Shown here one piece after another: positions 1 to 64,000 of a stretch of DNA of 64,000 nucleotides (positions within the stretch are counted from its first letter, which is position 1; every line of letters starts with the position of its first letter). Below the pieces are notes generated by a model, which saw only the letters and a program-made list of their open reading frames with translations, was not told the origin of the DNA and made no database searches. The position numbers and the translations under genes were made by a program. The DNA comes from Azolla caroliniana (Eukaryota; Plantae; Polypodiophyta), in assembly GCA_043228905.1 (NCBI GenBank), contig JBHGNT010000008.1, forward strand, positions 7,006,001-7,070,000, written 5' to 3'.

Positions 1-779
1 ATTAAGAAATATCATATGATTTATAATAATTTTATATAGATAAACTAAAGTATACTGTATATGTATATGTAATTATTATCAATGGTGTGCTTGTGTAGAC
101 TTAAAGAGGCAATCATGCATTTGTCAAAACTATGTTATATATCCATATGCTCTAATATCAATGAACCATTCAAGCTCAACACCAATCTTCAATGTATCCT
201 TGTATATATATTGTTCTTGTAAATACATTGCCATTATTCTCTTATTTCCCTCTTTTTATTGTATTATTGTATTTGGTCTTCTTCTCGACTACAATCCTAC
301 ATTATTCTCTTTTTCCCCTCTTCATATTCTCTTTTAGGTTCGATTTTTTTCAACTATAGCAATGACATTAGGAAGGCCATTGTGTGCTAGGGATTGTGAA
401 GAAAGGGGTCAATATTGTTGATGATTTACATACAAGCAAACATTGGTCTTAGAGTATAAGGGACAAGTGTGACGCTTTGAAAAGAGGCAAAAGAGGAGAG
501 AGACAATTGAAAATAGTTTGAAAAAGCACAAATATGGTAAAAGCTATAAAAGGACTATTCTATAAGTCTTTAAGCTTCCTCCCGAGCTAGAGCTTAAGCC
601 TCTCCAAATCCTCCCCTCTTTAAGTTATAATAAATTAACCTTAATCTCATAAGACCCTAAACTTAAGCTTCCAAATTGACACAACTCACTATAATCAATT
701 GTTGTATGTTGGAGTTGTTACAGATTTGGTTCACAAAAGTAGGAAACGAGTGTGGAACCAAATTTAACCTAAGGAAATA

Positions 780-1310
780 AAGGAAATGAAGATTGCATTA
801 ATGAAGCCACTTGACATTATGGAAATACATAATGCACTTAGAGCTTTAAGCCTTATAACTTGTTCAAGGGAGGATGGAATTACTCTACGTATTTTCCTCA
901 AATATTGGGAATATATTGGAGAAGACTTAACGAAATCCTATCAAATAAATTTTTATACTTGATGTATGCCTAGTAATATGGTAGTTGGATTGATTTATTT
1001 TAATACCTAACACTGAGGATATATAGGATGATATCAAGAAATGGAGACTAATAACTTTATTTAATACAATATATATAAAAAATTGCAAAAGCATTATCAC
1101 TGAAATTGTAGCCTTTATTACATGATTTCATTCATGTCGCGCAAACATGTTTCATTCATGAAAGAAGTATTATGGATAATCTTTTCTTTTTTGGGAGGTT
1201 ATTGCCTTGGTCGATAATAGAAAGAGGATTTCACTATTTTGTTTTTGGATTATAAAAATGCCTATGATTGAGTTGATTGGGATTTCCTTCATGGTACTCT
1301 TTCAAGGGCA
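780..1310 (+). mobile_element. Decayed LINE reverse-transcriptase fragment
   Basis: Broken reading frames resembling LINE RT motifs, e.g. WRLITLFNTIY (~1040), GFI..RSIMDN-like (~1150) and LDYKNAYD*VDWDFL (~1245). Boundaries approximate. Confidence 0.6.
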
Positions 1311-1319
1311 AAGGTTTGT

Positions 1320-3335
1320 CGTTCCACGATGTTAAGTCGTTCTATTGGGGAGGATTAAGAATTGTTGATCCATTACAACAATCAAAACCAATGCTTATGA
1401 AATTGGTAAAATCACCTAACAAAATCCACAAACCCACAAGTGATTATTGATAATTGTGTTTTAAACATTTCACGAATCTTTTTGGGCAAGACTGTACTCT
1501 GAATGATGACATAACACACGTGTGATCGATGTTATTTAACTCAGTAAATGCGAGCGGTGGGCAACATGTCATGATTGCATTATAGTAGGATATAAAGGAA
1601 GAGGAGGTGGAATGTGTATTGTCACATCTTGCAATTGATAAATGTCTAGGTTGGGATGGCATTATGAATGAGTTTTTAAAGCCTTTGTATCCTAACAATT
1701 ATATTTTAAGAAGCATGGAGTTCTGGTAAAATGCCTGATTCATGGAAAATTAGTCTTGTTAAACTTATACCAAAAGTTGCATTTCTTATGTCATTTGCTC
1801 AGTGGAGACCAATATCATGAGTGGGTGGGATGTATAAGATTTTTGCCAAAGTAATTGCAAATAGACTTCAAAAGCTATTGTCGTCTATGGTCCATCCAAT
1901 GCAATATGGGTTTATTGAGGGAAGGGACATCCTGCATAATATTTTGAATGTGCAAATGGCAGTGGATTATGCAAAGAAATCCAAACAACAAATTGTAATG
2001 ATACAACTAGCCATCGAGAAGGCATATGATTATGTAAGTTGGTATTTTATTACTCGACTTATGTCTCATATGGGTTTTGGGGAAAGGATGTCTCGAATAT
2101 CTTTGTTGGTGGGATTAGGTGCAGTGTCACACATTATGTTAAATGGTGGAGTTACTAAGGCAATACCTTTGAAAATATCACTTAGACAAGGATGCCCATT
2201 GAGTCCATTATTATTTGCAATTGCTACACACTTGTTTTTGGTGAAGATGCATGAGTTGGCAACATGTGGGGAAATAGTTGGATTTGCTCTACCATCAAGG
2301 AAACAATTGATAGCACAAGCATTGGCTGATGATTCATTTTTATTTCTCAAAGCAGTCCCTCATAATATAGCTAAGCCATGGAGGTATGGAATGTCTTCGC
2401 ATTGGCGTAAAGATTACATATAAATATGCGAAAGTCGATGCTCATTAGATGCACTAAGAGTGATTTGGTTTTTCTTGGATGAGATGGCCAAATATAAGAT
2501 CAAGGGAACGTGTGTTGGCACTTAGGATACCCTATTGGTGTTGATATCTCATCGTCGCAAAGTTTGAATTGGATATTAGGGACCATTTTAGATATATTTA
2601 TATATTGTAAATCTCAAGCATGGCCCTTTAGTACTTATCTCAAAGTGGTACAAGCTATAATGATTCCAATGATTTCTTACTTTTTTCCATTATTACCGTG
2701 GACAAAGAAATTGCTTGATCATTTAGCTCGTTCACTTAAATATACACTATGGAAGAAAGAAACAAAACTTGGCATGAGTTGGGTATAATGGAACAATATA
2801 TGTACCTCAGGACGTTTAGGGGAGTTTCTTTACTAAATTTAGAAGATCACGTGATGGTTCGAAGATTCAATATTTTGAAAGGTATGTGCATAGGTACCCA
2901 ACCTTGGGCAGAAATAATTAGTTATTTTGTTGAAAAGGTTGGTATATACAATGGGAAAATGAGAATTACAGCTTCGTGGTGGCATGTTGTTAATAGTACC
3001 CGGACATTTAAATGTTCATAATCTATTATAGTTCAACAATTGGTGCTTTCTTGGCAACAATGTTTGAATTTGTTTAATTGGAGGCTTCCTGAATGCAGAA
3101 AATATATAAATTCCTTGGCATGAAAGGTGTTGGCAGCTTCAAGGATATTACATTGGGATAGAAAAGAAAGCTTGAATTCACAGTTCAATTGAATGGCAAG
3201 GCTAGGCTTGGTAACTATAGAAGATGGTATCTTAGAGTCATGTTGGAAAATGATGGCCTTTCGGACAATCAGAAATAAGTTTCATATACCACATGGATAT
3301 GGGTACATTTGGTAATCGATATTGGCATTGCCTAG
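1320..3335 (+). mobile_element. L1-type LINE, 5' part (RT domain), interrupted by copia A
   Basis: ORF 1821-2423 has YKIFAKVIANRL, QYGFIEGRDILHNI, IEKAYDYVSW, LRQGCPLSPLLF and ALADD. Frameshifted continuation in ORFs 2510-2788 and 2749-3021. Ends at the CCTAG TSD. Confidence 0.85.
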
Positions 3336-3710
3336 TGTAAAGAATTAGATGGATTCTGTGCAGCAGAAGAACTGTGTGTGTGTGTGTGCAGAGAGAGAGA
3401 GAGAGAGAGAGGGAGGGAGGGAGAGCTCACGATTACAGAAAATAAGACAAACTGTATTACAAGGAAGCAAGAATGACCAACAGTTACAAAGAGAGGGAGA
3501 AGGTGCTTATGTAGTCACCTTCTCTCTAAGTTCTCTCACTAGTATTGCCTCTTGGGAAAGAGGTCGTGTCTTAACTACTTAAAGAATACGTGTCATAGGA
3601 CATTAACTTCTATGACACGTTAGTTACTATACAATGAGGTGGGGTGTTGACACACTTTAGTATCCTAGAGTGTGTTCCCACTCACGAGAAGTTGAGTTTG
3701 ATTCTCAACA
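3336..3710 (-). repeat. 3' LTR of copia A
   Basis: Direct repeat of 14161-14513 with about 30 substitutions by eye plus microsatellite indels; adjacent to the PPT. Confidence 0.95.
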
Positions 3711-6367
3711 CGCCCCTTCAAACACAAGTTCCGGTCATTAGATCATCAGATGGTTGGTTCGGATTGGCTTAAACTTCAAATGGATGGTATACTCCTACTG
3801 CTCTGTACTCCCCCTCAAGCTCGGCTGGTCAATGGTCAAAAGACCTAGCTCGGTCGTAAACTACCGCAACTTGTCGACTCCCAGAGCCTTAGTGAAGATG
3901 TTTGTTGTCTGCAAGTTTGTGCTGATGTGTTGCAGGTCGATATCCCCGACCAGAACACACTCTCGGATGAAGTGATAGTGCACTTCAATGTGCTTTGTCT
4001 GAGCATGGAAGATTGGGTTCTGAGTGAGGTGGATACTGCTCATGTTGTCGCAGTAGAGAAGAATTGGATCCTTGATGGGAACGCCTAGATCCTTCAAGAT
4101 TCTCTTGAGCCAAATGTCTTCACACGCGGCTACGATCACGCCCCTGTATTCGACTTCGGTTCTTGACAGTGCGACTATCGATTGTTTCTTACTACTCCAC
4201 GATATGGTGCCACTACAAAGAGAATAAACAAATCTGGATGTCGATCATCAGTCAGCTCTGTAGCCGGCCTAATCGACATCGGTATAACCTTGGAGTCATA
4301 TTGGTGTGGCCAATTTGTAAAGGATGCCGAAATCCATGGTTCCACTCACACACCTTAGCACTCGCTTAGCACAATCAAGATGGATGTCTTACGGAGTTTG
4401 CATGAACTGGCTAAGGAGGCCAACCTGGTAACTCATGTCAGGTCAGGTAATTGTGAGGTAGATGAGGCTTCTGACTAGTTGACGATAGTGCGTCGGCTCA
4501 CACTCTCTAGTGTCTGAGTCAACATCTAGCTTTAGATTTCGATCGAGAGTAGTGACAGGCTTACACTGTGTCATCCCAAACTTGTGAAAATGATTGAGGA
4601 TATAGTGCTTTTGAGAAAGCATGATACCATCTGGAGTATGAATTACTTCTATTCCTAGAAAGTAATGGAGGTTTTTCATATCGGTCATTTCGAGTCGGCT
4701 AGAGAGGAGCTCCTTTATATGCTCAATATCCGCTAAATGATCTCCTCCCTGACCAAGTCATCCACATAAATGATGGTAAATACTTGTACTCTGGAGTCGC
4801 TCCGGATGAACAGAGAGTTGTCGGACCTGGACATGTTGAAGCCGATTTGGTGAAGATATTGCGTTATCTTCGAATGCCATGCTCTCGATGCCTGCTTCAG
4901 GCCGTAGAGAGGATTTTTGAGTCGGCAGACAATAATCGGATGTATAGTCAACACGAATCCAGGTGGTTGCACCATGTACACCTCTTCGTCTAACTCATCT
5001 TGTAGAAAGGCGTTCTTTACATCCATTTGGTGGAGGTGCCACCCTTTTGCTACTGCAAGCGCGATCACGGTTCGAATTGTAGTCATCTTTGCCACCGGGG
5101 CAAAGGTCTCTTCGTAGTCGACACCATGCGTCTGCATGTACCCCTTTGCCATAGGCCGGGCCTTGTACCGATGGACAGTGTCGTCAACGTTGTGCTTTAC
5201 CTTGAAGATCCATCGGCATCCAATTGCCTTTTGGTGGTTGGAAGAAGGGACAAAATCCCATGTCTCGTTCTTGGAGAGTGCTTACATCTCCTCATTCATC
5301 ACTTTGACCCATCTAGGGTCCTTAGCGGCTTCGGAATAGTTTTTCGGTTCTTAGACTGTCGACACCTTCATCATGAATGCATAATGATATGCCATGTAGT
5401 CGTTGTAGCCGAATCGACAAACTACGTTCTTTTCTCGGGTGGATCGACGTGGTTCTCTTGGTGTGCTTATGATGGGCACATCCAATCTACCAAACTCACT
5501 GTCAAATAAGTGAGTCGATTCATTTCCAGTGAGTCTTTGTACTCAGGCATTTTGGCCTTTCCTTTGTCCTGTTTCGGACTCGGTCGTGACGTGCTATGGT
5601 CGCCTTGAGGCTCTTGTGCTCCATTCAACCTGGTTGAGATTGGACTTCCCTCTTATGTGAACCTCAGTTGATCATCCTCCTCCGCATTTGTGTTGAACTC
5701 GGTTTTGATTGTGTCAGACGGGATTGATTCGATTGTATACCACGATGTTGACTCGTCGAATACTACATCTCTACTCACTCGTACCTTCTTGGTGGAAGGG
5801 TTGAAGCATTTATAGCCATTTTGCTCGAGTGAGTACCCTACTAGTATACATTTCTCCGACTTGAGATCGAGCTTTTGCCGCAGGTCGTCGGGAATATGAA
5901 CATATGCAATTGAACTGAATATCCTGACATGAGATAGATCCGATTTCTTCCCATAGAACTTTTCGCAAGGGGTAACGTTGTGCATTCTTGATTTTGTGTA
6001 ACGATTCATTAGATAAATGGTCGTATTCGCCGCTTCATCCAATATGACTTTAGCAAATGTTTTTCATTCATCATTGCCCTTGCCACCTCGAGTATGTGCC
6101 GATTCTTGCGTTCGGCTACTCCATTCTGCTGAAGTGTGTGTCAGCAAGTAAACTCCTATCGAATTCCTTCTTGTCGAAGGTATGTTGTAAAGGCGTCAGA
6201 GAAGTACTCATTGTCGTCGTCTGGTCGAAGACATCAGACATGCCGATCGGTTGCCTTTTCGATTTTGTTTTTGAACCTTTGGAAGTGTCCAAACACTTCA
6301 TTCTTCTACCGCATGGGGTAGATCCAGGTATCTCTGGAGAAGTTGTCAATGAACGTTACATAGTACC

Positions 6368-6554
6368 TGTCGAATACAAGTGTATAATGGACGTATTCAC
6401 ACTATCCCTTTGTATAGATCAAGTTTGGGCCATTTGTGTAATTAGCATAAATGGTAGTTGCCCTAAGTCGGTCACTATATATAGTGACCTTGTAACCTTT
6501 TTGTAAGGGTTGGTTGTATTATTGGTTCTATTGAATAGAAAGAGTCTTTTGTGC

Positions 6555-6591
<37 letters not shown>

Positions 6592-6677
6592 ACGATCTCA
6601 GAAACTGTCATACGCAGGTACTCAACTTCGAATCGAATGCTATTTGATCTTCCGCATTGACGGCCTTCTTCCCAACA
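6368..6677 (+). repeat. 5' LTR of copia B
   Basis: TGTCG...CAACA, followed by the PBS. Confidence 0.97.
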
Positions 6678-7364
6678 TTTGGTATCAGAGCGAAGGTTCC
6701 TCAACCCGCTGTCGGCCGTCGTCTCAGCCTGCACAACGTTCGGTTTCTTGCATCATTCGAAGAAGAGAGAAGAAGAAGAAAAACGAGGCTTGCATCTCAT
6801 CGCGTTAGATCATCTTCGCTTGGAGTAAGCCAGCCGGTTGTACTCTGTTCCTTGTGATCGTAACCGCTCGAGGTGAAATCCCCTTGTGCAACATTGACAC
6901 GATCGTGCTCCACTCGGTTAAACGGCATCCGAAGAGGTCATCAAACGCTGCTCGCCGCTCATTGTAACCACTCGGTGCAGATCGGTCTCAAGACAACAAC
7001 CCCAATTCGTGCTTCATCCGGCTGATCGACATTCGGGAGGATCAGTTGGATCCGTCTCTCTCGTCGCTGCAGTCACCCGAAGCAGAATCGGTCCAGACAA
7101 TCGGTTTCAATAATCGGTATTCGGCATATATATTCGGAAGCGAACCGGGCTCACTCAGACTCGGCAACATTCGGGAAGACCAGTCGGTTCTGTCCCTCAA
7201 GTTACCGGAGTCAATTCGAGCAAGTTCAACAATACATATATTCGAAGCCGAACCGATTCGGGTTCAAATCCGACTAGAACGATATCGGGTGAGCCAACCG
7301 GCTGCACTCCAACAAGGTTCGTAGTCAACTCCGAACCGAGCTTCGTCAACCGAAACCAAATTTG

Positions 7365-10300
7365 ATGGCATCAACATCCGGCTCGTCAGAAATGAGTCTA
7401 CGAAAGTTCGATGGATCGAACTTCAATTTCTGGAAGGAGCAAATGCAAGACTATCTCATAGTCAAGGGGCAAATCGATCCCATCGAAAATGAAGAACCTC
7501 CAGAAGGATACAAACCAATTGAGTGGCAGAAGCTGGACAGAATCGTTCGCGCCACGATTCGGATGCACCTATCGGAATCGGTATACTTTACGGTGCAATC
7601 GTGTACGACAGCATTCGAACTGTGGAAAACACTGTCGGACACCTACGAAAAGAAGGTCGCAGCAACAAAGATGTTTCTGATCCGGCGCCTCTACAACTTG
7701 CGGATGAAAGAATCAGATTCGGTTCAAGCACATCTCAATGAGTACGAAAGCATAAGCTCCCAAATCTCATCTCAGGGGACGGCAATCGAGGATGAACTCA
7801 GAGCAATGATACTCATGAGCAGCCTTCCCTCATCATGGGAAACTTTCGTCACAACCGTGTGCAATGCGTCAACCACGGCTGTTAAATACTCCGAAGTCAC
7901 GAGCGCAATCCTAACCGAAGCAGCTCGGAGAAAGTCTTTCGCCAAAGACTCAACAGACGACGCTTATGTAGTACAAGGTTCGACAGACCGATCGAACATA
8001 CGAGGAAGAGATTCCTCACGGCAGCCGAACAATCAGCGAAGACGGAGCCAGTCACGGGATAACCGAATCTGCAACTATTGCAAGAAACCCGGACACATCA
8101 AAGCCGACTGCCGCGCACTCAAGAACAAGAACGACAAGTCTCAGAAATCAGACAAGAAGAGTGGTCGGCATGAGGAGATCAATTACGTCAGCTTCTCAGC
8201 TGATGTGCTACCAAACGACCCGAATATACTATCAATCGAAAATCCAGTCGGATCAGAAGTTCTGCTCACGACTGAAGAATCGAGCACATGGCTCTTAGAT
8301 TCGGGCACGTCATTTCACGTGACTCCTCATCGATCCCAATTTCGGCAATATACGATCCGTCACTCCGACTCAGTTCGAGTCGGCAACTCGCAACACTGCG
8401 ACATCATTGGAATCGGCACAGTAGAGCTCAACCTTGCAGGTGGCTCTACACTTGTACTTCACAATGTCCGACATGTACCCGAGCTCTCAAGGCCATTGAT
8501 CTCAGTCGGACAACTAGATGAAGACGGCATTCGTGCCGGTTTTTCTTCGGGAGGGTGGACACTCCACAGGGGGAACCTCCTGCTTGCTAGAGGACCCAAG
8601 ATACACTCACTGTATCCGTTACATGTTACGCTCAGAGAGGGTAACCTGTTTTTGGTGGATATTCCTGTGTCATCACTATGGCACAGAAGATTAGGACACC
8701 TCAGCAAGGCCGGCATTACGCACCTATCTAGAGCCGGATACATCCCTAAACTCTCCTTCTCGGACCATCAATTCTGCGAACATTGCCAGTATGGCAAACA
8801 AGCAGCCGCATCACACCCGACATCAGCACCAAGAGAAACGAGACCTCTCGATCTAGTCCACTCGGACGTCTGTGGCCCAATGCCGCATCAGTCTCTCGGC
8901 GGTGCCTCTTACTTCGTCAGTTTTATTGACGATTCGACTCGAAAGGTGTGGGCTTATCCAATTCGCACCAAAGATCGTGTCTTCTCGATCTTCTCCGATT
9001 GGCTCGCTATGGTGAAAAATCAAACTGACCGAAAACTGAAATGCTTTCGGACCGACAATGGGGGAGAGTTCAAATCAGAAGAATTCGTCAAATTCTGCCG
9101 ACAACGCGGCATCCGACGTGAATTTACGGCACCACACAGTCCGGAGCAAAACGGGATTGCAGAACGCATGAATCGGACAATCCAAGAACGGATAGTTTCC
9201 ATGCTCCAACACTCCGGACTGTCGGATGGCTTCTGGGCAGAGGCTCTACTCATGGCAGTACACATAATCAATATGTCGCCAAGCAGACCTCTAGGACTTC
9301 AAATTCCTCAGGAACTATGGATCGGCAGTAAGCCGAATTACGACAAGCTGAGGATCTTCGGATGTGAGGCGTACGCCCTTATTCCGAAAGATGATCGCCG
9401 AAAACTTGCACCTCGGTCCAGGAAATGCATTTTCCTTGGATATGGATCAGACGGCGAAATGGGATACCGACTCTGGACCCCGAACGCAGACAAATCGTTC
9501 GAAGTTCGGACGTTGTGTTCAACGAGTCGGCTATGAATCCATCAGTCAAAACACCGATCGAAGTCCGAAGGGTAACATTTTCCGATGTGCCGACCCTTCA
9601 AGAAGGCCCCGCTCTTAACACACGGTCAGCTTCACGGGTAGCTGAACCTTACACTACCGACTCGGACAACTCCGACTCGGCACAGCAGAATAATTCGCTT
9701 TCGGACCATCCGACCTCGATACCCGATACGACCAGTCCAGTCATACCTCGACGATCCGAGAGACTGTCGCAACCTCCGGAGAGGTATTCTCCTGGAATTT
9801 TCTTCACCGACGCTGGCGAACCGACGTCTTACGAAGAAGCATCGACATCTGTCGATTCAGCCACCTGGCATCTGGCGATGGAGTCGGAAATGCACTCCAT
9901 TCGGGCAAACAAGACTTGGGATCTGGTCGAACTACCTAAGAATCGACGTGCTCTTCCTTGCAAGTGGGTTTATCGACTAAAAGAGACGTCTGATTCGACC
10001 ACCCCAAAGTACAAGGCCAGATTAGTTGCGAAGGGCTTCCGACAAGAATATGGCGTCGACTTCGACGAGATTTTTTCACCAGTGGTGAAAATGACAACCC
10101 TTCGTTTTCTACTCGGCGTAGTGGCAGCCGACAACTTGGAGCTGATTCAGCTAGATGTCAAAACAGCCTTCCTCCATGGTGATCTTGAAGAGGAAATTTA
10201 TATGGAGCAGCCAAAAGGCTTCGTGGCAACTGGCCAAGAACATCTAGTCTGCCGACTCAGGAAGAGTCTATACGGCCTCAAACAGGCACCGCGACAATGG

Positions 10301-11395
10301 TACAAGAAGTTCGACGACTTCATCCAATCGATCGGCTTCTCAAAAAGCGATGAGGACCATTGTCTTTTTACCAACACAGCTCAAGATGGATCACGCATCT
10401 TCCTCATCATTTACGTGGACGACATGCTAATTTCTGGACGCCACGCGGGCGAACTTGCCGATCTCGTTCGGCAATTGCGGTTGAAGTTTGCCATGAAGGA
10501 CCTCGGTCCGGCACGACACATACTTGGCATGAAGATTAGTCGGCATCGCGATAAACGACATCTTTTTTTGTCTCAGACCGACTATATCGGACGTGTCTTG
10601 GAACGCTTCAACATGCAATCAGCCAAATCTGCTTCAACCCCGCTCCCCATGAATCTTCGGCTCTCTCAGCGAGACTGCCCGACATCCGGTCCAGAGGGGG
10701 AAGATATGAAGTCGGTACCGTATGCACCGGCAGTCGGCTCCCTTATGTACCTGATGGTCGCGACACGGCCTGATATTTCTCATGCCGTAGGAGTCGTTAG
10801 CAGATTTATGCACAATCCTGGCCGATCGCATTGGAACGCAATCAAGCATGTGTTCAAATATCTGGCTGGCACAAAAGACCACGACATTCTTTTCGGTCCG
10901 AACCGAACCTCAGGCGTAGTCGGTTACACCGACTCGGACTTCGCCGGCTGTATAGACAGTCGGAAATCAACAACCGGATACTGCTTCAAATTCGGCAATG
11001 GAGCAATTTCGTGGAAGTCGAAACTTCAGGAGTGCACAGCGACCTCAACGACCGAAGCAGAATATGTAGCTGCGTCCGACGCTGCAAAAGAAGCTTTGTG
11101 GCTCGGCCGGCTGGCGCACACGTTTCGGCAAGTCGACCATGACTCGGCTCTAGTTGTCTATAGCGACAGTCAAGGTGTTGTTGCCTTGTCGAGAAATCCG
11201 GTTCACCACAACGCCTCCAAACATATCGACGTTCGATATCACTTCGTTCGGGACTGCGTCATCTCAGGGAAAATCGGTCTAGAGAAAATATCCACAACCG
11301 ACAATGTCGCAGATGGAATGACCAAGTGTCTTTCGGCAGACCGCTTTCGGTCCCTTCGGCCTCAGATGGGCGTAACGACAAACCAGTCCGGTTAG
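7365..11395 (+). CDS. Copia B gag-pol polyprotein with a single 1-bp frameshift near 9475
   Basis: ORF 7362-9536 has Gag, CCHC knuckle CNYCKKPGHIKADC, protease WLLDSGTSFH and integrase (HSDVCGP, TDNGGEF, NGIAERMNRT). ORF 9425-11395 has RT (QLDVKTAFLHG, YVDD) and RNase H (SKHIDVRYHFVRD). One missing G in CTCTGGACCC breaks YRLWDPERR. Confidence 0.93.
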
Positions 11396-11998
11396 AGCCG
11401 GACACAGCGCAGGATGGTTTCAGACAACCGACATCAGTTCCCTAATGATCGGCTTCAACTCTTCCGACCCGACCAGTCCGGTCTTCTGCCTGCTTCAAAT
11501 TCGGCAATGGAGCAATTTCGTGGAAGTCGAAACTTCAGGAGTGCACAGCGACCTCAACGACCGAAGCAGAATATGTAGCTGCGTCCGACGCTGCAAAAGA
11601 AGCTTTGTGGCTCGGCCGGCTGGCGCACACGTTTCGGCAAGTCGACCATGACTCGGCTCTAGTTGTCTATAGCGACAGTCAAGGTGCTGTTGCCTTGTCG
11701 AGAAATCCGGTTCACCACAACGCCTCCAAACATATCGACGTTCGATATCACTTCGTTCGGGACTGCGTCATCTCAGGGAAAATCGGTCTAGAGAAAATAT
11801 CCACAACCGACAATGTCGCAGATGGAATGACCAAGTGTCTTTCGGCAGACCGCTTTCGGTCCCTTCGGCCTCAGATGGGCGTAACGACAAACCAGTCCGG
11901 TTAGAGCCGGACACAGCGCAGGATGGTTTCAGACAACCGACATCAGTTCCCTAATGATCGGCTTCAACTCTTCCGACCCGACCAGTCCGGTCTTCTGC
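10981..11998 (+). repeat. 509-bp tandem duplication of the RNase H/3' UTR segment inside copia B
   Basis: 10981-11489 is repeated at 11490-11998, with one difference seen (T11178 vs C11687). Confidence 0.95.
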
Positions 11999-12097
11999 CT
12001 TCGGACCCTGCCGACTCGAACAAAACTGATATGTCCGAGAACCTAGGTTTATACCTGTAATCTTAGATAACCCATGTATACGCCCATTACGGGGGAG

Positions 12098-12284
12098 TGT
12101 CGAATACAAGTGTATAATGGACGTATTCACACTATCCCTTTGTATAGATCAAGTTTGGGCCATTTGTGTAATTAGCATAAATGGTAGTTGCCCTAAGTCG
12201 GTCACTATATATAGTGACCTTGTAACCTTTTTGTAAGGGTTGGTTGTATTATTGGTTCTATTGAATAGAAAGAGTCTTTTGTGC

Positions 12285-12331
<47 letters not shown>

Positions 12332-12417
12332 ACGATCTCAAAAACTGTCATACGCAGGTACTCAACTTCGAATCGAATGCTATTTGATCTTCCGCATTGA
12401 CGGCCTTCTTCCCAACA
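12098..12417 (+). repeat. 3' LTR of copia B
   Basis: Preceded by the PPT and followed by the GTACC TSD. Confidence 0.97.
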
Positions 12418-14160
12418 GTACCGACAACCACTGAATGTTGTCGTTTGGGTTGGTCAGCATACATCTGAATGTAGTACATCCAGGATCCCTTTGCTTGTGT
12501 TCCTCTCCTTTGGGAATGATTGTTGGTGTTGTTTGCCGAATTGACAAGCTTCGCACACGACTGCAATTTCCTTTTTGGTGAAAGTCGAGAGTCCGGTTAC
12601 AACTCCTTTCAACTGCATTCCCTTAAGCTTTTGGAGATTAATGTGGCCTATCCTCTTGTGCCACAACTCTATGTCAGTGTCAGCTCTTTGGCCCTTGGCA
12701 TACATTGCCGAGTTCATTTCGTGAGAGTTGAGGATGAACATCTTACCTTCTCTCCGGTTGTGAGTGATAAGTTGGCCTTCTTTTTCAATGAAACAACCTA
12801 CATCGTTGAAGCGGACTTGCATGCATTGTTCGACTATCTGGCCAACTGAGACCAAGTTATTTGTTATTGTAGGAACATGCACAACGTTCTTGATGTATGT
12901 TTGGTTGCCTTCTTCCCCAAATGGGACATTGTCAATATGCTGAATGGGGTGAATTGTGTCATCCCCAGTTTCCACATAGCCGGGTCGTTTGGGCTTCCGT
13001 AGCTCCTTGAACCAATCCTTACGGGATGTCATGTGGTTCGATGCACAAGAGTCAACAAACCATACATCTTTTGGTTTGGAGGTGTTGGTCGGGTTTGAGG
13101 TTGTCATTGAGTGCGCTCTGTGCCTCATCACAAACATTCCGCCACAATTGTCGTAGTCGAAGTTGAAGGCGTAGTTTGTGAGTTGTCGGCTTGTGGAGGC
13201 CGACTCACTCTTCTTTTTTCGACTCTCTACCTCATAGTGGCCGAATTTAGCGCGATTGTTTTGTCATCTGGGTCCAGCTTGATTGCTCCCCCTTCTCCCG
13301 GACGCTCCGCCTCGCGTGTTCGAGACGTCTTGTCGGTAATAGAAGTTGTGTTCTCAGGGTTGCTCTTGGTTGTCTCGGCCTTGGCCAAATCGGCCTCTTC
13401 TTCCCCTACCTTGTCCTCTTCCTCCATCGAAGTTCGAATAGAGCAACAACATGATTCTCCTGGACTAGCAACATCGAATGGAGATCAAAGAAGGAGGGAG
13501 GATTCTCTCTCACGAGGACAACCGACCGAATGGCCCCGAACCGAGGTGCTAAGCCTCTAAGGCAAATTTGCACCATTTCATCGTCGTCAATGCTAACATT
13601 GATCGACCCGAGGGCATCGCACAACTCCTTGATCTTCAAGGTGTAGGTGTTGATTGACACGTCCCTCTATTGTATACCGTTCAACTCTTGACGGAGTTGA
13701 AGCTTTCTTGCAGTCGTGTTGGCCGCAAAAATCTTCTTGAGGTTCCCCCATGCCTCCTTCGACATTTTGACCTCTCGAATGTAGTCAAGCATATGATCAT
13801 GGACACATGATGCAAGGCAGTACAACACACGACTCGACGCTTGCTCCCAAGCTAGGTAGTTGGCATGTGTTGGGTTGGGTTGATTCTCGTTTGCCCCTTC
13901 GACATAACTCCAATAGCCTTGGCCGACAAGGTATTGCTGCATCTTATACTCCCAAGATTGAAAGTTGTTTTTGTCAAACTTTTCGGTAGGAAGAACATTT
14001 CCCATTTGTGTGTTCATGTTGAGCTTCTTCTTCTTTTTCTTGATATGAACTCTGCATATGGCTGCTACAACGATCAATCGGTTCTTGTCGAACGTAGAAT
14101 CAGGCACAACACATGCAGAGGCAATGGGCTTTGATCAAGCAACCACGCACTCTGATACCA

Positions 14161-14513
14161 TGTAAAGAATCGAATGGATTTTGTGCAGCGGAAGAAGTGT
14201 GTGTGTGTGTGCAGAGAGAGAGAGAGAGAGCTCACGATTATAGAAAATCAGAAAAATTGTATTACAATGAAGCAAGAATGACCAACAATTACAAAGAGAG
14301 GGAGAAGGCGCGTATGTAGTCACCTTCTCTCTAAGTTCTCTCACTAGTACCACCTATTGGGAAAGAGGTCGTGTCTTAACCACTTAAAGAATGTGTCATA
14401 GGACATTAACTTCTATGACACACTAGTTACTATACAAGGAGGTGGAGTGTTGACACACTTGAGTATCCTAGAGTGTGTTCCCATTTAGGGGAAGTTGAGT
14501 TTGATTCTCAACA
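14161..14513 (-). repeat. 5' LTR of copia A
   Basis: Adjacent to the iMet-type PBS at 14151-14160 and followed by the CCTAG TSD. Confidence 0.95.
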
Positions 14514-14518
14514 CCTAG

Positions 14519-15260
14519 ATTAGTTTTCTCAATTCCAAAGTTGGTGGTCAAGGACCCATGGAAAGATTGGTCATTTGGTATTGGGAAATCAATTTTCGTG
14601 GTTCACATTAATGATGTGTACCATAAGTTGGTTGAAGATAGAGCTTGGTTAGCAAATAAGTTTGTGGATACGTGGTACATTACTCGACATGTAAAGTGAT
14701 GGTGTAGAGTTTTGGATGTAGGGTGGTAGTCTCATCTTCCATTTTGTGCAAAGGTGTTTCTTTGGCGTGCCATAGTTGATGGGTTGCCTTTGGCGATGGC
14801 CTTAAAACGAAAACATATTTCGAATGGAACATGTTTTTCCTATACAATGGTAACTGAAGAAAATGCCCGACATAGGTTCATTACATGTCCGGTTGCTAAA
14901 CCATTTAGGTGATATATATCACAAATTTGGGCATCAATAACATAAAATATATTGTCAACTCATAAGTGGGTTTTCATTGATGAGGATAAAGCTATGCCCG
15001 CACCATCATATAAGGTTGTGTTTGACTACCTTAGATATTGGGGGATGTGGTTTAATTGCACCATGAGAAATGGGTTCTTGTTTGATGGATTTCATGGGGT
15101 AACACAACAACTCCGTATGATGCAATGAAGTTGATTTGGCAATTTTCACAATTATGTTGTATGGGGACATTGTCTGAAGAGGGGACTGACTTATGTCATC
15201 TAGTTTTACAACTCTTGAAAGCGTTTCCCTTGCACTATCACTATTTATGAAGTAGTGAAG
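14519..15260 (+). mobile_element. 3' part of the L1-type LINE (zf-RVT-like region)
   Basis: KVFLWRAIVDGLPLAMALKRKHISNGTC...HRFITCPVAK at ~14750-14900; resumes right after the second CCTAG. Confidence 0.75.
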
Positions 15261-16219
15261 ATAACAATGGTTGTATTATTGTCTTATTTTAATAACAAAC
15301 ATTGTTTTTAGATAGATTATATTATCGTATTCGGAGGTCAAATATGATCTATGAGACCCAAAAAATTACATTGCACATGAGACATGTGAAAGTGAGTAGC
15401 AAGTCGCGACTATTGATGTTCAAGAACTTTACCAATGAATGTTGCAATCGAGAGTGCACATTGTGGTTGTGAGAGAAATTTGTGCAAGGATTGAGCTTGG
15501 TCAAAGATGTGTGGAAAGCATGGTCAAATATGATCAAAGGCAGAGCATTATATCAAAGTGTGATACTCACACTCTCGAACTTGTTTAGGGAAAAGTGTGC
15601 ATAATTGACCACTCTCGTCACTTGTGCCCCAATGCCCTATCTCACATTGCAATGCATGTGAGCTAAGTCGCATGGAAGCAATGGTTCGAATGGCAGATAA
15701 CGGAATGGGCTCGAACATGTATCGATGTGTACGATTTTCTCGTTTCGTGAAGAATATGGTTTTGTAGTTAGGTGCAACATGTATAGTATAATGTATGAAG
15801 CGTGCGCCTCCACGTTTTCCCCATGTCGTGATACTTTGGCGTTGCAAAAAAGGCCTCATTTATACAGGAATCTAATGATGCATCATGAAGCAAATGTGTT
15901 GCATCCCATCTACCGAACCACTTTTTCATATCTTGCATCCAACCATAACACAAAATTTTGGTTTTATGTATCTTTTGGATCTTTTTGCTTGCATCCCATG
16001 CAACTCTAGGAAGTCGATGAGGGACTTTTTTGAACCTTAAGCATGTATTCAACAACCCTTTCCATGGCCAAGATCTTAATGGGAAGTGATCCCGTTTGGA
16101 GGAGGACGATGTATGACATTTGTTTCTTAACATGTATAAACTTTGTAAGAAAATGTTTTCTAACATTTTCAAACTCTTTCTAAGTAGATTTAGGGATGCG
16201 ACCATCCCATACTTCCACC

Positions 16220-16861
16220 CATAAATTGACATATTCGCATTCATGCGGTTTCCCATTCGAATGCAAATGAATACATATACGAATGCACGGTCAAGTATTC
16301 GTTTAACAAAAATAAGAAAAGAGAGTACATGACTCCCTCCTTTTTAGTTTTTTAGGATATAAAAAAAGGGACTTAACAATAAAAAGTTGACAATAAAAGA
16401 GGGACTTGACACTAATAAATTTTTATAATAAATGTAAAAAGTTTTCGTTTGATTTATAATAATAATAATAAATGAAATAAAGGTTCATTAATTACTCACT
16501 TTTTCTTCCCCTAAAATTTATGGATATTTGTACCTAACATTAAAAATGGGACGTCAGACTAATCATATTTCTATAATAAATATAAAAATATTCGTTTTTA
16601 ATAAATAAAATAAAATAAAGATTCATAAACTCTCCCTTTTTTTATTTGACACTATAAAGGAGAATTAATACTAATCATATTTTTATAATCTATTAATGAA
16701 TGATTATTCTTTTTTTAGTGAATTAAATTTATTTATTTATTTATTTATTAATTTTTACTATATTTATTTTGCAAAACGAATGGTTTTATAATATTTTTAA
16801 GGCTATTTTGTATTCTCGAATTTTGCGAATATCACGAATATCACGCATGTGTCAATCTATG
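16220..16861. mobile_element. hAT-type non-autonomous DNA transposon (MITE), 642 bp
   Basis: Imperfect TIRs CATAAATTGACATA / TGTGTCAATCTATG. 8-bp TSD CTTCCACC at 16212-16219 and 16862-16869. AT-rich interior with subterminal ATTCG/CGAAT motifs. Confidence 0.8.
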
Positions 16862-16889
16862 CTTCCACCCCATAGAGAAGCACCAGTAT

Positions 16890-17341
16890 TGTCATGATAT
16901 GGCAAGACTCGAACCCATGACCTTAGGTTATATGGGTCGAGCTCTTGACCATTAGATCATCTAATGTAATACGTAGGATATTATTTTCATTTACATTTTA
17001 CTATAGGAAATTAGTGTATATTCTAGATTTCTCTGGAACATTCTAGAAGCTTCAGGATTACTCCTGAAAACACTCTAAAAGAGGGCACTAGGCATTATGT
17101 TGAACCAAATTGGTTCAACGCCAGTCTTAAGCCTTTTAGCCACCATTGTATATTCTCTTCATATAATACATATCTTTCTTATCATCACTGTCACTCTCTC
17201 TCTCACTCTCTCTCTCTCAATCTCTCTCTTTCACTCTGTCTCGCTCACTTCTTCCTTCTCTCGAAGAAGTTCCACACCTCTCATAGTACTAATCCTTCAT
17301 TTAGTACTAATTCCTTCTCTGTCTCAGTACTGTTCATGACA
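16890..17341 (+). repeat. 5' LTR of chromovirus C
   Basis: Direct repeat of 21728-22159. Confidence 0.96.
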
Positions 17342-17343
17342 GT

Positions 17344-17355
17344 TTGAACCAATTT
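17344..17355 (+). promoter_or_regulatory. Putative self-priming primer-binding site of chromovirus C
   Basis: TTGAACCAATTT, 2 nt after the 5' LTR, is the exact reverse complement of AAATTGGTTCAA at 17107-17118 in the LTR. There is no TGG start typical of a tRNA-complementary PBS. Confidence 0.75.
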
Positions 17356-17415
17356 CTCTTACCTTCTGTCTCTCTCATTTCCTACTAATATTTTATTCCT
17401 CTTTTCTTTCATCCC

Positions 17416-18576
17416 ATGGCCACTGTTAGCGCTGAAGAATATCAATCTGTTTTCTCAGAATTTCAATGCTTGAAGGAGAAGTTCCATGCTTTGGAACAAG
17501 AAAACCAACGGTTGCTGGGGGATCTTCAGCAAATCTCCTTAGAAAAGCAGCAAACGCAACAACAACATGGGGAACTTGCGTTACGCGTGCAACAACTCGA
17601 AGCAACCATCGTAGCGATGCAACAACAAAGGCCCGGAACACAAGGGATTCATAAAGAACCCAAGATTGGCCTTCCCACGAAGTTCAATGGAACGCAATCG
17701 CAGTTTAGAGGGTTCCTTAACCAGGTACGATTAGTTATTCAAATGCATCCTTCTCGATATCCCACCGATGCATCACGAGTGGGTTTAGTAGGCACTTTGT
17801 TAAGTGGCTCAACATTGTCATGGTTCGCTCCACTATTAGAAAAATAATCTCCGTTACTCAACAATTTTGAAGAGTTTCTAGGTGAGTTTAAAGCATGTTT
17901 CGGAGATACTGACAGCATTAGGACTACAATCAACAAAATCCGGCGATTACGCCAAGGTGACCGTCCAGCCTACGCATATGCTGCAGATTTTCGCCTACTC
18001 GCCGCCGATATTCCTTGGGATGATCAAGCGTTGATGGAGCAATTCCGTTATGGTTTACGCAACGACGTCAAGGATTTACTATTGACCTTCCCCGAAGAGC
18101 CAAAGTCCTTAACAGAAGCAATCAGTCGCGCAGTGAGATGTGACAACCGCCTCTTTGAGCGACGTTCGGAACGACAGCTACAAATGCTGAGGGCAAGATC
18201 AGAGCCCACCTACGCCTCAGTGGTAGCAAGACCTTTTCCGAGGGAGTCATATAATGCGCCTCCAACGAATACTCCGACTCCGATGGAGATTGACACTACA
18301 CGTCGTCGAGGGCCATTATCTGAAGAAGAAAAGCAGCGACGCCGTACAAATCGACTATGTCTTTACTGCGGTGGACCAGGACATATCGCAATAAATTGCC
18401 CCCATAGGCCAAGAAGACAGGTAAACCAAATAGTCGCTAGTTCTAATTGTACTAAATACGTGGCTATTTCAGTAGGGATATCTGATAGTCCTAATAGTAC
18501 TAATAGTACTAATATCCCAGATCTAGCAAACAAATTTGATGTCCTTAGTCAGTTAGAAGAAGAGTTAAACGACTAA
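17416..18576 (+). pseudogene. Chromovirus gag (PEG10/retrotransposon-gag-like) with one premature stop
   Basis: Coiled-coil N-terminus, LPTKFNG..FRGFLNQ, in-frame TAA at 17845-17847, then LRQG..YAADFR, PMEID and CLYCGGPGHIAINC knuckle. Confidence 0.9.
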
Positions 18577-18616
18577 GTCCAGCCAAAATAGGAGCCGTTT
18601 GGTTGGACAACCCTAG
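18564..18616 (+). promoter_or_regulatory. Putative -1 programmed ribosomal frameshift signal at the gag-pol junction
   Basis: G_TTA_AAC in the gag frame at 18564-18570, a 6-nt spacer containing the gag stop, then an 11-bp stem GTCCAGCCAAA/TTTGGTTGGAC (one G-U pair). The -1 frame is open to 18914. Confidence 0.7.
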
Positions 18617-18697
18617 ATTTGTGCAGCCGATTAGTGGTTCCATTCCCTCTAAGCAAGTTAGTGATGTGTTCGTAGCCCAAGTAATAGTCAGTACTAA

Positions 18698-21684
18698 AAA
18701 TACCCCTCCAGCACCACTAAAGAAGAATCCACTATTCAACTTCCCGAGAAGTATCGTCATTACGCCGATGTGTTCGATAAAGTACAAGCCAACACACTTC
18801 CTCATCATCGACCGTACGATTGCCCCATCGTATTACAATCGGGAAAAGAGCCGCCATGGGGACCGATCTACAATTTGTCACCAACCGAGCTGGAAGTCCT
18901 TCGGGCCTATATAGAGGAGAATTTGGAAAATGCTTTCATTCGGCATTCGAAATCTCCAGCCGGCGCGCCCATTTTCTTCGTAAAGAAAAAAGATGGATCG
19001 CTTCGTCTCGTTGTAGATTACCGTGGCTTGAATAAGGTTACAATCAGGAATAGGTATGCTCTTCCCCTTATCTCAAGTCTTTTAGAACGGATCAATGGTG
19101 CCAGGTTCTTCACGAAGATCGACTTACGGGGAGCATATAGCCTCGTACAGATTCGACCAGGAGACGAATGGAAGACCGCGTTTCGCACCAGATATGGGAA
19201 CTTCGAGTATACGGTCATGCCGTTCGGCCTCACTAATGCGCCAACAATCTTCCAGCACATGGCTAATGATATATTCCAAGATCTATTGGATGATTGTTTG
19301 ATCATCTATTTGGATGATCTACTGGTTTATTCAAAGACCCAAGAAGAACATGATTCTCATGTACTATTAGTACTAAAACGGCTTCGAGAACATGGTCTGT
19401 ATGCAAAGCTGGAAAAATGTAGTTTCAGGTGCAACCAAGTGGAATTTCTCGGCTACATCATTTCGTCAGAAGGCATCTCCATGGACCCAGCTAAGGTCAA
19501 AACGGTGGTAGAATGGCAGACTCCGCGTTCGGTGCGGGATGTGCAATGCTTCTTAGGCTTTGCCAATTTTTACCGGAAGTTCATACAAGATTACTCAAAG
19601 ATCATTCTACCTCTCACACAACTTACCAGGAAGGGACAACCGTTCATATGGTTTGAAGAAACGGACATGGCTTTCGAGAGTCTTAAAAAGGCATTTACAT
19701 CGGCTCCAATTCTAGCTCATGTCGATCTGGAAAAACCATTCATTATCGAAGCTGACGCATCGGATTTTGCATTGGGGAGCATTCTGTCACAACAGGGGAA
19801 TGATGAGAAGTTACATGTGGCTTTTCACTCACGCAAGTTTGACGCCGCCGAAATCAATTACGAAATTCATGATAAGGAGCTATTGGCAATAGTGGATTCT
19901 TTTATGCAATGGAGGCATTTTCTGGAGGGATCCTCTCATCCAGTCACCGTATTTAGTGACCACAAGAATCTTGCCTACTTTCAGGATGCTCGTGTGTTGA
20001 ATCGACGTCAAGCTCGATGGGCCCACTTCCTCACGCCTTTCGACTTCAAAATTACATATCGTCCGGGGAGGCACTAAGGGAAGGCAGATGCATTATCACG
20101 ACGTTCGTATCTAGCACCCCGTCCCGGCGAGCCAGCTTTCGATAACCAAAAACAAGTCATCTTGGGACCGACACGACTACAAGCAACACAGATCTTTGAC
20201 ATGCCTATGGATTCCCGCGTTATCGATACCATACGTGAAGACTTGAAGACAGATGTGTTTGCCCAAGCTATACTAGCACAAATTGATCCCTCTCGAGCGT
20301 CGTGTTCACAGTCGCAACCACCAGGTACAGACTATCGGCAATTCAAATACCATGATGGATTACTCTTCTGTAAAGAACTTTTGTATGTTCCTAATGGTTC
20401 TTGCCGCCTTCGAGTAGTACAAAACTGTCATGACACATATACAACTGGGCATTTTGGTAGTACTAAAACATTACATTTAGTACAACGAACATTCTGGTGG
20501 CCCTGTATGCAACAAATTGTCGAGGATTTTGTTCGGACTTGTGATACATGTTGCAGAGCAAAAATGCCAAGGCATCATCCATATGGTTTATGAGAACCAT
20601 TACCAATTCTAAGCAAGCCGTGGCAATCCATTGCTCTAGACTTCATCACAGATCTTCCAGTCTCTAAGGGTTCAATGCGATTCTAACGGTGGTCGATCGA
20701 TATACGAAGATGGCTCATTTCTTGCCATGTACTAAGGAGATCTCCAATGAAGACACTGCCGAAATTGTCATGCGTGAAGTATGTCAGCATCATGGACTTC
20801 CCGATAGTATCATCAACGACCGTGGACCCCAGTTCATGTCAAAATTCTGGAAGCACCTTTTTAACATGCTCAAGGTCACTTGTAACCTCTCCTCCGGCTA
20901 CCACCCACAAACTAACGGCCAAGCTGAATGAACAAATCAAACGTTAGAGCAGTATTTGCGGTGCTTTCTCAGCTATCATCAAGATGACTGGGCAAATATT
21001 CTCCACTTCGCCGAATTTGCCTATAACAACTCTATCCACACATCCACTAAAGTTACGCCATTTTATGCTTATACGGGATGTCACCCCCGATGGAGTGTAT
21101 TTGAAACCCCAGAGGTTTCCACAAATCCGTGCGCGGAGGATCGTTTGGAGCAGTTATGCACGATACAAACGGATTTATCTACTCATCTCCAGCAAGCTCA
21201 ACAAACACACAAGGTCTACGCAGATCGTCATCGACTTCCATCCAGTTTTAATATTGGAGATCGGGTGTGGCTGCTACGACGACACATCAAGACTACTCGT
21301 CCATGTGAGAAGTTAGATTATCGGCGATTAGGTCCTTTCCGTATTATTGGACAAATTAATGATGTTGCTTTTCGTCCCGATCTACCTCCTCAACTTCGGA
21401 TACATCCGGTGTTTCATAGTTCTCTCCTCGAACCCTACCACGAGAGCACCATCCCAGGATGTCTTATCCAACCTCCACCCCCGATCGAGCTTGAAGATGG
21501 GCCGGAGTATGAGGTTGCCGCCATCCTTGATTCCAAGATTGTTCGCAACAAGCTCTACTATCTAGTCGATTGGCTAGGCTATAGCCCCAGCGAACGTACT
21601 TGGGAACCGATCGAGAATGTGACCAATGCTCGTGCTCTTCTTGAAGACTTCCATCATCAATATCCACACAAACCAGGTCCTTAA
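18698..21684 (+). pseudogene. Chromovirus pol (RT, RNase H, integrase, chromodomain)
   Basis: APIFFVKKKDGSLRLVVDYRGLNK, YLDD, EADASDFALG, integrase HHCC and DRGPQF, and chromodomain EYEVAAILDSK...YLVDWLGY...TWEP. Stops at ~20075, 20591, 20929 and 20945; frameshift near 20670. Confidence 0.93.
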
Positions 21685-21727
21685 TGCAAGACGACTCGTG
21701 ACAGTTGTCGTTTTAAAGGAGGGATAG

Positions 21728-22159
21728 TGTCATGATATGGCAAGACTCGAACCCATGACCTTAGGTTATATGGGTCGAGCTCTTGACCATTAGATCATCT
21801 ATTGTAATACGTAGGTTACTATTTTCATTTACATTTTACTATAGGAAATTAGTGTATATTCCAGATTTCTCTGGAACATTCTAGATGCTTCAGGATTACT
21901 CCTGAAAACACTCTAAAAGAGGGCACTAGGCATTATGTTGAACCAAATTGGTTCAACGCCAGTCTTAAGCCTTTTAGCCACCATTGTATATTCTCTTCAT
22001 ATAATACATATCTTTCTTATCATCACTCTCTCTCTCAATCTCTCTCTTTCACTCTGTCTCGCTCACTTCTTCCTTCTCTCGAAGAAGTTCCACACCTCTT
22101 ATAGTACTAATCCTTCGTTTAGTACTAATTCCTTCTCTGTCTCAGTACTGTTCATGACA
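21728..22159 (+). repeat. 3' LTR of chromovirus C
   Basis: Follows the PPT and precedes the AGTAT TSD. Confidence 0.96.
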
Positions 22160-23029
22160 AGTATCACCAAAGTGTCGAAATCTTGAGGACCCAACACTTA
22201 ATATCTCCATGATTGCATGTGTTCTCAAATGCACAGTATGCTTGCTTACCCGGCCTTTATGGGATGTGTAACACATTCATTGTATCTATGATTTGAAAGA
22301 ACTTTAAGGCCAAGATATTTGAAGCTTTCCACATATTCAAGTGGCTCATTATTGTACGTAATGCATGATTTATCTCTTTTTTGGCTCTTCACAAACATAT
22401 GATCTTTGTTTTAGAGTAATTGACACTTAATTTAGTATGCATGCAAAAAATTTCTAATGACAACATTCCCAACGGGAACTCCTTCAACACATTCTTCCTT
22501 TACAAACTTGGCAACTATTTCTTCCAATCTATCAATGCATAGACCAAATAAGGTTGGTGAGAGTGGGCATCCCTTAACACAAATAGTGCTATTGAAAAAA
22601 TATAAAAGTTTATCGCTCATAGGCACACAACATATACCCTTCTTATATATTCGTGAAATTGCAAGCATATATTATTCACTTGGCACCTTCAGTTCTTCCA
22701 TTCGCCTCGAAAGATGCATGAGGTACCATATCAAAAGCTTCCTTAAAGTCTACGAATCAACAATTTAAACCTTTACCTCTAAGGCGACTTTCCTTCAGCA
22801 ATACTCGAAGGGGGTGACAAGGTGATCAATGATGCTATGATGTTTTTAAAAGCCAGCTTGTCCATAAGCTCACTCACCATTTAATGTGCGGGTTGCGAGC
22901 GAGTGTTTCGTGGTCAGCTCGATCTTTCAGATGATCTCTTCACGTGTCCTCGCACAACTGAATGTGTGAGTGACCAGAAGAAGCTAGACCCATCAGATAA
23001 GGCCGCCCAATCATCCCGGGTTTCTTCTG

Positions 23030-23260
23030 TCTTTGAGGGTTTTTTGGGTGCCCTATCTTTTTTAGGGTTTTTGACTTTCACTGTTTTTTGCCCCCCTCTC
23101 TTTTTGAGGGTTTTTGACTTTCAAGGTTATTTGGCCCCTTAGGGTTTTGGTGCCCTCTCTTTTTGAGGGTTTTTGATTTTCAAGGTTATTTGACCCCTTA
23201 GGGTTTTGGTGCCTTCTCTTTTTTTAGGGTTCCTGGCTCCATAGTTAGGGTTTTGGGTGG
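23030..23260. promoter_or_regulatory. Telo-box-rich tandem repeat in the URB2 promoter/5' leader
   Basis: Four TAGGGTTT copies (reverse complement of AAACCCTA) at ~23063, 23140, 23199 and 23246, within a ~58-bp unit repeated 2-3 times. Confidence 0.6.
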
Positions 23261-23346
23261 ATCACCATTCCCATCTCCTGCAAAGAAGGGGACGCAGAGT
23301 TGAGAGAGCACAATCCAATCCAATCCAATCCCCTGAACCCACGAAG

Positions 23347-26300
23347 ATGTCTCCCTCACAGCCGGAGAAGCGGCATCGCCTTGCACAGACACAGACCGTG
23401 GTCTCCCCTTCTGAGGAAGAGCAGCAGCAGCATCATGATCATGATCATAAGAAGACGAAGAAGAAACGGCAGAAGACAGAAGACAACTCGATGGAGATGG
23501 AGGTTCAAACCAACCCTAATTTCTCTGAATCAGTATCTGCATCTCTTCCTCCCGACTCCCTTTCAGCTCTAAATCTCCTCAGACTCATCAAGAACCGTGA
23601 TATAGCTCCTGAGAGGTTTGCCATCATCATCATCATCATTATCCGTTTCTATGTTTTGTTTCTCCTTGCTCAGAAATATGAGCTATTTTGACAATGCACA
23701 AAATCGAAGGATATGTTTTAATGTTTTCATTTTTCTTTCTCTCTGTTTGTTTTTGAAAATGTCTTATATCAACCGTACACTGCAAATAACTTCTGTATCC
23801 AATGTTTTTTTTTTCCTTGAAAAACTGGGTTATAAATATAAAGTCCAATCCAGTGCTGTGCAAAGTAATCCAAAAGAAGCACAGAATTAGATTGAATGCA
23901 CTTTTTAGCTCTCTATTAACTGTACACGAAATCCATAAAAAAATTGGATGCCTTTCTCCTATTTTACAATAGAAAACTAAATTGTACAGTCGATCTGAAG
24001 CTGCATTTCTTATCAATCCAATGTTGTGAAAAACAACTGAAAAGAAGCACAGAATTGTATTAAATGTACACCTTAGTTTTCTATTAGTTGTACACAAAAT
24101 CTCTCAAATTATGCTCTTTTTCTGGAAAACGGATTATGTTAGACGAACATAAGTCCATTGCTATGGAAACAATTTTATTTATCTATTTATTTAAAAATCA
24201 ATTTTTATATGAAATGCACACAAAGGTCATCAGAATCATTGTGTAGCTTAATCTTGAAGTAATTAGAGAATAAAACAAATTTGTGCTTTAAATGATTCTA
24301 TGTGTTCATGTCATGTTCTTCGTTTGGAAGCATGTTTCATAAAACAAACTTTATTATCTGCAAATGTCATATGGTTACTCCAAAGTTGCTGCTTCAAAAC
24401 GATTCTTTATTTTCCTGGAACAGGAAAGTTGAACAGGCATATGGTTTTATTACACATGGGAGCAGTATATTGAGTACAAACAGAGAATCTGTTCATTCTA
24501 TCGAAAGTGGATTGGTACCCCGGTATCACTTAGTCACATCCCTCTCTGAATGGGTACAGGGATTGATAATCAATTCCTCGAAATCTTATCCTACAAACTC
24601 TATTGTGGAGGATAAGGGAAAGCCTTTTCACGAAAGTATTTTGGAGAGAACTGTTGCAACATATCTAGATATACGTTGTTGGGCTATTCTCAAATGGTGC
24701 TTGGCTTCAGGTATTCCTTGGAATGTGGGCTTTGTCTCACTAGGCATACTGCAATCTCTCTCTCGTTTACTAGATGAGGCTTACACCTTGGTGTCTCAAG
24801 ATGCATTATTCTATAGCAGAGGTAACAACATTAAGAAGACCGATCGAGATAATGGAAGGAGATATTTCACAGAAGATTTTTTTGCAGCAGTACATGATGT
24901 TGCTCATCTACTATTTTGCAGATATGAGGGGCTTTTTAGACCAAAGCTTGATTTATGGGTTCCTTCTACAATTTCATGTTTAAGGATCGCTTCTGTATTT
25001 TGCTCATCAACATATATTGAAAACAATGGGAATATACTTTTTGATCTAAGTATTCTTGTTTTACGGCGTTTTGTTTCTTTTTTGAGATCATCTCCTAATC
25101 CTCGCAAAGTCTTTCAGTCTGTTGTAGATAAATTGCTTGAAAGTCTTCTTAGCTTGCTAGGAAAATTTAGCTTGGCAGGTGCTGATGATGAGAAACAGAA
25201 AATATTGGGTGTTGTTGAAGATATACTGAAGCATAGCCTGTTTCATCGATCCCATTTGGAGGGTTATCAGAATGTGTGCAAATTGTTGAAGCAATCCGGG
25301 TCACATATTGATGATATCATCCCAAAGGATGAACCATCCACTAATAGTAGTAAGGAAACGCTTACCTTTTTGAGCTATCACAAATTATTGTTTCAGAAGT
25401 TGGATTATTTTGTTAAGGAAAGGAAGGTTTTTACTTTAAAATCCATAGCCTGGATATTCAGGACTTATATACAAGAAGTTAAAACTCAGATGGTTCTAAA
25501 GTCTTCAAACTTACTTGGTTCAAGGAATAAGCAACTTTCTAGGATTGCTGCATCTAAAAAATCTCTTGGTTTGGCGGACCAACTGCCCGATCAGGATACT
25601 GAATCAGGGATTGATCATCATGAAACAAAAAAGGGTCCTGAGAGAATAGTTTTCTTTGCTGTCTTCACAGAATTCATCTCCCCATTGTTGGAGGAATTTG
25701 AGGCTTCATCGCACATTTGCTTCTTGAAGAATGAACTTACAGTAGAAAATCTTACAATATTAAAGTCTTTAATGAATTCAACTAACAATCTTCTCTTGGT
25801 AGCAAAAGAAGAGCAGATTTATGTGCCAACAGAGGACACGCCAACTCTTATGAATCTAGACTTTATCAAGAAGATATACAATATTTTTACTGATTTTAAC
25901 ATGGCTCTGCAAAAGTTCTATGCTCAAATAACATCAGGAAACTTGAGCAATATTGGGAATGAAGAAATCCAAGTCCTGTTAATGGAAGTCCTAAATGGTA
26001 CTTTTATAGGCATCAATCATATTCTGGAGCTTGAGTACAGAGTGCTTGAAAATGACTTGGAAAAGATATGGATGACGGTTTTCTTTATGGCGGCATTCCA
26101 ATTTATGTTGGGAAGTGCAAGTGCACAGTTGGTCTCTGTTACTGAGAGAGCAGTCAATTTAGCTTCAAGGATTCTGACAATTTTCAGTGAACTAAGGCAG
26201 GTCAGCCTACCCTACCCTTGATAGGTGTTCCAAATTGTGCCACAAAGGTTTCAACTTTCTCTGACAGGAAGATTCATCATCATAATATACTAGCTCTTTT

Positions 26301-29300
26301 CTGTACGGCATGCATTTCATTTTGAAAACATATGGCTCAATGGGTTTTGAGCATATATGAATATGATAGGATCTTGAGTAACATTTCACTGATGAGTTAT
26401 CTTGCTTTCTTTTTTATCAGATTGATCGAGTGATATTGAGTTTATGCGATTTTCTGAGATACATAACTCGACTGGAAAATCCCCTATCTTATCGAGTAAA
26501 GCTTTCAAGGAAAGCTTTAGAAGCAATCTTACTCTCCAAACATTTCCTTATGGTTCTGTCTTCAGTGATACAAGAGATACCTGAAGGCCAAGTAGCTTCG
26601 TTCATGAGATTACTTGGTGAAGACATGGAACAGACCTTGAAAATGATACAATCAAGCATCGTTCATCCGACAGACAGGCACAAAAGATTGCAGAAAACTT
26701 CTATTAAAGTGATCACAGAGACATATGTCTGTATTCTTGACCAGGGAAATGTCACTGCCTCTAATAGTGTACAGTTTGGGGCATCATTGAGGACATTGAT
26801 GGATAGAAGTTTGATCCCTTGTTTAGGTGTTTTAGTGGACAGTGTGTTAAGTGATGATGACATGACTGGCATGTATACTAGGTTTACACATGCACAGTCT
26901 GAAAATAGTGGTAGTCCAATAGATCTTCAGCATATATGTCCAACCAATAAACATGATGATTCCAGTACCACTGTTTCACTAACATGGGCATTTATTCTTC
27001 GCCTCTATATATCAGTCAAGTGTTTGCATAGAAGATGCGTCACTTTAATGCCCCCAAAGGCGGCAAGAAAGGGTAGCATCTCTGCAAATGATACTACGCT
27101 TGTGTTATACACAGGAGAACAGACCAAAGTTGAAGACTTAATAGTTAATGAATGCTTCTTTTCCTGTGCGAGGAAGGGGGATATTTCTGTCCTGGATGTT
27201 CTATCTAGTATTTATAAGTGGATTGAAACAACAAAACAAAACAAGGTAGAACCATTGGAGTATACCCTACTTTGTATTGGAGTTCAGAGCCTTGCTGATT
27301 TAAAGAGGCAAATTAAAGCCGTTCATTATACGTTAGTTGAAGCAGATCTGGGAACATTAGATAGCTCTTGTAAGAATAATAAGGAAAAGCTTGCAACAAA
27401 TCAATCAAATCTTTGCCACAAAAAGTCTTTACAAAAATTTCACAAGAAGCTTAAGAGGAAGGCTGTGGCTATTACCAGTTTTTTGTTACAATGGATTAAA
27501 GATTTATTGGGAAAAGAAAAAAGATTTCAACCTAAGAGAAAATCTTCAGGACAGATAGATTCTTGGCACATTCCTGAAGTAACTTGGAATAAAGTAGTTA
27601 CAAACCTTAATAGTCAAACACTGCCAGTAGCAAGATGGGGTTTGATTTGTCAGAATCTTGGTGTTTGGTCAGAATTTGCTAACAGTGACGATTTAAAATT
27701 ATTTACCCAATTTATGCTTGGGTTCACAATATCATTGGACAATCATACTAATGATGGTAAGGAATGCTGCAATGTCTTTTCAATCACTAAAGATCTTCTG
27801 AACACAGACTCATTCTATGAGGAGAAGGTAATAGTTGATTCTTTTTGGTAAGGTAATATTTACACTAAGATGTAAATTTTATATATTTGTTACTTTTGGT
27901 TTCATGATATTTTTGATACTTTTGTTTTTTGTGCAATTCTTCTAGATAGTGAAATCTGGTTCCCCCCTACATTTGGTTTCAAATAGAGCCTTGGGACATA
28001 TGATTATGTGGAGTTAAACTATATGCATGTGGGTAAATATTTTCTAAAGGTTATCTCACTTGGAAGTTGAGAAGCAGTCATATATTTACCATCGTACTAT
28101 GAAATTGAGAAAGGTGACCTGAAACTTTAATTCCATATGCTACCAGGTGTACTTCCACACATCTGCTCAAGATGCAAATAAAATAAAGAACATGTAAAAC
28201 CACAAATTGTACTGTTCTGTCCTTCATCATCTTCATTGTGTCTCAAATGACTAGATGACCTGAGACCTTTCTTCTGACCACCATCTATCTATCTGTCTAA
28301 TAAATAATTATTCTTTCTTCCTGAATTTCCAAATTTACTGATAGGGTTATGTGTGAAAAATTTGCCAGCATATATATATAGATGATGAAGAAGGGCTAGT
28401 ATCCTTATATGTCATTAACTCAGTGATACTGTTATTCTTCAGGTTTAAGCTCCTTACATATCTTTCCATACATTACCTGATAGTCTACTTAGTTGACTCT
28501 TGACACACGTGGATGCATAATGATGTTTTGGTAGTGAGTAAAATGCTTGAGCATTTTAGAGAATTCCTTGTGATGATACTTTGATTCTAGTTTTTCCATT
28601 TATTCAATGATCACCTGCCCTTCTCTTCTTGGCTGTATACCGGTGATCCTACATTTTACTCACACAATGATATAAATAAATTTATTTTATAAAATACTTA
28701 TGACATCGATCAATATCAAGATTGGTTTAGAGCATTTTAGCCACCTGTCCAGGTCATAAATCCTGTGGTGCAATTATAACGTTTATTCTGGAATAGAAAT
28801 GTTGAATCTCTATTGATCACTATGTGAATGTTTATTCACTTTCAATGTTAACCAAAATTTGATAATGTAAATGTCTGTGTAGGTGGTTCGGGAAATATTT
28901 TTACAAGAACTATGCCAACAGCTGGAAGACAATCTATGCCTGTCTAAACTCAAGCTACCAATTGAATCAGCAATTAATTATATCCAGACTCAACTTGGTA
29001 CTAGGAATACTTATTCAAACTTCAATAGGAGTCATGCAATTTGTTCAGAAGCCCATGAAGTGTTTGAAGACTGCAGCTTAAACTTCACAAACATTAATTC
29101 TGTGAAGCTGTCAAAGTGTGTGCAATTGATGAATTTAGTTTCAAAGTTTCCCAATGGATACATAGAGACAGAATCTGTACCTACATTCATTAGCTTTGTC
29201 CTTCGCCTTGAAAGGTAGTTTTGACCAGGTCGATCTTATGTTTGATATATATTCTGATTCTGATATTTTAATCTTTATTCAGGTGTATTGTGCTTTTGAT

Positions 29301-32300
29301 CCTTAACTCAAGAAACCATTGTTTGGAGCAATGCAGTATTACAAAAGCTTCCCAATTATTGTGTGGTCTAGACCTTCTTATATCATGTCGCAGGTGTCTC
29401 GAATTGTTGCTTCTAAAAGATACTGCTCTCCATGCTGCGCATGGAGATTCTTCTGTCATGTCTATTGTAATGAATGAATCCTCTTCAATGTACTGGTTTA
29501 CCCTTTCAATGCGTGCTATTGCATGTTGTGTGCATGCCTTAAAGCCTGCTGAGGATGTTTCGCTAAAAGAAGCACTACTTTCTCTTGCAAGGTGTACTAG
29601 AGGTCTCTTTTCCTTTTGTTGTGAGAATTTATTCAGAGAATATCTTAAACCACTTTTAATGAGACAGTCAAATGATACAATTTCCGCTATTGCAACATCA
29701 GCATTTGACTTTAATCTAAGTTCCCTTTTTAGCAGCCTGGTCACTGAGTCAATATATTTTTCTGAGCTCATAAGATCAAGAGGATTATCAAGCTCGCTAG
29801 ACCAAAACGTTAGGCAGGAATTGAACAGAAAAGAAAACAGTGTTCGGAAAGAATATCCATATGGGTTGGTCACCTTTTTAGCTGCTATAAGCTCTGTATT
29901 GTGGAATGTCACTAAAACCATGGAATCTTTTGATGAGAAGTGCCATTTAGATAAAAGTGGGTCTACAAAGTGGTCGGATTTGTTCCCTCATGAACTTTCA
30001 AGCTTCATTTGTACCATAGAAAGTTTTCTAACTCAATGCATACAGGAAATATTACTGGCTGATGAGAGTATTGCCATACAATCAGAAAACTTTAAGACAC
30101 ACAAGTACCTTGAACATGACAATGTTTCTCAGGTTGAAAATGCTGTTGCTGGAAGTGAAGTAGAACTTCAAGGTGATGAAAATCACTTCGTTGATGTAGC
30201 TAATATTGTAGACTTAGCAGGCCAAGAAGATGGTGCTGCTGGAATAACGAATTATCATGATGTACTTAGTGAAGATAGCGAGGTAGATATTTCCAGTGAA
30301 GAAGATATGCATTTACACAAGGAACACCATAAGAGGGCATCTGGAGAAATAACTTCAACCTCTAAGCATTCTGTATCAGATGTAACTGAAGAGTTGATGC
30401 ATCCAGCTGGTCAAGTTTTTGCTGATTTCCCAGAAATCTCAGATGATCAACTCTCAATGTTCCAAGAGATGCTTTCTGGGAAAATAATCACACTTTCGGA
30501 TTTGCTAGGAGAAATATTCATTTCCATGGCTGCTATTTTGCGGTTGAAGAGTTTGTCACATTCTCCAAATAAAATCAATTGTGAAGGTGGTTTTGCGAAA
30601 CAACTTTCCGATAACTTGATCTGTTTGCATGGGGGATTTGCAAGCAAAATACTGCAAGCAGCAGCGATAATGTCTCAGACCCATGATATCATGCAGTTCA
30701 TGCTCCTGTTAGGTGCTACCAAATACTTGGAATCTATTGGAAGCTTTCTGCCATATGCCAAACCAACATATTCACCTTCAGCTATTGTGAGCCTCATCAG
30801 CGTGCAAATGTCATTGTATGGATCAATTGTTTCCAAAATTCAGGTGAATCCTCTGTGACATTCTGTAAAATGTTTTATTTCTATAGTAATCTTGCTTATG
30901 TAATTGCTCCCTTTCTCATAATCAGAACAATATGATTGTCAAACTCTAATTTATCGATAGATCTCATCGGATTATACAACAAATAGGAATGGTTTTACGA
31001 TACTATGATTGTGCTATGTATCTTTGAGAATAAAAAAGAAGTGATAATTAAAGAGCTAAAATGATGTGAGTGAAATTGCATATCTATACACTCTGTAGTT
31101 TTTGTATAGGTATGATATTTGCTGTTATTTTTCTGTGTTCTTTTGCCCCCACTTCTTTTCAATTAGTTTGTCTTATCACGATATAGATATGACCTAAACA
31201 CGGTACACGAAGGAGTTAATAAGCCATCAATCCAGGTTCCCACTCTTCAACGCCAAGAGCATGGAGGATATGTCCTCAGTAAGGTATATATCTATACTTT
31301 CTCAAATGATCTGCAGACACAAGCTCAGCAAAACTTGGTGGCTGTCTCTAGGTTGTCATCTCTAGCCATGGGCACCTCACTAGAGAGTGAAAATCTTGGA
31401 TGGAAACGAAAATCATTCTTGAATGGTTAGTCAAATGACTGTTTTCTTGTACCACAGAATCTTTAATGGTCTTGTTTTCTCTGGGGTAGTGTTTTTTAAC
31501 TTTAGCTTCATCATTTTCGATTTCAAAATTTAGATCTTCTCCCCATTGTATGGATGAGATATCATATGAGATGTGGTACAATTCTTTCGTCTCTTATAGG
31601 CCACTTTAAAGATTCATGTATTATGATTTACTTTGCTCTTGTTAAGAACTTTGTAGTTGATCATGATTTTGGTAGTTTTTTCATTGCATGATTTATTGGG
31701 TGATTCAATATAATGTACTATTGTGAAGGTGCATAAGGATGCGAAGATGTATGGGGAGTTAATGAATTTAATCTGTCAGCAGGTGAAGAATGTTGGGCAA
31801 TTCTATCAGGATCTCAGAACTTCTCTTCAGAATTGTTTCATTATGTTTTTGAAGAGACCTCTTGGTCTTCACTTCCATTTAACACTGCAAACTATTGAGC
31901 GTGCTCTTCTAGGTTTCAACGAAGTTCCTAAGCATAAAACTATTAGAGGATCCGGTTTCAGTAACTCGATACAGAATCTCTTGTTGATTGCTGGCATAGA
32001 GTACTTTTCAATAAGCCTGAATGCTGTTACTGGTAAGTGTGACAGAAGATTGGCACAAACTCTCTGAATATTGGAATTAGTGATTTCAGTGACTATTTGC
32101 AGGTGCCAAGAGGTTGCAAATACTGTCAAGGTATTCTTCAAGATATTTGGCAGCGATATTTAACTTGTTTGCTAATGATCGAATTCTTTGGTATGGTCTG
32201 GCTGGATCATCATTTTACCTGAAGATTTATGGTTCCACTGAGATTGAGAATGTTGAATTACTGGATTCAAGAACAGTTGCAATATCAAAATGTATTGAGA

Positions 32301-35300
32301 TTTTATCAACCATAGCATCTCGAGAAGTGATATTCCCAATGAAATCTAATCATGTAGCGCAAGCAATGACAGTTCCTTCTGTGTTATTTAGACCTTTCTA
32401 CCAAAGGAATGCGAACCAATTGAAGTTGATGCAGAATATTTCAACTAATATGGATGTATGGGATGGGAAGGATTGCAAGTTCTTGATTCCAGATGATTCT
32501 CCTGCTTTGAATGTGCTTTTGGAAGTCTATGTGTCCAGTTGCAAATTGCTCTGTAATCTTTTAAAACACAGAAAAAGGTATGTTTTTCTTTTAATTCAAA
32601 TATAAAATTACAACTAATGCAAATTGAGAAAATATTGATGGGGATGTTATATGAAAGAGTAGCTGTTATGTATCTAATATAGTAGCTGAGGCATGTTAGT
32701 GGCAAGTTGCAACTAGCACTGATGATTGAGTTAGACACTTCAAGTCAAAATTAACGTTCTTGTCAAAATATGAAATTTAGATGGACTAAATGATGTTTAG
32801 CCTTCATGAAGAGGACATATTCATCAACTTCTGATGTTTGTTCCTCATAAAAGCACCATATAAAGCAGCAATGAAAATGTTTGTGTTCAAGGATGACAGA
32901 TGAGAGCCAAACATATACCAAGACGCCCCCATATAATCTAAATTGTAGTGGCTGAGGCATGATTGTGGCAGGTTGTGACTATTGATAATCTATTAAGGCT
33001 CTTCAAGTCAAAATGACTGTTCTATTATCACAGGTATGAAATGTGGATAGAATATGTGATGTTTAGCTTTTATGTAGAGGACATGTCCAACAACTTAATA
33101 CAGGTTAGAATTTTAAACAAAATTTGGGTTCAAGGAAGATAGATGAATGACATATACTCCAGGCCTACCCTATACACGTAAAAATGTTCAATACATTGCC
33201 TAAGCATAAATGTACAAAGTACATTAAGAACTGAAGAGTTCTTGAAATCTTTTAACAACCAGAAGTAGGGTGTCACCATAAATTACAATTCAAAGAACAA
33301 GAAGACTCATTGAATTATGCAAGCAAGAACCCTATACACAGCATTTGAGATTGAATCGTCAAAATGTATTGTTTCTTTATCTTCTTTTGATATTGCTGAT
33401 ATGTCTTCCTGTAGATTGTTGGAGGGTGGCAGCTCCAGACCTGCACTCTCTTTCATCTTTATTATCTCTGTACTACATTCTCTCTCTTCCTAGATTCTTT
33501 TCTCTCTAGAATCTTCAACTCTTTAAATGCCTTCTCTCTCTAGAATCTGCAATGCTTTAAATGCTTTTTGTCTCTTCCACTTTTTCCAAGATATTCCCTT
33601 TTTTTATTCCTAGTTTATTGTACCTGTTTGGTAGTACAAGAGTCTCTTAACTACCAAACAACCATTCCCAATTTTGTATAAATTGGCTTATACCAGCCTC
33701 TTTTGTAATAAGATTATTTTCTGCTGCTACTTAGAAACAAACACAACTCTTTGGCTGTGTCTCTACTCTTTGCAACCATATTTTCTACTGCTGTCTAACA
33801 GCCTTCTCACAGCTTGGCTGTGTCTATTTTGTTCTAACTCTTCCGCTGCTGCTATTAACAGCTTTTCGCACAATTACTCTATTTATCTCTTTTGTTGTGT
33901 CGTAACATGTCCTTTTTCCAAAAAGCTCAGAAATAATTTATTCACTGCATTTTCCATTATTGTAGCTTGGTTTAGTTTCATTTCTGCAGGTATTTGCAAT
34001 CAGAGTTTTCAACGACCATTTCCAATTTGGAAATTCTAGTCATATTTATTGCATTATCCTTGATTAATGTACAATCTATACCTTCTCTGGTTTTAGAGCC
34101 TGTGTACGCCCTCAAATTTCTTCCCTTGATTTGGCAGCGACCAAGTTAATAACTGTGAGAAGTTGAGTTTAGTTTCATTTCTGCTGGCATTTGCAATCAG
34201 CGTTTTCAATCCCATTTGAAAATTCTAGTCATATTTATTGCATTATCTTTGATTAATATACAATTTATACCTTCTCTGGCTTTAGAGCCTGTTCATGCCC
34301 TCAAATTTCCTCCCTTGATTTGGCAGTGACCAAGTTAATAACTATGAAGAGTTTGTTTTTGGTCATAATCGCAGAATTAGTGTTATGAGTTACATGTGAG
34401 ACATGTGCCTTAGTTCCATTTTCTCTTCATACATGGATATAAAAATTTATGTGCACTGTTATTGAGGATTTCATGTAGGAGGAAGTTGTGCTTCCATAAG
34501 TTTTTTAGATATTTTGTTTGCTTGGTCTGTATGTGAAATTCTGTACAGCTTGATTTATCAATCTTGGATGGTCTAGTTATAGCAACTGTTTGATTAATTG
34601 AAATTACTGTTTTTGTGGCAGGGAAAGTGGACACTGCATTGCACTTCTAGGAGATTCATTACGCACAATGCTCTTTTTTCTGGAGATCTTGGATCTTTCT
34701 TCATCATTAATACACAATGGTAGCAGACACATATTTGAATGCGCTATTCAATGTGCAAGTGGATTGAGGCGAGTTTATGAAGAGGTCAGTGCATTACTTG
34801 TGATCTTTGAGAGTAAAATTTATTTGAATGGTTATTCATGGTTGTTGAGGCTTTACCTGTTGATTTTTATTATTATCAAGAAATAAGTGTTAAATTGGAT
34901 AGGTAGAATCTTCCCCTAATTTTATACACTATGTATGTAAGTGTATTTTTAATTTCACTACTTCTTTCCATGCTTCATATCAGAATGTAATGAACCATTG
35001 ATGCATAATTATATCTCAGTTAACATAAAGGTGGAAGTTTCTGGACATTAGATAATGTTTATGTTCTTGAGGAATATGTATATATATATATTCTTCTATC
35101 CTTTCATCCATCTATATATTTGATGCAGAATTATATCTCCGTGAACATTTCTGGAGATTTCACACTGTTTCTATTCTTGAGGAAAATGCAAATATATATA
35201 TGTATGTATGTATATATAAATATGGATATGTTATGTATGTGTGTATGTATGTATGCATACATGCAGATCCTGGTTAAGAAATGACGGCTGTTCCATGTAC

Positions 35301-37482
35301 TTAAAGTGAGCACAATAGTCACCCTGTGTTTGCCATTCTTGGGAGATCATTGCTTGAGGTATATGTATATGTATATTTGATATCATGTATAGAGCTGCTG
35401 CTATAGGGTTCCAGTTGTCATCAATGTTACTTGTGCATTGGAACACCTTTGTTGGCTCGTATCTCGTTTGATTTCAAAGAATGTTGCACTGGGGTGGGGA
35501 TTTTCTCTTTGTAGTATGTGGTTGAGATTTCTTTCCCCTGTATATAGTTTGCTGCTACCTGTTGCCTTTTAGTTTGTATTGCTCCCTTATAATCAGTAAC
35601 CGGCTGGGAGTCTTGTTTTGCATGCACAGATTATATGAATTTTCTTTTACTTCATTAGGTCCTTCAATTGCAACTGACAACGTTATGTAAGTTTTGTATT
35701 TTTAGTGAACTCGATGCAAAATGACAAGAATAACAGTGTTCAAAACTTCATGATTTATTTAACTCCGTTCTGATTTATGTGTTTACTGCATTACCCAGCT
35801 CCATAGTTGAGCCTTGAGCTTTTGCATTGCAGATTGCCGAACATAAAGATACTGTAGGAGCTTATTATGCTCATTTGCTTTCAGATTACATCTGTGTCAT
35901 ATCAGGATATGGCATGACTGTCACAGGGCTCTCAAGGTTATATTTCTTACTCTATTACGAATATGAAGTTATGACATAGGATTATAAAGTGTGATCTTTA
36001 TGCTTCTCAATAATTGCAGGAAAATTGAAGTAACCATCCGGTCAGGAGCATATGCCTTGGTAGATTCATGCTCACCTGATGACCTACAACAGTTACATGC
36101 AGTTCTTGGAGGTAGAATTTCGTTAATATTATTTGATAATGTATATTGGTAGTAGATGGTTCAGCCTTTACATTAGATGTTTGCATAGTTGATCTTGGTC
36201 CAGCATGTCTGTTTGTATTCTCTCCTTTACTGTGGTAGGGTATGCATAATATTGTCTCTGTCTAGAAAATGTTGGCTGGAATTGAAACCCTCTAATGCTT
36301 GTGTTAAGAATCATAATCTTTTCAAAGTAATAACTAACGTTTAATGTTACTGTGCTGCTTTACATACTTATGATGATACTAATCGAGAAGCATATTAGGT
36401 TTTTGTGAAGAACTTCAATATATGACTGTCTTCTGTTTCTTCTAGTTTTGGACATGGATGAAAAAGGGATTAAAAGAGAACTGTAAAATATTGGCCAAGT
36501 AAAATAGTCTCTCCAAATCATCACAACAAATACATGATCCACACTATCTTTTAAGCTTTGGAAATTTTGACTCATAATATATTTGCTAAGATTTATACAA
36601 CAAAAAAATCATTATCATAAGATTGTTGTATGTATCCTTCCCCACTTGATAAATGTTATATATAATCAATGATCAACCCCAAGTTGTAAATCTATCCTCA
36701 TATGTACTCTTATAGAGTGCTTATTTTGTGATAGTGCCCCAAATGAGGAGTAGCTATTGTGCAACTTGACCATATGGGCCGATAAGGTGTCAATCTAGGA
36801 AACCGTAGATTCGTAGCACACAATGTATTTAAGAAAGAGCCAAGTAGGCTAATAGGATTGGCTAATCAAGTGAACTAGAAGAATATTTTGTGGGCAAGCT
36901 ATGGCGTACTTAGACTTGAAGTATGTGCCATTGACTTTAAGGTAAGTATTATCTAGCACTAGCTTGTATCTAGGGAGCAGGATCATATTAAATGACAAGT
37001 CAGTTGACAGAAAAGGAATATCTCCACTGCTATTAACTGACATGCACATTTAATGTTACACTCAGACCAAACAGAGAATATAATCTACTCTCTTACACAA
37101 TGGTGTGATGATCATCTGTCCTCATTAATTTTGTAGCGAGCTGGTCCAGATCCCATCTCAGCTCTAAGTTGTGAGTGCATGGGTGAACTACCATTGTGAG
37201 CTACTCTCATATGCGAAGTTCTGATTTCATATATCCATCTCTGTGATTGTAACTCTAATCGATTCCCAATATTTCTAACAATAAATACTAGATAACTACC
37301 AAATGTTTACACTTACATCAGATTATTGATTGTGCTTTAGGAGGAAGACATTGGAATTTTTGTTTTATATAACTGTATGCTTGGTGTTTCTTCATTATCT
37401 TGCAGAGGGTCCAAGGAGAACTGCACTTTCTGAATTAAGAAGAGATTACGAACAACACTTCAAGTACACTGGAAAAGTCTGA
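23347..37482 (+). CDS. URB2: Nucleolar pre-ribosomal-associated protein 2 (Urb2/Npa2 family), 14 predicted exons
   Basis: Phase-consistent GT-AG exons: 23347-23615, 24424-26200, 26421-27827, 28883-29214, 29283-30843, 31099-31109 (inferred microexon), 31187-31283, 31729-32032, 32103-32577, 34622-34784, 35833-35936, 36020-36111, 37406-37482 (13 identified; one more short exon cannot be excluded). The C-terminus GAYALVDSCSPDDLQQLHAVLGEGPRRTALSELRRDYEQHFKYTGKV matches the plant Urb2 domain as I recall it. Confidence 0.85.
32680..33170. repeat. Old intronic tandem duplication (~265-bp unit)
   Basis: GCTGAGGCATG...CTTCAAGTCAAAA...TGATGTTTAGC...AGAGGACAT occurs at ~32685 and ~32952 with many substitutions. 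Confidence 0.65.
33970..34345. repeat. Intronic tandem duplication (~190-bp unit x2)
   Basis: GTTTAGTTTCATTTCTGC...GACCAAGTTAATAACT repeated at ~33970 and ~34167 with high identity. Confidence 0.85.
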
Positions 37483-38039
37483 TACAAAACTCTGTAAGCT
37501 GTAAATCTTGTATTGAGTACAAACTTCTTTGACTAAATATAAGCTTCGTTGATTCTGAGATCTTTGTAATGAACATACATGAATTGGTCTGTGTAAGAAA
37601 AATATGTTGACTGATATCTAGTCAGCTCTGAAATGTACCGAGTTTTTTGCCAAGATGGCATCTCTGTTATACATTCCTTTTGGTTCCAAATTTTCATTTG
37701 TTCTGATGGAATAAAGGCATCGTTATAAGATGCATTATGATGAAGATGACGCACCTTCGTTATGGCTGTCTTTTGGTTTCAATGTTTCATTTGTTTCAAT
37801 AGAAAAAATGTTTATGCTGATTAAGGTGAACTTGTTGGAAAGAAGAAATATTTAGTTTGTTTCACCATATGGATTGAAGAGTAACTTGTTTTAACAAAAA
37901 GATAATTCATTGGGCAATGACTAGTTGCATCTAGAAATGATTTTCTAGAGTCAAAATTCATTAGTAAAATTGATTGTGTACCGAAACATCTTCAGCATTT
38001 AATTAAAAGCATGCAATGTCATCTCCATCTGTCACCACA

Positions 38040-38450
38040 CTATATATGGTTAGATTATTGAACATGGAACATTATTGGTATATATAATTACATCATGTGA
38101 TTAAGACCATTGGACATGGAAAATGATTGGTATATATGACCAGATCGTAGTATATGGTTAAGACTATTGAACATGCAAACTGTATATCTATCTGTAAACC
38201 ACCATCATTCATGGTTAACTACTGAGAATGGAATGGTATCTCTATTTATAATCATTGGTATATATGCTTTTGAACATGGAACACTTCCTCTTTCTATGGC
38301 CATATTGGATTTGGTTATGACTATTGAATACCGTAATTAACACTCCTTCTAGGATCACATCATCCTATATGCTTAAACATTGAAAATGGAACATCCCCTT
38401 TATGTATGACCACAACATCATATACATTGAAACTAATGAAAATGGATATT
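38040..38450. repeat. Degenerate minisatellite (~55-60-bp period)
   Basis: Recurrent core (T)GGTTAAGACTATTGAACATGGAA, about 7 diverged copies. Confidence 0.6.
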
Positions 38451-38813
38451 TTTCAAATTTAGAAATGTAGGGGATGATGATCAAGTCGGTTGTGAGGAGA
38501 GGCTAGATTGCTTACATCATATTCTTAATGTATGTGACTTGATTAACAAGATTGGCATCTACTTGTCTTTTGTGCACTTGGCATTGTGTTGGAAATGTTT
38601 ATTAGCATGAATACCATAAGTTCATCTAGTTGGTCATGATTGTCTTGGCTTGCAAGATAAAATATACAATCAAGTCACAAGGTCAAAATATTTATAATTG
38701 ATTGTATTAATGGCTCTTAGTGGCCTTGATGTGATTTTCTCTTTAGTACAAGAAGTGTCCATTGCCTCGTTTGTGTTTGATGAGGGCCTTTAAATATGGG
38801 TTGGTTGTGTTAC

Positions 38814-38921
38814 GTGCATAACCATAATTGATCATGAAATAGGTTTTCCATAGTTTTCCCTAAACTTGTGCATAACCATAATTGATCATGAAATAGGTTT
38901 TCCATAGTTTTCCCTAAACTT
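38814..38921. repeat. Perfect 54-bp tandem duplication
   Basis: GTGCATAACCATAATTGATCATGAAATAGGTTTTCCATAGTTTTCCCTAAACTT x2. Confidence 0.9.
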
Positions 38922-39844
38922 ATGATAAGTACGCACATGTTAATTTTGAAAGGAACAAGGTTATGGATTGTAATATTCAATTCTAGAGCATGGGATAACT
39001 ATTAAGTGTGTTATCATTTGATCACTTCACATAAAGTGGCCTAGGGTTTATGTCTATATAATAATGCTAGCTACCTTCTTTTTCAAGGGGCTTGACTTAT
39101 GTTCAGACTATGACAGTGTGGTTGTGGTTCTTGTTAGCTAAGCATATGTGATCCTCACAAGACCCAAGGTACGACTTGCATCAAGCCTTGATAGTAGGAG
39201 ACATCGAGGAGGTTTAGGTTCGTCTCACGCCATTACTAGGGGGTGGTCGGGTAGTTTGCCACCTCTCTTTCCTTTCTTTGGTCTACATTTCCTTATGTTT
39301 TGCTTAATTAACTAGTTAGACTCTTAATAATTAGTATCAAAGCACATTAATTTTTTTTCATATTTTCATTTGTTTTTTTGTGATCCTTGGAGCAACAATC
39401 GAGGTGTGACCTCTCGATCCAGGAACAAGTGGAGCATAAAATTGCGGTATCTATAAAAAATAAATCCTCTTGTCTTTCTCATCATATGTTCTTTATGATT
39501 GTGTGTTACAACTTACAACTATGCCGCATAGTTTATGTGTGTTTGAGTGCTCTAATTTGTATTCCGTGTGGGATTACCTATACATTGGTGTGTGTGTGGT
39601 TGCGTTTTTGTATCCGTATTTTTTATCTCCTTGGACAATTTGTTTGGTTTTTCGCACCAAGCTAAGTTTGATGAGAATTACCTCGCTAAAATAGGTGATA
39701 TATATACATATCTACTCATGTAGGTACATGGGTGTGCTTTTTTCTAGTTGATAGCGATGAGTACATGTATAGATCTTCCTAATGCACAATAGTGTTTTCT
39801 CTTAGTGGGGTATGATCTATATAAATGTCTATCCATAGCTCCCA

Positions 39845-40906
39845 CTAGTGTTTTCTCTTAGTGGGAGTTAGATGGAACGATGCACTAGAGTCCACTACCC
39901 AAGAGCACTCAGCATTTGCAAGGTTCACACTAGCTTGTTCACAAATAAATAACATCTCTTCTTCACTGGTTGCAATGGTTGAGGTGTTTTTATCATCAGA
40001 ATATTTTCTGGGTTCGACCTCATCAACCATGCCTTCGTCCTTCCTAAGGTGTCGACAATTCTTTTGGAAGTGACCAGGCTTCCCACGATAGAAGCCTGTA
40101 GGTCTTCCTCTAGATTTCGACCTATCATAAGACTTATCTCTATTTTCAAGACTTCTGTGTTTGCTTCTTCCTCTACTAAGTTCTTGTGTCACATTGGCTT
40201 CTGATTATATCCTTCCTTTCTATAGGCTCATACAGATATTTGACTATTAAAAGATCTTCCATTTTGATCTTCTAATCTGAGTAGCTTTGTGAGTTCAAGA
40301 CAAACATCCCCGGAAAACCACTCACACTCCCTTCCATCTAGAACCTAGGCTCTGATACCAATTTGATAGATTTTGTACTCAGACGTAAAACCACAGATAT
40401 ATTGAGACACAAGTAAACGAAACAAGCAACACACGGTTTATGTGGAAAACCCTAATTCCAAGGAAAACCCACAGTGTACAAAGATTTTCACTATGAGATA
40501 AAGAAAATATAAGCTTAGAATGATAGAACCTGATTGAGATTGAGTATGGAGGTACTCCAAGGTTGTTGTTTGAAACCACAGTTTCAGTCAGGGATTCCAA
40601 ACCCTAACTCGTTGGTGTTTGTTTACCTCTTTCGAAGCTTTTAGAGCTTCTCTGTTCTATCTCTCTTCTCTTCTCTGTTTCACCCCTCTTTTCTTCTTTT
40701 TCTTCAGAAGCTGTAGAGCTATGTCTCTCAGACAACCACCACCGTGTCAACACTTTGTTCTTCTTCCCTACGCTACGTTCTCTTTCACGCGCTCACTGGC
40801 AACGTTCACTCTCACACTTCTCTCACTGTTATATTCTCAGTTCGTTTGTTCTTCTCCCACATACATATGCAAGTAATACCACTATGTCTATATATACTAA
40901 CCTAAC

Positions 40907-40949
<43 letters not shown>

Positions 40950-41069
40950 TATATGTATATATATATTCATCCATTTGGCCGAGTCTTGTTTTCGGCTTTC
41001 CGGCCGATTTCGGCCAGCTGAGTCTAGTTTCAGCTTTCCGACTCCCCCATAAGGAGGGACAATCTTACA
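39845..41069 (-). mobile_element. Truncated copia: LTR, PBS and internally deleted gag/protease
   Basis: Candidate LTR 40364-41069 (minus TGTAAGATT...AATCTATCA). PBS TGGTATCAGAGC at 40349-40360. KMEDLLIVK joined almost directly to RGRS..GKPGHFQKNC, then WVVDSSASFH. Confidence 0.75.
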
Positions 41070-42029
41070 TAACAATCAGGGCTGAAACCCAATATCGACA
41101 AGAAAATCGACGAGACCCTCAATTCCAAGGAGGATCCCGATTTAAACGAAACCCTAATTGTTGTAGAGTTGAATTCCTATTTCAAAAGATTCAATAGACC
41201 CGACCACATTACTACAATTGAGGAGACCCTAATCAGACTTTTCAATTGCCGAGAGTAAATTCGGAACGATTAGAACCCATTATGTAAATAATACTAGTAT
41301 GCAGGACAGATGTTTCTTGCATCAACACAGAAGGACACAAAAGAGTACAAGAAGAAGATGATGAGGCCATCAGAGTCTGATATGTATATTAAGAGGAATC
41401 AGAGGAGAAAGAAGGACACTGATGCGAACTCTTTCTATCTCCACTAATCTTCTTTGGTGCCAGCCATGGGTCTGTCTCTGTTATATTGCCATCGCCAATG
41501 ATCAGGGAAATCAGACCACTCCCTCGTACGTGGCCTTCAGAGATATATATATACACACAGACACAAACAGAGATATTAGACATAAGAGTTTGAAGAAAGA
41601 TAGAGAAACAGGTAAAATAGTAGATAATACTAGAGAAACAAAGAAACCGAGAAGTACTAGACAAAGTGAAGTTAGAATAAATATATAGCGAGACAACGAG
41701 AAGAAAGAAAGTAACATATTGTGGTGTGCACGCGTTCCTTTGTGTCACCCTTTTTTTAACATGCATGTGGCTATGCTAAGCCAACCCACCCTTTTAGCAC
41801 GCATATAGCTAAGCCAACCCAAATGGGTACCTTTGTGTATCCACTTTAAATCGAGCAAGACGTAAGACATTAAGTGGGTTGGTTTTAATCTCTTTATGTG
41901 CATTCCACATATTGGTGGAGAAGCGGGGTAGAACTTTAGCTGCTAACACCTCATTCATGGCGTCCCAACTGCCTCCCGTCGCCTTTGAAGCCGAGACCCC
42001 TATGTAGTCAACAGTTCTCGTAGGCTCTT

Positions 42030-42790
42030 GAGCAGCCAACCCCCTTCCAAATGGAGTAGCTCCTGCAGGTCTTCTCCAATGCCATACTTCAAATTAGTCA
42101 CACGAATCAAGCTATGCTCTCCTTCCTCTTCGCTAACATTGAACAACCTCAAGAATGGTCAGATTCGAAGGCCCGCCCGAAGTCCTTCTCCAGCTTTCCC
42201 TCTAAGGATGTATTAGCTTGATTGGACCACTTTGAGATGATCTCTAGTTACCACTAATGGTCCGATGTACGCAAAGCTTTGGAAGCTCGCACCCTGTTCG
42301 AAAATGTCGTCACCACCTAGTACGTACAACAAGCAAGCGAAGTGACCGAGAACTAGGTAATCCTCCAAGATCTGCTCGTGCAAAACTTTGCCCATCAAAA
42401 TTCCGCTTAGACGTCGTTACAACAGATCCAAACATTGCAATAACAATCACATGAACTAGTTGGCCAATTTGGTGTTCGCCTAAATCAACTCTTTGTTCAC
42501 GCCAATCCTACTATGCCTGAGCATGCCAAGCTTTTATTCTTATGGCCCCGTTTATGCCATGACATCACCCGCCGCGCCCGAGGACCAAGGTACCAAGACA
42601 TTTAACGAAGCCATCCTCATCGCCCAATGCATCGAAGCTTGTACGCTATCCGACTCCCAACCACGTTTACAGGTCGCTCGCCGCAACTTCCCAATCACGA
42701 TGCCCAAGGGTCCCCAAAGTGCTTCTACTACAACAATTATGGACACGTTCAACCTCACTGTCGGAAATTGAAACAACAGTCTCACAAGCA
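42030..42790 (+). pseudogene. Decayed Ty3/gypsy-type gag fragment
   Basis: ARPKSFSSFPSKDVLA*LDHFE..WSDVRK, KTFNEAILIAQCIE and a degenerate knuckle CFYYNNYGHVQPHC, spread across frames. Confidence 0.55.
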
Positions 42791-44103
42791 ACAAGCCCAG
42801 ATAACCATACGCACACCTTCTCTCCTTCTCTCATACACACACACACACACCTCTAATCTACTTCCGCATCACATAATCATACACTTGATTATTTACATAT
42901 CCATGATCATGAACCGTAGTAATAACTACTTTTAACAACTTGTTTGGTTCAATTTTGTTTGTTCTCTTATACGAACGTTCGTTGGTCACCAAACCTTTTG
43001 GAATGTAAAGCTTTGAATATACCTAGTTGCAATTTATAGCTAAATAAATATAATTGTATCATCTCAAGGTGCGCACCGCCGAGAGCATGTTTGATCAACG
43101 GAGTTCTTCCTCTGCATCAATGTTGTGAGCAAAGGATTTAGACCATTGTATACCCTATTGTAGCAAATTGGGGCAAGCTTGGTTGGCAATCACTCGTGAG
43201 CCATTAGTTATCAACCCTAAACTCACAAACTCTCGCTCTCACTGTCTTGCATTAACCCCTCGATTAAGACTAAGTCCGTCCCAAGAAGAGCTTAGAAAGT
43301 AAACATGTACATAGATATGTAAAGACAAACACTATGTACTAATGCTGAACTTTCACGATTAACATAAGATTCACAATACACATATAAAAAGGAGGAGCTA
43401 TTAAGGTATAACTATTTAGTCCTTAACCTTAAGATTAAGAAAGGGGATGAGAGAGCTCAATCTTAAGTTGTAAGGAGAGAAAAAACTCTAGGGGGAAGAA
43501 GAGCTACCAAACTCACCACAAATGACGTTTATAGCTTTTACAAGGAAGTTTGGCCTGTTTCAGAGTTATGCCTACGTTGATGCCAATGCCTTCATGAATC
43601 ATGTTATGTACATGAAGTACTTAACAATTATCCATTTATACAAGAAGCCTCGACAAAGTATTAGCCTTAGGGTAGTTATGGACGTCATGTTATACATCAT
43701 TTGCTATCATTGTTTTCTTGATCCACCTATTTCGTTAAAGAAGATTCTCTAATAATATGTTTCTAGAAATGCCTAGAAGCATATTGTTAGAGAATCATGA
43801 TCGTTTTCAAGGTTGAGCACATCCTTAATTGATCCTGGTGAACAATTGTCTTTAGGTACTTTCATTATTCTCATTGACCTTGAAGGGTTCATTAACTTTA
43901 ATCAAGGCGAATCTCTCATCACTTTCCCACAACCCCACTTTCATGATTTTGGATATTCTCATTTCAATCACTATTAACAGAGGAATCATGTTCAATAGTA
44001 TAGTTAACCTTGAAAAAATGAGCTACGAGATCATAGTGCTTGGGCCATTAATAAAGTTTCAAAATAAATGTTTGCATGCTGTAAATTGTGTTAAATTCCC
44101 CCG

Positions 44104-44190
44104 TGTGTGTATAAATATATATGTATATATGTGTGTGTGTGTGTGTGTGTATACATACATACATACATACATACATACATACATACATAC
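44104..44190. repeat. Compound microsatellite (TG)n(TACA)n
   Basis: Directly visible. Confidence 0.9.
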
Positions 44191-46068
44191 TTGTTAGCGT
44201 GTTCAACAATAATTACATTATGAAGCATTATGTAAAACCATTTGCTTTAGACATTATATGAGAAACTTATACCTCCAACTAAGTAGTGCTCCTTAATACA
44301 TGAACTCTCTTTAAATACATAAGTGTATATATAATTAATGTTATAAAAAATTGGTCTTTGGTTTAATTAAACAGAAGCTCTTTTTTAATTATAATCGTCA
44401 TATTCATTAAAAATGTGCTTGCAAATTGTGATGTTATGAGAACACTAATCAACATCAACTTGCATGAAACAAACAAACAAACAAATGTATAAAAATCACT
44501 AAGATTGTATAAAGAAAGTACATTAACATATGTACGGACAATTTTACAAGACTTCACATATACTCAAAGGGAGGGGAAAATGTCGAAAATAGTAAGAAAT
44601 TTGATGGATCTCCATACATAGTTGTAAATATCTCGGATTTTCATGGTTCACTAGTCATACTATACACGGAAGGGAGGAATAACCAACAATTTGCTTTGGC
44701 CTAGGTACTGTACAATTCTAAACATTTTTATGGTTAAATATAGGGAGAGCCCTTCAAAATTCTGGTTAATATAAAAAACTACCCGTTTAAATGTTTGAAA
44801 TATCAATTCTAACCCCAAGGGAAAAGAGTATTCGAGACAACATGCATTGAGTGTCAATTTGGTTGATAAATTAGCTTCGGTAACCAGATATGGTCCCCTA
44901 AATGGCATCAAGAGTTGGCAAATGAATTGGTTTCTAAAGAGTGAAAAGTACGTCGTACACTATTGTTTGCCATTCATTTAATGAATGCTAGTAATGTCTA
45001 GGTGATCATAATGCCAACTTCACAACAAGGATGCCAAGTTGTACCACTTTTTGTTTTCCACATGTATGTTTTAAATGGCTCCATCACATGCCTATGTCAT
45101 GAAATCCTAGACCATAAAGTTTTGAGGTCAACATCAAGTGTATGGACCCATACTTTAACACATTACAAACTCAAGTAGGGCTTTTGCATGTGGTTCTAGA
45201 GCCCAATACATCGTAAATTCTGGAACATCCGATTATCGCATATACGTGGTCTAGGTCCACATGATGATCTGTTTTTGTATGTTATGCACGTAGTAAAGTA
45301 CACTTTGTTAAAGAAAGGCAAGCAAGTTGCGAGTAAAATAGCTTAGTCTTTCCAAAATAGAACGTTTTCATTAATGAAGAAAAGTAACAAGAGAGCAAAG
45401 AAAGTGCAAATATAATTAATACTTAGTCGTCCATCATGACAAACCTCTCAAGCATGCCATCGATATGTAGGCATTTATCGAGTAAAAAAAGCATAATATG
45501 AGAATGGCTACGAAAGTTCTCATTCAAGGGTGTAAAAGATCCGCCCACTCCCCCCTCCTTTTTTACAAAAGCAAAGGAAAGAAAGTGAACAAGAGTTGGC
45601 ATGGTAAATATGACACGGATAGTGGGGAGGTATGTGTGTCTCGAGCACGTAATGTTGTGTCCATGCCAGCTGTTTTAATACATACATGATTCGGGCAGAT
45701 CGAGGAACTCACACAGTGAATCCATGTGTGCATGCGATCCTTTACACGGGAGATGTGATGCATACATCGTGCCTCACATGACCGAGGCAAATAAGAGGCG
45801 GCATTCAATCCGTTAGCCTCTAGTGAAAGGGACCACCCAGGGCAAGGGGGGGGGGGGGCAAGAGGCGGGGCTAAGGAAGGTGCTCTAACGGGGCGGAAAG
45901 GAAGGGAAGAAAAGGCCGTGCAAAAGAAACACCGAAGAATTGGGCGGCTTCGGGTGCGAGCCGAGCCGAGCCGAGCCACGTGATGCTCGAGTTGCTAGGG
46001 GTTTCCACTGAAAAGAGAGTAAGAATGGCCCCAAAAAACTCCTCTAAAAAACAAAGAGGAAGTAAGAA

Positions 46069-46099
<31 letters not shown>

Positions 46100-46204
46100 T
46101 CCCCTACACAAAAAACAGAGTAGGCCAAAAACAGAGTAAAAATTGAAGAAAAACAGAGGAACAGAGTATGTATGTACATAGTAGAGCCCACAGAGAGCTA
46201 TGAA

Positions 46205-46211
46205 CAGAGAC

Positions 46212-46253
<42 letters not shown>

Positions 46254-46376
46254 GAATTCAATTCAATTCAATTCAATTGACTTCGTCTCCTCATGGAAAC
46301 TCTGAGAGATTGAGAGACTGAGAGACAGAGACAGAGAGACAGAGACAGAGAGACAGAGACTGAGAGAGAGAGACAG
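46205..46376. repeat. GA/GAGACA and AATTC microsatellites in the 5' region of the SDR gene
   Basis: Directly visible. Confidence 0.85.
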
Positions 46377-46400
46377 ATTATCTTGGTCTCCGCCTCCGCC

Positions 46401-49400
46401 ATGGCTATGGAGATGGGTTGGATGGATTGGGCCTCCGCCTGGGCTCATATCACCTCTCAGACGCTTCTGCAGAGAGCCCTGACATGGCACCTCCCTCCAC
46501 GCATCGCCCTCCCTTCCTCCTCCTCCATCGCTGGCCTCACCTTCATCATCACTGGCTCCACCAGCGGAATCGGCCTCGAAACAGCACGGTAACCATGTCA
46601 ATATGCTCGCATCTGACCTCCATCTTGCGCCATTCTCCTTCTCCTTCTCCTTCTTTATAGTACAGTATGCACATCACGATCTTGATCTCCAAGTCCTTTC
46701 GAGTCCTGATAGAACTTTGTCTCTTAGACACCTCCATTCCCTCACACCTGCACTCGGGCCGATTATTCTGGCTTCATTTTCCAATTTTGTTTCTTCTCCT
46801 TCTTCTTCAACTTGAGCTATTTTTTCCCAACCTTTCTTTAATCTTGTCTCTTCCAAGAAAAAGATGGCAGTCTTTCCTCAAAGCTTGGGGGTCTTTAGTG
46901 TCTCTTAAATCATTCTGATTTCGATTTTGGTATCATTGCTTGGAGAGAAACACCAGCACTATCGATTTCTTTTGCATTGTATACCTCGGACTCATATAGC
47001 CCAGTTTCTTGGCTACATCCATTCTGCATACTGTGCTTTGTACTTCACATCAGAATTAGGCCGCATTGCATTGCGATTCTCAAGGAGTTTAAACAGTATG
47101 GAAAGAAGAAAAAGAGACGTTTGACTCTGAAAGTTAGACTGCAAAAAAAATAAAAACTGTTAATTTGAGCAAGCAGTAGTTCGTTCTCCTTACTTGATCA
47201 ATGCTTATTTACATAATAGTTCTTTTTTTTTTGTTTGAATCTGGATAGAGAAGATTAGCCTTTCAAATTCAGAAACATGTGACTACATTGTTCTAACTAG
47301 TTCATCTTTGTTTGGGTTAGACAACTGGCTGAGGCAGGCGCTAATGTTGTGCTAGCATGTCGCAACATTGCAATGGCACAAAGGTTAATACATGAATGGG
47401 AAGCGGACCTTTCTCGACAATTGTCCGTGGAGGTTAGTGACATGCCTTTTTTAATGTTCCTGTACATATTTGTTTGATGCTGTGTTAATCGTGTTCTATT
47501 ACAAATGGGTCATATTTCACCCCCAAGGGTTATAAAAAAGTCCCTCCCTCCATCTCCTCGATCCATCAATCCATCGACCCATCGATCCATCTATCTATGT
47601 ATAATGTGCACAGTCAATTGAAATGCTTATCTGTAAAATTGGTGAGCATGCAGAGAGAGTCACTTCTAAACTCCGCAGGTAATACGTATATGTTTTATAG
47701 TAATTTTTATGCATGAGTATGTCCAACATGTGGTTTAAGTGCACCTCCCCTAAGTGGATCGTATTGATATTGCGTGTCAATTTTTGGTCCCATATGCTTT
47801 ACACCCAGTTTGTGGAAGTAAAATGGACTTTTATTCTGTGTTTGCCAAGCAAGCCTCTAGCCAAAAAACGTTTAAAAGTTGAGAACTTGCTGCATTGTGA
47901 AATATTTGCAATTCGTTGTGATTGAACTAAGTTCCAATAACACCTGCATGTTCTCTTCATCAACCCTAGATGACAATTCACATAAGTTTCCCCTTATCAA
48001 GAGTTCTTTGTACATGTGAACCACAAGCTCTAATGCAACACATCAGCATTAGAATCTTATTCCGGACTATCTGTGATATTTCGGTATTTGACATGATTAG
48101 AAAACGAGTAACACTTTACCTCAAACCTGATAGGCATGTTACACATTGTACCAGAAAAGCTAGGTAACCCCATCAAGTGACAACAATGTCCAAATGCATC
48201 TTGTTGTAAGGTCTTAGTCAAGGCATCTACAAGATTTTCTTAGGTAATGAACTTCTCAACACAAATGCACTCAGTGACTAGGTAATCTTGAATGAAGTTT
48301 TAACGCACCTCAAAATGCTTGGTCTTTGCATGATAGAATGAGTTCTCTTTGCCAAGGCTGACACAAAGTAACTTAGGTACATGCTGAGGTATGCCCATCT
48401 CAGATGCTTGTCTAGAAATCTACAATGTTTCCGTACATGCCTCACTAGTAGCCACATACTTTGCTTCTGTGTGAATGATGATACATTCTTGAAGATGAGA
48501 TCTCCAAGCAATAGCACCTAAAGTGAAAGGTATACCCTGAAGTAGACTTTCTGTTTTCTAAACATCAAACATAGGGCGAGTCCCTGTATCCAGTAATTAA
48601 TGCATCACTTCCTACCACCCAAACATAGATACTTATCCTTAATGCCACTTAGATATCTCAATATCATCTCGACCAGTTCCCAATGCTTCCTGCCCAGGAT
48701 TTGACATGTGTATACAACAACTCCATCTGAAATGCAATGTCCAGTCTAGTAGCAACAATAGCCTACATAACACTACCAACAACAGACTGATAAGGAATCT
48801 TGGTCATGGATTTCTTTTCATAATCAAAATTGGGAGTGTCATTCGTACTTAGCCTTACATATGCTAGCAAGGGAGTAATCAATACCTTTATAGTCTGCAT
48901 ATTAACCAGTGGAGTACTATGGATATGTACTCGGACTGAGACAAATGTGCATCCCTTACTCCTATCATGAGTAACGCACATACCAAAAATATATCTTTCA
49001 TCTCCCAAATCTTTCATATAGTATCAAACATATGAAGTTGCCATCTTAACATCTCTTGGTGTAAAGACAATGATTCTCATTGCTCCTGGAATAATTATTG
49101 TAACAATAATCAATGTAAGCTTATAACTAGTCCTCCCAAACCACGCAAAACCAAGTGACAATGTCTCAGTGGTTAGTATTCTGCAAATTAAGCCATTACC
49201 TTTGAGAACAGAACCTGGATGGGGGATCTCCTCTAGAGGTGGTTTTTTTTTGCTGTTGAGTAGTTTCTACCGCACTCGTTTTTCCTGCTTAGCTCTAATA
49301 CCAGTGAAGGGTTCAGTGCTGTAAACCTTTTGAACCTCTGGGTACATGCATGCACAGGTGAGAAGCGATAGAGAAGAGCAGGAGGAGGAGAATCCCTAGC

Positions 49401-52267
49401 ATGCAGGTTTCACAATGGCAATCTCAACTCACAATTTGCTGCTGACCAGGCCACTATTTATATTAACCATAAAAGTTGAACACGATGTGTTCAATGGTCG
49501 TTTGGCCTTTCATACAGACATCATATATAACCTTACCTATAAAAGTCAGAGTGCTATAACCCATCATATTCAGAAATTGAAGGACTCCTTTGGGAGAAGA
49601 GTAGACCCAGTGTAGGTATCAAACCCAAAAGAAGGAGAAAGGATCAGGGTAGGGCCAGAGGGTGAAGGGTTATGTCATGCTATTGAATAAGTGGTGTCTG
49701 GAGTTTTCGCAAAATTACGTTTTATGATTACCATGTATGAAATTGAGTAGCATTGTGATGGAGGATGTCGGATATGGCATATTTTAAAGGTGATGGAGCT
49801 GAATCTGCTATCATTGTCATCAGTGAAGACATTTGCAGCTGCATGGGAGGCCCGACAGGCTCCTCTTCATGTTCTGATCAACAATGCAGGAATATTTTCC
49901 ATGTCTGGTAACGTTTCTTTATTTTCCCCAAATGTATAGATTTGTTGAGTAGTTATCCTGATTTTTGTGATACGAAATTGTATGTTTAGCTCCCCAGAGG
50001 TTTTCAGAAGATGGATACGAGGAGCATATGCAAGTTAATCATTTGGCACCTGCGCTCTTGACAATGTTGCTTCTGCCATCATTACATCGAGGTGCTCCAT
50101 CGCGGGTTATAAATCTAAACTCAGATGTAAGTGTGGAAATTTCCTTTGAAAATTTACTCGTCATTTTGGATTTAGGAAGTGAACAAGAAGCACCTTTTCA
50201 ATGCTGTTTTCTTTTCTTGTACGTTTGGAAATAGTGTGGCATCATTTTATAATGTTTTAGCATAAGACTTTTGGAATTGTGTACCATGATCATACAAAGT
50301 CCCTATCAGGATTCCTGTCAAGATGGATTCTGATCATCAAGGGTTATGCCTCATGATGTGAGGATGGCTGAAATTGCAGTAGTACTTTCACAAGAAAGTT
50401 TTTGTTTCATTTCATATTATAAACACAATTCTGTTTTGTAAATTAAAATGAAAACCTAAATATTACCTGTGGTTATATGTGTGTATATGTGTGTGTGTGT
50501 GTGTTTGTGTGTACATACACACAGACACACATATATTTACACATGTAATCTCTCTCTCTATATATATATGTACACATGCATGTAGAAGTGGGGCTTGATT
50601 TAGGTATTTTTTTAGTCTCTGAATTTTGAAGGTAATGAGAACAGAAATATGTACACCTAAGTTGTGCGAATGATTAAATATTCTAAACCCAGAGATTCAT
50701 GTGCTGGCACTGCGGTTGTAATTGATGATATGTACAATGGACGATATATCGGACTATATGTGCAAGAATATGTGATTCAAATGTTTTATATATTGACCTA
50801 GAGCATGTCACCTGTTGTAGGACAATGTCCATTCAGTACTAAATTGATACCTTACTAGAAAAACCAGCCCAGTATGATATAGAATGGAACAAACTCAACA
50901 ACCCCAAATCGTTTGTGATAGGAATTCCTTTTGAATCACTTCTTTCATTATTCTCTGGCATAGCTAGAACCTTGGAAATTGCAGAAAGTGCTATATTATC
51001 ATAGGGGATGTTGTCACAGATAATGATCTTACTCGTTGTTGGCTTGAAGGTGGTGGAATTGCTGCAAAATTTAATTCTCTGTTCATATGGTGCAGTCACA
51101 ACAATGCATGAGGGATTGGAAATTAGTAGAGGGGTGCTAAATCACACAACTAATTATCAGTTCTTGCTAGCAAGAAATACAAGTCACTTCCCCAGTCAAG
51201 TGTTTGGTTAAAAATCCGTAAGAGATCTTGGAGATTGTAGACTATATATGGATATCACTAAGTCTGAATTGAAATTATATTGTTTAAGCAGTCACCTGTG
51301 CATGGAAGAGACCAAATTACTTTGTTTGGAATTAGGTTTTGTGCTGTCTGATGATATTGCATTTTTATCTCCGATTTATATGTGCAGATGCAGTGTTTTG
51401 GCATTGTTGACCCCAATGATTTGCATTTTACAACTGGAAGCAGAAAATATAGTAACTTTGCTGCATACTCTGGAAGCAAAGCTGCTCAGGTAGGAACACT
51501 ATGATTGGAAATATAGAAGTTAGCTGTCAAGTGTGGAAGAAACTAAGATTCGGTTACGTTCTATATTTTATTTTACTATATATGGCAGATATTTTTTAGC
51601 AGTTTTCTACAGAATAAGCTACCAAATGACTCTACTGGCATATATATAATATGTGTCAACCCAGGGATTGTGAAAACAAATGTGGTATGCCTCTTATTTG
51701 AACTTTATTAACGTATGCACACTCATTATTTCTTTGGTTGCATATAAAAAATTTCATTGCAATTCCCAGATGTAATAAACTTCCTTAATTCCAGGTGAGG
51801 ACCCTGCCTAAATTTATTCAAGCAGCATATCATTTGCTCGCCTTTTTCTCACTGAGCCCACTTGAAGGTATAGATCATATATATGGAAAGATAACCGCTA
51901 ACTTGTGTGGTGTTTACCCATATTTTGGGGTTTTCCTTTGCGTACATTGCTGTTCAAACTTTCACCCTCATGCCTATATTTTATATATTATCATTTTGTT
52001 TTTGTGGCATTTCATTTAGGAGCAAGGAGTGTCCTATATTGTGCCACAGATCCACACGTGTTGAAATATGCAAATAGCTTAAGAGAGAAAGGATGGCCAC
52101 TATGTGCTTATTATTCATCAGACTGCAAGCCAATGGCTAGCGTTAGGAAAGTCAAGGATGTGAGGTATATGGCATCTAGAGTGTGGGAGAAGACACTTGA
52201 GGCCATTAGTCTTAAAAGCGAGCTTGTAGAAAAAATCATTGATGGAACTAATAAAATGACAATGTAG
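46401..52267 (+). CDS. FEY: Short-chain dehydrogenase/reductase, FOREVER YOUNG-like, 8 exons
   Basis: Exons 46401-46588, 47321-47432, 49790-49907, 49990-50126, 51388-51489, 51589-51684, 51795-51867, 52020-52267. Motifs GWMDW, TGSTSGIGLETARQLAEAGA, LINNAG, QVNHLAPALL, catalytic YSGSK and WPLCAYYSSDCKP match plant FEY as I recall it. Confidence 0.88.
47745..49660 (-). mobile_element. Internally deleted copia remnant in SDR intron 2
   Basis: MKDLGDERYIFG...KIPYQSVVGSVM (ORF 48763-49017), RNase H-like remains at ~48200-48500 and a PBS-like TGGTATTAGAGC at ~49291-49302. Outer boundaries uncertain. Confidence 0.65.
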
Positions 52268-52677
52268 AAGAAATACAGCATTGCTTTCATTGATTGATCT
52301 ATTATTTATATCAACTTTTACCACAAGCATATTGCTTGAAATGATTAGTGATACTATTGCATGAACAATAGTAGAATTTTTGTTCTCATTATGTAGAGGA
52401 TGAATGCAAAAGTATATATTAGTCCAAGTGTATCGAATACTAGAGTGATATGATAATGATGAAATTTTGCATACAATTGTTTGAATTCAGGCATTTCACT
52501 TGGCTTGACTTAAGACTATTCAATATATGCTCAAAAAAGCCTGTATAAACTTTTTGCATGTTCTCCTATATGCATAATAAATCTTATTAGAAATGTAGAA
52601 CACTGTTTTGTGAGGTTTTGCATGAAATGAAAATTCGGTTGAAATTTGTCGTTGTACTGGATACGATAGGTTCAAGT

Positions 52678-52986
52678 TATTTTCAAGGAGCCTTAATGAC
52701 GTTAAGTTGATTTCTTATACGGTGGAACATTGTTCATATATTGGAAGATCAAAGCTTCTTAACATAATCCGCACATTATGTTAATATTGGTGAAATACAC
52801 TTTGCAAAAAAACATAGGAAATTCATCAATGGTATTTTCAAGTAGCCTTAATGATGTTAAGTTGATTTATTATATAGTGAAACATTGTAGAAATATTGGA
52901 AGATCAAAACTTCTTAATATAATCCTTGCTTTATGCCGATATTGGCAAAATACTCTTTGCAAAAAACCATGGGAAATTTATCAATC
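52678..52986. repeat. Diverged ~155-bp tandem duplication
   Basis: TATTTTCAAG.AGCCTTAATGA.GTTAAGTTGATTT...GAAATT.ATCAAT x2. Confidence 0.75.
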
Positions 52987-53320
52987 AATTCATCATTAGC
53001 GATGTTTAATATGTCTTTTATAAAAATTTGGTAATTGTTTTTTACCAATTGTTGGTATTTCACCACATATGGCATCTCTGTTTTTGGGTAGAAGTTTTTG
53101 GAAATGATTCAAAGTGCAAGCTTGGTCATATTGTACAACACACATAACATGTGTGATAACAAGCCTACTTGCCACCCAAAGGTAAGATGTCATTGATTAT
53201 GACTTAATAAGTGATTTAATAGGTGAAGGACACACTAAGAGACATTGGGAAGAAAACAATGGAGATTGGGATTTAAAGCTATCATGAAAAGACCAAGATA
53301 TATGTTGATTTTGTTGAATC

Positions 53321-54452
53321 TTTTTTTTTTTTCCAAAATGAAGCTACTTTCCCATTAGTTAGGTAGGATTATTACAAAGAGATTGTACAAGGAGGCTTAA
53401 ACAGAGATTGGGGAATCCCCCTCCGATCAAGTTCAAGAAATTGAGACTAGTTACATCGCCTTTCGAACTTGACTACTTAGTGTAAGTACCTAAAGCTAAA
53501 ATAGTGCCCTGTAATGATGGCTAGTACGGAACAACTCTTGGGGTCAACAACAGAGGGAGGGTGGTAAGTGAGCCGGAAACAACCAGCGTGGGGGCTGGTA
53601 GTTCCACCTCGGGCCACTTCCTCCTTGTGTCACCATAGGTGTGTTCCGCCATTTCTGCCAAAAGCGTAAACGAGCAGTACCCACGTCAGAGGAATGGCTG
53701 CAAACCTTGTCCAATTGCCCTCGTAGGCAGCTAATAAGCACAAACCATATGTCCATGATCACTTCCTCCGGGGGTCGCACCAGATCCTGGAAGACCTTTA
53801 GGCAACGCGCTTTCCATACATACCATAGGGTGAAGCCTGCGATCAACATCCAAATGTCCGGGAACCTAGGGGATGCGGACTGCAAGCCTCTCTCAAATCG
53901 AATCTTGGCGATTTTTCCTCTTATACATACATAGCACCAACTATCCGCATTGAAGGCGTCCATCCACCTATCACCAGAGTGATCAAGCCATGCCGCAACA
54001 CTCCACGATGTTGTTCCCTCCACTTCACATGCCGCAAGGAGGCGAGTCAATCTATCCCATACCTTTTGAGCATGAGGGCAATCCCACAGACAATGCCTCA
54101 GAGTCTCAATAGGTGAATGGCAAAGTGGGCAGCCTAACGGGCCGCCACATTTACCCAGCTATTCGCCAATGGGAACCACATTATGACCGATTTGCCACCA
54201 AAAAAACTTTATCTTTTCTGGCATGTGGAGACGCCAAAGACCCTTCCAAAAGGTAATGAGCACCTCATCAGGGATGCCCAATGTACACCAGCCATTGCGT
54301 AAGGGGTCGTCTAGATGTAATTGAAAAGCCCGACCCAGTTTAGTGTTGTACTCGAAGAAATGGCGAAATCTGCCATCATGTTTCCACCTGAAATCCCCTA
54401 GGTCCCATTCTAGTTCGACGAGGGGACGACAACCATATACCCATAACTTTGA
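53321..54452 (-). mobile_element. 5'-truncated L1-type LINE with poly(A) tail and TSD
   Basis: T12 at 53321-53332. TTGAATC at 53314-53320 and 54453-54459. zf-RVT-like PEKIKFFWWQIGHNVVP..CPLC..ETLRHCLWDC, followed by LWYVWKARC. Confidence 0.8.
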
Positions 54453-55413
54453 TTGAATCAAATGCATATCCATAATTAATTCTTGTTTTTCAATTTTGAT
54501 AATTAAATGGACTCCATCTATGTCCATCACCCCAACTCTTAGAATATGCATACAATATTGAAATTTGATAGTTAGTCTTTTGTGAATCAACCAAGGTATA
54601 AGTAATTAGATGGTAGAGTACGAAACATATACGAAGTAGATGTTAGTCGAATTGAGCATTGTCTTGAGGCATGTTACTTTTTTCAACGAATTGTTTAAAG
54701 ACTAAAGAGCAAAGTTGATGTCATATCACCGGGGTTGTAGATGACACCATTTATGAAACTGTCTCCACTTAATAATGTGTGCAAAAGTTATGATAATGAA
54801 TTTATTCATTTGCCTAATGGTTTCTAGTGTCTACTTCAAATTCGGTGTCCGTAAAGTCAAATGACACTACTAGCCAACTTCCAAGGAGCAAATTTGAGGT
54901 TGTAAAACTTGAGCTTTATCCTGTAAAGATGATTATACTAGAAGCGCATTTGACGTGGCAAAACTATGGAACACAATGACGCACCATTGTTGAAGTTAAA
55001 CATTACACCGAAATGCCACAAATGCCCGTTCTTTTGAGTGCATTCACTTTAAGACATGCACTATGGCATCAAGGATGCTTCTTTAAGTATTTGTTATCAG
55101 CTCGGTTCGGTTCAAGCATTGTACCTAAAACGGTTCGGTTCGGTTCGGTTAGAGCATTGCCAAACCGAGATCGAACTGTGTAAGGAGACCCAAGCTTGAA
55201 CTTAGTTGAAGCGAACCGCCAAACCATTTAGAAACGGTTTACGGCTCAATTCTACTCTACTCTACTCTGCTCTACTCATCATATACAAACATATGTATAA
55301 GAGGAGAGCCTAAACACTCCCTCTCCTCTTCTCTGAAGAAGAAGAAGAAGAAGAAGAAGAAGAAGAATCCTACCCTTTTCAATACTCTGCGTGTGTGTTC
55401 TCTTTTCAATATC

Positions 55414-58400
55414 ATGGAATTTGTTAGTCCCGAAGGCCTTCGTCTCGATGGTCGCCGTCCAGCAGAGGTTTAGTCTCTTCTTCTTCTTCTTTCTTCTTGC
55501 AATTTGCTTTGGTTTTTTTGTTTTTACAGTTTTGCTTTGGTGTTGTTTCTGTTTTGCTTTGCTTTGCCTTCCCCCCTCCCCTACTCTTTTGTTTCGTTTG
55601 CTTCCCTCACATTGCAATTTGAGAGAGAGAGAGAGAGAGTGAGAGAGAGTTGTTCTGGCATATTTCAGATGCGACAGATGCGTGCGAAGCTTGGCGTGAT
55701 AGACCAAGCCAATGGGTAAGACGTTCCTTGCCTCATACTTACAACCCCGAAATTGGTTTCATTGAAACCAGCAAAAAGTGTTTCTGCTACTGAAGATGGA
55801 TAGATTAGATTAATTTTATTAATGTCCTTAAATGCCAAATATAACCTATGGAGCCAAAAAAGAGGCATATCAAAGCTGATCCATGTGATCAGTAGGTGAA
55901 TATGAATAACTAATGAGAAAAATAAAGAGTGTAAGGGGACATGTGCATTGTTGCATACATATTGTGGTATATGTGGATAGGTTTGGTCGCAATGCACACC
56001 GTGTGCTAAAAGCAACAATGCTGCATCATATATACAATGCTTATCTGAATAATATGGGTGAGCAATGAGAAAAATGAGAGGGATTCATATGTGCATAGGT
56101 TTGGTCACAATGCACACTGTATACAAAAACAATACGGTGTTTATCTGAATATTATGGACGTGATTAATGGGAGGAATTCTCTATGATTCTATGTACTGAT
56201 GAATAGGTCATGTTTGTTCAGTGGAAAAAGAAGCTTTATGTTTTGAATGGAAAACCTTGTGAACAGTTTGTTCATGTTTCTTCAGTGGAAAAAGAAGCTT
56301 CATGTTTTTGAACGGAAAACCTTATGGACATCCTAAGGCTATTAACTGTCTCAATTCAAACGTCAACTCAAAATAAAGTTTTCATCTCATCAATTATGGG
56401 TTGTTTGGTAACCATGATTTTGTTGATTCTTCAATGCGGTAATATTTTTCAAGCAGTTCTGCCACATTTGAGATGGGAAACACTAAAGTGATAGCAGCAG
56501 TATATGGACCTCATGAGGTATGCCTGTCTAGTTTATCATGCCATGTGCAATAAAATTGTATGATATGATTTCTAAGATTTATCCTTTTCTACATGATAGG
56601 AAGAACAGCTAGTGGTAACATATTAAATTAAGTAGAGACTGCACTTAGCAAAGAAGATTGAGAGTCATTGATATTGCAGCACCACTGTAATAATTGTTTT
56701 GATGATAATAGGTACAAAACCGGAGTCAGCAGCTCAATGATCAAGCTTTGGTAGTTCTTCCTGGACTCAGTTCCGTTTTTCTTATTTAAGACCCACTTCT
56801 CAATGTGGAATATTTTAGTCATGGGAATAAAGACTACATGCATGATTCCATTTAATTTTAAATCATGAACAGGTTAAATGTGAGTATAGTATGGCAAATT
56901 TCAGCACAGGGGATCGTAGAAGAAAGCAAAAAGGAGATAGGTATAACTATAACGGTTTACCTTTTTCATGAATTGTATCTAAAACTATTTGGTTTCCTAA
57001 ATATCTTTTAACCATGTAGACGTTCAGTTGAGATTTCACTTGTTATCCGGCAAAGCATGGAGGCTGCTATCTTGACAAACCTTCTTCCGCGTACACAGGC
57101 AAATCCGTGTTTGTCTTATAGCTTGATAACTATTGCAAACCATTTCTGAAATCTTTTCCGTTTAAATAGACTAAACTTGGTATTATTTTGATGTTTTGCA
57201 GATAGATATTTTTGTTCATGTACTTCAAGCTGATGGAGGTAAACATTCTGTGTGTTATATTTTCTATAGGATAATCATATTATGTACTTATAATCGTTAG
57301 TGTTTGGTCCAAGTGTTTTGGAATCTGTGAGGATTTTTGGAAGGATTTAACATCCTATTCGGTTTCTGAGTCTAGTAGGAGCTGTTTTCATTTCCTTTCA
57401 AGAACACACATACTCTTTGACATGCGATGGAAAATTAGTTCCATCGCGTGCACTTGCTAATATATGATTATTCTCTGCTCACATTGTTCCCCAAATTAGT
57501 TCCATTGCGTGCACTTTGAAAATAGTTGTTTAATATCAAAATGAATGCTTGTAGAATGATAACTGCAGGTACACGTTCTGCTTGCATTAATGCTGCATCC
57601 CTAGCACTGGCAGATGCGGGGATTCCGATGCGGGATATTGTAACATCTTGTGCAGCTGGCTATCTGAATAACACTCCATTGCTTGGTATATTTAGATGTT
57701 TGCACAAGTAGAGCCATATGCTTGAAATTTTAAACTTTGCCATCTGTTGTAGGGTAGATTTCCTACACTAGTATTGTGCACATTTAATCATGTTTTTCTC
57801 CTGATGCTCAGATCTCAACTATTTAGAGGATAGTGGTGGTGGCCCAGATGTTACTGTTGCTCTACTTCCAAAGATGGATAAAGTTACTCTCTTGCAAGTA
57901 AGCTGTGGTTACGGTTTCTGCTGTACTCATAATTTTTAACAATTCCTTTTAATAACTTGATATGCATTGTCACAAAATGCAGATGGATGCAAAGTTATCC
58001 ATGGAGATGTTTGAAAGGGTTTTTGAATTAGGAAGTAGAGGTTGCATGGCTGTGGCAAACTACATGCAAGAGGTACAAGTTTTCTATTTTTTCTGTAGGT
58101 TTGATCTGCTTGAGGATGGCCCATTGATGCACTGCATTATCTAGTATTATTTTTAAGGATCATGCTTTCTGTACATGAAGTGGTTCTGACTCTGTCGGGC
58201 CCATGGGCCCGGTTTGGTTTCAGTTGGGTTGGTTTCTTTGCCTTGAAACCAAACCGAATCGAACCAAACCATTTATATAAAACAAAAACCAAACTAAACC
58301 ATTTAAACCAAAACCACTTAAGTGAAACAATTAAAAAAACTAAATAAACAAACATACATTAAATAAAATAAGCATTTAAGTTCATTTATTAGATCAATAG

Positions 58401-59923
58401 AAAAGCATTAATTATATTATTAAGTTAAATTAATGAAAACAATAAAAAAACATTTATTAAACCAATAGAAAAGCATTAATTATATGATTAAGTTAAATTA
58501 ATGAAAACAATAAAAAAACATTTATTAAACCATTAAGGAAAAAAAAAGTCAACCAAAAACCAATAAACCTTTACACCAAACCGCTTAAACCTATAAACCG
58601 ATAAACCCGAGTTTTAGAACCAACCTAAACAAAATCTGAACTGTTTATTAATAATCCAAACCAAACCAAACCATTAATTTTTTTGGAACCGATAAACCGT
58701 TAAACCATGGCTTAACAACCGGTTCGGTTTGATCCAAAACCGAGCCCATAGCAGTCTCTGGGCTCTTGTGATGTTGTTTGGATATTTGTCATGAACTGAT
58801 TTGTATATATTTGTCTCTTCTACTCAAAACCCTTATGCACTAGTGAGAAAATCATGAAATCTTGTGATATCCTATTTCCTTTTGTGGTCACATATGTACA
58901 TATTACATGAAGGGTGCATGATAACATTAAGACAGATCATTCAAAATGGAAATCTAAGCCATGGTTTGCTTATGGCACAATTTAAGTTTTCTATCTTGTT
59001 TTAGGAATTTGGTGGTGTTTAGGAAGCCTACATTGTTGTAATTGTGATCTCTTAGTAGCCCAGAACGTTTATTATATTTAAAAAATGACCCTTCTTGATT
59101 CAAAGACAAATAAGGGTGTGGAACATGTTTGGATAATGATTCAGAAGGTTGCGTAATGAATTGTAGATGGTGACATAACTTGTAAAGAGTTTTCTAGTTA
59201 AACACACTTGTATTGAAGAATTCTGTGAATTGTTCATTGCTGAATCTTAACAACTTTCTGTTTCATGGTGTAATTCTAAAAATGTTTTTTGATTAAGACT
59301 GATAAATAATGCTCCTGCATTCATTGGAGATTGCTATTTGTTTAGTCCTGTATTTTCATATTGATCAATCATTGTGCAGCAATCTATGATTGCGTCATAG
59401 CATGAGCACTGGAAAAGGATTTCTTCATTTCGAAAATTAGGAAACAATTGGGGATCTTTGATCTTGGTTTTAGATGTATGTACATAAATATATTCAAAAT
59501 CCTCCAAGATTACATAGAAAGTATGTTGAAGTTTAATTGCTTCACGATGTGTATCATTTAACTTACACTCAGAAAGGAAATGAAGAAGATAAGTCAAAGA
59601 ATTGCATGCCTTTCAAGTTACATAGATACAATTAGGAAATTTGGAGTTGCGAGTGGAGGGTAATCTGCAAAAATCAGAGATGTTGATGGAAACTAGGCCT
59701 TGCGGAAATCAGAGAATCTGTTCAAATCAATAAGTCCATGTTAAAAAAGCATTAAGTATTGTGTATGGAATTTAGGTTTTTCAGCCAGGTAACCTGGAAA
59801 ATAATTAAACAAAAACTTTTATTGATGTATCCAGCTTTGAGGCTTTTGGTGATGTCTTTATCGTAGGTATTGATGCAGAACACTAAAGAATTGGCGTATG
59901 CTAGGGGTGTAGTGAAAATTTGA
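55414..59923 (+). CDS. RRP41: Exosome complex component RRP41 (RNase PH-like), 11 exons
   Basis: Exons 55414-55467, 55669-55715, 56457-56517, 56712-56750, 56873-56940, 57020-57098, 57202-57238, 57569-57685, 57812-57897, 57983-58072, 59867-59923. They give [68 protein letters not shown]. Confidence 0.93.
58201..58750. mobile_element. AAACC-rich MITE-like element in the last coding intron of RRP41
   Basis: Inverted ends CCATGGGCCCGGTTTGG / CCAAAACCGAGCCCATAG, many AAACCG/CGGTT motifs and an internal ~60-bp duplication. No clear TSD. A related remnant lies at ~55100-55245. Confidence 0.6.
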
Positions 59924-61511
59924 TGAATGCCCAGTTTTTTTTGACATCAGGTAAAAATAATATTTGTTAGTTGAATAGTAATCAGCTAAGATATGGGTTT
60001 ATTTGTAATTAGCTGAGATATATGGTAAATTAATCCTTAATTTGATTAGTTATCAGGAAATATATGATTTATTAATCTTTGATGTAAATTATGTAGTGAA
60101 GTTCACAGCTCCACTCAGATGAAGGTTCTGCAAGACTAGGAAATGAGAAATCTTTTTGGGGTACAAATCCTAAGAAGATTATTTAAGATGACAACAAACA
60201 AGGTTGTTCAATGGATCTCCAACCTAGGTTTCTGAAACTCAACGAAACAGTGAGAGATTGTCGATGTTGTAATGTTCCATTGAAATCTATTCATTAGTTT
60301 GTGGTTTTTGTGATTCCCGAGTCAAAGATGTAGCTAAAGTAATAGATGGTACCTGGTACATCTATAAACCTTGTTACAGATGTCGAAGCTTGTTTATGCC
60401 ACAAATGTTATCCTAATACTTGGTGTTTTTTCATTATTTTCAGTTTCTTCTTTTACAGAATGTATAATATGTTGTTTATGCCATAGTGGCATGCGATCAA
60501 GAATTGATGGAAGCTACATATTTTCACATGCATGAAAGCTTTCTGGTGAAATTATGGTTCATCTACCTAATTTCTTTCATCTGGTTGAAACTTCAGAATT
60601 TCTTATATCTTTATAATTTCAACTATGAAAAGTCATTAGAAGGGAGGGCTGACAATATATAACACACCTGTGTGGGGCCAAAGGTATAGCCATTATCTGA
60701 ATCTTGAATTAGGGATACATAAAACAGCCTTCAATAGGTTGTGTGAATGGTTTTTAATAAGATCAACAAATTTGTAGTATTGCTAACCTAAATTTTTGTC
60801 CGACTTATTATGTATATTTTCTTGAGGTCCATAAGTCTAATCCAGAGAAATCACAATACCAATGTCACAAAATTGGGAGCACATTATTTAGGAGCTGGAT
60901 TTTATTTGTGATTTTGCAATATGACCAACTCCATCGTCCAAAGTCATAGAAGTTTAAGGTCCAGCTCTCAGAAAAGGATTAAGAGTTCCCAGATGTCTTC
61001 TATAAGGGAAGCCCTAGATTTGATGTGAATCACCATGGGTGTGTTTGTTCCAGTGTTCCAATTAAGATCTGGTCTTATGCCGATAAAGTTATGCTTTTGA
61101 TGGGTTGGCCTACATGGAATCATATGTTTCACAAGAAAAGGCATGACAAATAGGTCAATACTCGTCTCACTAATGGCTTTTGACTAATACCCTATCATGG
61201 GATCATGTTGCCAAACTTGTTCACCACGCCAAAAGGGTTATGGTTGGTGATGCCAGATGACCATGGCTAGGTAAGTCCATGTATTTAACAGACAAGAAGA
61301 TATTTAGAGTTAGACTAGGGTAGTTAAAGAGATTTTGGATCCTTGTCACTAACTATTCGGGATTTTGTTGATTCCTTGCAATTAATGGCATAATGCGGAG
61401 GCACACGTTGTATCGTTCATGCTCATTGCGTCGATGTTTTTATATAGTGAAGCAATAGCTTCACAACAACGCTTGGTAAGCATACCTTGTACTTTTGGCC
61501 TATAGTATTTT

Positions 61512-61670
61512 TACCCCTTTTAGGAGTTATTTCTCTATCAACTCAGATTTGTTTCTCTTCTTACACATTTAGAGCTCGTAGGCTTACTATTTAAACCCCT
61601 TTGAGGAGTTATTTTTCTATTGACTCACCTTTGTTTCTCTCTTCTTACACATGTAGAGCTCTTAGGCCTA
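61512..61670. repeat. ~82-bp tandem duplication
   Basis: ACCCC(T)TTT..GGAGTTATTT.TCTAT...TCTTACACAT.TAGAGCTC.TAGGC x2. Confidence 0.7.
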
Positions 61671-63229
61671 TAAATTTCCTCCCATAGATCCCATGGTATC
61701 CTAAAACTAGATTAACAAGGCAAGATATGCGGAAACTTATAAGGTTTGATAAATTTATAGCTCTTTCTTGATTCTATGGGTGGCGATGTGTGATCATTCT
61801 ATGGGAGCACCTAATGATCTAAAGAAATTACACTTACCTTCAAGGCTCAACAAACAAATTACACTTATCGTCAAAACAAAATTACGCTTACCTTCAAGGC
61901 ATGTAGACTATAACATGTGGATCACTTCCCAGAAGTTCGGTTAAAGTCATAGATTCCTTTGGTGCCATACATTAATCTATTATTATTATTGATTCCTTTC
62001 CCCGACTTCAAAGACTTTGCATTTTTCATAATTCATAAATAAGAAAATCATTAATTACCTTAGAGGGTGCTTACTACTATGTACTTAATTATTGTATTTT
62101 GAAGTGCATATAATAAATGTAACCTCCAAAATTGAGGGAAATCATGCATTTCACACTCACAACAATGATGTTAAAAAACAAAACATAAAACGATCATCAA
62201 TGTACAACCTTGTGTAGGACTTTGGATCAGTTTAGTAATGGTGAGAGAATGAGAGATATAGAAATTATCCATGTCATTCAATGTAAAGGTATCTTCTATT
62301 CATTAAGTCAATTGTAGACTTTTAACTAATGTGCCCCATGTAATGTGTGTTCATGCAAAAGGTATGTGGCAAATTAAGCTTAACATCTCAACAAAATATT
62401 CAAAGCACTCTCTCAACACATTTGTCCCTCACAATGTTAGGTCATTATTGCACCCTCAAGAAGACATTATGGTCACTCATATCCTTGAAATGTGGTGGAT
62501 GTAACACCCACAAAAAGAGATTTCCGACCTACATGGGAAACACTTATGGAAATTTCTTTTCAAGGAATTTCATGTGAATCGGAATACATTCCAACTTATT
62601 CTAGATGAGACAAGGATTCACTTGAAAGGCTATATTGAGTAAATTACAAGGTGTTACATCAGTGACAAGAGACAAATACTTAGATCCCAAAGGATCAGTA
62701 TTGTCAAGCCTCGTATGTGTACACATTGAACAAATGGAGTGGACCAAGTTCTTTGGTAAATAGAGACAAAGACACATTTACCTAGTCAAAACAAATCCAT
62801 TTAATCACACAACATCTTGCTAGAGAACACAAAGGATAGATATTTAGAAGAATTTCATCAATGGACATACATTTGATTAGTTTAGGAAAGCTCATTAAGA
62901 GTAATCCAAAAGATGTTGAAATAGCATGTAATGTTCTCACCTCTAGCGCTAGAGGAATATATGGACATAAGATAAAGTTTGATTTATTTTGTGGAATACA
63001 AATATAAAGAAAAGTGGGTGGTTGACCAACATTCCTTAACGGTCAAGATGCTAAACCAAGCAGACATTGAGCTCTATTGATCCCTTGCCGTTAATTATGG
63101 TTCATTGCTCCTACTTATTTCACTCCAATAGTTCCTTGAGCAAACACCTAGCGTGCTCCACTTTCGATTCCATGGCCTAAGATCCATAAGACAACATGTT
63201 CACTGAACACTATGGCTTAACATCTTAAC

Positions 63230-63701
63230 AATGAACTACTTATGGGTTGGATTACTTTCTAAAACTCCAAGTCATTGTATATCCTCCTATGCACATGGAT
63301 GAGAATTCACTTTAGTGGTTAACTTCTTATGGATAGAATTAATTCATAAAGACTCAAAAGGTGTTGTATATCTTGTTGTGCACATTGTGACATCTTCAAA
63401 CAAACAAGGGGAATTTTAAAATAGATTCAATCAAGAGGGGGTGTAAAGTTACGAACTATGGTTAGAATGAACTACTTATGGGTTGGCTTACTTTCTAAAA
63501 CTCCAAGTCATTGTATATCCTCCTATGCACATGGATGAGAATTCACTTTAGTGGTTAACTTCTTATGGATAGAATTAATTCATAAAGACTCAAAAGGCGT
63601 TGTATATCTTGTTGTGCACATTGTGACATCTTTAGACAAACAAGGGGAATTTTAAAATAGATTTAATCAAGAGGGGGTGTAAAGTTACGAACTATGGTTA
63701 G
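63230..63701. repeat. 236-bp tandem duplication
   Basis: 63230-63465 repeated at 63466-63701 with about 5 substitutions; AATG microhomology at the junction. Confidence 0.92.
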
Positions 63702-64000
63702 AATGGATCTATAAGAAATATAAGTAATGTTATAGATTGTTGTATACATTGATATCCATTTTTTATGTTAAAACTCTTAAGCACCTTCAAAGGGCAAGTT
63801 CTACCAAAAGCCTTGAATCTTTGTGAACCACCTTTATGCTCTTGTTATAAAATGCATGTTTAATTTAACAATTTGTCAATTGCTTGAAGAAGTAAAGGCT
63901 AAGTTTGAAGCTAATGAAAAGACTAATCATAATTGATGGAATGGGCTTACAAGTTTGGTGGGTTTCTCAAGAAAGAATACATTTGTATTGTTCTAAGAAA

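What the first reader, a model, noticed from the sequence alone, without database searches (positions are those of the whole stretch)
16895..16965. Antisense tRNA-like A-box/B-box cassette folded into a hairpin at the start of both chromovirus LTRs
Seen: the minus strand reads TGATCTAATGG-TCAAGAGCTCGACCCATATAACCTA-AGGTC-ATG-GGTTCGAGTC. This gives an A-box-like motif (16949-16959), a typical AGGTC variable-loop motif and a B box GGTTCGAGTC (16906-16915) at tRNA-like spacing. The same ~50 nt form a long imperfect hairpin (CAAGA-CTCGA-ACCCAT-GACC/TTA/GGTT-AT-ATGGGT-CGAG-C-TCTTG) rather than a cloverleaf. The core is identical in the 3' LTR (~21739-21798), so it travels with the element. Established: Cassandra TRIMs carry 5S-derived Pol III promoters in their LTRs. 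Inference: a coding chromovirus captured a tRNA/SINE head that could drive antisense Pol III RNA (from the 3' LTR into the PPT and chromodomain region), act as a TFIIIC-type chromatin boundary, or template hairpin small RNAs.
Basis: partly seen in the sequence, partly recalled or inferred. Interest (0 to 1): 0.78.

Follow-up and report, generated by a model that had tools for sequence, protein, structure and literature searches.

The report
tRNA relic refolded in retrotransposon LTR
Both end repeats of a high-copy plant retrotransposon begin with a backwards stretch that carries tRNA-type promoter boxes at tRNA spacing and is likely a captured tRNA piece; it is predicted to fold as one long hairpin rather than as a tRNA, the family's variation weakly favours the hairpin over the promoter as the part being kept, and transcription from it is untested.

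Summary
The element (16890-22159) is a broken Tcn1-type, self-priming chromovirus of a plant. The minus strand of the first 70 bases of each LTR maps onto tRNA numbering without a gap from T8 to C61. The variable-loop and T-arm 18-mer scores 25.5 bits, reached at 0 of 10^8 simulated positions. The A box is weak; it turns up at the right distance in 0.05-0.8% of fold-back simulations. The stretch is not a tRNA: Rfam, ARAGORN and my own covariance model give no significant hit. It is predicted to fold as a 20-pair hairpin (z -3 to -6) whose axis is not a tRNA's. Common family variants avoid both stem arms. The boxes are not shown to be better kept than their neighbours, this copy's subfamily has lost A-box G10 while gaining pairing, and there is no nearby terminator. 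Identity between the two LTRs is expected and proves nothing. Best reading: a tRNA/SINE-derived relic, likely kept as a hairpin beside the polypurine tract. An active antisense Pol III or TFIIIC site stays possible (about 25%). Closest known: Helenus TRIMs, which are non-coding; the one LTR I checked is sense. A new variant of a known kind.

The parts
16890..17341 (+). 5' LTR, 452 bp, TG...CA
21728..22159 (+). 3' LTR, 432 bp; 7 substitutions and one 20-bp microsatellite indel against the 5' LTR
16885..16889 (+). target-site duplication, left copy (AGTAT)
22160..22164 (+). target-site duplication, right copy (AGTAT)
16949..16959 (-). A-box-like motif, tRNA positions 8-19; A at position 10 in this copy, G in most family copies
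16906..16923 (-). tRNA variable loop, T-stem 5' strand and B box (positions 44-61); identical to the same stretch of real phage tRNA genes
16899..16952 (.). predicted hairpin core: arms 16899-16919 and 16931-16952, 20 pairs, three single-base bulges; this copy adds an inner stem and an outer stem (16894-16898 with 16956-16960)
21787..21797 (-). A-box-like motif in the 3' LTR
21744..21761 (-). variable loop, T-arm and B box in the 3' LTR
21737..21790 (.). predicted hairpin core in the 3' LTR; this is the copy that would lie in the genomic RNA, starting 9 bases behind the polypurine tract
21715..21727 (+). polypurine tract
   Evidence: sequence read directly
17107..17118 (+). predicted self-primer (5' end of the transcript), inside a 9-bp inverted repeat at 17099-17119
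17344..17355 (+). primer-binding site, exact 12-base complement of 17107-17118; no tRNA-type site
17416..18576 (+). gag with zinc knuckle, interrupted by one stop
18698..21684 (+). pol remnants: RT, RNase H, integrase, chromodomain (21508-21657); stops and frameshifts; about 160 codons including the protease are missing near 18700

Best explanation
The first 70 bases of each LTR of this Tcn1-type chromovirus family are likely a tRNA- or SINE-derived piece inserted backwards, which is predicted to fold as one long hairpin instead of a cloverleaf and is likely kept for that hairpin, next to the polypurine tract, rather than as a working Pol III promoter. Shown: tRNA-type boxes at exact spacing, no cloverleaf, 19 of 22 columns complementary between the two halves, presence throughout the family, absence from the more distant relatives examined. 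Inferred: one capture in the family's ancestor, copied to both LTRs by reverse transcription. Inferred: the anticodon arm and the acceptor 3' strand were then overwritten by copying from the opposite half (fold-back template switching; mechanism recalled, not tested), while both boxes survived as the strands that were copied from. Inferred: the hairpin acts in the 3' end of the genomic RNA, or in single-stranded cDNA, as a structural signal for plus-strand priming, strand transfer or packaging.
For: Origin: positions 44-61 score 25.5 bits on a matrix from 67 prokaryotic tRNAs (median of those tRNAs 22.9); 0 of 99,999,300 simulated positions reach it, and the best elsewhere in the window is 15.9. 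In the phage collection 10 of 12 records hit this word; I opened one record of each of the 4 lineages, and all 4 hits lie in tRNA genes or tRNA-shaped relics. An A box as good as the common family type appears at tRNA spacing in only 0.2-0.8% (matrix) or 0.05-0.24% (eukaryotic pattern) of simulated fold-backs. Hairpin: self-complementarity 14.5 against a maximum of 9.0 among 87 real tRNAs. Of the 40 best-supported variants in four DNA runs, 30 distinct positions fall in 16890-17145 and none in the 42 arm positions 16899-16919 and 16932-16952, where about 5 are expected (p about 0.005 by my arithmetic, one test chosen after seeing the data). The non-box arm shows 11 minority letters in 450 cells (2.4%) against 4.5-14.6% in the eight other segments. 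This copy's subfamily has two changes (16926, 16957) that both add pairs (-29.7 against -25.7 kcal/mol for the commonest types); one of them removes A-box G10. In run X22 a 5-letter insertion behind 16902 lies outside the A-B interval and would still let the stem form (read by eye).
Against: No two-sided compensatory change was seen: 0 of 20 pairs in 16 distinct rows, and that test is nearly blind because 16 of the 17 rows match the 33-base search pattern that covers the 5' arm. Counted by site, the non-box arm is not clearly quieter: 3 of 21 sites with a shared variant, against 41 of 203 in the rest of U3-R. A stem-breaking variant at 16934 holds 21% of depth in X22 and one at 16911 10% in X1. 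The A-box variants mostly stay inside the degenerate positions (9 purine, 11 pyrimidine, 12 any), and T8, A14, G18, G19 are kept in 81 of 82 cells, which fits promoter constraint as well. The relatives examined lack the hairpin, so it is not needed by such elements in general. Transitions that give G-U pairs occur on both strands, so the strand on which it folds is not determined. All tRNA models were prokaryotic; no host tRNA or SINE was available to name a donor.
Confidence: 0.45

Rival explanations
1. The boxes are alive: TFIIIC binds the start of U3 and either drives an antisense Pol III RNA that folds into the hairpin and runs on into the polypurine tract and chromodomain region, or acts as a boundary without much transcription. 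The hairpin was shaped around the boxes, which is why its bulges fall on box residues.
For: Exact tRNA spacing with no common indel between the boxes (one 1-base deletion in 2% of depth). B-side score above the tRNA median. Family A box fits TRGYNNARYGG in the common types. The bases left unpaired include A-box 12-14 and one T of the B box. A CAA triplet 7 bases before T8 is kept in 15 of 17 loci. Helenus shows that LTRs do capture such promoters (PMC10886601).
Against: C56 and A14 vary more than neighbouring stem sites. A subfamily without G10 holds about 27% of depth in X1. Only three T's lie at the polypurine tract; the first T4 is about 880 bases out in this copy, 515 in L003, 36 in the rearranged L002 and beyond 600 in L013 and L016. 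The CAA lies at +1..+3, not at -10..-3 as in plant tRNA genes (PMC13578239, passage). The orientation cannot make the element's own genomic RNA.
Confidence: 0.25
2. The cassette is a passenger. A tRNA piece (possibly only the T-arm half) entered U3, fold-back copying produced and keeps repairing the inverted repeat, and neither boxes nor hairpin do anything.
For: No compensatory change. Site-level conservation not above background. The LTR holds other inverted repeats (17021-17069, 17099-17119), so it is prone to form them. Absent from relatives.
Against: Common variants avoid both arms in four runs, the cassette is intact in a more distant organism (X22), and an A box at the right distance is unlikely from fold-back alone.
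Confidence: 0.17
3. The tRNA likeness is chance inside an ordinary LTR palindrome.
For: No covariance-model hit. A scan of many windows will surface rare motif matches. Three other GTTCRA cores occur in this LTR and its primer site.
Against: Per-position chance under 3e-8 for the B side, times under 1% for the A box, gives under about 2e-7 for a 450-bp LTR read on both strands. The best B-side score in 807,418 positions of 79 related retroelement loci is 17.4.
Confidence: 0.07
4. The plus-strand RNA uses the 5' arm to anneal to the T arm of a host tRNA, as the 3' part of the Ty3 primer site does, to aid circularisation or strand transfer; the 3' arm masks the site until then.
For: The plus strand is the exact complement of 18 bases found in real tRNA T arms. 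Ty3 binds tRNA-iMet at its RNA 3' end through 12 and 11 bases (PMC11381356, passages).
Against: This element primes itself. The site is buried in a stem of about -25 to -30 kcal/mol. No host tRNA with this T arm has been identified.
Confidence: 0.06

Closest known systems
Helenus / TRIMp3 (Kojima 2024, PMC10886601; main text parts 1-4 of 6 and supplement passages read)
   Same: tRNA-derived sequence inside both LTRs; conservation pattern TRG.. YGG and GGTTC; not a functional tRNA; proposed origin by SINE insertion into an LTR; 5-bp TSD in the plant case. The paper also says that 'not a few' Repbase LTRs hold tRNA-like parts, of which only TRIMs were followed up.
   Different: Helenus are non-coding, 311-1263 bp and tRNA-primed, and in the one Helenus plant LTR I read (Helenus-1_SMo) the boxes are sense with an intact T arm. 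Here the element is 5.3 kb with gag-pol and a chromodomain, self-primed, the boxes are antisense at the U3 edge, and the two halves pair as a rod.
Cassandra TRIM (seen only through the introduction of PMC10886601)
   Same: Pol III internal promoter sequence inside an LTR of a plant element.
   Different: 5S-derived, non-coding, and shown to drive the element's own RNA; none of this holds here.
Tcn1-clade chromoviruses (REXdb, PMC6317226, passages and supplement rows; SM-Tcn1, PMC2864245, passages and supplement S3)
   Same: Self-priming site, 5-bp TSD, chromodomain with aromatic cage residues, closest RT relatives of fungal and Tf1/sushi type, strong likeness to SM-Tcn1 proteins by eye.
   Different: The SM-Tcn1 LTR has tandem repeats and no GTTCRA core (read by eye); none of 14 putative LTR starts of other Ty3/gypsy relatives has the cassette. 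It is a family-level gain.
Ty3 bipartite primer-binding site (PMC11381356, passages); HIV-1 U3-R tRNA-like insert (recalled, no call)
   Same: Sequence complementary to internal tRNA arms at the 3' end of a retroelement RNA.
   Different: Those elements are tRNA-primed and the Ty3 site is mostly unpaired; here it is self-primed and the site is paired.
Palindrome region of maize Sirevirus LTRs (PMC4728375, abstract and outline)
   Same: Hairpin-forming inverted repeats in the regulatory part of a plant LTR, proposed source of small RNAs.
   Different: Copia elements, fast-evolving multi-palindrome region, no tRNA origin reported in the abstract; small RNAs not tested here.

Membership tests
tRNA gene (RF00005) | Covariance-model or ARAGORN score above threshold | tested here: not met
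   No RF00005 hit at E<=10; ARAGORN 0 in the window and 0 of 29 copies at thresholds 100 and 90, 4 of 29 at 80; own CM: window copies not among 9 hits at E<=10, family copies at most 10.8 bits, E>=0.32
tRNA gene (RF00005) | Acceptor, anticodon and T stems | tested here: not met
   Block layout: anticodon and acceptor stems do not pair; the T stem pairs only if three bases after C61 are looped out
tRNA-derived type 2 Pol III promoter | B box | tested here: met
   25.5 bits, 0 of 10^8 simulated positions
tRNA-derived type 2 Pol III promoter | A box at tRNA distance | tested here: inconclusive
   Spacing exact; score 2.3 bits in this copy, 3.7-11.3 in the G10 loci that keep the region, tRNA median 15.9; chance 0.05-0.8% for the common type, 2-5% for this copy's type
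tRNA-derived type 2 Pol III promoter | Boxes better conserved than neighbours | tested here: inconclusive
   positions 16890-16910 could not be scored without bias
tRNA-derived type 2 Pol III promoter | Nearby oligo-T terminator | tested here: not met
   First T4 about 880 bases beyond the 3' LTR edge; 36, 515, >600, >600 in 4 loci with the tract
tRNA-derived type 2 Pol III promoter | TFIIIC binding and Pol III transcription | not testable with these tools
   Only assembled contigs were offered; 2 contigs in X23, 0 in X24, no strand
Helenus / TRIMp3 | tRNA-like sequence in both LTRs | tested here: met
Helenus / TRIMp3 | Short, non-coding element | tested here: not met
   5270 bp with gag, RT, RNase H, integrase, chromodomain
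Helenus / TRIMp3 | tRNA-primed PBS | tested here: not met
   12-base self-complementary site
Helenus / TRIMp3 | Promoter oriented to make the element's own RNA | tested here: not met
   Boxes are on the minus strand, facing out of the LTR
Tcn1 chromovirus | Ty3/gypsy domain order with C-terminal chromodomain | tested here: met
Tcn1 chromovirus | Self-priming site and 5-bp TSD | tested here: met
   REXdb row: self-priming 83%, TSD 5 bp
Tcn1 chromovirus | Placement in the Tcn1 clade on an RT tree | not tested
   No tree built; named RT hits are fungal, amphibian, fish and reptile; likeness to SM-Tcn1 judged by eye

The most novel reading that the evidence does not exclude
A protein-coding chromovirus family has turned a captured tRNA promoter into a dual device at its U3 end: TFIIIC binds the DNA, Pol III transcribes backwards, and the RNA folds into a 20-25-pair hairpin built around the untouched A and B boxes, giving the element its own antisense or small-RNA control, or a portable chromatin boundary spread over very many copies and solo LTRs.
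Probability: 0.2. Interest if true: 0.75.

Novelty: new variant of a known kind. Interest (0 to 1): 0.42.

Why it matters
tRNA-derived promoters in LTRs are described for small non-coding elements. A case in a coding, high-copy chromovirus family, backwards and rebuilt as a hairpin, shows a further route by which Pol III signals enter LTRs. If TFIIIC binds, every copy and solo LTR would be a potential Pol III site or boundary in this plant genome. If only the hairpin matters, it is an example of a host RNA gene fragment recycled as a retroelement cis structure. Neither function is shown, so present interest is moderate.

Tried and rejected
No genome is held for the window, so host tRNAs, SINEs and an unbiased set of copies were out of reach. 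RF00005 could not be run on the metagenome records; own models were built instead. Viral contigs gave no relatives by protein or by the 3' arm pattern. RNA: X23 gave 2 low-depth contigs (2.8 and 3.4), one with a head-to-tail joint, X24 gave none; contigs show neither strand nor ends, so this is no evidence either way. One search lists no substitution before 16911 or after 16958, and it omits a near-fixed difference at 16964 seen, so its edges were evidently not scored; I draw nothing from 16890-16910 there. A link between the tRNA 3' end and the LTR end (the numbering ends within one base of the LTR edge) was rejected as evidence, because three distant relatives also start with TGTCATG. A 12-of-13 match near the LTR start of L090 was set aside: its B-side score is at most 1.1. 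A free-standing SINE or MITE was not seen: in all 27 loci the stretch begins at the LTR terminus, which the search pattern forces, so this is untested. The host clade was not settled: the neighbouring Urb2-type gene is 24% identical to angiosperm proteins and 38-50% to unnamed ones. No isoacceptor could be assigned (ARAGORN pseudo-calls disagree).

Full report
The element. The finding lies at the start of the 5' LTR of a 5270-bp LTR retrotransposon (16890-22159) with LTRs of 452 and 432 bp, TG...CA ends and the target-site duplication AGTAT. Pfam finds gag, zinc knuckle, RT, RNase H, integrase and a chromodomain. The copy is broken by stops and frameshifts and lacks about 160 codons including the protease. 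It has no tRNA primer site: 17344-17355 is the exact complement of LTR bases 17107-17118. Self-priming, a 5-bp duplication and the chromodomain fit the Tcn1 clade (PMC6317226, passages and supplement rows). I built no tree. The host is a plant, probably non-seed; the clade was not settled, and earlier AI notes on this genome disagree between moss and fern.

The observation. On the minus strand they follow tRNA numbering without a gap from T8 (16959) to C61 (16906). The stretch is predicted to fold as a hairpin on either strand, z -3.1 to -6.1 in seven folds. That it is identical in both LTRs says nothing: 7 of 432 sites differ, so a 74-base identical run has probability 0.30.

Is it a tRNA? 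No. Rfam gives no tRNA hit at E<=10 on 651 or 96 bases. ARAGORN finds none in the window and 0 of 29 copies at thresholds 100 and 90. A covariance model from 50 prokaryotic and phage tRNAs does not list the window copies among 9 hits at E<=10 and gives 22 family loci at most 10.8 bits.

Is it tRNA-derived? Likely. A sequence-only profile from 87 tRNAs, after removing the two that contain the exact word, ranks the two LTR copies first in the window (15.6 bits, next 9.1); a second model agrees (E 0.003). Both local alignments cover mainly the 3' half. Positions 44-61 score 25.5 bits, reached at 0 of 99,999,300 simulated positions. In the phage collection, 10 of 12 matching records hit this word; one record from each of the 4 lineages was opened, and all four hits are in tRNA genes or tRNA-shaped relics. 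The A box is weaker: 2.3 bits here, about 7 in the commonest family type, against a tRNA median of 15.9. I tested the main alternative, that the 5' half is only a fold-back copy of the LTR's first 30 bases. With four indels and two substitutions, such copies give an equally good A box at tRNA distance in 0.2-0.8% of 200,000 trials per setting, 0.05-0.24% with a eukaryotic pattern recalled from general knowledge, and 2-5% for this copy's poorer box. All models were prokaryotic, and no host tRNA or SINE was available, so no donor is named.

The hairpin is not the tRNA's own fold. Positions 15-36 pair with 49-68 in 19 of 22 columns; the score is 14.5 against at most 9.0 in 87 real tRNAs. The axis lies about 10-13 bases away from that of the acceptor and anticodon stems. 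So the anticodon arm and the acceptor 3' strand have become complements of the B-box and A-box regions. Fold-back templated copying would do this (recalled; search listed no paper that I read on it). Selection for pairing would also do it.

What the family keeps. The family is abundant: 2615-4253 contig pieces were laid on the LTR in each of four DNA runs from three organism labels, and a fourth organism carries it. Depth there is no copy number. Of the 40 best-supported variants shown (58 more hidden), 30 positions fall in 16890-17145 and none in the 42 arm positions, against about 5 expected. Among 27 metagenome loci found with the first 33 LTR bases (biased on that arm), I dropped 4 rearranged loci and 1 duplicate. 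In the other 22 the non-box arm has 2.4% minority letters against 4.5-14.6% elsewhere, but by sites with a shared variant it is 3 of 21 against 41 of 203. No pair shows a two-sided change (0 of 20). For the boxes the picture is mixed. T8, A14, G18 and G19 are kept in 81 of 82 cells and variation sits mostly at positions 9 and 12. But C56 is changed in about 10% of depth in X1, A14 in 6% (X1) and 55% (X22, 9 contigs), and G10 in 27% (X1) and 3% (X22). This copy belongs to the subfamily without G10; that change and a second at 16926 both add pairs. There is no terminator near the cassette. No usable RNA data were available.

How far it reaches. In 79 more distant Ty3/gypsy loci (403,726 bases, RT identity 35-67%) the best profile hit is 8.7 bits and the best B-side score 17.4; none of 14 putative LTR starts has the cassette or a comparable hairpin. 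The closest locus, L032, yielded no LTR. The SM-Tcn1 LTR has no B-box core by eye. The cassette is therefore a gain of this family, not a Tcn1 feature.

Mechanism. I commit to a tRNA- or SINE-derived relic, captured antisense once, rebuilt as a hairpin and likely kept for the hairpin at the 3' end of the genomic RNA, 9 bases behind the polypurine tract (0.45). Rivals: live TFIIIC/Pol III site (0.25), passenger (0.17), chance (0.07), Ty3-like tRNA-annealing site (0.06). Sequence, spacing, complementarity and distribution are shown; origin, remodelling route and function are inferred.

What is known. Helenus TRIMs carry tRNA-derived sequence in their LTRs, and the same paper notes that other Repbase LTRs hold tRNA-like parts that it did not follow up (PMC10886601, parts 1-4 of 6 and supplement passages). 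This element fails Helenus membership on size, coding, priming and orientation. Ty3 has tRNA-complementary segments at its RNA 3' end (PMC11381356, passages). Sirevirus LTRs have hairpin regions (PMC4728375, abstract). Plant tRNA flanking signals were taken from PMC13578239 (passages). Nine searches (listings only unless named above) showed no description of an antisense tRNA-like hairpin in a Tcn1 LTR. Subscription journals and Repbase were not searched, and five .DOC supplements of PMC2864245 could not be read; they may describe moss Tcn1 LTRs. Earlier AI notes from this scan report similar antisense tRNA relics in other retrotransposons; they are unchecked leads and suggest that such captures recur.

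Verdict. Observation confirmed, interpretation partly supported, new variant of a known kind, interest 0.42.

Noticed in passing
window 17099-17119 and 17344-17355: The self-primer sits inside a perfect 9-bp inverted repeat, so the primer-binding site also repeats the sequence just upstream of the predicted start; both carry GTTCAA cores.
   Followed up: partly
SM-Tcn1, supplement S3 of PMC2864245: Read by eye, 15 bases just after its 5' LTR are the exact complement of LTR positions about 392-406 of that record, so it looks self-priming although the paper found no primer site.
   Followed up: partly
window 21696-21735: A second predicted hairpin encloses the polypurine tract and pairs upstream sequence with the first LTR bases; the upstream arm is similar in L002, L013 and L016 but not in L003.
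   Followed up: partly
window near 18695-18710: About 160 codons including the protease are missing in this copy relative to P0005 and P0008; whether this is a multi-copy non-autonomous derivative is unknown.
   Followed up: partly
window 3336-14514: Nested LTR elements: a minus-strand copia-like element (LTRs 3336-3711, 14161-14514) holds a plus-strand copia (LTRs 6368-6677, 12098-12417) with a 510-bp tandem duplication at 10981-12000.
   Followed up: no
window 7253-7277: A B-box-like word inside a short inverted repeat in the 5' leader of the inner copia; second-best tRNA-profile hit, 9.1 bits, E 0.08.
   Followed up: partly
window 24296-32605: Host gene of the Urb2/Npa2 type (PF10441 on 3 of its 4 relatives) with very long exons.
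   Followed up: partly
L030:1466-1530 and L031:266-326: Unannotated, shortened tRNA-shaped sequences in Lactococcus phage P078 (47.5 bits) and Microbacterium phage BAjuniper (35.4 bits).
   Followed up: partly
L032-L110: 79 loci in GTDB prokaryote genomes encode eukaryotic-type Ty3/gypsy reverse transcriptases, most likely binning contamination.
   Followed up: no
run X23, record 17: One 116-base contig of depth 2.8 joins two copies of the cassette head to tail with 12 bases between; tandem copy, circle or artefact.
   Followed up: no
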